From: an uncultured Oscillospiraceae bacterium
Lineage (GTDB): Bacteria; Bacillota; Clostridia; Oscillospirales; Oscillospiraceae
Length of the DNA: 64,000 nucleotides
Assembly: GCA_947623875.1 (NCBI GenBank)
Contig: CANQII010000001.1
Span: 31,925-95,924, forward strand
Direction: 5' to 3'
Shown here: positions 1 to 64,000 of the stretch, piece by piece
Layout: each line of letters begins with the position of its first letter
How positions within the stretch are numbered: position 1 is the stretch's first letter
Translations under genes and position numbers: made by a program
Notes under the pieces: generated by a model
The model's input: the letters and a program-made list of their open reading frames with translations, nothing else
Told to the model about the DNA's origin: nothing
Database searches by the model: none

Positions 1-624
1 CGGGACCCGAAGTGCTGGCTGGGCCCCAACCTGCTGGGCTTTGCCCTGATGGAGGTGCGCAGCGCCCTGAAGGAGTCCAAAGAGGTGGCCCCGGAGGTGG
101 AGCCCATCGTGGTGGTCCACGGGGACATCACCAAGATGGATCTGGACTGCGTGGTGAACGCGGCAAACCGCACCCTGTTTGGCGGAAAGGGCGTGGATGC
201 CGCCATCAACAAGGCCGCCGGGCCGAAACTCCGCAAAGAGTATCTCAGCATGGGCGGCTGCCGGGTGGGGGAGGCCAAGATCACCAAGGCCTATAACCTG
301 CCCTGCAAGTGGGTGATCCACACCGTGGGCCCCACCTATGACGGAAGTCCCAACAACGCCGTGGAGCTGGGAGACTGCTACCGCAACTGCCTGGATCTGG
401 CCATGGAGCACAACCTCCACGCCATCGCCTTCCCGGCCATCTCCACCGGCTTTTTGGGCTACCCCCTGGAGGAGGCCGCCCATGTGGCCATCGATGCGGT
501 GCGCCGCTGGCGGGTGAGGAACCCGGACTACGACATGCACGTCACCTTCTGCTGCTTCGACACCAAGAACTTCGAGGCGTACAAGAAGATCCTGCCCAAT
601 GCCGCTATCGTGGAGCAGCAGTAG
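1..624 (+). CDS. NADAR-Macro domain fusion protein (5' end outside the window); ADP-ribose processing
   Basis: The frame is open from base 1. RDPKCWLGPNLLGFALMEVRSAL matches the NADAR/YbiA C-terminal motif W.G.NLLG.ALM.VR. It is followed by Macro motifs GDIT, VVNAAN..L.GG.GVD, IHTVGP and IAFPAISTG..GYP. Confidence 0.85.
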   Translation, partial: RDPKCWLGPNLLGFALMEVRSALKESKEVAPEVEPIVVVHGDITKMDLDCVVNAANRTLFGGKGVDAAINKAAGPKLRKEYLSMGGCRVGEAKITKAYNLPCKWVIHTVGPTYDGSPNNAVELGDCYRNCLDLAMEHNLHAIAFPAISTGFLGYPLEEAAHVAIDAVRRWRVRNPDYDMHVTFCCFDTKNFEAYKKILPNAAIVEQQ

Positions 625-747
625 CGGAGTGCGGGCTACCCGTTGATTTGCTACAGAATTGTGCTCTGTGTGAAGGCTTGCTTGAGCACAATACAATAGA
701 GAAGATACATACTTGGCCAGAACAGAGAGGAGGGCAGTGGCTCTTTC

Positions 748-2109
748 ATGACGCAAGACGAGAAATACCATTGGCTTACAACCGCACCGCTACCAGGCCT
801 CATCGGGCGGCTGGCGGTGCCCACTATCATCAGCATGCTCATCACCTCCATTTACAACATGGCGGACACGTACTTTGTGGGGGAGCTGGGGACCAGCGCA
901 CAGGGGGCGGTGAGCGTGGTGCTGCCCCTGATGAACGTGATCCAGGCCATCGGGTTCACCTTTGGCAACGGCTCCGGCAACACCGTCTCCCGGCTCCTGG
1001 GCCAACAGAAGCGGGAGGAGGCGGAGATTGTGGCCTCCACCGGGTTCTTCACCGGTGTTCTGGTGGGCGCGGTACTGATGATCCTGGGAGAGCTCTTTCT
1101 GGATCCCTTGGTGCAGGCACTGGGCGCCACAGAGACCATTCTGCCCTACGCCCGCTCCTACGCCAGATTCATCCTCATCGGCGCCCCCTACATGGTGGGC
1201 ACCTTCATCCTGAACAACCTGCTCCGCTTTGAGGGCAGCGCCACTTACTCCATGGTGGGCATCACCATCGGCGGCATCCTGAACATGGTCCTGGACCCCC
1301 TCTTCATCTTCGGGCTGCACCTGGAGGTGGCCGGCGCCGCCATCGCCACCATCCTGAGCCAGGCGGTGAGCTTTGTGATCCTGCTGGTAATGAAGACGGT
1401 GGGGAAGACCCTGCCCATCCGTTGGAGTAGGATCCGCTGGCGGAAGGGACCGCTGGGCACCATCATCCCCTGCGGCCTGCCCTCCATGTACCGGCAGGGG
1501 CTGGCCTCGATTGCCACCATCCTCTTGAACTGGGCCGCCAAGCCCATGGGAGACGCCGCCATTGCGGCCATGGGGATCGTAACCAAGGTGGCCATGTTCT
1601 CCAACGCCGCCAATATCGGCTTCGGCCAGGGCTTCCAGCCGGTGTGCGGGTTCAACTTCGGCGCCAAGCTGTATCACCGGGTGCGGGAAGCGTACTGGTT
1701 TTGCATCCGGGTGGGCATGATCGCCCTCGCCGTGATCGCGGCGGTGATCTTCGCCCTCTCTCCCCAGATCATCTACGCCTTCCAGCGCAACGACCCCGAG
1801 GTGATTGCCCTCGGCACCATCGCCCTCCGGTGCTCCATCGCGGTGCTGCCGCTGATGTCCTACATCACCGTGAGCAGCATGATGCTCCAGACAGTGGGGG
1901 AGAACGTGCCGGCCTCGCTCATCTCCGCTGCCCGGCAGGGGATCTTCTTTATCCCCGCCATTCTGATCCTGCCCCCGCTCTTCCAGTTCAACGGCGTGAT
2001 GCTGGCCCAGCCCATCGCGGACGTTCTCACCTTCCTGATGGCCATCCCCCTCACCCAGAAGTTCCTTGCCAAGATGAAGTATATGGAACAATCTGAGACG
2101 AAAACTTGA
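748..2109 (+). CDS. MATE family efflux transporter
   Basis: 453 aa, many hydrophobic segments, motifs IYNMADTYFVG, LDPLFIF, GAAIAT, GFNFGAK; GAGG RBS upstream. Confidence 0.92.
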   Translation: MTQDEKYHWLTTAPLPGLIGRLAVPTIISMLITSIYNMADTYFVGELGTSAQGAVSVVLPLMNVIQAIGFTFGNGSGNTVSRLLGQQKREEAEIVASTGFFTGVLVGAVLMILGELFLDPLVQALGATETILPYARSYARFILIGAPYMVGTFILNNLLRFEGSATYSMVGITIGGILNMVLDPLFIFGLHLEVAGAAIATILSQAVSFVILLVMKTVGKTLPIRWSRIRWRKGPLGTIIPCGLPSMYRQGLASIATILLNWAAKPMGDAAIAAMGIVTKVAMFSNAANIGFGQGFQPVCGFNFGAKLYHRVREAYWFCIRVGMIALAVIAAVIFALSPQIIYAFQRNDPEVIALGTIALRCSIAVLPLMSYITVSSMMLQTVGENVPASLISAARQGIFFIPAILILPPLFQFNGVMLAQPIADVLTFLMAIPLTQKFLAKMKYMEQSETKT

Positions 2110-2135
2110 TATCCATTTCAATCATTCAATCAATG

Positions 2136-2183
2136 AAAAGAAAAGAAGGCACAGAAATACTCTGTGCTTTCTTTTTGTTTTTT
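2136..2183. terminator. Bidirectional intrinsic terminator after the MATE gene
   Basis: aaagaaggcacaga-aatac-tctgtgctttcttt stem, with an A-tract on the left and a T-tract on the right. Confidence 0.8.
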
Positions 2184-2323
2184 GCGTAGAAATACCGAAT
2201 TATTAAAGAAAGATTATGCTTAGATGTACATGAAAATATTACAAGAAATATAGAAGAAAGACAAGGGATTGTCTTGGAGAATGCAACTCCACGACAGCCC
2301 CTTGCTCCTCAGCTTTGATGGAG

Positions 2324-2352
2324 ATTCTACCACCTCAACCGTTGAAAATCAA
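2324..2352 (-). promoter_or_regulatory. Sigma70/SigA promoter inside the invertible segment, pointing left
   Basis: The minus strand reads TTGATT-17 bp-TAGAAT, with an extended -10 TG (tgg TAGAAT). Confidence 0.7.
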
Positions 2353-2433
2353 TGGGTTTTAAAAAGATTTTGGCGCTGTTTTCACAAAATTTGCTGCCAT
2401 TTTCTAGCATTTGGGATGAGATTTGGGCCATCC

Positions 2434-2630
2434 GCCGTCAGATAAGCCGTCAAATGGGTTTGAGGCTGGAAAAGGCGTTGTCCTCGTAGGAAATACAAAA
2501 TGTGATTCAGATAGGCTCAGATGGGACAAATGTCCTCGCATCGAACACACAGCAACATTATTGGCAAAAGAATATGCTGCTGTCCTGCTAGGAGCTTCAA
2601 AGAATAAGCCGTCAAATAAGCCGTCAGAAT
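2434..2630 (+). repeat. Two tandem pairs of a 12-bp repeat (ataagccgtca[a/g]) inside the invertible segment
   Basis: gccgtcagataagccgtcaaat at 2434-2455 and ataagccgtcaaataagccgtcagaat at 2604-2630. Confidence 0.8.
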
Positions 2631-2798
2631 TCAGAATCTGTACGATATTGCACCAAAAGCCCGTGTTTTTAGACTTTTTTCTCCAATCTAAGCGCTATTT
2701 TGCCCATTTGTCGTGGAGTTGCATTCTCTACGACAATTTACCAGTAAATTACCAGCTTTCCTTTATTTATTGTAAATCAAAGAGAAGGAGGGGGTTTC

Positions 2799-3185
2799 AT
2801 GTCAATATACGTGCAAAAAAGACCACAGGTGTATCCGAAGGAGTTCAACCGCCTGCTGTCTGAAAATGCGAATATCCCAGAGGAAGAAGCGGAAATCTTA
2901 GCAGAGGCTTTCGTGGAGACAATTGTTGAATCACTGCTGCAGGATCGCTCAATTTGCTTTCCAGAGTTTGGAGTTTTTGAACTGCGGGAGATAACCAAGC
3001 GGATGGGGCGAAACCCAAGGACTATGGAGGAGTATGTCATTGAGGAATCTATGAAGCCTGTCTTTCGGCCATCAAAGGCGCTGAAAAGCGCGGTTGCTGA
3101 ATATGCGAAAGAACGGAAGATGAGTGAGGGCACAATCAAGGATCCATCACGGAATGGTGATTTCAGCACGGGAGGTGAGGACTGA
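2799..3185 (+). CDS. HU/IHF family DNA-binding protein
   Basis: FPEFGVFE...RMGRNPRT.E...I.....PVFRPSKALK motif; AGGAGG RBS. Confidence 0.88.
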   Translation: MSIYVQKRPQVYPKEFNRLLSENANIPEEEAEILAEAFVETIVESLLQDRSICFPEFGVFELREITKRMGRNPRTMEEYVIEESMKPVFRPSKALKSAVAEYAKERKMSEGTIKDPSRNGDFSTGGED

Positions 3186-3315
3186 AGAGAAACTCTGGGC
3201 TGGTGCTATAAGATCCAGCAATCAAGCGAAAGGGTATTCTTAGCACTGAAGTGCCCAAATTGCAATTGTACATATGGATAGATCTATTTTGCTATATCAC
3301 TGGAGGGAAGTATAC

Positions 3316-6300
3316 ATGAGACATATGAAACAGCAGAAGCTTCCACGCAGGTTCACTGCGTTATTGCTCTGCCTGTGCATGATCCTGTCAATGGTCAGCG
3401 GGTTAGGGCTGGTCACAACGGTAGCTTCTGGAGCGGGACCGACAGAGCATGTGGCGGGTACCCGCGTGGCCGACCCTAACACGATGGACGACTACCAGAA
3501 CCGCCTGCTGACGGCAGAAAACGGCTCCCGCTATGCCGGCCGGGTCTGGACGGACAAGACAGTGTTTGCCTATGGTGCTGACAAAGCCAACGGCGGCACG
3601 CTTAATAACGAAATCGTGCTGGACATGGCTACGGATGGCTATGTTGGCAATGTCGGCTTTAATGCTGACTTTGCCCATGTCTTCAGTGCGCTGGCCAGCT
3701 CTCAGGTGGTAAACGAGTATCCGCCGCAGCCGCTGGACGTCATGTTTGTCATAGATGTCTCTGGTTCCATGGGCAAGATTCCCAGCGGCGAAATTGCTAC
3801 AGAAGGCAATTTTGAGGAATCAGCTATCTATAAGGCTGTGGATTCAGTCAACAAAGCTATCACGCTGCTGCTCAAGGAGAATCCTCGTTCTCGGTTTGGT
3901 ATCGTAATCTATGGGTCTACAGCGGCTGTTTTCGTCCCGCTTGGATTTTATTCAAGCGGCGAGTTGGTAGCGACATGTGGCGAAGCATATGGGGGAACCC
4001 AGGGCCTACATTACACCCTGACCGCTACAGTGGTTCCTGCTGAAGAGATGCCGGATGGCAAAATTGTCAGTACAGAAAGCAAAAAGACATACTATGCCGG
4101 TAATGCTGGTAAAACCAGCAATGAAGTTCATAGCAAAAATGGTGATGGTAACCGCAAATTGGCTGGCACAAGTGGTCGTACAGATGGAGATGGTACCTTA
4201 GGCAACCCGTACCAGGTTGGGCACATTACGAATCCGCAGGCTGGCCTGGCAGCTGCCATGGACCAGTTTATCACAAATAATGAGAAGCTGACGTGGCATA
4301 CTGTTGTTGAAGATAGAGAGTATGCACGGCTTCCGGCCCTCATTCATTTGACAGACGGCCAGGCCTCTGATTTGGCTTGGATTCAGCCGACAGAAGAGAC
4401 AGGAGATGAGTGGCAGAAAACGGTCAGCAACTGGAACAATGTGAACTGGCAGTATGATCTGGCATATAATAGCAAGATCAATACTGAAATTGAAAAAGAA
4501 GCATCAGAGGATCTATACAATGCATCCCAATTGACGGGCTACGGCGACGCAGCACCGGTCATTTTCCAAACTCTGATGACAGCTTCGTATTATAAATCTG
4601 CTGTAGAAGCGTATTATAATAGTAGTGGCGCCAAGACCAGAGATGGGGAACCTGTATCTCTGCAATGCTTCTCGATCTACGCTAGTGACCAGGATAAATA
4701 TGAGGATTTGGACGATAATCAGGTCAAGGCAACAATAGATGCGATTCTATGTCCTGCAGAATATTTCAAAGATGATGCTGCCTATTCTGATAAAGATAGC
4801 GGAAAACTAACAAAGGAAGACTCGGTAAGATGTTATATTGACACTGCATATGAGCTATATAATGATTGGGTAAAAACAGGAAATGTAGAAGCAGCATTCA
4901 GCGAAAATACAACCAGCGCGAACAAGCCCGAAAATGACATTACAATTTCGCTGAACACACAACAATCTCAGCTGAAAAGCGGGAAATACAGCAACGAATT
5001 GTGGCATGATAAGATAGACGAGGATTCTATTGATAAGAATGTCAATTATGTGCCAAAGGGGAACTTTTATAAGACTGGATTTGAAGGCTTAGGCGACGTT
5101 TTCCAAACGGTTGTTGAGAAACTGCTCAATAGCGCGTTTGTGCCTATTTCAGGCAGCAACGATGCGGGGGTAGATGGCTCCATTACCTACCAGGATCCCA
5201 TTGGCGATTACATGGAGATCAAGAACCAGTCGATCACCGCAACGCCGCACCACACAGAAGGGGAGCAAGTATCTGAGACGGAGACGACTTACGATATGTC
5301 GATGCTGCTCTTTGGTGAGATGCATGGCCTTGTCCGCACCGGTGTCTATGACTTCCAGTGGAATGATAAGTGGATGGAAAGCAAATATCCAAACGATAAA
5401 GGCGGTAAGGCAATAACCCAGGGCTGGTACAAAGGAGAGCCGGAAGAAGCCATATACGGCGGAACCGACGAAGTACCGAAAGAATCAAACGGCACAGGCA
5501 CAGAACTATATAAAAGTGCTGCAGATGCCTGGGCGGCTGGATGGGTCTACCGTTTGAACTTCCAGACCCTGTCGCAGTATGTGCCCCTGGTGAATGCACC
5601 AGCGAAGCCAGAAGAGCTTTCGCCGCAGGCAAAGAACACTGTGTACACGCTATATCGTTTTGCTGGATCAGCTCAAAACCGAAATGCTCTTCGACGCAAC
5701 CCAATCTATGGCGAAGTGCCTGGCGAATTGGCGGCATCATGGGAGAAGTATGACACTAGCGGTAATTATCCGACAGATAACAGTACCTACGCATCAACCC
5801 CAGGTGTGTACCGCCTTTCCGATATCCGCGTCTGGGTAGAGGACACCGGAGACTACGTGAATGAGGAAGGCGCCATTACGCCTAACTCCGGCTATGACCG
5901 CTCCCTGTATGTCAACGTGCCGGCCGCAGCGATTCCCACGGAGCTTGCCACGATCACCATTGATGAAAATGGTAAAGTGCTGTCCTACGAGACCAACCTG
6001 GGGAGCGACCACGCCCCCAAGAATGGAGCAGAGATTTCGGATGGTGAAGGAGGCAAAAGAAAAGTCAATGATGAGGACTACATGAATTTCTGCTACCAAT
6101 CCACTCCGTTAAGACTCTTTTATGCAGTTGGCCTGGAGGAGGATGTGATCTTCCGGGATGATGATGGGAACCAGACTGGTGTGGATTTCAACAAGATTTC
6201 GGCGGAATATATCCAATCCCATACGGTTGAAGGGCAGAACTATGTCTGGTTTATCTCGAACTTCTACTCTGGGACTAAATACGGTGAATATGCCACCGAT

Positions 6301-9300
6301 GCCGAGAACTATACCCGCGGCGATCCCACTGTGACGTTCTCACCCGGCGCGGACAACCGCTACTATGTGTTCCAAAAGGCACTGCCACTGTATGCTCACG
6401 CCTACCGTTACGTAGGTGGTAAGCTCGTGCCGGTGGACCGGATCGATGGTCAGAGCTTTGGAGCAAACAAGCAAGGCAATAGCGGGACTACCTGGGAGAC
6501 CTATAATGGTAAACAGCAGAAGGCCAGCTCCTGGGATGGCGGCCAGTTTATGGGGACGTATGCAAACGAAGAGGCATTCCTCCAGACAGCGAAAAGCTCA
6601 GCTGATGGCAAAATCACAGACCAAAACGAGAACACGTATGACATTGTGGAAAACGGCATCGTGTTCCTTGAGGAAGACTTGCTGGATCATGTGACCTCGA
6701 ATGGCAGCAGCTATGCTGAGGGTTCGGTTTCCTTCTCTTCCGATGACTACTTCTTCATTTTGCTGGAGTTCTACATGCCTGATAAGGGCGTTGGCGTGGA
6801 CAATGAGAATCATGAAGTAGCAGGAACATCGAAAGGGCACATGGTGCAGTATGCCATTGCCAGAAAGGGAAGCGAGTTTGGCTCCGGCTATGCATCGGGT
6901 AACATCTCCAACGGCGACATGCTCTGCTGGGCGGATGCCAACGGCAACCTCAACGTGGAGTTTGCCTACGTGTCGCGCAGCGAGACCGGCGATAACACAC
7001 GCGGCGAGCCGACGTTTGACAAGCTGAAGAAAACCAATGGCGAGTTGAAGGAATACCTCCAAAGTACATGCAATCTCAGCGGCGCTGCTCTTGATGCGCA
7101 GGTGGACTATTGGACGAAGATGCAGAAGGACTCTGCGGTTCAAAAGGCTATGGAAGAGATTGATAGCGAGACAAAATTCAAAGAAAGGTTCAAATTCACA
7201 GTCGCGGCTAAGCCGGGAGGCATTCGCACCGGTGACATGTCAAACAACATTCAGGATAAAGAGGAAGAATACAATAGCGACAAAGGCACCACCGAGTTCG
7301 GAAAAACAAACACGTCTGCCACTTATTACCTGCCAACGGTCGCGGATGACTCCGGCGTAGGCGACGAAGTGATCATCAACAACTACCTGGGCAATAACGG
7401 CCGCCTGGAGATCGCCAACCAGATGCTTCATGTGACCAAGATGGTAGAGCTGCCGGATGGTACAGCAGTCCCGTCCGATGAGGAGTTCAACTATCAGATC
7501 TTTGTGCAAGGCGTCACAGGAAAGCGCTCGGCTGTCCGCACCTTGTACAATGAGTACAGCGGTACATGGGAGCGCCGTCTGGCCTACATTGATGTGCTCA
7601 CAGACAACAGCGACCTGTTGCTGGACAACAGCGATAACCGGGCGCTCTTCGAGTTGCAGGTAGATAGCACAGCCAAACAGGTGGTAGCAAACGAGGAAGG
7701 GCAGCTGGTCTATGCAGATGGGGACGGCAATCCTACGACTGACCAGTGTAGCGGTACCACCCTCTACTACCTGTACCTGAAGTCCAACGGCGAGCATACC
7801 CGCAGACTGTATCGGGATTCGGCATATGTGGATACCAATTTTAAAGACTTCTCGAAGAACGGTACTACCACGTTCTTTAAGGATGGAGACAGAGAGGAAA
7901 CAAGGTCGGAACCCGGGGCAGCAAACAGAGATAGCTATCGTATAGCGACTTCGGAGCGCCCTGCCGGCACCAGAACATACTGGGTGCTGGACGCGGTGTT
8001 GATCCCCAAAACTGAAGTTGAGGATGCTGAGAGTGCCGGGAATTGGACCTATAATGCGTCTGATTCCGGTCACGAAGCACTGAAGTATCACACGCTTGTG
8101 ATCCGCAAGCCAAATGATGAGACCAGTGAGACGGCGTTCTCGTCCCCCTACAAGACGCGGACTCAGTACATGACCACGGAACTGGATTTTGGAACCACGG
8201 CCAACGGAGATCAGCTGGCAGCGGAAGATCTGTATGACAGCATTATTCCCAGTGGAGACCGTCCGGATCTGTTTGCCAATCTCACAAATGATCAGATTGC
8301 GAAGAACACAGCGGAGTTCACACTGAAACATGGCGAGGGCCTGCTTCTCACCGGACTGGATAACCGGATTACCTATCGCTTTACGGAGAAGCTCACGCAA
8401 GCTCAGGTGGATTTTGGCTACTCTCTGAAAGAAGTCAGCCACATCCAGCAGCGCGGTTCTGAAAGTATTTATCGACCCGGAACCCAGCAAATCCCGATCT
8501 ACTCCTATGATGGCGCTATCTATGGTGGCCAGTATGGGACATATGCGAAATCCAAGACTGAGAACGGCCTGACCTGGGCGGTGGACACGAACGGGACACA
8601 CAACAACGAAAGCTACCGCCATATGGAACCCTTCGCCCACACCAATGCTGTCATGTGGGAGTACTACGCTACGATGGAAGCTGGTTCTTCTGGAAACCAT
8701 CACCAACCTTCTGGTGTTGAGCCAGAGACAGAAAATATGCAGATATGGGATCAGCACACTGCGAACTCATACACATCTACAGAAGTTCAACATACGGTTT
8801 CGAACAACCCCAACTGTGAAGTATGTGACGAACTGCTGTTAGACGGCTCTGGTTCTGTTCTCCACTACATGTATAAGGATGGCGAACTCGTTGACCCGCA
8901 CTACGAGGGTGAGGCTTCAACCTACTTGCGGAACATGGCCCGCTACGGCGTCAGCCCAACTGTTCACTTTGCCGTGACCAACGAGCCGGACACATCGATT
9001 GTCCCATCGACCCCGAACGATGATTACACAGGCGTGTATTCGGTGTTCGGTAACACGGGATGGTTCGAGGAGCAGGTTCACTTTGTAAACACCTATGAGC
9101 CGGACAAGAAAGAAACTGACCCAGGAGATGGCAAACAGGTACAGGTTGGCGACGAGATCACCTATGAGATCAGCTACTACAACATTACAGCGGATACAGC
9201 ACCTGTCATCATCGTGGATCGGCTGGATCCTGGTGTCGATTTTGTAAGAGCGACAGATGAAGGCTTCTACAGGTATTTTGACAAAGCTAGCACTGCGGAA

Positions 9301-12300
9301 TATGTGATTCGTGGAGATACAAAGTCTATAAAAGTGCCTGCTCACACCGTTGTTTGGGTTATGAATGACGTTGCACCCAATACAGGTGGAACAGTAACCC
9401 TTACGGTACGAGTAAACGAGAATGCAAAGAAACTCTGGCAATATGGGGACGACTATTTAGGTGAACGAGAGCAAGATCCTAAGGAAAACGATTTCGAGGT
9501 AGTAGACAAAGCCGGCGTTCAAGTGGGCAACGGACCCATGCTTTACACTGACCAGGTAGAAAACCCTGTAACAGAAAAGATTGAGTCGGATCCTGGCGAT
9601 GGCGAGACGGTAGAAGTAGGGGATGAAGTCACATATGAAATCAGCTGGCGCAACACGGAAGACGTCAGCCAGGAAATCATTGTGACAGACTGGCTGGACG
9701 ATGGCGTGGACTTTGTCTCTGCTTCGTTCAAAGACATCACGCTGACGACAGCCGGTGTAATCTCGGGATCTGTCGGCGAAGGGGAAGAAACCCAAGCCAT
9801 AACGATTGCATACGAGACGGGGCACAAGGTCACCTGGACGATCAAAAATGCAGCGCCCGGAGAGTATGGAACCGTAACCCTGAAGGTGAAAGTGAACGCC
9901 AACGCGGTAAAGAAATGGTCTTATCAAGGCGAATCTGGCGATGGTACGGCTGACGACCATGCGACTGATTGGAAGATCATCAACCGCGCCGAGGTCGACA
10001 TCGGGAACGACGACCACTTTGTCACAAAGCAGGTGGAAAACCCGCTCCAGGAGAAGACGGAAATTGATCCCGGAGACGGCAAACAGGTCTTGGTAGGTGA
10101 TACCATCACCTATGAGATCCAGTATCACAACAATACAGCCAAGACAGCCAGCATCACGATCATGGATACACTGGATCCGGGTGTGACATTTGATTCCGCC
10201 ACAGATGAGGGCGTGTACCATGGTGAGGCTGGTACGTTGGATGATGAAGAGGCACCTGGTTACGGTGAGACAATCCCTGCCCACAGCGTGGTTTGGGTGC
10301 TGAAAGACTTGGCGCCAGGCGCCAGCGGCACAGTTCAAGTCACCGTCCGCGTGAATGCGAGAGCGTTTGAGAATTGGCAATACAATGAAGACAACGGCAC
10401 ACTCACCAACGGTAATGGCAAAGACTATGAAGTTGTGAACAAGGCCAGCATCAAGGTCGGCGACGAGAACTGGCACTACACCAACGTGGTGGAGAACCCT
10501 GTCCCGGAGAAGACGGAGACTGACCCGGGTGCCGGGGAAGGCGTAGCCGTCGGGGATGAAGTCACCTACGAGATCGGCTGGCGCAATGCCACGAACAAAG
10601 ACCAGACGGTCACAGTGGAAGACTGGCTGGACGACGGTGTGGACTTTGTCTCTGCAGCTTTCAAAGACGTTGAACTGAAAGCAGGGAAAGAGACTGTCAC
10701 CTATACGATACCGAAGGGTGCCAGCGGCGAAGAGAACCAGACGGTCACCATCACTTACAGTGCGTCGGAGCACAAGGTCACATGGACGATCGACAAGGTC
10801 GCGCCTGGTGAGATCGGCACCGTGCAGCTGATCGTACGGGTGAATGAGAACGCGTTTATAAAGTGGTCTTACCCAGATAAGCAGGGAGACGGTACAGCCA
10901 ACCCGTATGAGCAGGACTACAAGATTGTCAACCGCGCAGAGGTCTGCATCGACAACGACCGCAAGGTGACGCCGGAAGTGGAGAATCCTGTGCTGGAGAA
11001 GACCGAGATCCATCCTGGCAGCGGTGAGCAGGTAGGCATCGGGGACCAGGTAGATTATTCCATCACCTGGAACAACTACGAGACCGAAACTGCTGATGTT
11101 ACAGTGCGTGATGCGCTGGATCCCGGAGTGGACTTTTTGAGCGCTAGCTTTGGCAGTGTCACTCTTAATGCATATGACCTGGATAGCGATACGAGTATTT
11201 ATAGCATTAGTGGCGATGCAAGCATCTATTATTATCTGGGAAATGACACATATGTGAAATGCCATGTTACCATCACTTACAATGGAAACAGCCATGAAAT
11301 TGTGTGGTTTATCGAGAATGTTCCTGCCGGGTACTGCGGAACAGTACAGTTCTCTGTGCAAGTAAACGAGAACGCTGACAAGGGGTACCGTTACGACAAT
11401 AACGGCAATATCCCATCGTATCCCGTTGGAGAAGATGACTACAAGATTCTCAACCAAGGCGGCGTAACGGTTGGAAATCATTCAGAGTACCTGACGAACA
11501 TCATCGAGAATCCCACAAGGCCCACATTTGTGCCAAAGGTGAAGAAAGTACTGGAAGGCGACCCACTACCGCTTGGGAATTTCACGTTTACCTTGGAAGA
11601 GAATCCAGGCAATCACCCTGGTGCTATTATGCCCGAGATAACAACTCAGACCATCAAAGGCTATGGTGAGGCCGAATTCGATGAAATCATCTTCACGGCA
11701 CCAGGCAATTACTCCTTCACAATCAGAGAATCCGTGTTGAATCCAGAGCCAGGATACACCTACGATGACAGCGTCTGGACCCTTACCGTGTATGTCGAGG
11801 GACCCGATGGAAAGTGGAAAGCATCTGGATACTATACTAAGGAAAGCGCAACAAGCGATACTGAAGCAACATTCACAAACGCATATGAAGAACCGAAACC
11901 TGAGACTGGCAGCCTCACTGTCAAAAAGACGGTTACAGGTGATACTGGAGACAAGACCAAGGAGTGGCATTTCACCGTTACCCTCAGTGACGGTACTGTT
12001 AACGGCAAGTTTGGCGGCATGACCTTCACCAGCGGTGTAGCCACCTTCACCTTGAAGCACGATGAGAGTGCCACTGCCACAGGCCTGCCCGCTGGTATCA
12101 CATACACAGTTGAAGAGACCGAAGCAAATCAGGACGGCTACGGGACAACCGTAACCAATGACACAGGAACCATCCCGACCAACGGAACTGCCACGGCTGC
12201 CTTTGTAAACGATAAGTCGGATGGAGAACCGCACAAGGTCGAAGTGACGCCAGGCGATGGTGAGGTCGTTCAGATAGGCGATGAAATTACCTATCGCATC

Positions 12301-15300
12301 GACTGGAAGAACTCGTCCGGTAAGGAAGCTGAGATCAGAATTGAGGACCCACTGGACCAAGGGGTAGATTTTGTGTCGGCCACGAACGGCGGTACCTATG
12401 ACGCGGTATCCCATACCGTCCAGTGGAACCTCGGCAAACAGGCGCCTGGTGCCAATGGATCGGTTACCCTGGTGGTTCGGGTGAATGCAATGGCCCTGCA
12501 GAATGAAGGATCCAAGGTGGATAACCAGGCCACCGTCTATGTGGACAACAACCCAACTGTGACCGAGATCCCGGAGAACCCGGTAGAACCTGGCGGAGAT
12601 CCGCACAAGACGGAAACCGATCCTGGCAACTATCTGGGTGTAAAGGTGGGCGATAACATCACCTACAGCATCTTCTGGGTGAACTGGACCGGCAAGACTG
12701 CAGAAGTCAGCATCACAGACCCGCTGGATGTGGGCGTAGACTTTGTCTCTGCCTCCGATGGCGGAACCTATGATCCTGCAACCCGCACTGTCACATGGAA
12801 CCTTGGAAGCAAGCCCGCAGATGATTCTGGCTACGTCACCTTGGTAGTCAAGGTCAATGCCAGTGCTTTGGCAAAGGCAGACCGTACCGTGTACAACCAG
12901 GCCACTGTCACGGTGGACAATGAGTCAAGGCAGACTGAGATCCCGGAGAACCCGGTGGAACCCGGCGGAGACCCGCACAAGACTGAGACAACTCCGGGCA
13001 ACCGTGTGGGCGTTGAAGTGGGCGAGAACATCACGTACCGTATCACTTGGGTGAACTGGACCGGCAAGACCGCATCGGTTACCATCACAGACCCGCTGGA
13101 TGTGGGCGTAGACTTTGTCTCTGCCTCGGATGGCGGAACCTATGATCCTGCAACCCGCACTGTCACATGGAACCTTGGAAGCAAGCCCGCAGATGATTCT
13201 GGCTACGTCACCTTGGTAGTCAAGGTCAATGCCAGTGCTTTGGCAAAGGCAGACCGTACCGTGTACAACCAGGCCACTGTCACGGTGGACAATGAGTCAA
13301 GGCAGACTGAGATCCCGGAGAACCCGGTGGAACCCGGCGGAGACCCGCACAAGACTGAGACAACTCCGGGCAACCGCGTGGGCGTTGAAGTGGGCGAGAA
13401 CATCACGTACCGCATTGACTGGGTGAACTGGTCCGGCAAGGCCGCAGAAATCACCATCTTAGACCCGCTGGATACTGGTGTGGACTTTGTCTCAGCCTCG
13501 GATGGCGGCAGATATGACGCAGCATCTCACACCGTGATCTGGGACATTGGCAACAAGCCTGCAGAGGACTCTGGCTATGTCACACTGGTGGTCAAGGTCA
13601 ACGAGAGCGCCCTGGATAAGGCTGATCGTACCGTGTACAACCAGGCCATCGTCTTCGTAGACAACGATTCTAAGATGACCGAGATCCCGGAGAACCCGGT
13701 GGAACCGGAAGGCGAACCCCACAAGACAGAGGTCACACCTGGCGATGGTCAGACCGTCAAGGTGGGCGATGTGATCACCTATCGCATCGACTGGATCAAC
13801 TGGACTGGGGACACCGCAGCAATTAGCATCACAGACCCGCTGGACAGCGGCGTAGACTTCGTGTCCGCCTCGGACGGCGGCACCTACAACGCAGCCACCC
13901 ACACTGTCACCTGGAATCTTGGAGACAAGGTCCCTGGAGCCAGCGGCTCCGTCACTCTGGCGGTCAAGGTGAACGCCGATGCCCCAGAAAAAGCAGACAA
14001 GACGGTGTATAACCAGGCCACTGTCACAGTGGGCAACGAGTCCAAGCAGACCGAAATCCCGGAGAACCCGGTGGAACCGGAAGGCGAACCCCACAAGACA
14101 GAGGTTACACCTGGCGATGGTCAGACCGTCAAGGTGGGCGATGTGATCACCTATCGCATCGACTGGATCAACTGGACTGGAGACACCGCGGCAGTTAGCA
14201 TCACAGACCCGCTGGATAGCGGCGTAGACTTCGTGTCCGCCTCGGATGGCGGCACATACAACGCAGCCACCCACACCGTCACATGGAATCTGGGAGACAA
14301 GACCTCCGGAGCCAGCGGCTCCGTCACCTTGGTGGTCAAGGTGAACGCCAATGCCCCAGCAAAGGCAGACAAGACGGTGTACAACCAGGCCACCGTCACG
14401 GTGGGCAACGAGTCCAAGCAGACCGAGATCCCGGAGAACCCGGTGGAAGGCGCTGGCGAGCTCACCGTTACGAAGATCCTGGAAGGCGAGAATGCCGATC
14501 CCAACAAGGACTGGACCTTCACCGTCACCCTCAGTGACACCAGCATCAACGGCACCTACGGTTCCATGACCTTCACCAACGGCGTGGCCACCTTTACCCT
14601 GAAGGGCGGCGAGAGCCTTACGGCTACTGGCCTGCCTGCTGGCACCACCTATACGGTTGCCGAGGCGGAGGCCAACCAGGATGGGTACACCACCACGTCC
14701 ACGGGTGAGACCGGAGAGATCCCGGCGGAGGGCTCTGCGGAAGCAGTATTCACCAACAGCATTGGCGTGGGAGACCTCACTGTCACGAAGATCCTCGAGG
14801 GTGAGAGTGCAGACCCGAACAAGGACTGGACCTTCACCGTTACACTGAGCGATCCCACCATCAACGGCACCTACGGTTCCATGACCTTCACCAACGGCGT
14901 GGCCACCTTTACCCTGAAGGGCGGCGAGAGCTTAACCGCAACCGGTCTGCCCGCTGGCATCACCTATACGGTTACCGAGGCGGAGGCCAATACCGATGGG
15001 TACAAGACCACGTCCACGGGCGAGACCGGAGAGATCCCGGCGGAGGGTTCTGCAGAAGCGGTGTTCACCAACAGCATTGATACAGGTGCCCTTACTGTCA
15101 CGAAGATCCTCGAGGGCGAGAATGCCGATCCCAACAAGGACTGGACCTTCACCGTCACCCTCAGCGATACCAGCATCAACGGCACCTACGGTTCCATGAC
15201 TTTCACCAACGGCGTGGCCACGTTTACCCTGAAGGGTGGCGAGAGCTTAACCGCCACTGGCCTGCCCGCTGGCATCACGTACACCGTCACAGAGGCGGAA

Positions 15301-16239
15301 GCCAACGCAGATGGGTACAAGACCACATCCACTGGTGAGACCGGAGAGATCCTGGCGGAGGGCTCTGCGGAAGCGGTGTTCACCAACAGCATCGAAGCGG
15401 GAGCGCTCACGGTGGTCAAGAACATCGAGGGCAAGGAAGCAGATCCCAACAAGGACTGGACTTTCACTGTCACGCTGAGCGACACCACCATCAACGGCAC
15501 CTACGGTGGCATGACCTTCGTCAACGGTGTAGCCACCTTCACCTTGAAGGGCGGCGAGAGCCTCACAGCCACCGGCCTGCCCGCTGGCATCAGCTATACG
15601 GTTACCGAGGCGGAGGCCAATACCGATGGGTACACCACCAGATCGGCCTTTACCAATGGCACCATCCCAGAAGACGGCGAGGCTGTGGCCACGTTCGTCA
15701 ACAGCAAGGGCGAGGTGGAGAAAGGCAACTTCGCGGTCCGTAAGAGAGTGAGAGGCGAGGACGCCGATCCGAATCAGGTATTCCACTTCATCATCACCCT
15801 CAGCGATCCCACCCTCAGCGGCACGTTTGGCGATGTCACCTTCGAGAACGGCGTGGGCTATGCAGCCCTGAAAGACGGCGAGCACGCCTGGATTCTGGGC
15901 CTTCCTGTGGGGACCACGTACACGGTCACAGAGGTGGAGGCCAACCAGGACGGGTACCAGACCCATGGCGAAGGGGAGACCGGAGCGGTCCCGGCAACGG
16001 GCCACACCGAGGCCAGATTCACCAACTTCAGAGGACCCGGCGAACCCAACTGGGATGAGCCGTGGGAGGATCTGCCGGATCCGGAAGTGCCGCTGGCACC
16101 GCCGGAGGACAATCCCTCAGACAACCCGCCCCAGACCAACGATCAGTCCAACCGGGAGATGTGGATGCTGATGATGGCAGCTGCCTTCCTTGGCATGACG
16201 GCACAGTTCCTCCCCGGGAAGAGAAAAGAAGAGGCTTGA
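3316..16239 (+). CDS. Giant cell-wall-anchored adhesin (~4,307 aa): signal peptide, vWA domain, DUF11-like and other Ig-like repeats, sortase-type anchor
   Basis: GGAGG RBS before ATG 3316; signal peptide (RRFTALLLCLCMILS); MIDAS motif DVMFVIDVSGSM and LTDG; repeats with GDEITY..ITDPLD.GVDFVSA; C-terminal PPQTND followed by a hydrophobic stretch and KRK. Confidence 0.88.
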   Translation: MRHMKQQKLPRRFTALLLCLCMILSMVSGLGLVTTVASGAGPTEHVAGTRVADPNTMDDYQNRLLTAENGSRYAGRVWTDKTVFAYGADKANGGTLNNEIVLDMATDGYVGNVGFNADFAHVFSALASSQVVNEYPPQPLDVMFVIDVSGSMGKIPSGEIATEGNFEESAIYKAVDSVNKAITLLLKENPRSRFGIVIYGSTAAVFVPLGFYSSGELVATCGEAYGGTQGLHYTLTATVVPAEEMPDGKIVSTESKKTYYAGNAGKTSNEVHSKNGDGNRKLAGTSGRTDGDGTLGNPYQVGHITNPQAGLAAAMDQFITNNEKLTWHTVVEDREYARLPALIHLTDGQASDLAWIQPTEETGDEWQKTVSNWNNVNWQYDLAYNSKINTEIEKEASEDLYNASQLTGYGDAAPVIFQTLMTASYYKSAVEAYYNSSGAKTRDGEPVSLQCFSIYASDQDKYEDLDDNQVKATIDAILCPAEYFKDDAAYSDKDSGKLTKEDSVRCYIDTAYELYNDWVKTGNVEAAFSENTTSANKPENDITISLNTQQSQLKSGKYSNELWHDKIDEDSIDKNVNYVPKGNFYKTGFEGLGDVFQTVVEKLLNSAFVPISGSNDAGVDGSITYQDPIGDYMEIKNQSITATPHHTEGEQVSETETTYDMSMLLFGEMHGLVRTGVYDFQWNDKWMESKYPNDKGGKAITQGWYKGEPEEAIYGGTDEVPKESNGTGTELYKSAADAWAAGWVYRLNFQTLSQYVPLVNAPAKPEELSPQAKNTVYTLYRFAGSAQNRNALRRNPIYGEVPGELAASWEKYDTSGNYPTDNSTYASTPGVYRLSDIRVWVEDTGDYVNEEGAITPNSGYDRSLYVNVPAAAIPTELATITIDENGKVLSYETNLGSDHAPKNGAEISDGEGGKRKVNDEDYMNFCYQSTPLRLFYAVGLEEDVIFRDDDGNQTGVDFNKISAEYIQSHTVEGQNYVWFISNFYSGTKYGEYATDAENYTRGDPTVTFSPGADNRYYVFQKALPLYAHAYRYVGGKLVPVDRIDGQSFGANKQGNSGTTWETYNGKQQKASSWDGGQFMGTYANEEAFLQTAKSSADGKITDQNENTYDIVENGIVFLEEDLLDHVTSNGSSYAEGSVSFSSDDYFFILLEFYMPDKGVGVDNENHEVAGTSKGHMVQYAIARKGSEFGSGYASGNISNGDMLCWADANGNLNVEFAYVSRSETGDNTRGEPTFDKLKKTNGELKEYLQSTCNLSGAALDAQVDYWTKMQKDSAVQKAMEEIDSETKFKERFKFTVAAKPGGIRTGDMSNNIQDKEEEYNSDKGTTEFGKTNTSATYYLPTVADDSGVGDEVIINNYLGNNGRLEIANQMLHVTKMVELPDGTAVPSDEEFNYQIFVQGVTGKRSAVRTLYNEYSGTWERRLAYIDVLTDNSDLLLDNSDNRALFELQVDSTAKQVVANEEGQLVYADGDGNPTTDQCSGTTLYYLYLKSNGEHTRRLYRDSAYVDTNFKDFSKNGTTTFFKDGDREETRSEPGAANRDSYRIATSERPAGTRTYWVLDAVLIPKTEVEDAESAGNWTYNASDSGHEALKYHTLVIRKPNDETSETAFSSPYKTRTQYMTTELDFGTTANGDQLAAEDLYDSIIPSGDRPDLFANLTNDQIAKNTAEFTLKHGEGLLLTGLDNRITYRFTEKLTQAQVDFGYSLKEVSHIQQRGSESIYRPGTQQIPIYSYDGAIYGGQYGTYAKSKTENGLTWAVDTNGTHNNESYRHMEPFAHTNAVMWEYYATMEAGSSGNHHQPSGVEPETENMQIWDQHTANSYTSTEVQHTVSNNPNCEVCDELLLDGSGSVLHYMYKDGELVDPHYEGEASTYLRNMARYGVSPTVHFAVTNEPDTSIVPSTPNDDYTGVYSVFGNTGWFEEQVHFVNTYEPDKKETDPGDGKQVQVGDEITYEISYYNITADTAPVIIVDRLDPGVDFVRATDEGFYRYFDKASTAEYVIRGDTKSIKVPAHTVVWVMNDVAPNTGGTVTLTVRVNENAKKLWQYGDDYLGEREQDPKENDFEVVDKAGVQVGNGPMLYTDQVENPVTEKIESDPGDGETVEVGDEVTYEISWRNTEDVSQEIIVTDWLDDGVDFVSASFKDITLTTAGVISGSVGEGEETQAITIAYETGHKVTWTIKNAAPGEYGTVTLKVKVNANAVKKWSYQGESGDGTADDHATDWKIINRAEVDIGNDDHFVTKQVENPLQEKTEIDPGDGKQVLVGDTITYEIQYHNNTAKTASITIMDTLDPGVTFDSATDEGVYHGEAGTLDDEEAPGYGETIPAHSVVWVLKDLAPGASGTVQVTVRVNARAFENWQYNEDNGTLTNGNGKDYEVVNKASIKVGDENWHYTNVVENPVPEKTETDPGAGEGVAVGDEVTYEIGWRNATNKDQTVTVEDWLDDGVDFVSAAFKDVELKAGKETVTYTIPKGASGEENQTVTITYSASEHKVTWTIDKVAPGEIGTVQLIVRVNENAFIKWSYPDKQGDGTANPYEQDYKIVNRAEVCIDNDRKVTPEVENPVLEKTEIHPGSGEQVGIGDQVDYSITWNNYETETADVTVRDALDPGVDFLSASFGSVTLNAYDLDSDTSIYSISGDASIYYYLGNDTYVKCHVTITYNGNSHEIVWFIENVPAGYCGTVQFSVQVNENADKGYRYDNNGNIPSYPVGEDDYKILNQGGVTVGNHSEYLTNIIENPTRPTFVPKVKKVLEGDPLPLGNFTFTLEENPGNHPGAIMPEITTQTIKGYGEAEFDEIIFTAPGNYSFTIRESVLNPEPGYTYDDSVWTLTVYVEGPDGKWKASGYYTKESATSDTEATFTNAYEEPKPETGSLTVKKTVTGDTGDKTKEWHFTVTLSDGTVNGKFGGMTFTSGVATFTLKHDESATATGLPAGITYTVEETEANQDGYGTTVTNDTGTIPTNGTATAAFVNDKSDGEPHKVEVTPGDGEVVQIGDEITYRIDWKNSSGKEAEIRIEDPLDQGVDFVSATNGGTYDAVSHTVQWNLGKQAPGANGSVTLVVRVNAMALQNEGSKVDNQATVYVDNNPTVTEIPENPVEPGGDPHKTETDPGNYLGVKVGDNITYSIFWVNWTGKTAEVSITDPLDVGVDFVSASDGGTYDPATRTVTWNLGSKPADDSGYVTLVVKVNASALAKADRTVYNQATVTVDNESRQTEIPENPVEPGGDPHKTETTPGNRVGVEVGENITYRITWVNWTGKTASVTITDPLDVGVDFVSASDGGTYDPATRTVTWNLGSKPADDSGYVTLVVKVNASALAKADRTVYNQATVTVDNESRQTEIPENPVEPGGDPHKTETTPGNRVGVEVGENITYRIDWVNWSGKAAEITILDPLDTGVDFVSASDGGRYDAASHTVIWDIGNKPAEDSGYVTLVVKVNESALDKADRTVYNQAIVFVDNDSKMTEIPENPVEPEGEPHKTEVTPGDGQTVKVGDVITYRIDWINWTGDTAAISITDPLDSGVDFVSASDGGTYNAATHTVTWNLGDKVPGASGSVTLAVKVNADAPEKADKTVYNQATVTVGNESKQTEIPENPVEPEGEPHKTEVTPGDGQTVKVGDVITYRIDWINWTGDTAAVSITDPLDSGVDFVSASDGGTYNAATHTVTWNLGDKTSGASGSVTLVVKVNANAPAKADKTVYNQATVTVGNESKQTEIPENPVEGAGELTVTKILEGENADPNKDWTFTVTLSDTSINGTYGSMTFTNGVATFTLKGGESLTATGLPAGTTYTVAEAEANQDGYTTTSTGETGEIPAEGSAEAVFTNSIGVGDLTVTKILEGESADPNKDWTFTVTLSDPTINGTYGSMTFTNGVATFTLKGGESLTATGLPAGITYTVTEAEANTDGYKTTSTGETGEIPAEGSAEAVFTNSIDTGALTVTKILEGENADPNKDWTFTVTLSDTSINGTYGSMTFTNGVATFTLKGGESLTATGLPAGITYTVTEAEANADGYKTTSTGETGEILAEGSAEAVFTNSIEAGALTVVKNIEGKEADPNKDWTFTVTLSDTTINGTYGGMTFVNGVATFTLKGGESLTATGLPAGISYTVTEAEANTDGYTTRSAFTNGTIPEDGEAVATFVNSKGEVEKGNFAVRKRVRGEDADPNQVFHFIITLSDPTLSGTFGDVTFENGVGYAALKDGEHAWILGLPVGTTYTVTEVEANQDGYQTHGEGETGAVPATGHTEARFTNFRGPGEPNWDEPWEDLPDPEVPLAPPEDNPSDNPPQTNDQSNREMWMLMMAAAFLGMTAQFLPGKRKEEA
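12223..14450 (+). repeat. Six tandem 372-bp (124-aa) DUF11-like repeats, several nearly identical
   Basis: PHK codons recur at 12229, 12601, 12973, 13345, 13717 and 14089. Confidence 0.92.
14455..16035 (+). repeat. Five tandem ~315-bp (105-aa) Ig-like repeats (a sixth copy starts at ~11908)
   Basis: G.LTV.K units start at 14455, 14770, 15085 and 15400, plus a diverged unit at 15724. Confidence 0.9.
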
Positions 16240-16279
16240 GATACGCCGGATTCGTCCTGCGTGATTGAGCGCACAGCAT

Positions 16280-16318
16280 GAGACGCGGCGGGCAGCTTTA
16301 TGGCTGCCCGCCGCGTCT
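16280..16318 (+). terminator. GC-rich hairpin after the adhesin gene
   Basis: agacgcggcgggcagc-tttatg-gctgcccgccgcgtct. Confidence 0.7.
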
Positions 16319-16402
16319 TGTGCTCTGGGGAAGGAAAATAGGATGGTCCAAGAATGTTGGAAAAGATCTCCCCAAATGGCTGGTCTTTTTGCGGTCTGGG
16401 TA

Positions 16403-16430
16403 TTGCATTTGCCGCTGCGCGTGCTATAAT
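16403..16430 (+). promoter_or_regulatory. SigA promoter of the FMN riboswitch-ribU transcript
   Basis: TTGCAT-16 bp-TATAAT with extended TG. Confidence 0.7.
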
Positions 16431-16448
16431 CGGGGCCAACAACTGAAT

Positions 16449-16566
16449 ACCTGTCTTCAGGGCGGGGTGAAAGTCCCCACTGGCGGTATAGTCCGCGACC
16501 CACACATTGTGGCTGACTCGGTGCAACTCCGGGACCAACGGTTACAGTCCGGATGGAAGAAGATGT
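16449..16566 (+). ncRNA. FMN riboswitch (RFN element)
   Basis: Hallmark segments tcttcagggcggggtgaaagtccccactggcggt...gtccgcga...gactcggtgcaactccgggaccaacggttacagtccggatggaagaaga, directly upstream of an ECF S component. Confidence 0.95.
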
Positions 16567-16634
16567 GTTTGTCTCCTTTGCTGAGAGCACCTTGCAAGAC
16601 GGCTTCAGGTGTGAATTAGAAAGGAGTCTTTTTT

Positions 16635-17318
16635 ATGTCCGAAAGACAGGCAAGCGCCCAGGGCCGTATGAGCACCCGGGAAGTGGTGGTCCTGGCCATG
16701 TTCACAGCGGTGGCCTACGTGGTGATGCTGCTGTCCAAGATGCTGCCCTCCATGATCGGCTTCCTCCAGTTCGATCTCAAGGACACCATCGTGTGCATCG
16801 GCGGCTTCCTCTTTGGCCCCATGGCTGCGGCCGTGGTGTCCATCGTGGTGTGCCTCATCGAGATGATCACCGCCAGCGACACCGCCTTCATCGGCGCGGT
16901 GATGAACGCCATCTCCACCTGCGCATTCTGCTGCACCGCCACCTTCATCTACAAGAAGGACCGCACCATGCGGGGCGCCGTGGTCGGCCTGGCCTCTGGC
17001 ACGGTGGTGCTCACCGTGGTGATGCTGCTCTGGAACTACCTCATCACCCCGCTCTACATGCAGGGCGTTACCCGGGAGCAGGTGGCGGGCATGCTGATCC
17101 CCGTGTTCCTGCCCTTCAACCTCACCAAGGGCGGCTTGAACATGGCTACCACCCTGCTTCTCTATAAACCTGTGGTGACGGCGCTGCGGGCGGCCAAACT
17201 GGTGCCCACCTCAGATTCCCCCAAGAAGGGCGGCTTCCACGGCGGCATGATGCTGCTGGGGGCCTTCCTGCTGGCCACCTTCATCGTGCTGATGCTGGTG
17301 CTCACCGGCAAGATCTGA
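16635..17318 (+). CDS. ribU: ECF transporter S component, riboflavin (RibU-like)
   Basis: Hydrophobic protein with FLQFD, GGFLFGP, NYLITPLY and LPFNLTKG; controlled by the FMN riboswitch. Confidence 0.85.
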   Translation: MSERQASAQGRMSTREVVVLAMFTAVAYVVMLLSKMLPSMIGFLQFDLKDTIVCIGGFLFGPMAAAVVSIVVCLIEMITASDTAFIGAVMNAISTCAFCCTATFIYKKDRTMRGAVVGLASGTVVLTVVMLLWNYLITPLYMQGVTREQVAGMLIPVFLPFNLTKGGLNMATTLLLYKPVVTALRAAKLVPTSDSPKKGGFHGGMMLLGAFLLATFIVLMLVLTGKI

Positions 17319-17341
17319 TCTGAGACCGAGAAAACAGAAAA

Positions 17342-17376
17342 GCGGGTGGGAGATGGCTTGGCCATCTCCCACCCGC
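17342..17376. terminator. Hairpin between convergent genes
   Basis: gcgggtgggagatggc-ttg-gccatctcccacccgc. Confidence 0.75.
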
Positions 17377-17397
17377 AAATTCATTCTGGTGGCGGAA

Positions 17398-18852
17398 TTA
17401 TCCTTTCCGCTGGATCTGGGCCATGGCGGCCCGGTGTGCGGCGATCTCCCTGTCTGCGTCCAGAGAGGTGGGGGCGGCGCCGGGATAGAAGGAGGCAAAC
17501 CGGGCTGCCTCGCCGCCTTGGATGCCGGCAAAGACCTTTTTTAGTGCAGCCAGCACGCGGAGAAAGTCGAAGGCGATGAAGTCCAGGTAGCAGTACTGCA
17601 TGCCAATGGCAAAGCCGGTGACGAAGACCTCTTTGCCTGCAGCCGCCTTGATCTTCTGCGGAAGGTCCAAAATGGAATGGCAATCTGCCAGGTCGGGCTT
17701 TGTGGGATAGAACACGAAGCCGGCGGCAACCCCTTGCCCGAGGAGACCGTAAAACATGCGGTCCTTGCCCTCCTGATACTCCTGGAGAAGTTCCGGAAAA
17801 CAGGAGAAACCAGAGACAATATCGCTGCGAAGGCTGGCGGACGGCTTGAGATGGCGTACCGATGCAAGAGAGCGGTCCAGGTAGCTGCGGGCGGACATCC
17901 GCAATTCCATTTTTCGGGCGGTCCTGCGGGTCCTGCACAGCCGGTCCAAGGGGAGTGCATCGCGCCGCGGCTCTCTCTCCTCCACGAGGATGGGGCGAAA
18001 GACATATCTGGCGGGGATCTCTCCCACAGCATCGGCAACCGCCTGCTCTGCCAGCTTTTGTGCCTCTGCCGCGTCTTGGGCGGCCAAGTTTGCCAGGGCG
18101 CTGTTGTACACATGGATGGGCGTGGGCTGGTCGTCTTCCGCTTTGTCCATGGTGAACTGGAATTGGCTGAGATCATAGGAGGAGCCGGAGATCAGTACCT
18201 GCTGGTTGAGAGACAGCTCCAGGCCTGCCCGGAACTGCCACTTCTTCTGGAGGGCTGGGGGAACATGCTCCTCCAGGTACAGCAGGGGGAAGATGTTTTC
18301 CGGGTCCTCAGCCAGGATGAATTGCAGATGAAAAACGCCGTTCTCTTCGCTGAAGCCAAAGGGGAGATAGCCCTGGGCGTTGAACACGCTGGAGATGAGC
18401 GGAAAGGCCTTGGAGTAGTTCCAGGTGTGTAAGGCCCGGGTGATGGCAGCCTCCCTCTTTTGGAACGCCTCCCACAGATCGGGGACCAGCGCGGCATAGC
18501 TGGGGTTGCCCACAGGGAAGGTGCGGTGAAACCGGCAGATCTCCTGGTAGCCGGGCAGTTGAAGCTCTTCCGGCATCTGCTGAAACAGGCGCTCCGCATG
18601 GCCATAGCGCTGGATCTCCAGGTTGGAGAGTGCCATCCCGAAGAGAATGGGGGCCAGCCAGTGCGTACGCCCTTCCATGCACTCCATGATGGTGTCTGCA
18701 TTCTGCCAGGCTTTGGCCCGGTATTCCTGCCAGTCCTCTTCGGCCTGCTCGCGGTGGTCCCAGAGGTCCATGGCGCCGAGAACGGCCTGCTCCAGGCGCT
18801 TTTCGAGGCGTGCATAGTGGGTCTGCTGACGCATCTGTGCTAAGAGGTCCAT
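17398..18852 (-). CDS. Hypothetical protein, family A paralogue 3 (484 aa)
   Basis: ATG 18852 with AAGGAG RBS; aligns with its two neighbours (IFPLLYLEEH, WQFRAG, LRSDI, GVAAGF, YLDFIAFD). Confidence 0.8.
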   Translation of the reverse strand: MDLLAQMRQQTHYARLEKRLEQAVLGAMDLWDHREQAEEDWQEYRAKAWQNADTIMECMEGRTHWLAPILFGMALSNLEIQRYGHAERLFQQMPEELQLPGYQEICRFHRTFPVGNPSYAALVPDLWEAFQKREAAITRALHTWNYSKAFPLISSVFNAQGYLPFGFSEENGVFHLQFILAEDPENIFPLLYLEEHVPPALQKKWQFRAGLELSLNQQVLISGSSYDLSQFQFTMDKAEDDQPTPIHVYNSALANLAAQDAAEAQKLAEQAVADAVGEIPARYVFRPILVEEREPRRDALPLDRLCRTRRTARKMELRMSARSYLDRSLASVRHLKPSASLRSDIVSGFSCFPELLQEYQEGKDRMFYGLLGQGVAAGFVFYPTKPDLADCHSILDLPQKIKAAAGKEVFVTGFAIGMQYCYLDFIAFDFLRVLAALKKVFAGIQGGEAARFASFYPGAAPTSLDADREIAAHRAAMAQIQRKG

Positions 18853-18901
18853 ATCAATGCTCCTTTGTCTGTGCTGTAGGCGGTTGGGCCCGTGCGCAGT
18901 G

Positions 18902-20359
18902 CTATCCCCGCCGCTGAATCTTGGCCATGGTGGCCCGGTATGCGGCGATCTCCCTGTCTGCGTCCAGAGAGGTGGGGGCGGCGCCGGGGTAGAAGGAGGC
19001 AAACCGGGCCGCCTCGCCGCCTTGGATGCCGGCGAAGACCTTTTTCAGGGCAGCCAGCACGCGGAGAAAGTCGAAGGCAACGAAGTCGATGTAGCAGTTC
19101 TCGCTGCCGATGGAGATGCCGGTGATGGCGATGTCATCTCCGGCGGCATCCCGGATCCGCCGTGTCATGTTGGGAACGTGCCTCTTGGGTGGGGTGGTAC
19201 AGAGCTCTTTCGGATAGAACAGGAAGCCCGTAGCCACGCCCTGGGTGAGGAGATGGTTGAACAGATTGGAACTGCGCTCCCGGTATGCCTGCAGGATCTC
19301 CGGGAAACAGGTGGAGCTGTAGAGAATGTCGCTGCGGAGGCCAGCGGACGGCTTCAGGTGTTCCGCCTGCACGGCATATGTCTCCAGATAGCGGCGGGCC
19401 GATGTGTCCAGGTCTGCCCCCTCATGGACAATCAGGTCAAAAGCCAGGCAGTCCAGGCTTTGGGAGGGATTGACCAGCGGCTTGGAGGCCACGAGGACGG
19501 GGTCCAGATAGCGTTGGGCGGGGATCTCCCCGATGGCATAGGAGACCGCCCGTTTCGCCAGCCGCTTCGCCTCTATAGGGTCTCGCCTGGTCAGGGCTGC
19601 CAGGTCCTTCCGGTAGACGTGAATGGGACGGCGATTGCAGCCTCCCGGTTTCCCCAGGGTGTATCGGAAATGGGAGAGCGGGTAGGCCTTCCCATTGTAG
19701 CGGATGGGCTCATTCGGCTCTGTCTCGAAACCTGCCCGGAACTGCCATCTCTTTTGGGTGAGGGCGGGCAGGACGTGCTCCTCCAGGTAGAGCATGGGGA
19801 AGATGTCCCCCGGCGATTCTCCTATGCTGAACCGCATCTCGATGCCGCTGTCTGACGTGGCAAAGGCGGCGAGAAAGGGAGCGGTCTGGGCGTGAAAGAC
19901 TGAGCGCACCAGTTCAAAGGTTTTGAGGAATTCGCCGGTCTGCAGACAGCGGGCGATGTCTCCCTCGATCTGGAGGAAGGCACGCCACATCTGGGGGGCC
20001 AGCGCGGTAAAGCAGACCTTTGTCACGGGGAAGCGGCGGTGAAACTGGCAGATCTCCAGGTAGCCGGGCAGCCGGTCTGAGGCGGGCATCTGTTGAAACA
20101 GATTCTCTGCCAGATCGTAATGCTGCCACTCCAGTGCGGAGAGGGCGGCGCCGAATTGGTCCGGGAGAAGTCCTGTGCCGGAGAAATCGCCCATGAGGAT
20201 GTCTGCGTTGCAATAAACCTGGGTGCGGTATGCAAAGCAGTCTTTCAGCTTCTCCTCGCGCTGCTCCCACAGGTCCAGCGTGCTGAGAATATGCGGTTTG
20301 TGCTCTGGCTTGCACTGGCCCCGCTGTACCAGGCTGCGGATTCGGGTGATGATGTCCAT
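18902..20359 (-). CDS. Hypothetical protein, family A paralogue 2 (485 aa)
   Basis: GGAGGAG RBS; same motifs as its neighbours. Confidence 0.8.
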   Translation of the reverse strand: MDIITRIRSLVQRGQCKPEHKPHILSTLDLWEQREEKLKDCFAYRTQVYCNADILMGDFSGTGLLPDQFGAALSALEWQHYDLAENLFQQMPASDRLPGYLEICQFHRRFPVTKVCFTALAPQMWRAFLQIEGDIARCLQTGEFLKTFELVRSVFHAQTAPFLAAFATSDSGIEMRFSIGESPGDIFPMLYLEEHVLPALTQKRWQFRAGFETEPNEPIRYNGKAYPLSHFRYTLGKPGGCNRRPIHVYRKDLAALTRRDPIEAKRLAKRAVSYAIGEIPAQRYLDPVLVASKPLVNPSQSLDCLAFDLIVHEGADLDTSARRYLETYAVQAEHLKPSAGLRSDILYSSTCFPEILQAYRERSSNLFNHLLTQGVATGFLFYPKELCTTPPKRHVPNMTRRIRDAAGDDIAITGISIGSENCYIDFVAFDFLRVLAALKKVFAGIQGGEAARFASFYPGAAPTSLDADREIAAYRATMAKIQRRG

Positions 20360-20403
20360 GTGGGATCTCCTCCGGGTGCAAGAACAGGGATCTTCGAGGT
20401 GGG

Positions 20404-21846
20404 CTATGCCTGCCCCTGGATCTGGGCAATGGCGGCCCGATATGCGGCGATCTCCTTGTCTGCGTCCAGGGAGGTGGGCTTGGCGCCGGGGTAGAAGGAG
20501 GCAAACCGGGCCGCCTCGCCACCCTGGATGCCGGCAAAGACCTGCTTCAGGACGCCAAGGACCTTGAGAAAATCGTAGGCCACGAAGTCGATGTAGCAGA
20601 ACTTGTTGCCGAAGGCGCTGCCCGTGACTGTGATGTCATCTCCCGCCGCATTTTCGATCTGTTGCGCGATCTCCGTGTGGAACGTCTTCCTGCGAAGGCA
20701 GAGCTCTGAGGGAAAGAAGACGAACCCGGCCGCAACCCCCTGGCTGAGGAGGTTGTGGAAGATGTGGGACTGGCGCTCCCGGTACTCCTGGAGGAGCTCC
20801 GGGAAACAGGAGGTGCTGGTGAGAATGTCGCTGCGCAGACCGGCAGACGGCTTGAGATGGGATGCCTCCTGCGCATGGATGTCCAGGTACTCCCGGGCAG
20901 ACATCCGTACCTCAAGAAGCATTTCGAGAGGAAACCGATCTAAGGTTGCGGCGTCGCGGCCGAGGGAGCGCTTTGCCACCACGATGGGATCGAAGAGAGA
21001 TCTAGCTGCCAGCTCTCCGGCGGCATAGAACAGGGCGTCCTCTGCCACTTTCTGTGCCTCTGCGCTGTCTTTGGCGGCGAGCTTTGCCAGCGCGGTGTTG
21101 TATATCTGGATGCGCTTTTTCCCGTTATTTCCCCTGTCGTCCAGGTGGTACTGGAACGCGTTGAGCCCATAGAGGGATCCGGAGAGAAACACGCTCTCGT
21201 TCAGGGTGGGCTCCATGCCTGCCCGCGCCTGCCACCGCTTGATGCGGTCCGCCGGGAAATGCTCCTCCAGGTACAGCAGGGGGAAGATGTTCTCTATGGC
21301 ATCCCGCAGGCGGAACTGCAGCTGATAGGAGTCTCCCCGCTGGGCGATGGCAAAGGGGAAGGGGACGGTCTGGGCGTGAAAGATGTTGCAGATCAGCTCC
21401 ATCGCCCATGGGTTGGCCCCGGTCTCCAGCGCATGGGCGATGGTGTTCCCCCTCTTGCGGAAGTCCTCCCACAGTTGGGGCGCCAGCGCGGCATAGGTGG
21501 TGTTCCCCACGGGAAAGCGGCGGTGGAACCGGCAGATCTGCTGATAGCCGGGCAGCTGATAGCGCTCCGGCAGCTGCTGAAACAGGGACTCCGCCCGCTC
21601 GTAGTTCTGAAGCTCCAGGGCGGTGATGGCCATCCCGAAGCAGGTGAAGACATTCCCGCGCTCCTCCAGAAGCGATTCCGCCAGCGCCTCTTCGTTGCGC
21701 AGGGCCTCAATGCGGTAGGTGTAGCAGCCCTGGGGGTCGTGCTCCCGGCGTGCCCACAGGTTCAGCGCACTGCGCACCGAGTAGGCATAGCTGTTGGGGC
21801 ACTTTCGCTGATCGATCAGTTTCGCAATCCGTTTGATGACGTCCAT
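20404..21846 (-). CDS. Hypothetical protein, family A paralogue 1 (480 aa)
   Basis: AAGGAGG RBS before ATG 21846; same motifs. Confidence 0.8.
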   Translation of the reverse strand: MDVIKRIAKLIDQRKCPNSYAYSVRSALNLWARREHDPQGCYTYRIEALRNEEALAESLLEERGNVFTCFGMAITALELQNYERAESLFQQLPERYQLPGYQQICRFHRRFPVGNTTYAALAPQLWEDFRKRGNTIAHALETGANPWAMELICNIFHAQTVPFPFAIAQRGDSYQLQFRLRDAIENIFPLLYLEEHFPADRIKRWQARAGMEPTLNESVFLSGSLYGLNAFQYHLDDRGNNGKKRIQIYNTALAKLAAKDSAEAQKVAEDALFYAAGELAARSLFDPIVVAKRSLGRDAATLDRFPLEMLLEVRMSAREYLDIHAQEASHLKPSAGLRSDILTSTSCFPELLQEYRERQSHIFHNLLSQGVAAGFVFFPSELCLRRKTFHTEIAQQIENAAGDDITVTGSAFGNKFCYIDFVAYDFLKVLGVLKQVFAGIQGGEAARFASFYPGAKPTSLDADKEIAAYRAAIAQIQGQA

Positions 21847-22143
21847 AAGGTCCTCCTTCTGTTTTGTGTGGGGAATCCCATCCGTTTCGTGTGTCCATTC
21901 TACCCGATCTCCGCTGCCGCTGCAAGGCAAAATCTGCCGCTTTTTCATGCTTTTCGTCCGAAATTTCCCCCGGTGTTCCGGCTTGAGCCCCCTGCTTTGC
22001 CCTTTTTCCTGATATTGGCCGGCGGAGTTACACTTTTTTGGAGAAATTCACAAAAAGGTATGGCGCAGCGGAGAGAAGTATGCTATAATGCGGGGGCAGG
22101 GGGGCCCGTAGACCCTGTATCACTGGCGGAAGGAGTTAGAACC

Positions 22144-22686
22144 ATGAAGTTTACCTTTACAGAGAAGAAAGTCGATCTGTCCAAGAGACTCCACAACTAC
22201 GCAGAGAAGAAGGTAGGTAAGCTGGACCGGTATTTCCGGACCGAGGCGGAGGCCAACCTGGTGTTCAGCGTAGAGAAGGACCGCAACAAGGTGGAGCTCA
22301 CCATCCGCTCCGGCAGCACCACCCTTCGGGTGTCTGAGAGCACCTCCGACATGTACGCATCTGTGGATGCCGCCGTCACATCCATGGAGCGGCAGCTGCG
22401 CAAGCACAAGACCCGCCTGGAGAAGCGGCTGCGCACCGCAGCTTTCACCCCCACCGAGCCGGAAGAGCTCACCTCCTTCGCACCGGACGAGGAGGAAGAG
22501 GAAGAGTTCCATGTGGTCCGCACCAAGAAGTTCCCCATCAAGCCCATGACCGTGGACGAGGCGATCTTGGAGATGGACCTCATCGGCCACACCTTCTTCG
22601 CATTCAAGAACGAGGACAGCGGCGTATTCGCCGTAGTGTACAAGCGCAACGATGGCGGCTACGGCCTCATCGAAGACGAGACCTGA
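22144..22686 (+). CDS. hpf: Ribosome hibernation promoting factor (long HPF/RaiA)
   Basis: YAEKKVGKLDRYF, DMYASVD, RQLRKHKTRL, KPMTVDEAILEM, VVYKRNDGGYGLIE; AAGGAG RBS; TGcTATAAT at 22081. Confidence 0.93.
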   Translation: MKFTFTEKKVDLSKRLHNYAEKKVGKLDRYFRTEAEANLVFSVEKDRNKVELTIRSGSTTLRVSESTSDMYASVDAAVTSMERQLRKHKTRLEKRLRTAAFTPTEPEELTSFAPDEEEEEEFHVVRTKKFPIKPMTVDEAILEMDLIGHTFFAFKNEDSGVFAVVYKRNDGGYGLIEDET

Positions 22687-22694
22687 TTCCGCTG

Positions 22695-22726
22695 GACGCC
22701 CTGCCGCACGCCGGCAGGGCGTCTTT
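22695..22726 (+). terminator. Terminator after hpf
   Basis: gacgccctgccg-cacgc-cggcagggcgtc-ttt. Confidence 0.7.
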
Positions 22727-22982
22727 CCGCGATTGGGGACTGTTTCGTGGAAGAAAAAATACGCTGTATGCGGCATTTTAGACAGTTTGGCAATGGCATT
22801 TCCTGTCGATGTGTGATAAAATAAAGGGCAATTCGTTGTTGGTGCAGGGAATGGACAGACCGTTCCGGAAAATGGGGCGCAGTCTCAAGGACGAGAAAAA
22901 ACTCTGGTAATTTCCGCCGTATCATGGTAGTATATTCCGGTGTAAGGTGCCGCAACGGCAATCATATCTGCGGGGTGATCGC

Positions 22983-23825
22983 ATGAAGTTTTGGATGGCG
23001 ATTGTATTGGGCTTGGTGCAGGGAGTGGCAGAATTCCTGCCGATCTCCAGTTCTGGACACCTGGCTCTCTTAGAGCACTTCTTCAATATGGAAGAGCCGG
23101 ATGACTTATTCAATGTTTTACTCCACTTTGCAACCTTGATCGCGGTGTGCATCGCATACCGCGAGGACATCATCGCCATGATTACGGAGTTCTTCCGGGG
23201 CCTGGCCGTCATGTTCTCCGGCCCGTCCAACCGCACCGAGGAGCGGCCGCCTGAGGCCCGGCGCCTGGTGTTCCTGGTGATCGTGGGTACCCTGCCGCTG
23301 TTTCTGGTACTGCCGTTCCAGGACTTCGTGGAGGGCCTTGCCGCCAGTCCCGCCTTTGTGTCCTGCGCCCTCATCGCCACCGGCATCATCCTCTTTGCGG
23401 CAGACCGGAAGAAAGACGGCAAGAAGACCGCCCGCAATGCCACCGTGCAGGACGCCGTGCTCATCGGCCTGGCCCAGGGCCTTGCCACCATTCCGGGCCT
23501 GTCCCGCTCTGGCACCACCATCTCTGCCGGTATGGCCCTGGGGCTGAACCGTCAGTTTGCCGTCCGGTACTCCTTCCTGCTCTCCCTTCCCGCCGTCCTG
23601 GGCGCCACCCTTTTGAAGGTGGTGAAGGTGATCGGGGCCGGCGGCATCGACACCGAAGTGATTCCCATGTACCTCACTGGCATGGTACTGGCTGGCATCG
23701 TGGGCTACTTTGCCGTGCAGCTGGTGAAGCTTCTGGCAGACAAGGGCAAGTTTGGCGGTTTCGCGTTCTACTGCTGGGCACTGGGCCTCGCCGCCCTCAT
23801 CGCCCAGGCGATACTGAAAGTGTAA
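22983..23825 (+). CDS. uppP: Undecaprenyl-diphosphate phosphatase
   Basis: VQGVAEFLPISSSGHL and PGLSRSGTTI motifs. Confidence 0.95.
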   Translation: MKFWMAIVLGLVQGVAEFLPISSSGHLALLEHFFNMEEPDDLFNVLLHFATLIAVCIAYREDIIAMITEFFRGLAVMFSGPSNRTEERPPEARRLVFLVIVGTLPLFLVLPFQDFVEGLAASPAFVSCALIATGIILFAADRKKDGKKTARNATVQDAVLIGLAQGLATIPGLSRSGTTISAGMALGLNRQFAVRYSFLLSLPAVLGATLLKVVKVIGAGGIDTEVIPMYLTGMVLAGIVGYFAVQLVKLLADKGKFGGFAFYCWALGLAALIAQAILKV

Positions 23826-23888
23826 TCCCACTGGCAATCCGCTGCCGGCGGGCAATTTCGCAGATGGATTCAGGAGGAAATTCCGTTC

Positions 23889-26786
23889 ATGGCAGCAAGT
23901 ACAACCAAGAAAAAATCGACCTCTTCGTCTGGAAAGTCCGGATCGACCACGCGGAAATCCAGTTCTTCCAGCGCGAAGAGCAGCGGAAAGGGCCGCAGCA
24001 GCTCCAGCCGCAAGACGCCGGCGAAAAAGCCGATCCGCCGGGAGGTGGGGGCGCTGGTCTGCCTGGTGCTGGCACTGTTTGCAGCCATCGGGTATTTCGT
24101 CTCAGACGAAGGGGCCTTTATCGCATTCTTCTGCAACTTCATCAAGGGCCTCTGCGGGTACGGGTTCTGGATCGCTCCGCTGATGCTGCTGGCGGCGTCC
24201 TTCCTGCTGTTCAACCACCGGGGTCAGCCCATCGAGCTGCGCCTCACCGGCATTCTGATCCTGCCGGTTCTGGTGGGGGCCTTCTGCCACCTGCTGCTGG
24301 CGGAGGCCTACGAGGGCACGATGATGGAGGTGCTGGGGGGACTCTGGACAGACGGCATCGCCCAGCACTCCGGCGGTGTATTGGGCGGCCTTCTCGCCAT
24401 GGCGGTGAATTTTGCCTTCTCCCTGGTGGGCGGCGGCCTGCTGCTGGCAGTGCTCATCGCGGCGGCGGTGCTCATCGCCCTGCACATCACCCCGGCAGAT
24501 ATCTTCAACTTCTTCACCGAGACCCGGGACAACATGGTCCCTTACGACCCCGCAGACTATCCCCCCAGACCCCAGCGGGAGAGACGCCGTGTGGCCTACG
24601 ATGATGAGGCCCCGGAGCGGGCGCCCCGGGGCAAGAATGCCATCGACATCCCCGTGGACGATGGCCCGGTGATCAAGCCCATCAAGCCCACCGAGCCGGT
24701 TACCACAGTGAAAAAGAAGAGCTTCTTCAACAAGAACCCCAACGTGATGGGACCGGACGAGATGGCCACCGGCAAGACCCGGCAGCAGAATCCGGAGGAG
24801 CCCCAGTACGAGGACGCCCCGGAGATCGAGCCCATCCCCGAGCCGCCGAAAAAGCGGAAACAGGAGAAGCCGGCGCCGATGCCGGTGGAGCCTATTGTGG
24901 AAGAGCCCAAACACGAGGAGGCGCCTGCACCGGAGGACGATGGTCCGGACATCATCGCCGCCAGGCCTGAGCCTAAGCCGTCCAGCTTCCGCCTCTTCGG
25001 ACAGAAGAACGTGGATCCCGATACGGAGAAGCATATCGTGGCGCCGGAGCCCCCGGAAGAGGAGGACGAGCCGCTGCCCGCCTTTGGGGTGCCGGTGATC
25101 CGCCAGCCGGCGGTTACCCGGGAGAGCAGGGGAGACCAGGTGTCCAAGGCGGACGCCCAGGCGGCCCAGGCGGACATCGCCAAGGAGATCGAGGCCGGCA
25201 TGGGACAGGATGTGCCGGAGTACCGCTATCCGCCTCTCGAGCTCTTAAACGAAGGCGTGGCCCACTCTGGGGCCTCTCCGGAGCTCATGGCCACGAAACA
25301 GCGGCTGCAGGGCGCCCTGGCGTCCTTCAACGTAGACGCCCATATTACAAACGTGATCAGCGGCCCCGCGGTGACCCGATATGAACTGGAACTGGAGCAG
25401 GGCGTGAAGCTGAACAAGATCGTGAACCTCTCTAACGACATCGCTTTGAGCTTGGGTGCCCAGTCCGTGCGGGTGGCCCCCATCCCCAACAAGATCTCCA
25501 CCGTGGGCATCGAGGTGCCCAACGCCAAGGTCACCCCGGTGGCCATCCGGGAGGTGCTGGAGTCCGAGGCCTTCCAAAACAGCAAGTCCAAGGTCTCCTT
25601 TGCCGTGGGCAAGGACATCTCCGGAAACTGCATCGTAGGCGACATAGACCGCATGCCCCACCTGCTCATCGCCGGTACCACCGGCTCCGGCAAGTCCGTG
25701 TGCACCAACTCCCTGATCATCTCGCTGCTCTATAAGTCCACCCCGGAAGAGGTCCGCCTCATTATGGTGGACCCTAAGATGGTGGAATTGGCCCCCTATA
25801 ACGGCATCCCGCACCTGTTGATCCCGGTGGTTACCGATCCCAAGAAAGCCGCCGGCGCCCTGCAGTGGGCGGTGAACGAGATGATGAAGCGCTACACCAC
25901 CTTCTCGGAGATCGGCGCCAAGAACATCTCCTCATACAACAACCACGCCCGCAAAGAGGGCAAAGAGACCATGGCCCACATCGTGGTGGTCATCGACGAG
26001 CTGGCAGACCTGATGGTGGTGGCCGCCAAAGAGGTGGAGGAATCCATCTGCCGGGTGGCCCAGATGGGCCGCGCCGCCGGCATGCACCTGGTGGTAGCCA
26101 CCCAGAGACCGTCTTCTGACGTGATCACCGGCCTTATGAAGGCCAACATCCCCAGCCGCATCGCCTTCGCCGTGAAAGAGGCCATCAACTCTCGGATCAT
26201 CCTGGACGCCGCCGGCGCGGAAAAACTGGTGGGCAAGGGAGACATGCTGTATGCGCCGCTGGGCCAGGACCGGCTCCGGGTCCAAGGCTGCTTCATCTCG
26301 GAAGAAGAGGTGCAGGCCGTGGTGGACTTCATCAAGGAGGGCGCCACCGCCAGCTACGATGAGAGCGTCATGCACGAGATCGACAAGAACGCCGAGGAGA
26401 AGGACAAGGCGGCCAAGGGACCCTCTGAGGCCGCAGACATCAGCAACGACTACGATGAGCTGCTCCCCAACGCGGTGGATGTGGTGCTGGAAGTGGGACA
26501 GGCCTCTGTCTCCATGCTGCAGCGCCGGTTGAAGCTGGGCTACGGCCGGGCCGCCAGACTGGTGGACCAGATGGAGGAGATCGGCATTGTGGGCCCGTAC
26601 GAGGGCTCCAAACCCCGCCAGCTGAAGGTGACCAAGGCCCAGTGGGCGGAGATGAAGTATAAGCGCGGCTTTGCCGAGGCGCCTGGCCCCGGCTTCGATC
26701 CCGGCCCGGTGCCGGAGGAGTTCCCGGGCGAGGAAGATGCCATCGCCCAGTCCATGGACTTTATGGGAGACGACGAAGACCTGTAG
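23889..26786 (+). CDS. ftsK: DNA translocase FtsK/SpoIIIE
   Basis: N-terminal TM segments, Pro/Glu linker, PHLLIAGTTGSGKS, IDELADLM, ATQRPS, gamma domain SMLQRRLKLGYGRAARL. Confidence 0.96.
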   Translation: MAASTTKKKSTSSSGKSGSTTRKSSSSSAKSSGKGRSSSSRKTPAKKPIRREVGALVCLVLALFAAIGYFVSDEGAFIAFFCNFIKGLCGYGFWIAPLMLLAASFLLFNHRGQPIELRLTGILILPVLVGAFCHLLLAEAYEGTMMEVLGGLWTDGIAQHSGGVLGGLLAMAVNFAFSLVGGGLLLAVLIAAAVLIALHITPADIFNFFTETRDNMVPYDPADYPPRPQRERRRVAYDDEAPERAPRGKNAIDIPVDDGPVIKPIKPTEPVTTVKKKSFFNKNPNVMGPDEMATGKTRQQNPEEPQYEDAPEIEPIPEPPKKRKQEKPAPMPVEPIVEEPKHEEAPAPEDDGPDIIAARPEPKPSSFRLFGQKNVDPDTEKHIVAPEPPEEEDEPLPAFGVPVIRQPAVTRESRGDQVSKADAQAAQADIAKEIEAGMGQDVPEYRYPPLELLNEGVAHSGASPELMATKQRLQGALASFNVDAHITNVISGPAVTRYELELEQGVKLNKIVNLSNDIALSLGAQSVRVAPIPNKISTVGIEVPNAKVTPVAIREVLESEAFQNSKSKVSFAVGKDISGNCIVGDIDRMPHLLIAGTTGSGKSVCTNSLIISLLYKSTPEEVRLIMVDPKMVELAPYNGIPHLLIPVVTDPKKAAGALQWAVNEMMKRYTTFSEIGAKNISSYNNHARKEGKETMAHIVVVIDELADLMVVAAKEVEESICRVAQMGRAAGMHLVVATQRPSSDVITGLMKANIPSRIAFAVKEAINSRIILDAAGAEKLVGKGDMLYAPLGQDRLRVQGCFISEEEVQAVVDFIKEGATASYDESVMHEIDKNAEEKDKAAKGPSEAADISNDYDELLPNAVDVVLEVGQASVSMLQRRLKLGYGRAARLVDQMEEIGIVGPYEGSKPRQLKVTKAQWAEMKYKRGFAEAPGPGFDPGPVPEEFPGEEDAIAQSMDFMGDDEDL

Positions 26787-26855
26787 GGCAGGGGAAAAGT
26801 GCAGACTGCAGAGACGCTGTACAGGCGAATCCCTTGACAGGATAATAGACAGAGA

Positions 26856-26890
26856 AAACGGCCAGCCGCGCTCCACGCGGCTGGCCGTTT
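26856..26890. terminator. Bidirectional terminator between ftsK and nrdR
   Basis: aaacggccagccgcg-ctcca-cgcggctggccgttt. Confidence 0.75.
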
Positions 26891-26921
26891 GAGATGAATA
26901 AGGACGTCTTGCGCCGCCGGC

Positions 26922-27377
26922 TCACTTCTCCGCCAGCAGCTTGTTCAGCTCATTTACAAAGCTGTTGATGTCCTTGAACTTGCGGTACACAGAGGCGAAG
27001 CGGACATAGCTCACCTCGTCCACATCCTTCAGCTTTTCCATCACCAACTCGCCGATGTCTGTGCTGCGCACTTCGCGCTCCATGGTGTTCTGGAGAGACT
27101 GTTCGATCTCATCCACGATGCGCTCCAGGGTGTCGATGGACACCGAGCGCTTCTCGCAGGCCTTCATCATGCTGCCCAGCAGTTTGTTGCGGTCGAAGGC
27201 CTGCCGGCTGCTGTCCCGCTTCACCACCGTCAGGGGGAGGCTCTCAATGGTCTCGTAGGTGGTAAAGCGCTTGTGGCAGGCCAGACACTCCCTGCGGCGG
27301 CGGATGCTGCTGCCTTCTTCAGCGGGCCTTGAGTCTACCACTTTGCTCTCTAAGTTGGCACAGTATGGGCATTTCAT
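26922..27377 (-). CDS. nrdR: Transcriptional repressor NrdR
   Basis: MKCPYC...SKVVDSR...[16 protein letters not shown]; ATP cone; YVRFASVY. Confidence 0.96.
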
Positions 27378-27402
27378 GATTGGGGGATCCTTTCTGCGGG
27401 GA

Positions 27403-28035
27403 TTACTTTGTGCCGAAGATCCGGTCTCCGGCATCGCCGAGACCGGGGACGATGTAGGCGTGGTCGTTCAGCTTCTCATCCACGGCGGCTACGTAGATGT
27501 CCACATCCGGGTGATCCCTGCGGATGCACTCGATGCCCTGGGGCGCTGCCAGGATGTTCATGAGCTTGATGTTCTTGCAGCCATAGCCCTTGATGAAGGT
27601 AATGGCGGCAGAGGCGGAGCCGCCGGTGGCCAGCATGGGGTCCAGCACGATGACTTCCCGCTCGGAGATGTCCGGGGGCATCTTGCAGTAGTACTCCACC
27701 GGGGCATGGGTCTCCGGATCCCGGTACAGGCCGATGTGGCCCACCTTGGCGGAGGGGATCAACTGCAGAATGCCGTCCACCATGCCGAGACCGGCCCGAA
27801 GGATGGGGACAATGGCCAGTTTCTTGCCGGCCAGACTCTTGAAGGTGGCTTTCGCGAGGGGGGTCTCCACCTCTACGTCCTCCAGAGGCAGATCCCGGGT
27901 GGCCTCATAGCACTCCAGCATAGCCACCTCAGAGACGATCTCCCGGAACTCCTTGACGCCGGTGTTCTTGTCCCGCAGGATGGTGAGCTTGTGCTGCAGC
28001 AGCGGGTGGTCCAGTACGTGTAGTTTGTCTTCCAT
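27403..28035 (-). CDS. upp: Uracil phosphoribosyltransferase
   Basis: [36 protein letters not shown]. Confidence 0.97.
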
Positions 28036-28069
28036 GTGTGTACCCCTTTCTAGGATTTGTGGTTCGGTC

Positions 28070-28774
28070 TCAGGAACGGGACAGGCGCTCCAAGCGCTCG
28101 CGCTCGGCCTGGCTCAGCCTGTGGTACGAGGGGGCCATGGCAGCGGCGGAAACCAGCTCCCCCGCTTCGGCCATGCGGCAGGCCGCCAGGGCCACGCCGA
28201 AGGCGGACTGCCAGCGGAGGTGGGACGGGGGAATCACCGCCGGGATCCCCATTTGGATAAAGGCATTATAACATAGTTCTGCGCCGTCTCCAACAAGAAT
28301 TTGTGTTTTTCCGGACTTTTTTGCCTCTTCTGCTAGAAGTTCTACACCGGTGGCCCGGTCTTCGCTGAGGCGGAGGAGGGTATTGCCATCGCCCAGAAAG
28401 CGGGCTGCATAGACCTGATTTCGCCGGGCGTCCATCACCGCGCAGATCTCCATGCCCATGTGGGTGCAGGGCCACGCCATGGACTCCAGGGTGGAACAGG
28501 GGGCACAGGGCAGGTCCCGGGGCCAGGCCAGGCCCTTGGCGGCTGCCACGCCGATGCGCACGCCGGTAAAGGAGCCGGGGCCTGCGGCCACGGCCACCGT
28601 GTCCACCTCCTCGATGCTGCTGCCCGCATTTTTCAGCATGTCTGCGATCATGGGCATCAGGGTAACAGAGTGGGTGAGGCCGGTGCGCAGAAAGGACTGG
28701 GCGATGAGCTCTCTGCCTTGGGTAAGGGCGGCGGATGCGCACACCGCCGACGTCTCTATGGCCAGAATCTTCAC
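28070..28774 (-). CDS. tsaB: tRNA t6A biosynthesis protein TsaB
   Basis: [33 protein letters not shown]. Confidence 0.95.
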
Positions 28775-29196
28775 AGGTTTGCTCCCTCCATGCGGATGAT
28801 GCGGTCGTTATCGCCCTCGCCCCGGGTGATGGAGACCCGGATGGCATCGGACTCAATGGCCTCTGCCACGTTTTCGCTCCACTCCACGGCGCAGACGCCG
28901 CCCCGGACCAGGTAGTCCTCCCAGCCGATGTGGAAGAGCTCGTCTGCGCTCTCCAGCCGGTACATGTCAAAGTGGAAGAGGGGGAGCCTGCCGCCCTCCA
29001 GTTCGTTTACAATCGTGAAAGTGGGGCTGGTGACCCGTTCCGGGATATGCAGCCCCTCCGCCATGCCGGAGACAAAGGCGGTTTTGCCGGCGCCCAGGTC
29101 TCCTGTAAAGGCCACCACTTCGCCGCCTTTCAGGGTCTCAGCCAGCTTCGCGCCCAGGGCTCTGGTCTCCTCCGGGCTGTGGGTGATCCATTCCAT
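28771..29196 (-). CDS. tsaE: tRNA t6A biosynthesis ATPase TsaE
   Basis: GDLGAGKT, SPTFTIV, HFDMYRL, VEW. Confidence 0.96.
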   Translation of the reverse strand: MEWITHSPEETRALGAKLAETLKGGEVVAFTGDLGAGKTAFVSGMAEGLHIPERVTSPTFTIVNELEGGRLPLFHFDMYRLESADELFHIGWEDYLVRGGVCAVEWSENVAEAIESDAIRVSITRGEGDNDRIIRMEGANL

Positions 29197-29259
29197 TGTG
29201 TGCCATCTCCTCGTTGCCCTCCGGGGGCAAGGCTTAGAAAAGTGTGAACTATTCTCGAA

Positions 29260-29294
29260 CAGTATAGCATATCTCCGAGGAATGTGCTATACTG
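29260..29294. promoter_or_regulatory. Back-to-back extended -10 elements for tsaE and the FtsW/RodA gene
   Basis: cagtatagcatat...atgtgctatactg gives TGcTATACT on both strands. Confidence 0.6.
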
Positions 29295-29325
29295 AATTGT
29301 GTTTTTTCCGAAAGGAGGCGCCGCC

Positions 29326-30567
29326 TTGCGCAGAAGACGCCGGTTTCGTTTTTTTCAGGAGCTGAAAGACACCCTGGTGGACCTGGTGGTGCAGCCCATA
29401 GACTGGCTCCAGGAGTTCTATAACAAGGGCGATTTCTTTCTTCTCCTGCTCTGTATCATCGCATCCCTGATGGGACTGATGCTAATCTATTCCGCCACCC
29501 GGTACAACCCCGAACTGCACCGGTCTTTTCTCAAGCAGGCCGCCTTCGTGATCGTAGGGATTGTGCTCTTTATCTGGGTCTCCTTTATCGACATTGAGTT
29601 TTTGATGGACAAGTGGTGGTGGGTGTTCTTTCTTTTGGGTATCGGCGTGATCCTGCTGCTGAAGCCCTTTGGCGTGATGGATGACACCGGCAACCGCAGC
29701 TGGGTCTACTTCCCTCACTTCCGCCTCTTCGGATTCCAGCCTGGAGAGATCGCCAAACTCTCCTATATCGTGGTGATGTCCTGGCTGATGAACCGGGAGC
29801 GGCCAAAGGGCATCGGCCGGTTCACCGCACTTATCAAGTACGCCATCCTCACCGTGATCTACGCCGGCCCGCTGATCTACCTCTCCAAGGACTTCGGCAT
29901 GCTGCTGGTCTACATGGCCATGTTCCTCATCATGATGTGGATGGGCGGGGTGAGCAAATGGTGGTTCGTGTTCGGCTTCGGCGCTCTGGGCGGGGGCGCC
30001 GCCTACGTGTGGACCCAGATCCTCCCCAACTCTGAGTACTGGGAGGACTACCGGATTCTCCGCTTCCGGGTCATCTTCGACCACGATCTGGACCCCCTGG
30101 GCAAGGGGTGGCAGCAGGGGCAGTCCCTGAAGGCCATCACCAGCGGCGGCCTTACCGGCAAGGGCTTTCTGAAAGGCCCTCTCGCCCAGAGCACCATTGA
30201 GGGTAATCTGCCGGCCCGGCACACGGATGAGATCTTTGCCGTCTGCGGCGAGGAGTTCGGCCTTCTGGGCTGCTGCGCCGTGCTGATCATTCTCTTCGCC
30301 ATCATCCTCCGCTGTGCCTGGGTGTCCCGGCAGGCCAAGAGCTACCTCTCCGCCTATATCACCATGGGCATCGCCGGCATGCTGATGGTGCAGACCGTGA
30401 TCAACGTGGGCATGTGCCTGTACGTGCTGCCGGTGGTGGGACTCACCCTCCCGTTTTTCAGCTACGGCGGCTCGTCCATCCTCACCTTGTTCATCGCCAT
30501 GGGCATTGTGTCCGGGGTCAAGATGCGGCCCATGCCCAGTTGGCTGAAGGACAGGCGCCAGATCTAG
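29326..30567 (+). CDS. SEDS family peptidoglycan polymerase (FtsW/RodA/SpoVE)
   Basis: TTG after AAGGAGG; RSW, FQPGEIAK, LP..HTDEIFAV.GEEFG, LPVVGLTLPFFSYGGSS. Confidence 0.92.
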   Translation: MRRRRRFRFFQELKDTLVDLVVQPIDWLQEFYNKGDFFLLLLCIIASLMGLMLIYSATRYNPELHRSFLKQAAFVIVGIVLFIWVSFIDIEFLMDKWWWVFFLLGIGVILLLKPFGVMDDTGNRSWVYFPHFRLFGFQPGEIAKLSYIVVMSWLMNRERPKGIGRFTALIKYAILTVIYAGPLIYLSKDFGMLLVYMAMFLIMMWMGGVSKWWFVFGFGALGGGAAYVWTQILPNSEYWEDYRILRFRVIFDHDLDPLGKGWQQGQSLKAITSGGLTGKGFLKGPLAQSTIEGNLPARHTDEIFAVCGEEFGLLGCCAVLIILFAIILRCAWVSRQAKSYLSAYITMGIAGMLMVQTVINVGMCLYVLPVVGLTLPFFSYGGSSILTLFIAMGIVSGVKMRPMPSWLKDRRQI

Positions 30568-30619
30568 GAGGGAGAGCGCCTTCCCGGTGCTGGGTTTCCA
30601 AGACAATTGCAGCAGGCCT

Positions 30620-30659
30620 TGCGCCGGTTTCCGGAGATGCGGAAACCGGCGCATATTTT
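30620..30659 (+). terminator. Hairpin/terminator after the SEDS gene
   Basis: tgcgccggtttccg-gagatg-cggaaaccggcgca. Confidence 0.65.
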
Positions 30660-30679
30660 ATGCCCTGGGCGGGCAAAAT
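30651..30679 (+). promoter_or_regulatory. Possible SigF/SigG (forespore) promoter
   Basis: GCATA-15 bp-GGGCAAAAT resembles GYWTA-N15-GGnrAnAnT. Confidence 0.45.
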
Positions 30680-30712
30680 CATGGTGCAAATTGAAAGAAG
30701 GAGGCTTTCCCC

Positions 30713-31675
30713 GTGAAATCCCGTATCACCATTGCAATGCTGCTGCTGGTGTGCGCCCTGATACTGCCGGCGGCTGCCCTCACCATGTCTGTGGCCGAGG
30801 TGGAGAATGTGGCGCCCATTGCAGAGAATCTCACCCTCACCACGTACAAAGGGGTGGCGATCAACGGCAGATTCGCCGCCACCGATCCCGAGGGGGATGC
30901 GGTGGTGTTCCAGATCATCGACACCCCAGCCCGGGGCCAGGTGACCGTAGACGAGAGCGACCCCAGCGCCTTCTGCTACACCCCCTATGAGGGCAAGAAG
31001 GGCAAGGACAGCTTCACCTATGTGGCTATTGACGCCCAGGGCAACACCTCAGAGCCCGCCACCGTGAAGGTGACCATCCAGAAGCAGTCCACCAAGGTGA
31101 CCTACTCAGACCTCTCCGGCAACGCCGCCCACTATGCGGCGCTGCGCCTCGCGGAAGAGGACATCTATGTGGGCCGGCAGGTGGGTGCCCTGTACTGCTT
31201 TGACCCCGATGCCACCTTCAGCCGGGAGGAGTTTCTGGCCCTCTCCATGACAGCCGCCGGCCTGGACCCCATCCAGGACATCAAAGCCACCGGCTTCTCG
31301 GATGACCCGGAGATCTCCGCCTGGGCCAAGGGCTATGTCTCCGCCGCCCTGGTGGACGGCACCATCCAGGGCGGGGTCAGCGCCGCCGGGGAGCCGGTAT
31401 TTGAGGCGGCGCGGCCCATCACCACCGTGGAGGCCGCGGTGATCATCGACGCCATGCTGGACGTGGGCGATGTGCCCTCCCCGGTGTTCGCCTCCGCCTA
31501 CGGCACCGCAGCCCCGGCCTGGGCGGCTCAGGCGGTGCTGAACATGGAGACCGTGGATGTGCTGCAGCCCAACCTCAGCCTGGAGGAGCCTCTCACCCGG
31601 GCGGAGGGGGCCCAGATGCTCTCCGCCATGCTGGACGTGCTGGAGAGCAGGAAGGAGTCCCGCTGGTTCTGGTAA
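30713..31675 (+). CDS. Secreted cadherin/Ig-like plus SLH domain protein
   Basis: Signal peptide; ATDPEGD...YTP...GKDSFTY; SLH-like FDPDATFSREEF, FSDD.EISAWAKGYV, LTRAEGAQML. Confidence 0.8.
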   Translation: MKSRITIAMLLLVCALILPAAALTMSVAEVENVAPIAENLTLTTYKGVAINGRFAATDPEGDAVVFQIIDTPARGQVTVDESDPSAFCYTPYEGKKGKDSFTYVAIDAQGNTSEPATVKVTIQKQSTKVTYSDLSGNAAHYAALRLAEEDIYVGRQVGALYCFDPDATFSREEFLALSMTAAGLDPIQDIKATGFSDDPEISAWAKGYVSAALVDGTIQGGVSAAGEPVFEAARPITTVEAAVIIDAMLDVGDVPSPVFASAYGTAAPAWAAQAVLNMETVDVLQPNLSLEEPLTRAEGAQMLSAMLDVLESRKESRWFW

Positions 31676-31720
31676 GGCGGGGCAGGGGAGACCTGCAGCA
31701 GGAGACCGGGATCTAGACAG

Positions 31721-31758
31721 GAGCACCCGCCGGCATCAGCCGGCGGGTGCTCTGTTTC
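31721..31758. terminator. Terminator hairpin
   Basis: gagcacccgccggc-atca-gccggcgggtgctc-tgttt. Confidence 0.7.
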
Positions 31759-31951
31759 CAGGAAAAATGCGCTTGCGTGGTCTCTCTGCAAGAGGGACGA
31801 GCGTGCGCTGCAAAAATGGCGAAAACAGGTTCAAAATCGCTGAATCGTCGAAGATGCAAAGACTGTAAAGGGAGAGAGCTATACAGCTTGAAATGAGAGG
31901 AAAAAGCCGTATAACAGCCGTTTTGCAGGACGGAAGGGCTGCTCCTGCATT

Positions 31952-32404
31952 TTAAATCGGTCTCGCGTCTTTTGCTTTGAGAATCAAAGCAATACTGGTA
32001 CGGGCGATCGTGGCAAGCTCGGGAAAGCCGGCCTCTGCACAATTCGTATGGACAAGCTCCGTGAATGCCAGCATGGAGATGCCAGGGTGCTCTGCACGGT
32101 AAGCACACAGCCAAGCACGGGCTTCATCGCTGTAGACACGGTTCTTTCCCTTAGAGCTCTTGTTCTTGAAAAGAACAACAAGGTCCGTCCCCGGTTGCCG
32201 CTCCAGATACTTGTGGATCCAGTGGGACACCGTAGGCTCGGAGAGATGCAATTTTTTGGCAATCTCAGTGTTATGATAACCTTGCCCTGCAAGGAGAATG
32301 ATACTGGCGCGTGTCTGCATATCCTTGTTGGCTAGCCCAGAACTTCGGATAATCTCCAACTGCACCCGATCCTCTTCCGGTACCGCAACTTCTAGCATTC
32401 TCAT
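31952..32404 (-). CDS. Stand-alone HTH protein resembling the N-terminus of IS630 transposases (no DDE domain)
   Basis: GGAGG RBS; RASIILL..QG..NTEIAKKL..SEPTV..WI.KY and AEAGFPELATI.RTSI..IL...D.RP; stops where the catalytic domain would begin. Confidence 0.65.
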   Translation of the reverse strand: MRMLEVAVPEEDRVQLEIIRSSGLANKDMQTRASIILLAGQGYHNTEIAKKLHLSEPTVSHWIHKYLERQPGTDLVVLFKNKSSKGKNRVYSDEARAWLCAYRAEHPGISMLAFTELVHTNCAEAGFPELATIARTSIALILKAKDARPI

Positions 32405-32675
32405 GGTCTGTCCCTCCTGTGTGCGGTTCTTGCAGCACCAAGCATACACGTTCTTTTGGAGCTTGTCCATAGGTCTGATGAAAAGACTGGGCTGATTTTC
32501 ACCGATTCGATACTTTTCGCTTTCTGCCTTGGAGGATAGAGGACCGGCAATGAGGGGGGACTTCCTTGCACAACTGCAGTTACGAATCTTGCAGACTCCA
32601 CCCAGAATCTGGATCAGAAGCGAAACAGGGCCTGCCGGCGCCGGCCGGACAGACCCTGTTGGCGGTGATATTGTT

Positions 32676-33998
32676 TTATCCTGCCGCAGCCTGGTTGGCG
32701 GCGTCCTCGCAGGCCTGCAGCGCGGTGGGGATGTCCTCACCGCTGCCCACCTTTTGTAGCATCTGCCACCAGGCGGCGCGGGCATTGGCCCAGCCCGGGG
32801 CAACCTGGTAGTAGTCCCCCAGGTACTGGCGGAGGGTGAAGTACTCCGTCATGAGCTCATCGTTCTCGTAGATGTTGGCCACATCCCGGACGGGCCAGAA
32901 GGTGGAGGCCAGCACCAACTGGGTGTACTGGTTGTTGTCCTCGGTGAGGAAGCGGATGAAGGTCTTGGCGGCCTCGATCTTTGCCGCATCGCCGTTGTCA
33001 AAGACGCCGAAGCCCCAGATGCCGCCCTGGAGGTCCACCTGGCCGTTGTCTGTGGGAAAGGCCATGGGGAAGATGTCGAAGTCCAGGTTGGGGTTGTTGA
33101 TCACCTGGGAGACCTCGTTGGCCACATTCCAGCAGAAGGTCATGGGAATGGCGCCGCTGGCAAAGCTGTTGATGGAGTCGCTGCCCACCCGGTCCGGGGT
33201 GAAGACGATGCCGTCCAGGTCGTAGAGCAGCTGCAGGGCCTTGGCGTTCTCCGGGCTGCTGAAGTTGTACTGCAGATGGTCCGGGGTGGTGAAGGAGCCG
33301 CTGTACAGGTTGTTGATGAGGGCCCGGGTGCCCTGGTCTCCGCCCTGTCCGCCGCAGTAGACCTCGGCCACCGTGTTGATGCCGGAGGCATACAGCGCCT
33401 TCACGGCGTTGGTGAAGTCGTCTGTGGACCAGGTGTGGGTGGCCTCGTCCACGTATTGCCAGGCGCCGGTGGCCTCAAATTCGTCCCGGTTGATGGCCAT
33501 GCAGTGAGTGGTCATACAGACGGGGTAGATGTAGTGCTTGCCGTCGTTGGTGCGGCTGGCCACCGCCACGGAGTCGTAGATCTGTTGGGCGGTGTCCGTC
33601 TCCCAGAGGTCGCTGAGGTCTGCCATCATGCCCCGGGCGCCGTAGTTGGCGGTGAGCCGCTCCGGACCCTCAAAGATCATGTCCGGGGTCTCGCCGCCTG
33701 CGATAGCCTCCTCCAGTTCCGCGTCTCCGGTGTCGTAGGAGGCGCTGTGGATGCTGATGTGGATCTCCGGGTGGGCCCGGTGGAAGCTGCTGAGGATGGA
33801 GGGAAGGCCGCTGTTGCTGCCGAGACCGCCCACCGGGAAGAGCCAGAGGCTGAGATCGATCTCCTCCTGCTGGGCGGGGTCCTGGCTGGGACTGGTGTCT
33901 GGCGGCGCACTGGCTGCAGACACGCCACCCCCGCCGCAGGCGGCGAGAAGACAGGTGAGGATCCATAGGACGAGAAGAAGTGATGTGATGCGTTTCAT
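32676..33998 (-). CDS. Extracellular solute-binding lipoprotein (sugar-binding type)
   Basis: Lipobox LLAAC; PDMIF, LSDL, AFP...GFGVF, AAKTFIRFL. Confidence 0.85.
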   Translation of the reverse strand: MKRITSLLLVLWILTCLLAACGGGGVSAASAPPDTSPSQDPAQQEEIDLSLWLFPVGGLGSNSGLPSILSSFHRAHPEIHISIHSASYDTGDAELEEAIAGGETPDMIFEGPERLTANYGARGMMADLSDLWETDTAQQIYDSVAVASRTNDGKHYIYPVCMTTHCMAINRDEFEATGAWQYVDEATHTWSTDDFTNAVKALYASGINTVAEVYCGGQGGDQGTRALINNLYSGSFTTPDHLQYNFSSPENAKALQLLYDLDGIVFTPDRVGSDSINSFASGAIPMTFCWNVANEVSQVINNPNLDFDIFPMAFPTDNGQVDLQGGIWGFGVFDNGDAAKIEAAKTFIRFLTEDNNQYTQLVLASTFWPVRDVANIYENDELMTEYFTLRQYLGDYYQVAPGWANARAAWWQMLQKVGSGEDIPTALQACEDAANQAAAG

Positions 33999-36601
33999 AC
34001 AAGAGGTCCCTCCGGTAGTTGCTCCCCGTCCAGACGGTAGGCAGTGATTTCGTGTACCAGCAGGCTGGCGGCCTCATCCAGGTCGATGGGCTTTGCCGTG
34101 TGGGCGTTCATGCCGCAGCTCAGGCAGCGCTGGACGTCGTCTGAGAAGGCGTCTGCACTCATGGCGATGATGGGAATCCGTTTGGCGTCCGGCCGGTCCA
34201 GCTTCCGAATCGCCTCGGTGGCCTCATAGCCGTTCATGAGAGGCATACGGATATCCATCAGAATGGCGTCATACCAGCCCACAGGACTCTGCTGGAACAG
34301 GTCCAGACAGGCCTTGCCGTTTTCCGCCCAGTCCAGCTCCAGACCCAGATCGGAGAACAGCTCTTTGGCGATCTCCCAGTTGAGGTCGTTGTCCTCCGCC
34401 AGGATGACCCGCTTTCCAGAGAGGTCCAGCCGATTGCCGTCTGCCGCATCTGCCTCGTGGGCAGCATCCCCGGTGTACTTCTGCAGGGCATAGAACAGGG
34501 TGGAGCGGAAGAGCGGTTTGGGGACGATGCCGTTGATGCCGGAGCCGTGGACCAGCGGCTCCAGGTCACTCCAGTCTGCGGAGGTGATCATGAGAATCAC
34601 GATCTGGTCTCCCATCTGCCCGCGGATCCGTTTGGCCGTCTCGATGCCGTCCATGCCGACCATCTTCCAGTCTACCAGGGCCACGGGATAGGTGCCGGTT
34701 GGGTGTGCGCTGAGCTCCTCCAGGGCCACCTTGCCGCTGGACACCGCCTTGCCGGTGCAGCCGATGGCCTCCAGGGCGGCGATGGTGCTCTCACAGAGGA
34801 GGGGATCGTCATCGATCAAGAGGACATTCCAGCCCGGGAGATGCATGTCTACCTCCGGCGTGGTGGACTTTTTCAGATCCAGGATCACATGGAACTCGGT
34901 GCCCTTGCCGGCCTCGCTCTGGACGGTGATGGTGCCGTGCATGGCGTCTACGATGTACTTGGTGATGGCCATGCCCAGGCCGGCGCCCTCAGTCTTCTGC
35001 ACCCGGGCGTTGTCCTCCCGGGAGAAGGACTCAAAGATCTTGGCCTGGAACTCCGGGGACATGCCGATGCCGGTGTCCTTGATCTTCAGGTGGACCCGGA
35101 TGGACTCCGGATCCCCGGGGCAGGCCTCCTCAGACAGGCTTGCGCTGATAGACCCGCCCTCCGGGGTGAACTTGATGGCGTTGCCCAGCAGATTCAGCAG
35201 CACCTGGTTCAGGCGGATGCTGTCGCAAAAGACGTTCTCGCAGATGATGTCCTTCACATACACGTCGAAGCGCTGTCCCTTGGCGTTTACCTGGGGTTGG
35301 ACGATGTTCACGATGCCCTGCATGGTGTCCTGCAGGGACATCTGCTCCATCCGCAGGGTGAGCTTGCCGCTCTCGATCTTGGCCATGTCCAGAATGTCGT
35401 TGATGAGGCCCAGAAGGTGGCGGCTGGAGAGGGAGATCTTCTTGAGACAGTTCTGCACCTGCTGCGGGTTGTGGATGTTGGCCGTGGCGATGGCCGTCAT
35501 GCCCACGATGCCGTTCATGGGGGTGCGGATGTCGTGGGACATGTTGGAGAGGAACTCGCTCTTGGCCCGGTTGGCGTGCTCGGCGGCCTGCCGGGCGTGT
35601 TCTGCCGCCTGCCGGGCCTCGTCCAGCTCCCGCATCTGCCGGCGGGTGATGCCGATATACCAGCTGAATACCGCGAGAAGCGCCAACAGCACCACGAGGC
35701 AGCTCACCAGGGCGGAGGTGCCCCAGGACTGGCTCAGCTGCTGCACGGTGAGGTCCAGCTGGCCGTAGGGCATGAAGAGCATCAGGTACCAGTCTGAGTA
35801 GGGCAGCTGGTTGCAATAGAGGTGCCGGCGCTCCCCGTCCAGGGTGAACTCACTGGTGAAGCTCTCACTGTTGGCCATGGTCTGCTGGAGTTTCTCGATG
35901 TACTGGTCTCCGGTGAGGCCCTCCACGCTGTCGTAATGGTTGTGGACGCGGTCGAAGTAGTTGGACTCGGTGATCTCACTGTCCTTGACGATGAATCCGC
36001 CGTTCTGGTCGATGATGCAGTAGTAGATCAAGGCGTTGTTGGCGCTGAGAGACAGGGTGTCGCTGATGTACTCTGCCGGCAGGGCGGTTACCAGAGCCAT
36101 GCTGGTGCCGCCGTTTTCCATGCTGTACGCCGCCGGCACCCCCATGAGCACCAGGTTTTCGCCGGTCTCATCTCTGCCGTAGGCCATCTTCTCCTCGCCG
36201 TCCCGCAGAGAGCGGGCAAAGGCGTCTGCGTCCTGGACATCGATCTGGCTGCCGTACAGCATCTCGAAGTTGCCGTCCCGGTCCACCAGGGCAAGATGGT
36301 CGAACCCGCGGGCCCGGGCATAGTACCGCAGGGCCACCAGCATCTGCTGCCGGTTTGCCTGGCTGCCCGGGGGGACTGAGTCCACCAGACTGCCCACCTG
36401 GGAGAGGCGCAGCTCAATGGTGGTGCCGAAGTGGGCAGCCGCCTGTTCACTCATGCCGGCCATGTAGATGGAGCCGATGTCGCCGATGGCATCGGCACCC
36501 TCGGTGTTCATACGCATGGCGAGGAAGGAAAATACCAACACACAGAGGGCGGATACAATGATCAGGCTGATGACGAGGCCCCGAGTGGATTTGTTCTTCA
36601 T
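33995..36601 (-). CDS. Hybrid sensor histidine kinase/response regulator (2 TM, sensor domain, HisKA, HATPase, 2 REC)
   Basis: FLSNMSHDIRTPMN, NAIKFT, DTGIGM, GAGLGM, LVDWKM, AEDN, MDIRMP; GAGGAGG RBS before ATG 36601. Confidence 0.93.
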   Translation of the reverse strand: MKNKSTRGLVISLIIVSALCVLVFSFLAMRMNTEGADAIGDIGSIYMAGMSEQAAAHFGTTIELRLSQVGSLVDSVPPGSQANRQQMLVALRYYARARGFDHLALVDRDGNFEMLYGSQIDVQDADAFARSLRDGEEKMAYGRDETGENLVLMGVPAAYSMENGGTSMALVTALPAEYISDTLSLSANNALIYYCIIDQNGGFIVKDSEITESNYFDRVHNHYDSVEGLTGDQYIEKLQQTMANSESFTSEFTLDGERRHLYCNQLPYSDWYLMLFMPYGQLDLTVQQLSQSWGTSALVSCLVVLLALLAVFSWYIGITRRQMRELDEARQAAEHARQAAEHANRAKSEFLSNMSHDIRTPMNGIVGMTAIATANIHNPQQVQNCLKKISLSSRHLLGLINDILDMAKIESGKLTLRMEQMSLQDTMQGIVNIVQPQVNAKGQRFDVYVKDIICENVFCDSIRLNQVLLNLLGNAIKFTPEGGSISASLSEEACPGDPESIRVHLKIKDTGIGMSPEFQAKIFESFSREDNARVQKTEGAGLGMAITKYIVDAMHGTITVQSEAGKGTEFHVILDLKKSTTPEVDMHLPGWNVLLIDDDPLLCESTIAALEAIGCTGKAVSSGKVALEELSAHPTGTYPVALVDWKMVGMDGIETAKRIRGQMGDQIVILMITSADWSDLEPLVHGSGINGIVPKPLFRSTLFYALQKYTGDAAHEADAADGNRLDLSGKRVILAEDNDLNWEIAKELFSDLGLELDWAENGKACLDLFQQSPVGWYDAILMDIRMPLMNGYEATEAIRKLDRPDAKRIPIIAMSADAFSDDVQRCLSCGMNAHTAKPIDLDEAASLLVHEITAYRLDGEQLPEGPLV

Positions 36602-36865
36602 GATGCGCCTCCTCTTCGCGGCGATTGCGCAGAGAATCTTTGCGGGAATTCCGCGGACAGTATACCATAAATGGAAAGAAAAGCGATAGCCAATTTCAAA
36701 AATTTTAGTGTGAATTCCACCTTTATTTCCAACAATCATGGGAATCCGGGGCCGCAGTGACACTGGAGCGGAAGGGATCCGGCGGAGACAGGGCGCGGCG
36801 TAAAAAACAAGGGCGTGTACCTGCCCCGCTGTGTGGGAGGATACACGCTCTTGTGTGGTATTGGG

Positions 36866-39226
36866 TCAAGGATCATCCAGCTTCACCATGGCGGCCCGCA
36901 TCACTTTCCGCACGCCGATCTCCTGGAAGTACACCCAGACCTTCTCTCCATCAAAGGACATGACCTGTCCCGTACCGTAGTTCTTGTGGCGAATCATGTC
37001 CCCCACATCGAGAACGATCTCTTCGGCAGCTTCCGGCTCTGTTGTATCCGGCGAAGAGACAGGAGGATACACTTCCGGCGGCAGGGGAGTCAATGGCTCT
37101 GTAGCTGGCTCTTCTCCGATGCTGCCCGGCGTTAATACTTCCATGCCCAATGTGGAAAACTTTGTGGAAGCTGTGGAAAACTGTGTGGAAGGGTCTGTGG
37201 AAGCGAAAGCAGCGCCTGTGGAAAACTGTGTGGAAGTTGTGGATGTCTTGGCAAAAAGACGAGAATAACCTGGATAATTTGTGGAAGCTGCACGATCCTC
37301 TTCCGGGGCTTCAGGGCGCTCCTCCGGCGGGATTGGCTTGCCTGTGAGCCGTTCTATGTAGGGGGAGGGCTCTGTGGGAATCTTGAAAAACGAGTGGGGT
37401 ATGTAGAAGGTGAGGTGCTCTTTGGCCCTCGTGACGGCCACATAGAAGATCCGCGCCTCCTCCTCCGGGTCCATCAGGGAGTCCATATCATCGATGGGGA
37501 GAATGCCGGAGAGGGCGTCCAGCACGATGACGGAGTCGAACTCCAGACCCTTGGCGGAGTGGATGGTGGTGAGGGTGACGTTGGAGTCCGGACTGGAGGG
37601 GCTCTTGATCCGGGCGTAGGTCTCCATGGTGTCTGCAAAGCTCTGCACATTGCTGTACAGTGTTGCGATGTGGGTGAGGACCTCGAAATACACGTTGGAG
37701 GAGACCGCCGTGCCGCCGGTCTTCTCCTTTTTCAGAACCCGGGAGGGGACCAGGCGCCGGATGAACTCGATCGCCGATACCGGGTTGCTGGCGGGGGTGA
37801 TGTTGACCACATTGTACAGCTGCTCCAGGGCTCTGCGCACATAGGGCTTGTCCCGGGCCAGATCCATGGCCACATTGATCACGTTCAGATCCCGGCCGGT
37901 GTCCTCCAGGTACTCCGTGGTGTTCTGAAGCCTGGCGATGAGGTCGTTGCTGAGGTAGAGGCCGAAGAGGTGCCGGGTGTCCAACAGGGCCTCTGCATCC
38001 CAGGGGCGGAGGGCCAGTCCGATGGCGCCCATCACCCCGGCCACGGTGGGATGGGTGAAGAAAGCCCGGTAGTTGTCCCGCCGGCGGAAGGGGATGTTCA
38101 GCCAGTCCAGTTCCATGGTGAGAGGCAGCAGGGTGAAATTGTTGCGGGCCATGATGGCAAGCGTTTGGTGGGGATCCTGCACAGCGGCCTGGACGGCGGC
38201 CACCGCATCTCCATAGAACGCCTTCATGCTCTGCTTTCTCTGAATCTCCACCGTTCCCTCTCCCTGCCGGGCGGGAGCGGCGGTCTTCTCGTAGCGGGCC
38301 CGGTTGATGCCGATGAACCGGTTGGCGTCCGTTACAATGAGAGGGACACTGCGGTAGTTGGTGTTGAGGTAGTAGATCTTGGCGTCTGGGTACTGATCGG
38401 TGAAGTGCAGCATATAGTCCGGGTCTGCACCCCGGAAGGAGTAGATGGACTGGTCGTCATCGCCGGCCACAAAGAGGCTGTCTGCGTCCTTAGCCAGAAG
38501 CTCCAGAATCCGGAATTGCAGCAGAGAGGTGTCCTGGGCCTCGTCCAGGCAGATGTGGCGGTACCGGGTGCGGAAGTACCCCGCGGTCTCCGCATCCTTT
38601 TGCAGTACCGCATAGGCCAGCAGCAGCTGATCATCGAAATCCATGATGCCCCGGCGGGTTTTGTATGCTTCATAGTCCTGGAAGAAGGTCTCAAAGGACA
38701 GGTTGGGCACCTCTATCTTGAGATCCGGCACATCCAGGGCCTCCCGCTCTTGCGGGGTGAACATCCGGTTTTTCACCAGGGTGAGCAGGGTGGAGAGCTG
38801 GCGCACCAGATGATCAGAGGGCCACACCGAGTACTTCCCATAGAGGACCCGGCGGACGATCCTGCCGGTGTCGGACTCCAGTGATGGCAGCCTCTCCTGA
38901 TTTTTCGCACTGGCGTCCCGGAGAATCGCCAGACACAGGGAGTGGATGGTGGAGAACCGCGGGGCACCGGTTGGCGTGGAGAAGGTGCTGCGGTACCGCT
39001 CCTCCATCTCGGCCGCTGCGGCCTTGGTGTATGTGATGGCCAGGATGCTCTTTGCCGGGACGCCCCGTCTGTGGACGAGAAAGCCGATCCGGGCCAGAAT
39101 GGTGGCGGTCTTGCCGCTTCCCGGGACGGCTACCAGCAAGGTCTCACCGGAGGTCCGCTTCACGGCGGCCAGCTGCTTCTTGTTCAGCTGCAGGTGGTAC
39201 TGGGACGCAAATTCATGGACATTCAG
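36866..39226 (-). CDS. UvrD/PcrA-like SF1 helicase with a C-terminal Tudor-like tail
   Basis: LNKKQ Q-motif, AVPGSGKT, LDEAQD, GDDDQSIYSFRGA, NYRS, TIHSAKGLEF, EEARIFYVAVTRA, H.NYGTG.V; start inferred at CTG 39226. Confidence 0.92.
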   Translation of the reverse strand: MNVHEFASQYHLQLNKKQLAAVKRTSGETLLVAVPGSGKTATILARIGFLVHRRGVPAKSILAITYTKAAAAEMEERYRSTFSTPTGAPRFSTIHSLCLAILRDASAKNQERLPSLESDTGRIVRRVLYGKYSVWPSDHLVRQLSTLLTLVKNRMFTPQEREALDVPDLKIEVPNLSFETFFQDYEAYKTRRGIMDFDDQLLLAYAVLQKDAETAGYFRTRYRHICLDEAQDTSLLQFRILELLAKDADSLFVAGDDDQSIYSFRGADPDYMLHFTDQYPDAKIYYLNTNYRSVPLIVTDANRFIGINRARYEKTAAPARQGEGTVEIQRKQSMKAFYGDAVAAVQAAVQDPHQTLAIMARNNFTLLPLTMELDWLNIPFRRRDNYRAFFTHPTVAGVMGAIGLALRPWDAEALLDTRHLFGLYLSNDLIARLQNTTEYLEDTGRDLNVINVAMDLARDKPYVRRALEQLYNVVNITPASNPVSAIEFIRRLVPSRVLKKEKTGGTAVSSNVYFEVLTHIATLYSNVQSFADTMETYARIKSPSSPDSNVTLTTIHSAKGLEFDSVIVLDALSGILPIDDMDSLMDPEEEARIFYVAVTRAKEHLTFYIPHSFFKIPTEPSPYIERLTGKPIPPEERPEAPEEDRAASTNYPGYSRLFAKTSTTSTQFSTGAAFASTDPSTQFSTASTKFSTLGMEVLTPGSIGEEPATEPLTPLPPEVYPPVSSPDTTEPEAAEEIVLDVGDMIRHKNYGTGQVMSFDGEKVWVYFQEIGVRKVMRAAMVKLDDP
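37151..37288 (+). repeat. Cluster of DnaA-box-like motifs (TGTGGAnnn) inside the helicase CDS
   Basis: TGTGGA at 37151, 37163, 37172, 37184, 37196, 37217, 37229, 37238 and 37280, plus CCTGGATAA at 37269. Confidence 0.7.
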
Positions 39227-39286
39227 GGATGTTCACCTTCTTTCGGCGGAGAATAACCGCATCGGCGGTGGATAGGGTCTCATCCG

Positions 39287-39712
39287 CTACGGCTTTTTGC
39301 GCTCTGGGAGAATCGCTGTGAAATACGAGATCATGTTGTATCCCGCATGGGCGGTGATGCAGCAGAGCAGCGAGCCCGTCTGCAGGTACAGAAGCCCCAG
39401 GAGGATGTCGCAGAGCAGCGCAGAGAGGGTCTGTACCATGTTGAAATGAAGCAGTGCGAAGACGGCTGCGGACAGGAGGAGAGCCGGCTTGCTCCCGTAT
39501 TGGAGGGACAGGCCGCCCAGTAAAAAGCCCCGCATCAGGCTCTCCTCGAGAAAAGGCGCCAGGATGCAGACATGCACGAAGCTGATTACCGGCGCCTCCC
39601 GGAGGGATTGCAGGGTCTCTTGATAGCGCTCCTCGCTCCCCGGGAGCATGCCCTCAAAAATGGGGTCCAGAAACTGGTCCAGGAGAAGATACAGGGCGAC
39701 TGCACAGATTTG
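39287..39712 (-). pseudogene. 5'-truncated CPBP/Abi (CAAX) intramembrane protease, fused in frame to a family B remnant
   Basis: APFLEESLMRG, FALLH and H..YN motifs; no start of its own. Confidence 0.7.
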
Positions 39713-40116
39713 GGACGCTTCCCTACGCCCGTCCGACGGACTGTACGACTGGATCAAGCCGTCTGTTACGATCACGCTCTTCCAGGGCAGCAAAGTGGCC
39801 TTCACAAAGATGGGGACCCGGGGAATCTGGCTGTCCAGGGAGGACAGCATGCCCAGCACCCGATAGACCTGCGCAGGATCTCCCGGTCTTCCTCCGTGAG
39901 TGAGACCTTCATTGTGGTCCTCTTGTGGTCTATAGCATCGATGAGGCGGTCTATGCTGTCCGAATGGGCCCAGAGCGCATCGGCTCTGCGCTTGTAGTCC
40001 ATGGCGTTTCCCACCCGCACCGGATTGTCCAGATCCACATAGGCCAGAAGCGGCATGAAAAGCCTGTAAAAGTGCATGGCCTCGTCTCTAGACAGCCTAT
40101 TGCTGGTTTGCTTCAA
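39713..40116 (-). pseudogene. Family B paralogue 5, frameshifted by an internal deletion
   Basis: TTG after AAGGAG; LFMPLLAYVDLD...EDREILR then jumps frame at ~39870 to VYRVLG...TLLPWK...DG. Confidence 0.75.
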
Positions 40117-40148
40117 GACTGCAATCTCCTTATTCATGCAGCTGGCGG

Positions 40149-40697
40149 CTAAAACGTGGTGATCACGGTGCCCTGATCCAGAGCCTGCTGGCACACGGCC
40201 TGCAGGTGCCTCTTGATATTGCCTGGATTGTTGATATAGATGGGGACAAGGATGCCTTCCGTGATCAGCACATCTTTCCAGGGCAGGATGGTTGTCATGG
40301 CCATGATGGGCAGTTCCGGCAGCAGTTCCTCCAAGGTGGACTGTATCCCCAGTACCCGATAGACTTGGTCGTTTGAGTCCACCAGTAAGGAGCCATTTGC
40401 CCGATGCGCGGCCACATAGAACATTTCGCGCTTGCAGCGCTTCCAGCTGCGCAGGATCTCCCGGTCTTCCTGGGTGAGGGAGACCCTCATAGTGGTGCGG
40501 TTGTGATCCATGTCATCGATGAAGGCATCGATTTTGGAGGGGTCATCCCAAAAGATATCGGCCCGTTTCTTCATATCCTCCAGACTGCCGATGATGAGGG
40601 GATTGTCCATATCAGCGTAGGCCAGCAGCGGCAGGAACAGTTTGAAATAGTGCTTGCCATCGGCAGGAGGTATCAAGTTCCGATTTGACTTTTCCAT
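40149..40697 (-). CDS. Hypothetical protein, family B paralogue 4
   Basis: PLLAYAD, EDREILRSWK, VYRVLG, ILPWKD...EG. Confidence 0.82.
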   Translation of the reverse strand: MEKSNRNLIPPADGKHYFKLFLPLLAYADMDNPLIIGSLEDMKKRADIFWDDPSKIDAFIDDMDHNRTTMRVSLTQEDREILRSWKRCKREMFYVAAHRANGSLLVDSNDQVYRVLGIQSTLEELLPELPIMAMTTILPWKDVLITEGILVPIYINNPGNIKRHLQAVCQQALDQGTVITTF

Positions 40698-40728
40698 TCT
40701 GAAGACCTCTTTTTTGACGCAATTGGGC

Positions 40729-41271
40729 CTAAATTGTGGTGATCACGGTGCCCTGATCCAGGGCCTGCTGGCACACCTCCTGCAGGTGCTTCTGGATGTC
40801 GTCAGGATGGAGAATGGGCACGGGCATGAAAAGGCCGTCTGTGATGAGCTTGTCCTTCCAGGGCAGCAGGGTGGCCATGAGCATGATGGGCGTCTTGGGC
40901 ATCAGCTCCTGCAGGGAGGACTGCAGACCCAGCACCCGGTAGACCTGGTCCTTCTGGCTCACAATCAGGGCGCCGTTGAGCCGGTGGGATGCCAGATAGT
41001 ACACATCGCGCCTGCAGCGCTTCCAGCTGCGCAGGATCTCCCGGTCTTCGTCTGTGAGAGTAATCCGCATCTTGGACTTCTTGTGGTCTACATCGTCGAT
41101 GAAGTCGTCAATGCGGGCGGGGTTGTCCCATATGACGGCGGCTCTTTGCATCATGTCGCTGGCATCCCCGAAAATGAGGGGATGCTCCAGATCGGCGTAG
41201 GCCAGCAGCGGCAGGAACAGTTCGAAGAAATGGGAGCCATCCTTGGGGGGCAGCATGTTTTTCTTTGCCAT
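40729..41271 (-). CDS. Hypothetical protein, family B paralogue 3
   Basis: AGGAGG RBS before ATG 41271; same motifs. Confidence 0.82.
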   Translation of the reverse strand: MAKKNMLPPKDGSHFFELFLPLLAYADLEHPLIFGDASDMMQRAAVIWDNPARIDDFIDDVDHKKSKMRITLTDEDREILRSWKRCRRDVYYLASHRLNGALIVSQKDQVYRVLGLQSSLQELMPKTPIMLMATLLPWKDKLITDGLFMPVPILHPDDIQKHLQEVCQQALDQGTVITTI

Positions 41272-41330
41272 TGGGGAATTCCTCCTGAAAACGTGAATGC
41301 TGGCAGGCAGATCTGTGCCTGCCGCCGCGA

Positions 41331-41873
41331 TTAGAATGAGGTGACCACGGTGCCCCGCTCTATGGCGTTGCGGCACATCCGGTCCAGGGTGGGTTTCACC
41401 TTGCCCGGATTGGCTATGGCAACCGGCGAGTAGATGCCGTCTGTGATGAGCACGTCTTTCCAGGGCAGCAGGGTGGTCTCAACGATGATAGGTGTCTTGG
41501 GAAATATCTCTTCCAAAGGCGTCTGCAGCCCCAGAATCCGGTATACCGCCCTGGATTTGTCCACAAAGAGCGTCCCATCCGGCTGGTTGGAGACCACGTA
41601 GAACACGCCGGAGCGGAAGCGTTTCCAGCTGCGCATGATCTCCCGATCCTCCTCCGGGATCGGTTTTTCAGGCCTCTTGCGGTCCATTTCTGCGATGTAG
41701 GTGTCTATGAGGGAGACATCCCGCCAGATGAGATTGGACCTTCTTCTCAGTTCCATGGTGTCATCCAGGATAAACGGGGTGTCCAAGTCCGCGTAGGCGA
41801 GAAGCGGGGAAAAGAGCTCAAAGAAGTGTTCGCCATCCCGTTCGGAGAGCATGTTTTGTTTTGCAGTCGACAT
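41331..41873 (-). CDS. Hypothetical protein, family B paralogue 2
   Basis: AAGGAGGT RBS before ATG 41873; same motifs. Confidence 0.82.
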   Translation of the reverse strand: MSTAKQNMLSERDGEHFFELFSPLLAYADLDTPFILDDTMELRRRSNLIWRDVSLIDTYIAEMDRKRPEKPIPEEDREIMRSWKRFRSGVFYVVSNQPDGTLFVDKSRAVYRILGLQTPLEEIFPKTPIIVETTLLPWKDVLITDGIYSPVAIANPGKVKPTLDRMCRNAIERGTVVTSF

Positions 41874-41967
41874 ATGCAAAACCTCCTTCCATGTGTAAAC
41901 GGGTGAAATCTGCGTGATAGTACAGTTTGCTTGCGCTCTATCGGTTTAGAAAACCCAGATACTCGTC

Positions 41968-42534
41968 TCAGGGAACCGGTCTGAGGGAGGTGATGACGCC
42001 ATCGTTGCGGATGATCCGACTGCAAATCACATCTAATGCTCTTTCCAACAGGTCCGATTTGTCCTCGGGCAGGAGGGAGCAGGTATACAGACCGTTTGAG
42101 ACCACTACGTCTTTCCAGGGCAGCAGGATCGTGGTGAGAATCACGGGCGTTTCCGGGAACAGATCCTCCAGAGAGTCATTCGGCCCCACTACCCGATAGA
42201 GTTGAAACTGACTGTTCAACAATAGAGAACCATAGTGCTGATGCGCTACGAGGTAGTAGGAATCGAGCTTGCTTTGTTTCCAGCTCCGGAGAATTGCACA
42301 CTCCTCTTCTGAGAAGGTGATCTGCGTCTCGATCTTCTTGTGGTTGGTGGCGTAGATGCAGGATTCGATGATGAAGGTATCCTCCCAGACAATCGCAGAT
42401 CTCCTATTGAGATCATCCGTATCCGCAGGATCGAGAGGGGTATCTAAATCGGCGTAGGCGAGAAGGGGGCGCAGAAGCCCGAAGAAATGCTCGCGCTCTT
42501 CCTGAGAAAGTTTGTTCCGTTTTGTCCTTGCCAT
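41968..42534 (-). CDS. Hypothetical protein, family B paralogue 1
   Basis: GAGGT RBS; same motifs. Confidence 0.8.
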   Translation of the reverse strand: MARTKRNKLSQEEREHFFGLLRPLLAYADLDTPLDPADTDDLNRRSAIVWEDTFIIESCIYATNHKKIETQITFSEEECAILRSWKQSKLDSYYLVAHQHYGSLLLNSQFQLYRVVGPNDSLEDLFPETPVILTTILLPWKDVVVSNGLYTCSLLPEDKSDLLERALDVICSRIIRNDGVITSLRPVP

Positions 42535-42594
42535 ACCAAAACCTCTTTTCTACAGACGTGGGAAATCCGCGTGATACAACAGTTCGCTTGTGCT

Positions 42595-43359
42595 CTATCG
42601 GTTCAGAAAGCCCAGATACTCGTCAAAGACGTTGAAGAGCATGTCCCCGGAGCACACCGGCAGCACCCCGTCCTCGGTACCGATGGGGACGAACTGGAAG
42701 AGATCCCTGGCTGCGGTGAGCACCAGAATGGGGATCACCTCGTAGTCCGGGCCGAAGAGCACCTCCAGGAAAGGGGCGTATTTGGCGGCCTGCTGCACCT
42801 CCTCCGGATCGATCTGATCTTTCATCTTGAACTCCAGGCTGAAAACCCGGTCCTCTGTGATCACCAGGACATCTGTGTAGATCCGCACATAGCGGGCCCG
42901 CTTGAGCCGGAGTTCAAAGACGATCTCCCAGTCCAGGCAGCTTGGGCCGGCCATGGCCTGCAGGTCTGCAAAGAGCTGCCGCATCTGGGTGCGGCAGTCC
43001 CGGAAGGAGTGGAGCAGACCCCGGGTGTCGTTGAGATTGCGGCCGATGTTGGTGCAGCCCTCCTCCAGCTGATGCAGCCACTGCGCTTCGGAGAGGGGGA
43101 GAAAGTCCCGGACCAGGCTGTAGAAGCCGGAGAACTCCTGCAGGCCGCTGTGGGGGCGCTGCTGCTGCACGATGCCGTGCCAGCGGTATTGCCGGTCCTG
43201 CCAGCAGAGCTCGTGGAGCAGGGGAGACTGGTACAGCCGTTGATTCACCTGCGTGCGGTCCAGGGAGAGCTGGCGTGCGATGTCCTTGGCCAGAACCCCG
43301 CGGCTGCGGCAGATGGCGGCACAGATGGCGCGGTCTATCGGCTCTATAGCGACACGCAT
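42595..43359 (-). CDS. wHTH plus PD-(D/E)xK (NERD-like) nuclease-domain protein
   Basis: GVLAKDIARQL.LDRTQVNQRLY (wHTH); IVFEL...TDVLVI....VFSLEFK...QAAKY (nuclease motif). Confidence 0.65.
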   Translation of the reverse strand: MRVAIEPIDRAICAAICRSRGVLAKDIARQLSLDRTQVNQRLYQSPLLHELCWQDRQYRWHGIVQQQRPHSGLQEFSGFYSLVRDFLPLSEAQWLHQLEEGCTNIGRNLNDTRGLLHSFRDCRTQMRQLFADLQAMAGPSCLDWEIVFELRLKRARYVRIYTDVLVITEDRVFSLEFKMKDQIDPEEVQQAAKYAPFLEVLFGPDYEVIPILVLTAARDLFQFVPIGTEDGVLPVCSGDMLFNVFDEYLGFLNR

Positions 43360-43798
43360 GGGCCACGGTCCTTTCAAGAGAATGGGGAGAGAGGGAAGAG
43401 AGCGTCCGGGGCAGAGAAATATCAGTGGAAAGAACGAGACATTCGCTGTTCTGGATCCCTTGAAAAACAGGCGTTCCGGCATCCAAAACAGAGGACAGAC
43501 CGCTGCGTTCTATCCAGGAAGATCCCTTTTCAAGCATTGTATCTGCTGCCATACGTATGCTTTTGTAGGACTATGAAGGTACGAAACACCAACAAGTATG
43601 TGCAGAGGCGGCTGTCCAGAGGGAGATGAGGCGGGCATCTGCCTCAGACTGCCTGCATGGGACATTGTAGTTGAAAAGTTTCCAGAATGCAAGGACAAAT
43701 TTGCAAATTGCCGCCGCTTTTTTCAGAGGGCTTGCGGCGCGGGAAGAACGGCACGCAAAACTATACTAGTATACTAATAGACACCCCCACGCGGAAAA

Positions 43799-43821
43799 TC
43801 CCCCTTCGCCGGGGCGAAGGG
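43799..43821 (-). terminator. Terminator after the family C array
   Basis: tcccccttcgcc/ggcgaaggggga hairpin followed by TTTT on the minus strand. Confidence 0.6.
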
Positions 43822-43831
43822 GGAGGCGGGC

Positions 43832-45661
43832 TCAATACCGATGGCTGCGGTTTAGATCGTCCCAACAGCGTGCGTCCTCCATGGCTCTCCATGCGGACTC
43901 ATCGTAGCGAAGGAGGAAGGAGTCCTCTGGGCGAAGGTCTCCCAACAGAATGGAGAAGCTGTCCAGCACCAGGAGAAAGGCGAGCACATCGTCCTTCCTC
44001 CATCCGTTCTCGGGATCGTACTGATTCCAGTCTCGGACATAGCCGTCCAGCATCTCCAGAAGAGAGACGCTGTCTGCGTTGGGCACGGTGGAGAAATAGT
44101 GGAAGAAAATCTGGGAGAGCGTGCGGTTGTAGCTGTCCATCAGCTCCCGGGACAGGCCGATGCCGTTCCAGTACGGCACGAAGGGCAGAGGTTGGATGAG
44201 CTCCTCTGCGTGCTGCAGAGCATAATCTTTCAGAAGAGGCAGGTCCCGGGACCGGAGCCAGCAGCAGACCATGTCCTTCCGCACATACTGGGTGACTTTG
44301 ATCACAAAGTCCTCCTGGGCACCCTGCAGCAGATGCAGGGTGAGGGCCTGAAACGGCGGACACACCGCCTTCCCGGCGAAGGAGATGTACGCCTTGACGT
44401 ACTCTCCGCAGTTATTTCTGTCGGCTCCCGGTGGGTAGAAGTTGTACTGGAGCCAGTATTCGGAGTGGTAGGTCTGGATGTGCCAGCCCCGGGCGGTGGC
44501 CAGAGGGAGAAAGGCATCCCGCAGCGGGTCTTCGTCCCAGTTGGCATCCGGTACATCGGTGGGGTGCCGCTGGTCCACCTTCTGCATGGCCTCGTAGAGA
44601 TCATCGCTGCTCTTGCAGTGGAGGTTGTACAGGCCTTGGAGGACCTTGTTGCGGGCCTGGTATTGGGGTGTGTCTGTGGGCACGGAGAAACTGCGGGCGC
44701 CGATGTTGGGGGAGATCTTGGGGAAGTCCGCCGGGGGCGGCAGAAGATAGCGCTGGCGCTGCTTCTCTCTTGCAATGGCAGCTTGCCGGGCGCGGCGGGC
44801 CTCCTCCTCATCCGCCAGACGAACCAGGTCTTGAAAGAAGGTCTCCCAGCGCTCATAGGGGGCCGGCGCCGAGACCGGCTGGGGCGGTGGATCGGCAACG
44901 GCATACTGGTGCTCCCGGGGGACTGCCAGGAAGGTGTCTCGCCAGGTGGTATTGGCCAGCTCCAAGGGAAACAGGTCGAAATTGCAGCAGGTGTACCGGT
45001 AGTCTCCCCAGGGATCCTCGTACGGGAGGGAGTTGGCGATGATGAGTTTGTCGCAGTACGAGGGCAGTGAGGGAGGCAGCAGGTCTCGCAGCATCTCCAT
45101 CAGCTGGTGCTGTGTTTTCCCGTCTGCCTTCTCGGCGGCCGCCTCGATCAGAACGGCGTTGTCCACCAGAAGAAGCGTGTCCGGTCTGTGCAGCCCGCCA
45201 AATCGGGCTCTGTCTATGAGCTGGGTGAAGGACTTGCAGAGGGAGGGCACATCCAGGGAGCGGCTGTGGATGGCTGCGGCGGTGCGGGCCAGGTCCACGT
45301 TCACCTCCGGGTAGTAGAGGTCTGCATTGCGCCGATAGAGATCTTCCGCCTTGCGGTAGAGGTAGTCCACGGTGTCCTCCACCGTGGTGCCGCGGTAGTC
45401 TGAGAAGTCCAGCAGGAAGACCCGGTACTTTCCCAGGTGCTTTTGGAAATGCGGGTCCTCTGCCATGGCGAGGCCGGCAAAGTGGGCTGGGTCTGCCAGG
45501 GTGTGGTCTGCGTAGTACCGGAGCAGAGAGAACAGGGTGGAAGCCCCCTTCCCGGCGGTGTTGTCCATGTTGTATCCACTCCGCACGTCCAGCAGGTGGG
45601 GAATGTTTTTGGTGTTGTCCCAGAAGTGGCCGCTGTTTTTCAACGTCAGGAAGTCTGCCAT
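43832..45661 (-). CDS. Family C paralogue 4: degenerate AAA-ATPase-like domain plus an unknown C-terminal domain
   Basis: MADFLTLKNSGHFWDNT...GKGASTL.SLLRYY...GKYRVFLLDFSD; C-terminal VKAYISF, IKV..VR.D.VCCW, PLPFVPYWNGIGLSREL. Confidence 0.8.
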   Translation of the reverse strand: MADFLTLKNSGHFWDNTKNIPHLLDVRSGYNMDNTAGKGASTLFSLLRYYADHTLADPAHFAGLAMAEDPHFQKHLGKYRVFLLDFSDYRGTTVEDTVDYLYRKAEDLYRRNADLYYPEVNVDLARTAAAIHSRSLDVPSLCKSFTQLIDRARFGGLHRPDTLLLVDNAVLIEAAAEKADGKTQHQLMEMLRDLLPPSLPSYCDKLIIANSLPYEDPWGDYRYTCCNFDLFPLELANTTWRDTFLAVPREHQYAVADPPPQPVSAPAPYERWETFFQDLVRLADEEEARRARQAAIAREKQRQRYLLPPPADFPKISPNIGARSFSVPTDTPQYQARNKVLQGLYNLHCKSSDDLYEAMQKVDQRHPTDVPDANWDEDPLRDAFLPLATARGWHIQTYHSEYWLQYNFYPPGADRNNCGEYVKAYISFAGKAVCPPFQALTLHLLQGAQEDFVIKVTQYVRKDMVCCWLRSRDLPLLKDYALQHAEELIQPLPFVPYWNGIGLSRELMDSYNRTLSQIFFHYFSTVPNADSVSLLEMLDGYVRDWNQYDPENGWRKDDVLAFLLVLDSFSILLGDLRPEDSFLLRYDESAWRAMEDARCWDDLNRSHRY

Positions 45662-45668
45662 AGGTCTC

Positions 45669-47522
45669 CTACCTCCACTTATATCGTTCGAATTTCTTGA
45701 GATCGTCCCAGCAGCGGGAGCTCTCCAGCGCACAATAGGCGTTGATGTCTTGATTCAGGAGGATGGAGTTCTCCGGCTGCAGGTCCCCCAGAATCACGGA
45801 GAAGCTGTCCAGCACCGTGAGGAAGGTGAGGGCGTCGTCCCGCTGCCAATATGTGCCCTTCTCATAGATCCTCCAGCTCCAGGCATAGCGGTCCAGCATC
45901 TCCGCTAGGGAGATATCTTGCTCGTCCGATACCGTGGAGAAGTACCGGAAGAAGAGATTGGCGATAGCGCCGTTGTAGCTGGAGGAGATCAGCTCCCGGG
46001 AGAGGCCGATGCCGTTCCAGTACGGCACGAAGGGCAGGGGCTGGATGAGCTCCGCTGCATGCTGTTGGGCGTAGTCCTTCAAAAGGGGCAGATCGCAGGG
46101 GCGAACCCAGAAGCAGAGCGGCCCATTCCGGACGAAGCGGGAGGCCTTCAGAGAGATGTCCTCCTGGGCGTGCTGCAGCAGATGCAGGGTGAGGTCCAGA
46201 AGCGGCTCCAGGAGGCCTTCAGATGCAAAGGAGACATAGGCCTTCACCTGCGCGTCTTGGATCCTGCCGCACTCTTTCTCCAGCTGCTGGGGCGTGAAGG
46301 TGTACTGCAGCCAATGGTAGTCGTGATGGACTGACGTGCGCCAGCCCAAGGCCTTCGCCGGTGCGATGAGAGCTTCCTGCAGCGGGTCGTGCTCCCACTC
46401 ATCGTGGGTGTGAGGCGGAAGGTCTGTGGGGCGCTCCTCATCCAGGTTCTGCATGGCCTCATAGAGCGTGTTGCTGTTCTTGCAGTGAAGCCTGTACAGA
46501 GCCTTCAATCGCTCATTCCGGTCCCGATATTGGGGCGTGTCCGTGGGCACCGAGAAGCTGGTGGCGCCGAGATTGGGAGAGACCTTGGGAAAGCCTGCCG
46601 GGGGCGGCAACAGATGCCGCTGCCGCTCTTTCTCCTCTGCGATGGCGGCCTCCCGGGCGAGGCGGGCGTTCTCCTCATCCACGCGGCGCTTCAACTCTGT
46701 ATAGAAGTCCTCCCAGCTGCCGAAGGGGGCCGGCGGCTGGGGTTCCGGCTCCGGCGGCGTCTCCGGGATGGCATACCGGAACTCTGGCGGCACCCCGCGG
46801 GGCGCCGGAGACGGGTTGTAGTGATCGTCGAACTCCCGGGCATCCAGGTCGAAGTCCCAGGTGGTGTACCGGAGATGGCGGCGGTGCCGCTCCTCCAGTT
46901 CGTTTATCATCACCAGAATGTCTGAGAATTGGTGCAGCTGCTCGGGGAGCATTTCCCAGAGCAGCTTCATGTACGGTTTTGCGGTGTCCCAAGCCACATC
47001 CTCGCTGGGCAATTCCAGCAGGACGGCGTTGTCCAGGAGAAGCAGAACTTTCTCCCCTTTGTCCTGGGCGCTGGAACAGAGCCGGGTGAGGAAGTGACAG
47101 AGGTCCAGCGGGTCCATGGTGCGGTAGTGGATGCCCACGGCGGTCTCCGCCAGATACAGGGGGAAGTCCGGGTAGAAGAGGTCCGTGTTGCGGCGGTAGA
47201 GGTCCTCCGCCTTGCGGTACAGGTAGTCTACGGTGCCCTCCACCGTGGTGCTGCGGTAGTCTGAGAAATCCAGGTAGAAAGTCCGATACTGTCCCAGAAA
47301 GTCCTCGAAGTGGGGATCCTGCGCCATACTGAGATCGGCAAAGTAAGCGGGATCCGCCAGATCGCGGTCCATGTAGTACCGGAGCAGGGAGAGCAGGGTG
47401 GAGCCCCCTTTGCCGGCGGTGTTGTTCAGCAGGAGCCCGGAATCGTAGTCCAACAGGGTGGGGATGTTCTCCGTGTTGTCCCAGAAGTGGCCGCTGTTTT
47501 TCAGGGATAAGAAGTCTGCCAT
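45669..47522 (-). CDS. Family C paralogue 3
   Basis: Same architecture; GAGGAGG RBS. Confidence 0.8.
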   Translation of the reverse strand: MADFLSLKNSGHFWDNTENIPTLLDYDSGLLLNNTAGKGGSTLLSLLRYYMDRDLADPAYFADLSMAQDPHFEDFLGQYRTFYLDFSDYRSTTVEGTVDYLYRKAEDLYRRNTDLFYPDFPLYLAETAVGIHYRTMDPLDLCHFLTRLCSSAQDKGEKVLLLLDNAVLLELPSEDVAWDTAKPYMKLLWEMLPEQLHQFSDILVMINELEERHRRHLRYTTWDFDLDAREFDDHYNPSPAPRGVPPEFRYAIPETPPEPEPQPPAPFGSWEDFYTELKRRVDEENARLAREAAIAEEKERQRHLLPPPAGFPKVSPNLGATSFSVPTDTPQYRDRNERLKALYRLHCKNSNTLYEAMQNLDEERPTDLPPHTHDEWEHDPLQEALIAPAKALGWRTSVHHDYHWLQYTFTPQQLEKECGRIQDAQVKAYVSFASEGLLEPLLDLTLHLLQHAQEDISLKASRFVRNGPLCFWVRPCDLPLLKDYAQQHAAELIQPLPFVPYWNGIGLSRELISSSYNGAIANLFFRYFSTVSDEQDISLAEMLDRYAWSWRIYEKGTYWQRDDALTFLTVLDSFSVILGDLQPENSILLNQDINAYCALESSRCWDDLKKFERYKWR

Positions 47523-47537
47523 TTTTCTCCTCCTCGT

Positions 47538-48461
47538 TTAATCCTGGCTGTTCAGATCTTTCCAGCAGTGTGCATGTTTCAGTTTCCAAAATGCCGCCTT
47601 GTCCTGCAGGAGCAGGACAGAGTCCTCCGGCTGCAGGTCCCCCAGCAGAACCGAGAAGCTGTCCAGCACCAGCAGGAAGGTGAGGGCATTGTCCTTTGCG
47701 GCGTGAGAGCGGCGTTGGTGGCGATTCCAGTCCTGGGCATAGCGGTCCAGCATCTCCGCCAGAGACACATGTTCCTCATCGGGCACGGTGGAGAAGTAGC
47801 GGAAGAAGAGGCTGGCGAGGACCGAGTTGTAGCTGTCCGGGTTCAATTCCCGGGTCAGGCCGATGCCGTTCCAGTAGGGCACGAAGGGGAGCGGCTGGGT
47901 GAGCTGCGCCCCATGCTGCAGGGCATACGCCTTCAATACCGGAACATCGCCATGCCGCAGCCAGCAGCACACTGTGTCGTCCCGGACAAAACGGGAGACC
48001 TTGATCAGGAAATCCTCTTTGGCGCCCTGGAGCAGGGCAAACACCAGATCCAGAAACGGCTGGCGCACCGCCGTGCCGGGGAAGGAGAGGTAGGCCTTGA
48101 TGTATGCGCTCTCATCGTACCTGTCCCGGATCTCTTTGCCCGCCGGAGATGGCGCATACTGGAGCCAGTAATAGGAGTGATTGGGCCAGACGTCCCACCC
48201 CATCGCCTCTGCGGGGGCGAGGAGATCCTCCTGCAGCGGTTCCGCCTTCTGGGAGAAGAGATCGGTGGGCTGGTCCCGGTCCAGATTCTGCATGGCAGTA
48301 TAGAGACCGCCGCAGTCCGCAGGGCGGCGCCGGTAGAGGTCCTGGAGAAGGGCGTTGCGGGCCTGATACTGGGGGGTATCGGTTGGCACCGTGAAGCTGA
48401 CGGCGCCGAGGTTGGGGGAGACTTTGGGGAACGTATTTTTCCGGGTAAAGAAGCCTGCCAT
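47538..48461 (-). CDS. Family C paralogue 2 (C-terminal domain only)
   Basis: MAGFFTRKNT is joined directly to FPKVSPN; the AAA-like part is missing. Confidence 0.78.
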   Translation of the reverse strand: MAGFFTRKNTFPKVSPNLGAVSFTVPTDTPQYQARNALLQDLYRRRPADCGGLYTAMQNLDRDQPTDLFSQKAEPLQEDLLAPAEAMGWDVWPNHSYYWLQYAPSPAGKEIRDRYDESAYIKAYLSFPGTAVRQPFLDLVFALLQGAKEDFLIKVSRFVRDDTVCCWLRHGDVPVLKAYALQHGAQLTQPLPFVPYWNGIGLTRELNPDSYNSVLASLFFRYFSTVPDEEHVSLAEMLDRYAQDWNRHQRRSHAAKDNALTFLLVLDSFSVLLGDLQPEDSVLLLQDKAAFWKLKHAHCWKDLNSQD

Positions 48462-48494
48462 GGGCCAATGCCACCTTTCCTGTACGTGTTCTTG

Positions 48495-50345
48495 TCATCT
48501 GCTCTTTTCCAGGTCGTTCCAGCAGCGGGATCGCTCCAGAATGCCGTATGCGGAACTGTCCTGGGTGAGGAGAACGGAGTCCTCCGGCTGCAGGTCTCCC
48601 AACAGGACAGAGAAGCTGTCCAGTACCACCAGGAGGGCCAGCGCATCGTCTTTGGTCCAGTCCCGATTTCCGTGGTACTGGTTCCAGTCCTGGACATAGC
48701 GGTCCAGCATTTCCGCGAGAGAAACGCTTTCCGCATCGGGTACGGTCGAAAAATAGGCAAAGGCAATGTTGGAGAGGGTCATGTTGTAGCTGTAGTAGAT
48801 CAGCTCCCGGGTCAAGCCGATGCCGTTCCAGTAGGGCACAAAGGGCAGCGGCTGGATGAGCGCTTCGGCATGCTGCAGTGCGTACGTCTTCAGGGCGGGC
48901 AGATCATATGCCCGGAGCCAGCAGCACACCATGTCATCCCGGACGAAAGGGGATACCTTGATCATAAAGTCCTTTTTGGCGTTCTGGAGGAGGTACCGGG
49001 CGAGCCCCAGAAAAGGTTCACGCACGGCCTCCCCGGCGAAGGAGAGGTATGTCTTGACATACGGGCCCTCGTTGTGCCGGGCTTCATTGTCCTGGCCCAC
49101 CGGAACAAACGAGTACTGGAGCCAATGGTAGCTGTGATTGGGCCACGAATCCCAGCCCAAAGCCGCAGCTGGAGCAAGAAGCGCATCCTGCAGCGGATCC
49201 GGCTCATAATCGAAGCAGGAATACGGCGGGAGGTCTGTGCGGCGCTCTGTATCCAGATTCTGCATGGCCTCATACAGCGCCTCGCTGCTCACACAGCGGA
49301 GCCGGTACAGCTTCTGCAGAAGCGTGTTGCGCTCCCGATACTGGGGCGTGTCGGTGGGGACAGAGAAGCTGCGGGCGCCGATGTTGGGAGAGACCCTGGG
49401 AAAGTCCGCTGGAGGCGGCAGCAGGTACCGTTGGCGCTCCTTTTCTGCAGCGATGGCGGCCTCCCGGGCGCGGCGGGCGTTCTCCTCGTCCACCCGGCGC
49501 TTCAACTCTGCGTAGAAGGCGTCCCAGCTGCCAAAGGGCGCCGGCGGCTGGGGCTCCGGTTCCAGAGGGTCCGGGATGGCATACCGGTGCTCTGGCGGTA
49601 CTGCGTGGGGCGCCGGGGGCAGGTTGCAGCGGTCGTCAAAGGCCCTGGACCAGAGGTCAAAGTTCCAGGTGGTATACCGGAGACTGCCGGAGGGCTTGCG
49701 CTCCGGCAGGGCGTTCGCCATCACCAGGGTGTCGCAGCAATCGTGCAGTGTGATGGGAAACAGCGCCTCCAGAAACTGTCTCCATGGCTTTTCCATAGAC
49801 CAGTCCATGTGCTCTGCGGGCTCTTCCAGCAGAACGGCGTTGTCTATCAGGAGAAGCGTTTTGAGACCGGAACGCCTGGCGCTGCCTACGAGCTGCTGGA
49901 AGGAGATGGCCAGGGAGAGGGGGTCCAGTTGGCGGTAGTGGATGTCCACGGCGGCCTCTGCAAGGGGCAGGCAGAAGTCCGGATAGAAGAGGTCCGTGTT
50001 GCGGCGGTAGAGGTCTTCCGCCTTGGGATAGAGGTAGGGTCCTATGTCCTCTCTTGCGGTACAGCGGAAGTCTGAGAAGTCCAGAGAAAAGACCCGGTAC
50101 TGCCCCAGAAAGTCCTCAAAATGGGGGTCCTGCGCCATGGCCAGGTCTGCAAAAAGCGCGGGGTCCGCCAAAGTGCTGTCCATGTAGTACCGCAGCAGGG
50201 AGAGCAGGGTGGAGCCCCCTTTGCCGGCGGTGTTGTTCAGCAGAAAGCCGGACCCCCGCATGCTCCGATCAGCCAGCAGGGACGGAAGGCCTTCGGTGTT
50301 GTCCCAGAAGTGGCCGCTGCGCTTCAGTGCCTGGAAGTCTGCCAT
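48495..50345 (-). CDS. Family C paralogue 1
   Basis: Same architecture; GGAGGAG RBS. Confidence 0.8.
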   Translation of the reverse strand: MADFQALKRSGHFWDNTEGLPSLLADRSMRGSGFLLNNTAGKGGSTLLSLLRYYMDSTLADPALFADLAMAQDPHFEDFLGQYRVFSLDFSDFRCTAREDIGPYLYPKAEDLYRRNTDLFYPDFCLPLAEAAVDIHYRQLDPLSLAISFQQLVGSARRSGLKTLLLIDNAVLLEEPAEHMDWSMEKPWRQFLEALFPITLHDCCDTLVMANALPERKPSGSLRYTTWNFDLWSRAFDDRCNLPPAPHAVPPEHRYAIPDPLEPEPQPPAPFGSWDAFYAELKRRVDEENARRAREAAIAAEKERQRYLLPPPADFPRVSPNIGARSFSVPTDTPQYRERNTLLQKLYRLRCVSSEALYEAMQNLDTERRTDLPPYSCFDYEPDPLQDALLAPAAALGWDSWPNHSYHWLQYSFVPVGQDNEARHNEGPYVKTYLSFAGEAVREPFLGLARYLLQNAKKDFMIKVSPFVRDDMVCCWLRAYDLPALKTYALQHAEALIQPLPFVPYWNGIGLTRELIYYSYNMTLSNIAFAYFSTVPDAESVSLAEMLDRYVQDWNQYHGNRDWTKDDALALLVVLDSFSVLLGDLQPEDSVLLTQDSSAYGILERSRCWNDLEKSR

Positions 50346-50383
50346 GTGCCGTCTCCTCCGTTCGTGGGTGTGTTTTTCAAGAA

Positions 50384-50412
50384 AGAATACACCATTCCAT
50401 CGGAAAAGTCAA
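50384..50412 (-). promoter_or_regulatory. SigA promoter of the family C operon
   Basis: TTGACT-17 bp-TATTCT on the minus strand. Confidence 0.6.
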
Positions 50413-50790
50413 GCAAAAATTTATATCCGGTGAAAAGATGCCATGCAAAGAACGGGTTAAGATGAACGAGATTGCAGATGTAATACAATGTTTGAAAAGC
50501 GTATGACATCGCAATTAAAATATATAACATTACAAGAAATGGGATGAGACAGACGGGGAGAGATGACTGCCTGGGGTGCTCCGGCGGGAGTCCAAGAAAG
50601 TTGGAAATGTTCTTCCAGGAAATTGGGGGAAGGCCGGCAACCTTTTCATGGGGAAATTCGTCTCATTGATACGGGGTATCCGTCAGCGCACGCGGCAGAG
50701 CGGCAGATGGCTCTACTGCACCGGGGAAAAACTTAATGTTACAGTACCATTACAATTTGCAGCTTTTCCCACAAGATAGCAATTTGTTGG

Positions 50791-50819
50791 TTGATTTTTT
50801 GGCCAAATGGGTTTATGAT
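50791..50819 (+). promoter_or_regulatory. SigA promoter of the SLH protein gene
   Basis: TTGATT-17 bp-TATGAT. Confidence 0.6.
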
Positions 50820-50881
50820 TCAATGCGCTAATCTCTGATATCTAACTAGCATATTACCGCAGGATATGAAGGAGGCTCCTC

Positions 50882-53800
50882 ATGTTGAAACGAATTCTCT
50901 CCATGTTGCTTGCCCTGGCACTGACGTGCGGACTGGGCATCGGCGCCTTGCCCCAAGAGGCCCATGCCCATGATCTGACCCACACGCACGCGGGCAGCGA
51001 AGTGTACAGCTCCGGTTCCGGCACCACCGTGGACTGCATTACTGCCGGCAGGCAGCATGATTACCTGGGCGAAGTCACCGTACAGCCCACCTGGACCCAG
51101 GCAGGCAGGGTCACCTTTACCTGCACGGTCTGCGGCGACACCTTTACCAGAGAACTGCCCCCAATGGGTACCGATGAAGACCGGAAGTGCCTGGTCTACA
51201 CCATGGAGGGCGTGGGCCCCCTGGATGCCTACGGCCACAGCTACGGACGGATTAAAAGAGGCACCTACTTTGCGAAACAGACCGGTGAGAACACCTGGGA
51301 GGAGAAGATCCGCAGCTACATCTGCCCGATCACCGGTTACACCCACAATGTGGCATGGCATGCGGCCAACCCCACCTGCACCCAGAGCGACTACTCCTAT
51401 TACTACTGCACCATCTGCGGTGAGAAGGAGCTGGAAGACTACAAGGCGGCGCCGGGCCACAGCTTCATCTCCCGTGTCACCGTACAGCCCACCAAGGACG
51501 CTCCCGGCCAGCGGACCTATTACTGCACCTCCTGCCGGTACAGCTACACCGAGGAGATTCCCCGCCTCAGCGGGGGCTATCTGGTGAACGTCCCGGAGGG
51601 CGGCCGCAGCACCACCCGGGTGGTGGGCGGCACATACTTTGCCGAGCAGACCGCAGACGGCAAGTACAACAGCAAGATCTCCACGTACATCTGCCCCAGC
51701 ACCAACAAACCCCACGAGGTGTATCTCCACGAGGCCAAGCCGGACTGCACCATGGGCGACTATGACTACTACTACTGCGCCAACTGCGAAGAGAAGGAGC
51801 TGCTGGGCGCCAAAGAGGCAAAGGGCCACAGCTATGTTGGCGAGATTCGGGTGGAGCCCACAGCCACAGAAGAGGGCCTCATCCACTTCACCTGCAGCGT
51901 TTGTTATGACGAGCAGACCAGAACCATGCCCGCCACCAAGACCGCGGCGGAGCGGGGCTGCACGATCTATGTCATGGACGGCATCGGCCCCTATGACGAG
52001 TACGGCAACAGCTACGGCCGGATCATCGGTGGCACCTACTCTGCTGAGCAGGAAGGGGAAGACCAGTGGAACGAGCGGATCTGGGATTATATCTGCCCGG
52101 TGACCCACACCAAGCACGCCGTGCTGTGGCACAAGGCGAATCCCACCTGCACCCAGAGCGACTACTCGTACTACTACTGCGAGGACTGCCACGAGATGGA
52201 GCTGCAGGGTCTGGTTGAGGCCACCGGCCACAAGTACACCTCCAAGGTTACAGTCCAGCCCACCGAGACCACCCCCGGCATCCTGACCTACACCTGCGAT
52301 GTCTGCGGCTACACCTATACCGAGACCATCCAGCCCACCAAGGGCGGCTGCCTCGTGAACGTGCCGGAGAGCGATGGGCCCTTTGACGAGTTTGGCCGGG
52401 CCTACACCCGGATTGACGGCGGTGTCTACTTCGCCAAAGAGTACCGGGAGGGCCAGTATGAATCCTTGATCGATACCTATAAGTGCTCGGTCAGCAGCGA
52501 CGGCAAGCACGAGATCGTCAAGCACGAAGCCATCCCCACCTGCATCTACAGCGACTACGACTACTACACCTGCACCCGCTGCCATGAGACAGAGCTGCTG
52601 GGCTTCCATGAGGCCCTGGGCCACAACTATGTGGGCGTGATCAAGGTGCACCCCACGGAGAGCAGCACCGGCAACGTGTCCCTCACCTGCGAGCGCTGCG
52701 GGGACACCACCGTGAAGACCCTGCCCGCCATCGGCACTGCCGAGTCCCGCAAGTGCAAGGTCTATGCCCCTGAGGGCTACGGCCCCTTCGATGACTACGG
52801 CCGCAGCTACGGCCGGATCATCGGCGGCACCTACTATGCCCAGCAGACCGGCGAGGACGACTACGAGATCATGATCCGCGAGTATCCCTGCCCGGTGACC
52901 GGCAAGACCCACCGGCTGATCCATCACGATGCAGATCCCACCTGCGCCCTGGCGGACTACGACTACTACACCTGCGCCGACTGCGGCGAGACCGAACTGC
53001 AGGCCTATGCCGCTCCCATCGGCCACACGTACACCTACACCGTGACCAAGGAGCCTACCGAGACCACGGCCGGCGAGCGCACTGGCACCTGCAGCGTCTG
53101 CGGCGACACCATAACCGAGGAGATCCCGCCGGTGGCCAACGGCTGCATGGTGGATGTTCCCGTAGGGGAGGGGCCCTTCGATGCGTACAACCGCAGCTAC
53201 GGCCAGGTCCCCGGCGGCGTCTACTTCGCCGAGCAGACCGGTGAGAACACCTTCAACAAGCGGATTGACACCTACGAATGCCCCAACAACAACGGAGGCA
53301 AGCACGTTCTGGCCACCCACAACGCAGAGCCCAGCTGCACCCTCTCGGACTACGACTACCAGTACTGCACCCTCTGCGGGGAGAAAGAGCTCTACGCCCT
53401 TCACGAGGCCCTGGGCCACGACAACAAGGCCGTGCTCACCACCGCCCCCACCGCCACCGTCCCCGGCGTGATCACCTTCACCTGCACCCGCTGCGGCGTC
53501 AAGTCCACCCAGTCCATCTCCCCCATGAAGACCGAGGCGGAGCGGGGCTGCAAGGTCTATGTGCCCGAGGGCTACGGCCCCACGGATGCCCTGGGCCACA
53601 GCTACGGCCGGGTAGAGCGGGGCACCTACTACGCCCAGACCAACGAAAAGGGCGAGCTGGTGCCCATGATCAGCACCTACGACTGCCCGGTGAGCGGCGG
53701 CAAGCACAACCTGGTCCAGCACAAGGCGGATCCCAGCTGCACCCTCTCGGACTACAACTACGCATACTGCACCCACTGCGGCGAGACTGAGCTCTATGAG

Positions 53801-55813
53801 CTGGTGCCCGCCCTGGGCCACACCGGCACCAGCGTGATCCTGGAACCGGCCACCGCAGGCAAAGAGGGACGGCTCCAGGTCACCTGTACCCGCTGCAACT
53901 ATACGGGCATCGAGACCATCCCGGCCCTGGACCTGCCCACCGAGAGCGCAGTCCACAGGGACAGCACCGCCACTCCGCTGGACTCCCGCAACGTCTCCGC
54001 CCAGGACTATGAGTCCCAGGGACAGGCGCCCCACTCCTACCTCTATCAGCGGGTAGACGGCAACCTCTGCCGAGTGGAGTTTGCCGATGGCTCCATCCAG
54101 GTGGAAGTGTACACCCCGGACTATCAGCTGCTGAGCACCTCCAAGGTGGCCATGGAACTGCCCCTCTTCTGCGGATTCTACGCCGGCCAGACCTACAACT
54201 TCGTGGTCTACGGCCAGGAGAACCAGACGGAGACCGACACCACTGAGGTCTACCGGGTGGTGAAGTACTCCAAGGATTGGACCAAACTGGCCGCTGCCAG
54301 CCTGATGGGCGAGTACACCTCCGTCCCCGGCGGCGTCCGCATGACGGAGTACAACGGCTACCTCTATGTCCGGGGCAGCCACACCGGGTACACCGGCGCC
54401 AACGGCATCCGCTCCAGCGCCAATGTGACCTTCATCATCCAGGAGTCCACCATGGCCACTGTGGACAAGTTCACCGGCATCACCAACTCCCAGGCCGGCT
54501 CCTTTGAGGACTCCATGGCCCAGTATCTGGGGGTAGACAGCCAGGGATATCTGGTGACGGCAGACCAGGTGGCCAGCCTGAACCGGGGCGTTCTCCTGAC
54601 CCGCTTCCTGCCCCAGGCCGGCGGCAACAAGCTCTATCCCGAGGACCGCAGCGCCTGCGTGAACACGGTGAACATGCTCACTCTGGCGGGCAGCTCCGGT
54701 GACGACTACACCGGCGCCTCTCTGGGCGGCCTGGCTCTCACAAGCACCACCTATTTCGCCGTGGTGAGCACCAACAGCCAGAATACCAGCGGCGCCACCA
54801 CTGAGGCCCGGAACATCATGGTCCTCTCTGTGAACCGGGAGGACGCTGAAAAGGACACTGCCGTTGCAAAGCGTATCTACATCACCAACTACACCACCAG
54901 CAGCCTGCAGTCCGCCTCCACACCGCAGCTGGTGAAGTTCTCCGACGACCTCTACCTGGTGATCTGGGAGATCAAGAACGCCAGCGGCGGCAGCCGTACC
55001 TACGGCGTTGGCACCGGCTCCGGCACCCTGGGCTACGTCTTCCTGGACGGCCACGGCACCATGAAGGGCACCGTCCGCACCGCCGCAGGCTACCTCTCCG
55101 ATTGCCAGCCCATCGTGGTAAACGGCAAGGCCGTGTGGTATGCCACCGGCGTCACCAGCAAGGACAAGGGCGACCCCGTGTTCTACACCCTGGACCAGAA
55201 CGGCACGCTCAACGCCGCCTCCTGGCACCGCGCAGCCCCGTACTTCTCCGATGTGGCAGAGGGCGATTGGTCCTTTGAGCACGTCCAGCGGGCCCACGAA
55301 GAGGGCGCGGTGAACGGCACATACGGCGCCAACGGCACCATGGTGTATCTGCCGAAGAATAACGTCACAGTGGCGGAGTTCTCCTCTGTGCTGGTGGGTG
55401 CGTTCTACCCGGACGAGGACATCTCCACTGTCCCGGACCCCTGGTATCAGCACAAGATCGAAGTGATGCAGCAGCACGGCATCTATGCCGGCATGGACAA
55501 CCTGCAGCCCACCAGCAACCTGAACCGGTACAACATGGCGGTGATGCTGTATAACTGCCTGGTGGACCACAACGTTACGATCCCCAGCGATGCGGAGCTG
55601 GCAAATACCGCAGAAACGATCCGGGACTGGAAGAACATCCCTGAGCGGTTCCAGAAAGCCGTTGCGGTGTGCTTCGCTCTGAAGGTCCTGGTGGGTACGG
55701 GGACGGGAGACTTCGCCGGCACCATGAACATGAACAGAGCCCAGATGGCCACCGTGTACTGCAAACTCTCCGATGTCATGAAGACTCCGGCTCCTGCCAC
55801 CCCGGCGGCCTGA
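50882..55813 (+). CDS. Secreted SLH-anchored protein with seven Cys/His-rich repeats (1643 aa)
   Basis: AAGGAGG RBS; signal peptide; repeated PTC...CxxC...GH...CxxC units; C-terminal SLH motifs FSDV..GDW, P.NNVTVAEF, LNRYNMAVML, MNRAQMAT. Confidence 0.85.
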   Translation: MLKRILSMLLALALTCGLGIGALPQEAHAHDLTHTHAGSEVYSSGSGTTVDCITAGRQHDYLGEVTVQPTWTQAGRVTFTCTVCGDTFTRELPPMGTDEDRKCLVYTMEGVGPLDAYGHSYGRIKRGTYFAKQTGENTWEEKIRSYICPITGYTHNVAWHAANPTCTQSDYSYYYCTICGEKELEDYKAAPGHSFISRVTVQPTKDAPGQRTYYCTSCRYSYTEEIPRLSGGYLVNVPEGGRSTTRVVGGTYFAEQTADGKYNSKISTYICPSTNKPHEVYLHEAKPDCTMGDYDYYYCANCEEKELLGAKEAKGHSYVGEIRVEPTATEEGLIHFTCSVCYDEQTRTMPATKTAAERGCTIYVMDGIGPYDEYGNSYGRIIGGTYSAEQEGEDQWNERIWDYICPVTHTKHAVLWHKANPTCTQSDYSYYYCEDCHEMELQGLVEATGHKYTSKVTVQPTETTPGILTYTCDVCGYTYTETIQPTKGGCLVNVPESDGPFDEFGRAYTRIDGGVYFAKEYREGQYESLIDTYKCSVSSDGKHEIVKHEAIPTCIYSDYDYYTCTRCHETELLGFHEALGHNYVGVIKVHPTESSTGNVSLTCERCGDTTVKTLPAIGTAESRKCKVYAPEGYGPFDDYGRSYGRIIGGTYYAQQTGEDDYEIMIREYPCPVTGKTHRLIHHDADPTCALADYDYYTCADCGETELQAYAAPIGHTYTYTVTKEPTETTAGERTGTCSVCGDTITEEIPPVANGCMVDVPVGEGPFDAYNRSYGQVPGGVYFAEQTGENTFNKRIDTYECPNNNGGKHVLATHNAEPSCTLSDYDYQYCTLCGEKELYALHEALGHDNKAVLTTAPTATVPGVITFTCTRCGVKSTQSISPMKTEAERGCKVYVPEGYGPTDALGHSYGRVERGTYYAQTNEKGELVPMISTYDCPVSGGKHNLVQHKADPSCTLSDYNYAYCTHCGETELYELVPALGHTGTSVILEPATAGKEGRLQVTCTRCNYTGIETIPALDLPTESAVHRDSTATPLDSRNVSAQDYESQGQAPHSYLYQRVDGNLCRVEFADGSIQVEVYTPDYQLLSTSKVAMELPLFCGFYAGQTYNFVVYGQENQTETDTTEVYRVVKYSKDWTKLAAASLMGEYTSVPGGVRMTEYNGYLYVRGSHTGYTGANGIRSSANVTFIIQESTMATVDKFTGITNSQAGSFEDSMAQYLGVDSQGYLVTADQVASLNRGVLLTRFLPQAGGNKLYPEDRSACVNTVNMLTLAGSSGDDYTGASLGGLALTSTTYFAVVSTNSQNTSGATTEARNIMVLSVNREDAEKDTAVAKRIYITNYTTSSLQSASTPQLVKFSDDLYLVIWEIKNASGGSRTYGVGTGSGTLGYVFLDGHGTMKGTVRTAAGYLSDCQPIVVNGKAVWYATGVTSKDKGDPVFYTLDQNGTLNAASWHRAAPYFSDVAEGDWSFEHVQRAHEEGAVNGTYGANGTMVYLPKNNVTVAEFSSVLVGAFYPDEDISTVPDPWYQHKIEVMQQHGIYAGMDNLQPTSNLNRYNMAVMLYNCLVDHNVTIPSDAELANTAETIRDWKNIPERFQKAVAVCFALKVLVGTGTGDFAGTMNMNRAQMATVYCKLSDVMKTPAPATPAA

Positions 55814-55830
55814 GCCATCCCGAAAATCCA

Positions 55831-55878
55831 TCTGTCCCGCCCAGCAGCATCGGCTGCCGGGCGGGACAGATTTTTTTC
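55831..55878 (+). terminator. Intrinsic terminator
   Basis: tctgtcccgcccagcagc...gctgccgggcgggacaga-ttttttt. Confidence 0.8.
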
Positions 55879-55898
55879 TGTTTGGCCGAAATTTCCCC

Positions 55899-55961
55899 TT
55901 GACAGCCTCCCGCCCAAGGTGTATCATGCGGCCATTGGAACACTCCCCCCCAGGGGGGTAT
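55899..55961 (+). promoter_or_regulatory. csoR-copA promoter and CsoR operator
   Basis: TTGACA-17 bp-TATCAT; C/G-tract pseudo-palindrome actcccccccaggggggtat at 55942-55961. Confidence 0.8.
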
Positions 55962-55979
55962 CTGAAAGGAGCGAGCAAT

Positions 55980-56240
55980 ATGGTGGCAGATCAGAAAACC
56001 GTGCTGCGGCTTCTCAAGACCGCCAGGGGACAGATCGACGGCATCATCCGCATGGTGGAAGAAGACCGATACTGCATGGACATCTCCCAGCAGGTCACCG
56101 CCACAGACGCGCTGCTGCGCCGGGCCAACCGGGAGATCCTCACCGCCCATCTGAAGCACTGTGTGGAGCACGCCTCCAGCGACACGGAGCGGGCGCAGAA
56201 AATCGATGAATTGGTGGCGGCTCTGGGTAAGATCCTATAG
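55980..56240 (+). CDS. csoR: Copper-sensing repressor CsoR
   Basis: GQIDGIIRMVEEDRYCMDI..Q...HLKHCV; AAGGAG RBS. Confidence 0.92.
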   Translation: MVADQKTVLRLLKTARGQIDGIIRMVEEDRYCMDISQQVTATDALLRRANREILTAHLKHCVEHASSDTERAQKIDELVAALGKIL

Positions 56241-56296
56241 CGAACATGATCCGCGGCGCCGGGGATCTCCGGTGCCAGAAAGGCTGGTGTTTGAAC

Positions 56297-58834
56297 ATGA
56301 GACAGAAATTTACCGTTACCGGTATGACCTGTTCCGCCTGCTCTGCCCATGTGGACAAGGCGGTGCGGAAGCTGCCGGGGGTGAAAGAGGTGAACGTGAA
56401 CCTCCTGGGCGCCTCCATGACGGTGGACTACGAGGGAGACCTCACCCCGGAGACCATCATCGCGGCGGTAGAGAAGGCGGGATACGGCGCCCAGCTGCCG
56501 GCGGCCCCGGGCCAGAAGGCGGCACCGGTGAAGCCGGTTGGGGAGGCCATGCAGGACGAGCTGAAGCACATGAAGTTCCGGCTGATCTCCTCCTTCTGCT
56601 TCCTGATCCCCCTCTTCTATATCTCCATGGGCCATATGATGGGCTGGCCGCTGCCGGGGTTCCTGCTGGGCCACGAGAACATGCTCACCTTCTCCCTGGT
56701 GCTGCTGCTGCTCACCCTGCCCATCATGTATATCAACGACAAGTATTACAAAGTGGGCTTCAAGACCCTCTTTCACCTGAGCCCCAACATGGACTCCCTC
56801 ATCGCGCTGGGCTCGGCCGCCGCCTTCCTCTATAGCATCTGGGCCATGTTCCAGTTGGCGTACGGCTTCGGCCACGGGGACATGGAGGTGGTGGAGCGCT
56901 GGCACATGAGCCTGTACTTCGAGTCCGCCGGCATGATCCTCACCTTGATCACCCTGGGCAAGTACCTGGAGACCCGCTCCAAGGGCAAGACCGGCGAGGC
57001 CATCTCCCGGCTCATCGACCTCACCCCCAAGACCGCCACCGTGCTCCGGGGCGGGGTGGAGCTGGAGATCCCCGTAGAAGAGGTGCAGGTGGGAGACCGG
57101 GTGATCGTCCGTCCCGGCGGCTCTGTGCCGGTGGACGGCGTGGTGGCAGAGGGCGCCTCCTCTGTGGATGAGTCCGCCCTCACCGGCGAGTCCATCCCGG
57201 TGGACAAGGGCGTGGGAGACACCGTGATCTCCGCCTCCATCAACAAGTCCGGCGTGCTGATCCTGGAGGCCACCCGGGTGGGGGAGGATACCACATTGGC
57301 CCAGATGATCCGCCTGGTGGATGAGGCCGCCTCTTCCAAAGCTCCTATTGCAAAGCTGGCAGACAAAGTGGCCGGTGTGTTCGTCCCCGCCGTCATCGGC
57401 ATCGCATTGGTAACCGCTGCGGCCTGGCTCATCGCCACCGGCAGCGCTGAGCGGGCCCTCACCTCCGGCGTGGCAGTTCTGGTGATCTCCTGCCCCTGCG
57501 CCATGGGTCTCGCCACCCCGGTGTCCATCATGGTGGGCACCGGCAAAGGGGCAGAGCACGGCATTCTGGTGAAGTCTGCAGAAGGCTTGGAGCGGCTCCG
57601 CTCTGTTACCACCATTGTGCTGGACAAGACCGGCACCGTTACCCAGGGCAAGCCTCGTGTCACGGACCTCTATCCCATGGGAGACACCACCGTGGAGGAG
57701 CTTCTCTGCGTGGCCGCCTCTCTGGAGAAGCCTTCGGAGCATCCGCTGGGCGCCGCCATTGTGGAAGAGGCCAACCGCAGGAATATCCCGCTCTGTGCGG
57801 TAGAGGACTTCCAGGCCATCCACGGCAAGGGCGTCCGGGGCAAGATCCAGGGCGCCTCCTATGTGGCGGGCAATGCCGCCATGCTGCAGGATGGGGCGGT
57901 GTCCATGGGCAAGAACCGAATGATCGCGGAGACCCTGGCAGAACAGGGCAAGACCCCGCTGTTCTTTGCGGAGAACGGACATCTCATCGGCATCGTGGCC
58001 CTGGCAGATACCGTGAAGCCCACCAGCAAGGCGGCCATCGAGGGATTCCGGAAGATGGGTCTGAAAGTGGTGCTCCTCACCGGAGACAACCGCCGCACAG
58101 CCAACGCCATCGGCAAAGAGCTGGGTCTCACCGATGTGATCGCCGAAGTGCTGCCCACAGATAAGGAGCGGCAGATCGCCGCCCTTCAGGAGAAGGGCGA
58201 GAAGGTGGCCATGGTGGGAGACGGCGTGAACGACGCCCCGGCTTTGGCCCGGGCTGACGTGGGCGTGGCCATCGGCGCCGGCGCTGACGTGGCCATCGAG
58301 TCCGCCGACATCGTCCTTATGAAATCCGATCTGGTGGATGCGGTCACCGCGGTGGAGCTCTCCCGAGCCACCATCCGCAACGTGAAGCAGAACCTCTTCT
58401 GGGCCTTCTTCTACAATGTGATCTGCATCCCCATGGCAGCCGGTCTTTTCGGCTTCCAGCTTGATCCCATGTTTGCCGCCGCAGCCATGAGCCTGAGCTC
58501 TGTTACGGTGGTATCCAACGCCCTGCGGCTGCGGTTCTTCAAGCCCAGCATCGCCCCGCAGGTCATCCCAGACAGCACCGGCGAACAACCCGCCGCTGTA
58601 TATGAATCCGTCCCTGAAACGAAAGGAGCAGAACAACCTATGAAAAAGGTAACCATCGAAGGCATGATGTGCATGCACTGCCGCGCCAGAGTGGAGAAGG
58701 CCCTGCAGGCGCTGGATCCCAAGGCCACCGTGGATCTGGAGAGCAAGACCGGCACCATCGCGGACACCGTTTCCGATGACGCCATCCGCCACGCCATCAC
58801 CGAGGCCGGCTACGAAGTAACCGCCATCGCCTGA
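56297..58834 (+). CDS. copA: Cu(I)-translocating P1B-type ATPase with N- and C-terminal HMA domains
   Basis: GMTCSAC, TGES, CPC, DKTGT, SEHPL, GDGVNDAPAL, YN, MSLSS; C-terminal GMMCMHC. Confidence 0.95.
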   Translation: MRQKFTVTGMTCSACSAHVDKAVRKLPGVKEVNVNLLGASMTVDYEGDLTPETIIAAVEKAGYGAQLPAAPGQKAAPVKPVGEAMQDELKHMKFRLISSFCFLIPLFYISMGHMMGWPLPGFLLGHENMLTFSLVLLLLTLPIMYINDKYYKVGFKTLFHLSPNMDSLIALGSAAAFLYSIWAMFQLAYGFGHGDMEVVERWHMSLYFESAGMILTLITLGKYLETRSKGKTGEAISRLIDLTPKTATVLRGGVELEIPVEEVQVGDRVIVRPGGSVPVDGVVAEGASSVDESALTGESIPVDKGVGDTVISASINKSGVLILEATRVGEDTTLAQMIRLVDEAASSKAPIAKLADKVAGVFVPAVIGIALVTAAAWLIATGSAERALTSGVAVLVISCPCAMGLATPVSIMVGTGKGAEHGILVKSAEGLERLRSVTTIVLDKTGTVTQGKPRVTDLYPMGDTTVEELLCVAASLEKPSEHPLGAAIVEEANRRNIPLCAVEDFQAIHGKGVRGKIQGASYVAGNAAMLQDGAVSMGKNRMIAETLAEQGKTPLFFAENGHLIGIVALADTVKPTSKAAIEGFRKMGLKVVLLTGDNRRTANAIGKELGLTDVIAEVLPTDKERQIAALQEKGEKVAMVGDGVNDAPALARADVGVAIGAGADVAIESADIVLMKSDLVDAVTAVELSRATIRNVKQNLFWAFFYNVICIPMAAGLFGFQLDPMFAAAAMSLSSVTVVSNALRLRFFKPSIAPQVIPDSTGEQPAAVYESVPETKGAEQPMKKVTIEGMMCMHCRARVEKALQALDPKATVDLESKTGTIADTVSDDAIRHAITEAGYEVTAIA

Positions 58835-58846
58835 GCGGCATAGACA

Positions 58847-58881
58847 GGAACATCCCCTCCCGGGCCCGGGAGGGGATGTTC
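58847..58881. terminator. Palindromic terminator after copA (second copy at 60414-60447)
   Basis: gaacatcccctcccggg|cccgggaggggatgttc is a perfect palindrome. Confidence 0.75.
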
Positions 58882-58973
58882 GCATATAGGGGGCTGTATG
58901 TACCTTTCAGGGCAGGACAACAGATGCACCGTCTTGGCAGAGCGATGGGAGAGGAGCCCTCTGGCCGCAGCCG

Positions 58974-59819
58974 TTACGCAATACACTCGTTGCGTGCCTT
59001 CTGCACTCTGCGCTCCAGTTCCTCAATGGCAGCCATTTGGCCCGCAGGCGCCTGCGCTTCCCTCTGCCTGAGAAACTGGACCTGATGCTCCATGGCCTGC
59101 AGTTCGGGCAATGTCCACGGGCGATTCCACACCCTCCGCAACGTCTCAGACGGCATGCACGGGTCCGAAGTGCTGCTGTATAGACAATTCTTCTGGCGGT
59201 CCCACAACGTGATCCGAGAGAAGCAAGGATCCTGTACCAGCACATCCAACGTCTTGGGAAGCGCCTTTACCACCAGATCGTGAGAGGCAACCACGGTGGC
59301 CCTGGGAACTATCCCCCGATCCCGCATTTGATAAAAACGGAGCAATGTGCTGGCGAGGGACTGCTCCGGCCGCACCGCGATGGCAGCCAGCTCCACCGTA
59401 TATCCCCTGGAAACCAGCAATGCCGCCGTCTTTTTTGGTACTTCTGCGGTGCGGCCGGTTCCCTCTACAAGCAGATGATAGTGGAGCCGAGACAGGGTAT
59501 CAATCAGCGCCTCTGTTACCGCACCGGAGAACGGCCCTGTCCAGCGGACGTAGTCTGAACCCGCCAGACAATACAGTTCCCGGTACGCAGGGTGGAATCT
59601 GCGGTATTCATCGCCGTTGATCAAGAACGCATCCCGCTGAAACGCCGCGAAAAAGCGCTGCGAGAGGACAGCTTTTCCGGCTCCAGGCTGTCCCACCATA
59701 AGGATTGCCCTAGGCATCTCCTGGTGGGTGTGAAGGAAGACAATGTCCTTGATTTGGGCTTTTACTACGTTTTGGACATCCATCTCATGAAATGCCGCAA
59801 GAACAGAGAGATCATCCAT
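58974..59819 (-). CDS. Zeta toxin/PezT family P-loop kinase
   Basis: PRAILMVGQPGAGK, INGDEYRRFHP, LLVEGTGRT, HDLVV..LP. Confidence 0.85.
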   Translation of the reverse strand: MDDLSVLAAFHEMDVQNVVKAQIKDIVFLHTHQEMPRAILMVGQPGAGKAVLSQRFFAAFQRDAFLINGDEYRRFHPAYRELYCLAGSDYVRWTGPFSGAVTEALIDTLSRLHYHLLVEGTGRTAEVPKKTAALLVSRGYTVELAAIAVRPEQSLASTLLRFYQMRDRGIVPRATVVASHDLVVKALPKTLDVLVQDPCFSRITLWDRQKNCLYSSTSDPCMPSETLRRVWNRPWTLPELQAMEHQVQFLRQREAQAPAGQMAAIEELERRVQKARNECIA

Positions 59820-60075
59820 TTGCCGTTTCCCCCACCATCGTCAGGATATCTCTGGCGAGATCAAATTTGGCTTCGATCCGCGCCAAATCCATCTCGGATT
59901 CTGCGGCCAGAATTTGCTGCTTTGCAGCCCAGATCAGTTTTCTCAGCGCAACAGCCACTTCATTGCTGGTATCACTGCCAGCCGCAGTCTGCGTATAGCG
60001 ATACAGGTCTGCGCTTATTTCTGCTCCTTTTTCCATCAGGATTTCGCCCTCGAAGGCGATTTCATAGGCGGACAT
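59812..60075 (-). CDS. Small helical protein, probable antitoxin
   Basis: 87 aa; lies directly upstream of the zeta gene and overlaps its start by 8 bp. Confidence 0.6.
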   Translation of the reverse strand: MSAYEIAFEGEILMEKGAEISADLYRYTQTAAGSDTSNEVAVALRKLIWAAKQQILAAESEMDLARIEAKFDLARDILTMVGETANG

Positions 60076-60467
60076 ACAACTTCATCTCCGAACATGTGAT
60101 TGGGATTTTGTGTTTCAAAGCGCCAAGGGAACCGCAAGCCATTGGAGGTCGGCTGCAACTGCGCTGTACGAGCAGCCATTCACCCTTGACAATTAACAAT
60201 CTTAAAATGCAATACAGTCTTGTTTTGCATCTATAGTATCATGTAATTGCAGAAAAGTCCAGCCCTATTTTGCAGGAAAAAGGAAATTGTACAGCTTACT
60301 TCCTCGCTTTTGGTGAGGCAGTTTCCCAGCACCGTCTCGGACGATGCCATCCGCTGCGCCATCCCCGAGACTGGCAACGAGATATCTGCCATCGCCTGAG
60401 CAGTCCTAAACGCGAACATCCCCTCCCGGGCCCGGGAGGGGATGTTCGCACATCTGGAATTGCGGAT

Positions 60468-61205
60468 TTAGGGCAGGGCAATGGAGGCCCCATCCCGGCA
60501 GATTTGGGTGATACTTCCGTCCCGGATCTGGTACGCCTCCCCGTACAGGGTGGTTTTCTGGTCCTCTATTACGAGGTAGGAGCCGTCGTTCAAGGCGAGG
60601 AAGGTGTGGCCCATGCTGTCTGGCAGGGTGATATCCTCGATCATCCGGAGGCCGTCCAGGATTTCGTCCCGCATCACCTGCATGTGGGGAAAGATGTTGA
60701 TCTGGGTGATCCCGAGGCCGGGGAGCCACCGCCGGTACTTGGGATCAATGGTCTCGCCAGGGCGCTCCGGGCCGGCATATACGGTGTCTGCGCAGTTCAT
60801 GGACCCGGCGCTCATGGCGATGAGGGTGCCCCGAAAGGCCTGCAGACGCTCTCTCAGCCGGATCGCATGAAAGAACCGGTTCTGAGTGGGCACATGGCCG
60901 CCGGCGAGGAGCAGGACGTCTGTGCTGGAGAGGTACTGGATGTCCTGGGGATTTCTGTCGTCCACGATGCGGACCGAGGAGACGGGAAGGCCGCTCATGG
61001 GAAAGGACGCGGCAAAACAGGCCTGGAAATTGTCTGCCTTGGAATGGTCTGCGGGATCGGCGGGGAGGATCAGCACCTCGGCTTCCTCTGGCCATGCAGC
61101 TTTCAACTGGTCCAGAAGGCCGTTGGTATTCAGGATCGGCGCCGGAATGCGCATGCCGTGTGCCTTCCGGTATCCGCCCAGGCTGCTGGTGAGGATGGCT
61201 CTCAT
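60468..61205 (-). CDS. Peptidase S51 / PepE-like class I glutamine amidotransferase-fold protein
   Basis: LAGGHVPTQN, MSAGSM nucleophile elbow, GLG...IFPH. Confidence 0.8.
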   Translation of the reverse strand: MRAILTSSLGGYRKAHGMRIPAPILNTNGLLDQLKAAWPEEAEVLILPADPADHSKADNFQACFAASFPMSGLPVSSVRIVDDRNPQDIQYLSSTDVLLLAGGHVPTQNRFFHAIRLRERLQAFRGTLIAMSAGSMNCADTVYAGPERPGETIDPKYRRWLPGLGITQINIFPHMQVMRDEILDGLRMIEDITLPDSMGHTFLALNDGSYLVIEDQKTTLYGEAYQIRDGSITQICRDGASIALP

Positions 61206-62173
61206 GGGTCTTCCGGGTCCTCCGGATGGAACAGGTCCTCCAGATTGTCCAGGTTATCCAGATCGTCTGCATCGATGATCACGATCCCGTTCTGGATGTC
61301 CTCCGGCCAGTACATGCCGCTGAGGTGATCCTCAACCCACTGCAGGCTCTTGGCCACATCCTCTGCGCCGTTTTTGGCCGCCATCTGATAGAGGTGGAAG
61401 GCCTTCTTCATGTCCTGGCCAGTGCCGAAGGCGTCCGTCTGGTAGAGCCAGGCCGCGTTGCCGTACGCTTTTCCGTATCCCAGTTTGCCCGCCCGGAGGA
61501 AGCAGTCCAGGGCTTTCTTCGGATCCTTCTCCCCGCAGAGGCCATCCAGTGCCAGGGAGCCCAGCTGATTCCAGCAGTACGGGTCTCCCTCGTCTGCTCC
61601 CACCTGGTAGAAGTGGCGGGCCATGATGTAGTCTACGGGGGTCCCGTAGCCCTGGTGGTAGCAGAGACCGGCAAAAAACGCCGCCTGGGTATTGCCCTGA
61701 TTCGCCAGGGACTTAAAGATGGGGAAGGATGCGGCCTTGTCCTCCTCCGTGCCTTTCCCCCCATACAGGCACAGGGCGTATTGGTGGGATGCCTCTTGTA
61801 TGCCGGCCTCGTGACCCGCCTTGTACCAGCGAAAGGCCTGGACATGCTGGCCCATCTCATCCAGGAGGTAGCCCAGGGCCAGATAGGCCTGGACATTGCC
61901 CATCTTGGCCGAATGGAGGTATGCACTTTTGGCGGCGTTAAGGTTCTTCTCCACCCCGATGCCGTTCTCATAGAGGTTGCCCAGAAAGTATCCGCCCGCC
62001 GGGTCTCCCGCCTTCATGGCCTCCCGGTACAACATGGCGGCGGTGGCAGGGTCTTTCTGGAACAGGGTGCCCTCCTCCAGGGCAGAGCCCACCATCATGC
62101 AGAGACTGGAGTTCTCCCGGGTGCAGTACCAGGCCGGGTTCAGCTGCACGGGGATGGGTTTTGAGATGTCCAT
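61202..62173 (-). CDS. Sel1-like repeat protein
   Basis: Repeated LG.LY..G.GV.K...A...Y..AA..G units. Confidence 0.88.
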   Translation of the reverse strand: MDISKPIPVQLNPAWYCTRENSSLCMMVGSALEEGTLFQKDPATAAMLYREAMKAGDPAGGYFLGNLYENGIGVEKNLNAAKSAYLHSAKMGNVQAYLALGYLLDEMGQHVQAFRWYKAGHEAGIQEASHQYALCLYGGKGTEEDKAASFPIFKSLANQGNTQAAFFAGLCYHQGYGTPVDYIMARHFYQVGADEGDPYCWNQLGSLALDGLCGEKDPKKALDCFLRAGKLGYGKAYGNAAWLYQTDAFGTGQDMKKAFHLYQMAAKNGAEDVAKSLQWVEDHLSGMYWPEDIQNGIVIIDADDLDNLDNLEDLFHPEDPEDP

Positions 62174-62272
62174 ATCGATCTCCCTTCTTCTGGAAACTGC
62201 AGGCCCGCCGGGAGGCGGGCCTGCGTAAGATGTATGGCTTGGTTCATTTGTCTGATTGGGTGAGAATTGCGC

Positions 62273-63175
62273 TTATTTCAGCACTTTCAGGATGGGTTTG
62301 CCGGTCTCTTCCGGAACCTCGTCTGCCGCATCCCAGGGAATGCCCAGACGGTCCAGCTGCTGGATGGCGTTTGGCTCTCCCGCAGAGGCGGCACGCCTGT
62401 AGAACTGGACGGCTTTATCGAGGTCCGGTTCCTCCCCGGCGGCGCCGGACTCATAGAGCCAGGCGGCGTTGGTGCAGGCCGTGCTGCTGCCGAGGTTCGC
62501 CGCAGTGCAGAAGCACTCCAAGGCCTTGGCGGCATCCGGTTCCACCCCCAGGCCCTTCTCATACAGCACGCCCACCTGGTTCCAGCTGGGGGCATGGTCC
62601 GCCTCAGTGCCGATGGTGTAGTGCTTCATGGCCTTGCCGTAGTCCTGGGGCACAAAGATGCCGTCCTGGTAGTACACGCCGGCATAGTACGCCCCCTCGG
62701 GGTGGCCATTGTTGGCGAGATACTTGAAGTGGTGGAAGGCGGCGGCATAGTCCCGGTCTGTGCCGTGACCCCGGTGCAGGCAGAGGCCGCAGTGGAATAT
62801 GGCGTCCTGGTCCCCCTGGGCAGCAGATCTCCGGTACCAGAGGTAGGCCGTCTCGGGCTGGTCCAGTTTCTCAAAGAGCAGCCCCAGGGCCAGCATGGCC
62901 TCCGGGTGGTGGTCCTGAGCCGCCAGGTAGTAGAGGTGCTTGGCGGTGTTCCAGTCCTGGGCCACGCCCAGGCCCTCCTCATAGAGGGTGCCAAGCAGAT
63001 ACCCGGCATAGGTGTCCCCGCCTTTCAGAGCAGCCCGGTACAGAACGGCTGCGGTGGCGGGATCCTCCTGAAAGCAGTGGCCTTTTTCCACAGACATGCC
63101 GAGATACCGGTATAGGTGGTCTTCTTCTTTGGCGAATCTGTCTGCGCCGGTGAGCTGCAAGGTGATGGATTCCAT
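62273..63175 (-). CDS. Sel1-like repeat protein (paralogue of its neighbour)
   Basis: Sel1 repeats; shares FQ.DPATAA.LYR.A.K.GD with 61202-62173. Confidence 0.88.
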   Translation of the reverse strand: MESITLQLTGADRFAKEEDHLYRYLGMSVEKGHCFQEDPATAAVLYRAALKGGDTYAGYLLGTLYEEGLGVAQDWNTAKHLYYLAAQDHHPEAMLALGLLFEKLDQPETAYLWYRRSAAQGDQDAIFHCGLCLHRGHGTDRDYAAAFHHFKYLANNGHPEGAYYAGVYYQDGIFVPQDYGKAMKHYTIGTEADHAPSWNQVGVLYEKGLGVEPDAAKALECFCTAANLGSSTACTNAAWLYESGAAGEEPDLDKAVQFYRRAASAGEPNAIQQLDRLGIPWDAADEVPEETGKPILKVLK

Positions 63176-63255
63176 AGGAACAAATCCTCCTCGATCTTTG
63201 GGGCCTGCACGTCATTGTGCAGTGGGGCAACAGGAACATGCTGGGGAGAAAAGCC

Positions 63256-63288
63256 CCAGGCCCGCCGGGTCCGGCGGGCCTGGAAAAA
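63256..63288. terminator. Hairpin after pmbA (similar hairpin at 62199-62224)
   Basis: ccaggcccgccg-ggtc-cggcgggcctgg. Confidence 0.6.
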
Positions 63289-63294
63289 GGCTGA

Positions 63295-64000
63295 TTACTT
63301 GCCGGCGATGGTGAGTCCCTCCACCAGAACGGCGGGGGAAGCGAATGCGGTCTTGCCGGGGAAGCCGGGCATCTTCACCTCGTTGGAGAGGGCGGTGATC
63401 TGGGTGAGAAGGGTATAGAAGTTGCCGGCCACGGTGAAGGACTTCACCGCCTTGGTCTTCACGCCGTCCTCGATCATGAAGCCGCTGCTCTGGAGGGAGA
63501 AGTCTCCGGAGATGGGGTTGGCACCGGCGTGGAGACCGCCCAGAGAGGTGATGTACACGCCGTTGCCCGCCTTCTGGAGAAGCTCCTCCTCGGTGAGGTC
63601 TCCCGGGGCGAGATACATGGTGAAGGGCATGATGCCCACAGGGGCGGAGTAGTTGCGCTTGGCGGCATTGCCGGTGGTCTGCTTGCCCATGGCAGCGGCT
63701 GCCTTCAGATCATAGAGCAGGGTGTTCAGCACGCCATTTTCGATGACGTTCTTCTGATAGGTGGGGGTGCCCTCCGCATCGAAGGGGAGGGGCATGATGC
63801 TGTCCTTGTAGAAGGGGTCATCCACCAGGGTCACGATGGGGCTGGCCACCACCTGTCCCTCTTTGCCGCCCATGCGGGAGAGACCTCGGCGCACCCGCTC
63901 GGCGTTGAAGATGCCGCTGAAGGTGCTGAGCAGGCTGCCCATGGCCTCGGGGGCGAAGACCACGGGATAGGCGCCGGTGGGGGCCACATCTGCACCCAGT
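63295..64000 (-). CDS. TldE/PmbA family metalloprotease subunit (5' end outside the window)
   Basis: G.YPVVF.P, TLVDDP, PFDAEG, TTGNA, GLHAGAN.ISGDFS, FTVAGN, SPAVLV. Confidence 0.9.
   Translation of the reverse strand, partial: LGADVAPTGAYPVVFAPEAMGSLLSTFSGIFNAERVRRGLSRMGGKEGQVVASPIVTLVDDPFYKDSIMPLPFDAEGTPTYQKNVIENGVLNTLLYDLKAAAAMGKQTTGNAAKRNYSAPVGIMPFTMYLAPGDLTEEELLQKAGNGVYITSLGGLHAGANPISGDFSLQSSGFMIEDGVKTKAVKSFTVAGNFYTLLTQITALSNEVKMPGFPGKTAFASPAVLVEGLTIAGK

Follow-up and report, generated by a model that had tools for sequence, protein, structure and literature searches.

A candidate invertible promoter switch before an HU-like gene and a giant predicted adhesin in an uncultured Oscillospiraceae bacterium

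The inversion of promoters is well known in Bacteroides and the enterobacteria, Hin of Salmonella being a serine invertase, but accounts of it from gut Clostridia and enterococci are, to our knowledge, sparse. Described invertible segments differ considerably in their construction. In C. difficile the cwpV segment is promoter-less and acts by termination, and the repeats of the various switches in that species are mostly unrelated to each other (PMC2784873, PMC5903667). The segments of hCom2 inverton group 139 are ~250-310 bp long and nearly all have an invertase nearby, outside the regulatable position (PMC11892184). The Tn916/Tn1549 Int subgroup of recombinases integrates and excises phages and ICEs, with relaxed target choice in the Tn916 lineage, and the inversion case named in the same account, Rci, belongs to another subgroup (bioRxiv 10.1101/542381). 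The locus described in this study belongs, as a member without its own recombinase, to a switch family widespread among gut bacteria, and lies in a 64,000-nucleotide stretch of a contig from an uncultured Oscillospiraceae bacterium, hereafter the window. A preliminary description, made from the letters alone, had proposed an invertible promoter switch at this position; the proposal is now supported by a flipped form found in nature, by co-variation of the cores in a congener, by a conserved promoter and by a candidate recombinase encoded elsewhere. The features, in window positions, are as follows.

2136..2183, two-way: intrinsic terminator-like hairpin, 3' of a MATE gene and conserved in the congener G019
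2269..2297, plus strand: left recombination site, an 11-bp arm, the 7-bp core AATGCAA and an 11-bp arm; the flipped joint falls inside it
2324..2352, minus strand: putative outward sigma-A-type promoter TTGATT-17-TGnTAGAAT from a consensus scan, facing away from the HU-like gene (OFF) as assembled
2434..2452, plus strand: first tandem GCCGTCA pair, 12-bp period, a predicted arm-type integrase site
2608..2626, plus strand: second tandem GCCGTCA pair, 81 nt from the right site, a predicted arm-type site
2708..2736, minus strand: right recombination site, core TTGCATT, inverted relative to the left site
2799..3185, plus strand: gene for an HU/IHF-like DNA-bending protein of 128 aa (PF00216, E 1.6e-20)
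3316..16239, plus strand: giant predicted adhesin, ~4,307 aa, with a signal-peptide-like start, a vWA domain and DUF11/isopeptide pilin-like repeats
16270..16325, plus strand: hairpin 3' of the adhesin stop, the likely operon end, read by eye

The inverted repeats bound a segment of 468 bases (2269-2736). Both 29-bp sites, with their reverse-complementary 7-bp cores, lie where they had first been placed; they are complementary at 26 of 29 positions in that register and at 27 of 29 when 2268-2296 is set against 2709-2737, whilst the best 29-bp inverted pair reached 21 both in 200 resamples drawn from a Markov model of the intergenic region and in 98 further tiles of 613 bp from the window. In G019 the core carries a compensatory change, AATGCAA to AATACAA, in both sites. 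The sites have the dyad arms and the core of 6-8 bp matched between partners that characterize lox-like tyrosine-recombinase substrates, and inverted cores give inversion rather than excision. A genome-wide search for the site, which the preliminary description had recommended, was run over the 3.53-Mb assembly (75% complete) with up to 8 mismatches allowed; it returned the two window copies and no third.

The consensus scan recovered the minus-strand promoter (2352-2324) that had been picked out before, with a -10 that ends 26 nt inward of the left site, and this is the promoter conserved at that end across the switch family. Consensus match and conservation thus suggest a promoter inside the segment, facing out of one end. 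Following inversion the -10 hexamer would end at 2681, 118 nt before the ATG of the HU-like gene and not ~90 bp as originally estimated. The bidirectional terminator was also found by scan (2140-2176 on the plus strand, 2167-2149 on the minus strand) and would both stop an OFF-state transcript and shield the switch from MATE read-through. A weak inward consensus on the plus strand, TTCACA-18-TAGCAT at 2381-2410, could make the OFF state leaky; few family members have an inward promoter (4/49). The two internal tandem GCCGTCA pairs had been overlooked. From their position they are predicted to be candidate arm sites, and in the strain of run X5 the second array has a third 12-bp unit.

The HU-like gene is predicted to be the first gene of the switched operon. 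Its product scores below the NCBIfam cut-offs for both HU and IHF; G019 has a 74% identical orthologue, together with paralogues (53-59%) which precede surface-protein genes, and an HU-like gene stands beside three of the six G019 switches. Among the 78 motif loci considered below, a tblastn match to the HU-like protein adjoins the switch only in the window and on G019 contig C31, and the gene is outside the family anatomy of the switches. On another G019 contig, C72, HU-like and surface-protein genes occur without sites or motif. The adhesin reading frame is open from 3274, but translation probably starts at 3316 behind GGAGGGAAG, giving 4,307 aa, and profile matches include vWA, DUF11, FctA, DUF7601, DUF5979 and pilin-isopeptide models. 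Read by eye, the C-terminus (NPPQTND, a hydrophobic stretch and a basic tail) is a sortase-type anchor; the assembly has one sortase gene.

The family was gathered by searching for the GCCGTCA motif, which yielded 78 loci. Site pairs matching at at least 21 of 29 positions were found at 49 of these and at none of 229 control centres (control maximum 20); this cut-off and the 300-bit cut-off for family integrases were chosen after the data were seen, and close to the latter lie outgroup integrases of up to 296 bits and G099 matches of 302-306. The 29 loci lacking a pair of at least 21/29 comprise, taken as a group, cut contigs, chance motifs in remote phyla and integrase loci whose sites have diverged; among 125 metagenome loci, a motif-containing pair was absent from 89. 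Within every one of the 49 pairs the cores are identical (0/343 mismatches versus 171/1078 in the arms), and 42 different cores occur; the cores may resemble RecV sites. An outward sigma-A-type promoter lies at the left site in 39 of the 49 and at the right site in one. A Tn916/Tn1549-type tyrosine integrase is enclosed in 27, inside a segment of ~1.4-1.6 kb and directly after the first motif pair, the other 22 being short empty switches of the window's type. Of ten genomes that contain empty switches, nine encode a family integrase; genus-wide it is present in five of 78 genomes, and each of these five also has sites or switches. In G019 (100% complete) there are six empty switches, no two with the same core, each with a similar promoter at the same place as in the window and each preceding a large protein with a signal-peptide-like start.

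Surface, capsule and signalling genes are over-represented among family targets, the place and direction of the promoter are fixed, and inverted cores, as is generally known, invert rather than excise. All of this speaks against the segment being an invertible remnant of a small mobile element that carried an integrase, with HU and the adhesin on a fixed promoter of their own, even though the element is found at many unrelated loci and its enzyme family is known mostly from phages and ICEs (bioRxiv 10.1101/542381). Since the consensus scan also returned no plus-strand promoter between 2737 and 3400, we regard such a remnant as very improbable.

A check of orientation in contigs of sequencing runs revealed both forms, distributed between strains. 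The flipped joint, 2296 to 2708, is present in rabbit-gut contigs of runs X5 and X10 (two samples of one other study; 222 and 119 nt, respectively, on the short side), and the window orientation is bridged in runs X1, X2, X3 and X4. The flipped contigs have a depth of 2-3, span the left junction only and come from a different strain, sharing 5-6 base changes over 145-210 nt. Among these low-depth contigs of partial coverage, no run held both orientations together or the right junction of the flipped form. An apparent skip from 2275 to 3607 in X1-X3 was discarded, as it depended on 21 letters in a contig from another organism. In run X4 one contig stops precisely at 2296, the point of divergence between the two forms.

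Elsewhere in the family, one self-contained locus exists in both orientations with its 99-100% identical flanks swapped (25 loci versus 3), and homologous targets lie on opposite sides at L063 versus L043/L073 and at L046 versus six others. A perfect core match in all 49 pairs requires ongoing selection or conversion. Taken with those near-identical copies lying both ways and with an intact integrase (see below), it renders decidedly unlikely the idea that the orientations are fixed strain alleles of a rare or past inversion, the switch being locked and without phase variation within a population; the X4 contig end adds a weak hint only. That idea draws on the fact that orientation tracks strain in the runs seen, on two arm mismatches in the left site of the window which are absent from its G019 counterpart, and on all six G019 switches being assembled OFF.

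As anticipated, the recombinase appears to be encoded elsewhere: the window holds no Phage_integrase match, and hence none within 5 kb of the switch as in hCom2 group 139/35, and the five matches in the assembly are all on other contigs. One of them, on contig C43, is the only family integrase of this genome (347 bits; next 106), with its catalytic residues R203, K249, H311, R314, H337 and Y347 intact. It is 83% identical to the sole family integrase of G019 and shares its gene context, is 47-49% identical to its nearest self-contained relatives and is unlinked to the switch. In a quick tree the C43 and G019 enzymes share a subclade with self-contained switches (SH-aLRT 98) whose arms read GTCGCAGAG, and the window's arms are like them (GTCGTGGAG/GTCGTAGAG). 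The best match is Tn1549 Int both in sequence (E 1.2e-37) and for the structural model (Z 21.0, rmsd 3.4, 288 aligned); against residues 15-356 of full-length lambda Int, model residues 7-360 gave Z 17.5, rmsd 12.5 and 314 aligned. The predicted N-terminal topology fits a three-strand/one-helix domain, for which fold matches of the domain alone are weak (best Z 5.9); profile and fold searches with this domain alone gave no significant match, the Tn916 Int N-domain ranking fourth at E 0.5. The C43 integrase is likely the trans invertase of the window switch.

An enzyme other than this one, such as the XerD-like protein on C362 or the product of a gene missing from the incomplete assembly, could flip a real promoter switch, with C43 a bystander. 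The window's sites and motif, however, match those of switches that enclose the C43-type family, integrase subclade agrees with arm type, and G019, complete and with six switches, has a single family gene among 13 tyrosine recombinases. Another enzyme is consequently unlikely in our view, although the C43 gene has no sites or motif in its surroundings, four further tyrosine recombinases are present in the assembly, no family integrase was found at E 1e-70 in the G097 assembly despite its empty switch, and C. difficile RecV is an unlinked enzyme able to serve unrelated repeats (PMC5903667).

We thus consider it likely that the 468-base segment inverts, that its promoter turns the HU-like/adhesin operon ON and OFF, and that the C43 integrase flips it in trans. 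In the OFF form, as assembled, the promoter would point into the upstream terminator, and in the ON form into the operon, from which we infer the effect on transcription. The integrase, probably that of C43, would bind the 11-bp arms and exchange strands across the matched 7-bp cores, and, with somewhat less assurance, its N-terminal three-strand/one-helix domain may bind the GCCGTCA pairs as arm sites. There is a good chance that the short switch derives from a ~1.4-kb self-contained switch by losing the integrase gene that had lain between its motif pairs (no remnant of the gene was found in the segment interior), and an equally good one that distinct cores prevent recombination between switches of one genome. 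It is doubtful, yet conceivable, that the HU-like protein, once produced in the ON state, bends the segment and exerts feedback on how often it flips. Similarly tentative is the wider picture, in which a domesticated conjugative-transposon-type integrase would have given rise to two-tier phase variation, comprising self-contained cassettes of integrase and promoter and short integrase-less derivatives, reduced to core sites, arm sites and promoter, under one chromosomal master; each switch would be addressed through its own 7-bp core, and in this lineage a private HU-like bending protein, as the first gene switched, would act back on its own switch.

The family offers a searchable signature of GCCGTCA pairs, 11-7-11 sites, an outward promoter and one integrase clade, which allows phase-variable adhesin, pilin, capsule and signalling loci to be predicted with no need for reads, and the locus names a candidate master enzyme. 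If this is true, a single recombinase whose many sites are distinguished solely by a 7-bp core would constitute a natural set of orthogonal DNA switches. A literature search, covering few subscription papers, returned no account of this site, motif and integrase family, and the supplement of PMC11892184 may list members.

The switch resembles E. coli fimS (FimB/FimE) in being a short promoter-bearing invertible segment, acted on by a tyrosine recombinase, that would set an adhesin operon ON or OFF; the fim recombinases, in contrast, adjoin their switch (PMC2784873), whereas the candidate here, an integrase of the arm-domain type, is encoded at an unlinked position, and the sites here are 29-bp lox-like dyads with conserved internal tandem repeats. 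One unlinked tyrosine recombinase serving several surface and signalling switches in a gut clostridium recalls C. difficile RecV (cwpV, flg, Cdi2-6; PMC2784873, PMC5903667). Compared by description only, the RecV switches differ from those here, which share arms, motif and promoter and vary in core, and the conserved promoter inside the segment sets the window apart from the cwpV type, with its outside promoter and termination control. Bacteroides fragilis Mpi is likewise a single master invertase of many scattered promoter switches of surface loci but is a serine recombinase (PMC5903667), unlike the C43 candidate. The self-contained relatives, with a recombinase within the inverting DNA and an outward promoter, parallel the Hin H-segment of Salmonella (PMC2784873), from which the window segment differs in having no enzyme of its own. 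With hCom2 inverton group 139 and invertase group 35 there is agreement in Clostridia, tyrosine recombinase and one 25-bp-repeat example (PMC11892184); as regards the place of the invertase, the short switches here differ in having none nearby and the long ones in enclosing it. Finally, the C43 enzyme is akin to the Tn916/Tn1549 Int subgroup (PDB 6EMY), which is its best sequence and fold match and shares the RKHRHY residues. The subgroup has a three-strand/one-helix N-terminus (bioRxiv 10.1101/542381), which the topology predicted for C43 would fit, whilst the presumed sites of the C43 enzyme, unlike the substrates of that subgroup, are inverted and have strictly matched cores.

The preliminary description proposed an invertible promoter, and its coordinates hold for the two inverted 29-bp sites bounding 2269-2736, the minus-strand promoter consensus, the terminator-like hairpin, the HU-like ORF and the 4,321-codon adhesin ORF, whose start is corrected, probably to 3316. 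The two sites are complementary at 27/29 positions, whereas the best inverted pair in control DNA (resampled and neighbouring) reached at most 21/29; a search of the home assembly (75% complete) gave no third copy. Inversion would place the promoter near the HU-like gene as suggested, but 118 nt before its start and not ~90, with the -35 hexamer at 2653-2658 and the -10 at 2676-2681. Two features inside the segment had been overlooked:

2434-2452, first tandem GCCGTCA pair, 12-bp period
2608-2626, second tandem GCCGTCA pair, 12-bp period

Both are retained in a diverged paralogue in G019, a congener genome, and a third unit is present in the strain of sequencing run X5.

The invertible-promoter reading is supported by a flipped junction in X5 and X10 (one contig each), in which the left flank, up to 2296, continues into the interior read in reverse complement from 2708, and by the orthologous G019 locus, where the core AATGCAA has become AATACAA by the same change in both sites. 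The flipped contigs have a depth of 2-3, represent a slightly different strain and cover the left junction only; they derive from two samples of a single study, other than that of X1-X4. Contigs from X1-X4 bridge the window orientation, each at one or other site, and are not independent evidence as they stem from one sample, perhaps the source of the window. X6 extends 13 nt beyond 2296 and was excluded from the bridging runs. In all, ten public runs contain parts of the window, seven of which were compared with it; those covering most of it are rabbit-gut metagenomes, and none of the ten is an RNA run.

A scan of GTDB genomes for the GCCGTCA motif gave 78 loci; the final set, comprising the scan loci, the window and two G019 loci minus three duplicate rows, also numbered 78. 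A site pair matching at 21/29 or better surrounded the motif in 49/78 loci against 0/229 control centres, a count in which three seed loci match by construction, some genomes contribute several loci and kin are not independent. Among metagenome pattern loci, 36/125 contained the motif within the pair. The 49 pairs have 42 different 7-bp cores, yet within pairs the cores mismatch at 0/343 positions and the arms at 171/1078, the pattern expected of tyrosine-recombinase crossover regions. A sigma-A-type consensus facing outward is found inside the motif-upstream site in 39/49 and at the other site in 1/49; in 4/49 it faces inward. The self-contained form (27/49; 1.4-1.66 kb) carries, after its first motif pair, an internal gene for a tyrosine recombinase of ~370 aa, and the empty form (22/49; 0.25-0.58 kb) has similar distances from motif pair to site; we infer that the latter arose from the former through gene loss. 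No integrase remnant was detected in the interior of the window segment. The distance from the right site to the second motif pair, where one was found, is 37-43, 53-55, 73 or 80-83 nt; these spacings, in a small and related sample, are approximately whole helical turns apart and would fit arm-type sites.

Both orientations are also seen elsewhere: one self-contained metagenome locus occurs in 25 copies one way (two rows being one contig) and 3 the other, and in L252 and L253 both 400-nt flanks are swapped at 99-100% identity. Homologous targets lie on opposite sides in L063 versus L043 and L073, and in L046 versus six other loci.

The recombinase had been placed outside the window, and a candidate was indeed found on contig C43, the only family member among five tyrosine recombinases in the home assembly (347 bits; next 106). 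Its gene follows a ruvX-like gene (judged from translation), with neither sites nor GCCGTCA motif around it; the six catalytic residues are intact. Its named homologues are from Oscillospiraceae, which makes a gut commensal of the Clostridia the likely host. G019, with 13 tyrosine recombinases of which one belongs to the family, has a counterpart 83% identical in the same gene context. In a quick tree (83 rows) both genes cluster with integrases of self-contained switches (SH-aLRT 98); in that subclade the switches L037, L118, L119 and L122 have arms GTCGCAGAG, while at L166 such sites occur on one side, and at L168 they are absent. At L166:1328-1446 three tandem family sites with identical core, 45 bp apart, adjoin a family integrase. 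A family gene above 300 bits, a cut-off set post hoc with related ICE-type integrases scoring up to 296 bits, occurs in 5/78 genomes of the genus, all five with sites or switches, and a family gene is present in 9/10 genomes selected for empty switches. The closest solved protein, by sequence and predicted fold, is Tn1549 Int. Residues 1-56 are predicted to form three strands and a helix, an arm-binding topology according to bioRxiv 10.1101/542381; searched alone, this N-terminal domain gave no significant matches.

Cleavage by the integrase would occur where the matched cores meet their arms, and 2269-2736 would be inverted as a result. The promoter, which lies next to the terminator in the assembled state, would then face the operon, and a population would contain both adhesin-OFF and adhesin-ON cells. 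Arm-domain integrases usually require a bending factor, as established for lambda Int; were the HU-like protein that factor, it would feed back on the switch. We consider such feedback rather unlikely, since the HU-like gene tracks surface-protein genes of this lineage and not the switch family. All six G019 switches are empty, have different cores, are assembled OFF and precede large proteins with signal-peptide-like starts, an HU-like gene coming first in three. HU-like genes in G019 recurrently stand ahead of surface-type protein genes; on C72 (L015:9142-14329) one precedes a 1,412-aa surface-type protein where switch sites are absent.

Genes pointing away from the sites, surveyed as 80 ORFs of which many are shadow frames without a match, include pilins, sortase, large surface proteins, NusG-family antiterminators, CpsB, Wzz, HD and EAL proteins and response-regulator-type proteins. 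Empty switches precede antiterminator genes in L046, L054, L056, L060, L065, L070 and L111, an arrangement resembling that of Bacteroides capsule loci, where promoter inversion is combined with UpxY. Enterococcus self-contained switches (L062, L064, L076, L081, L084, L092, L100, L107) precede response-regulator-type, pilin and peptidoglycan-hydrolase genes. In L044 a self-contained switch (~5830-7250) lies between divergent paralogous 726-aa epimerase/RmlD-domain genes, and is likely an either/or rather than an ON/OFF switch.

Elsewhere in the window, three ~500-aa ORFs without Pfam matches (17398-21948, minus strand) overlap plus-strand frames, and the real genes may lie on either strand; three tandem ~620-aa ORFs with weak AAA-ATPase-like matches (43832-50345, minus strand) adjoin a gene for a 1,643-aa SLH-domain protein (50882-55813); and a Zeta-toxin-like ORF lies close to two Sel1-repeat genes (58974-63175, minus strand).

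No description of this site, motif and integrase family was found in the literature, coverage of which was incomplete. The nearest catalogued Clostridia set, Group 139 (PMC11892184), has its invertase nearby, unlike the window switch. The window switch resembles fimS in promoter inversion ahead of an adhesin (PMC2784873), and RecV (PMC2784873, PMC5903667) and Mpi (PMC5903667) in a probable unlinked master serving many switches, whilst its self-contained relatives share the layout of Hin (PMC2784873). It differs in its candidate Tn916/Tn1549-type integrase and in that the element comes in both a long and a short form.
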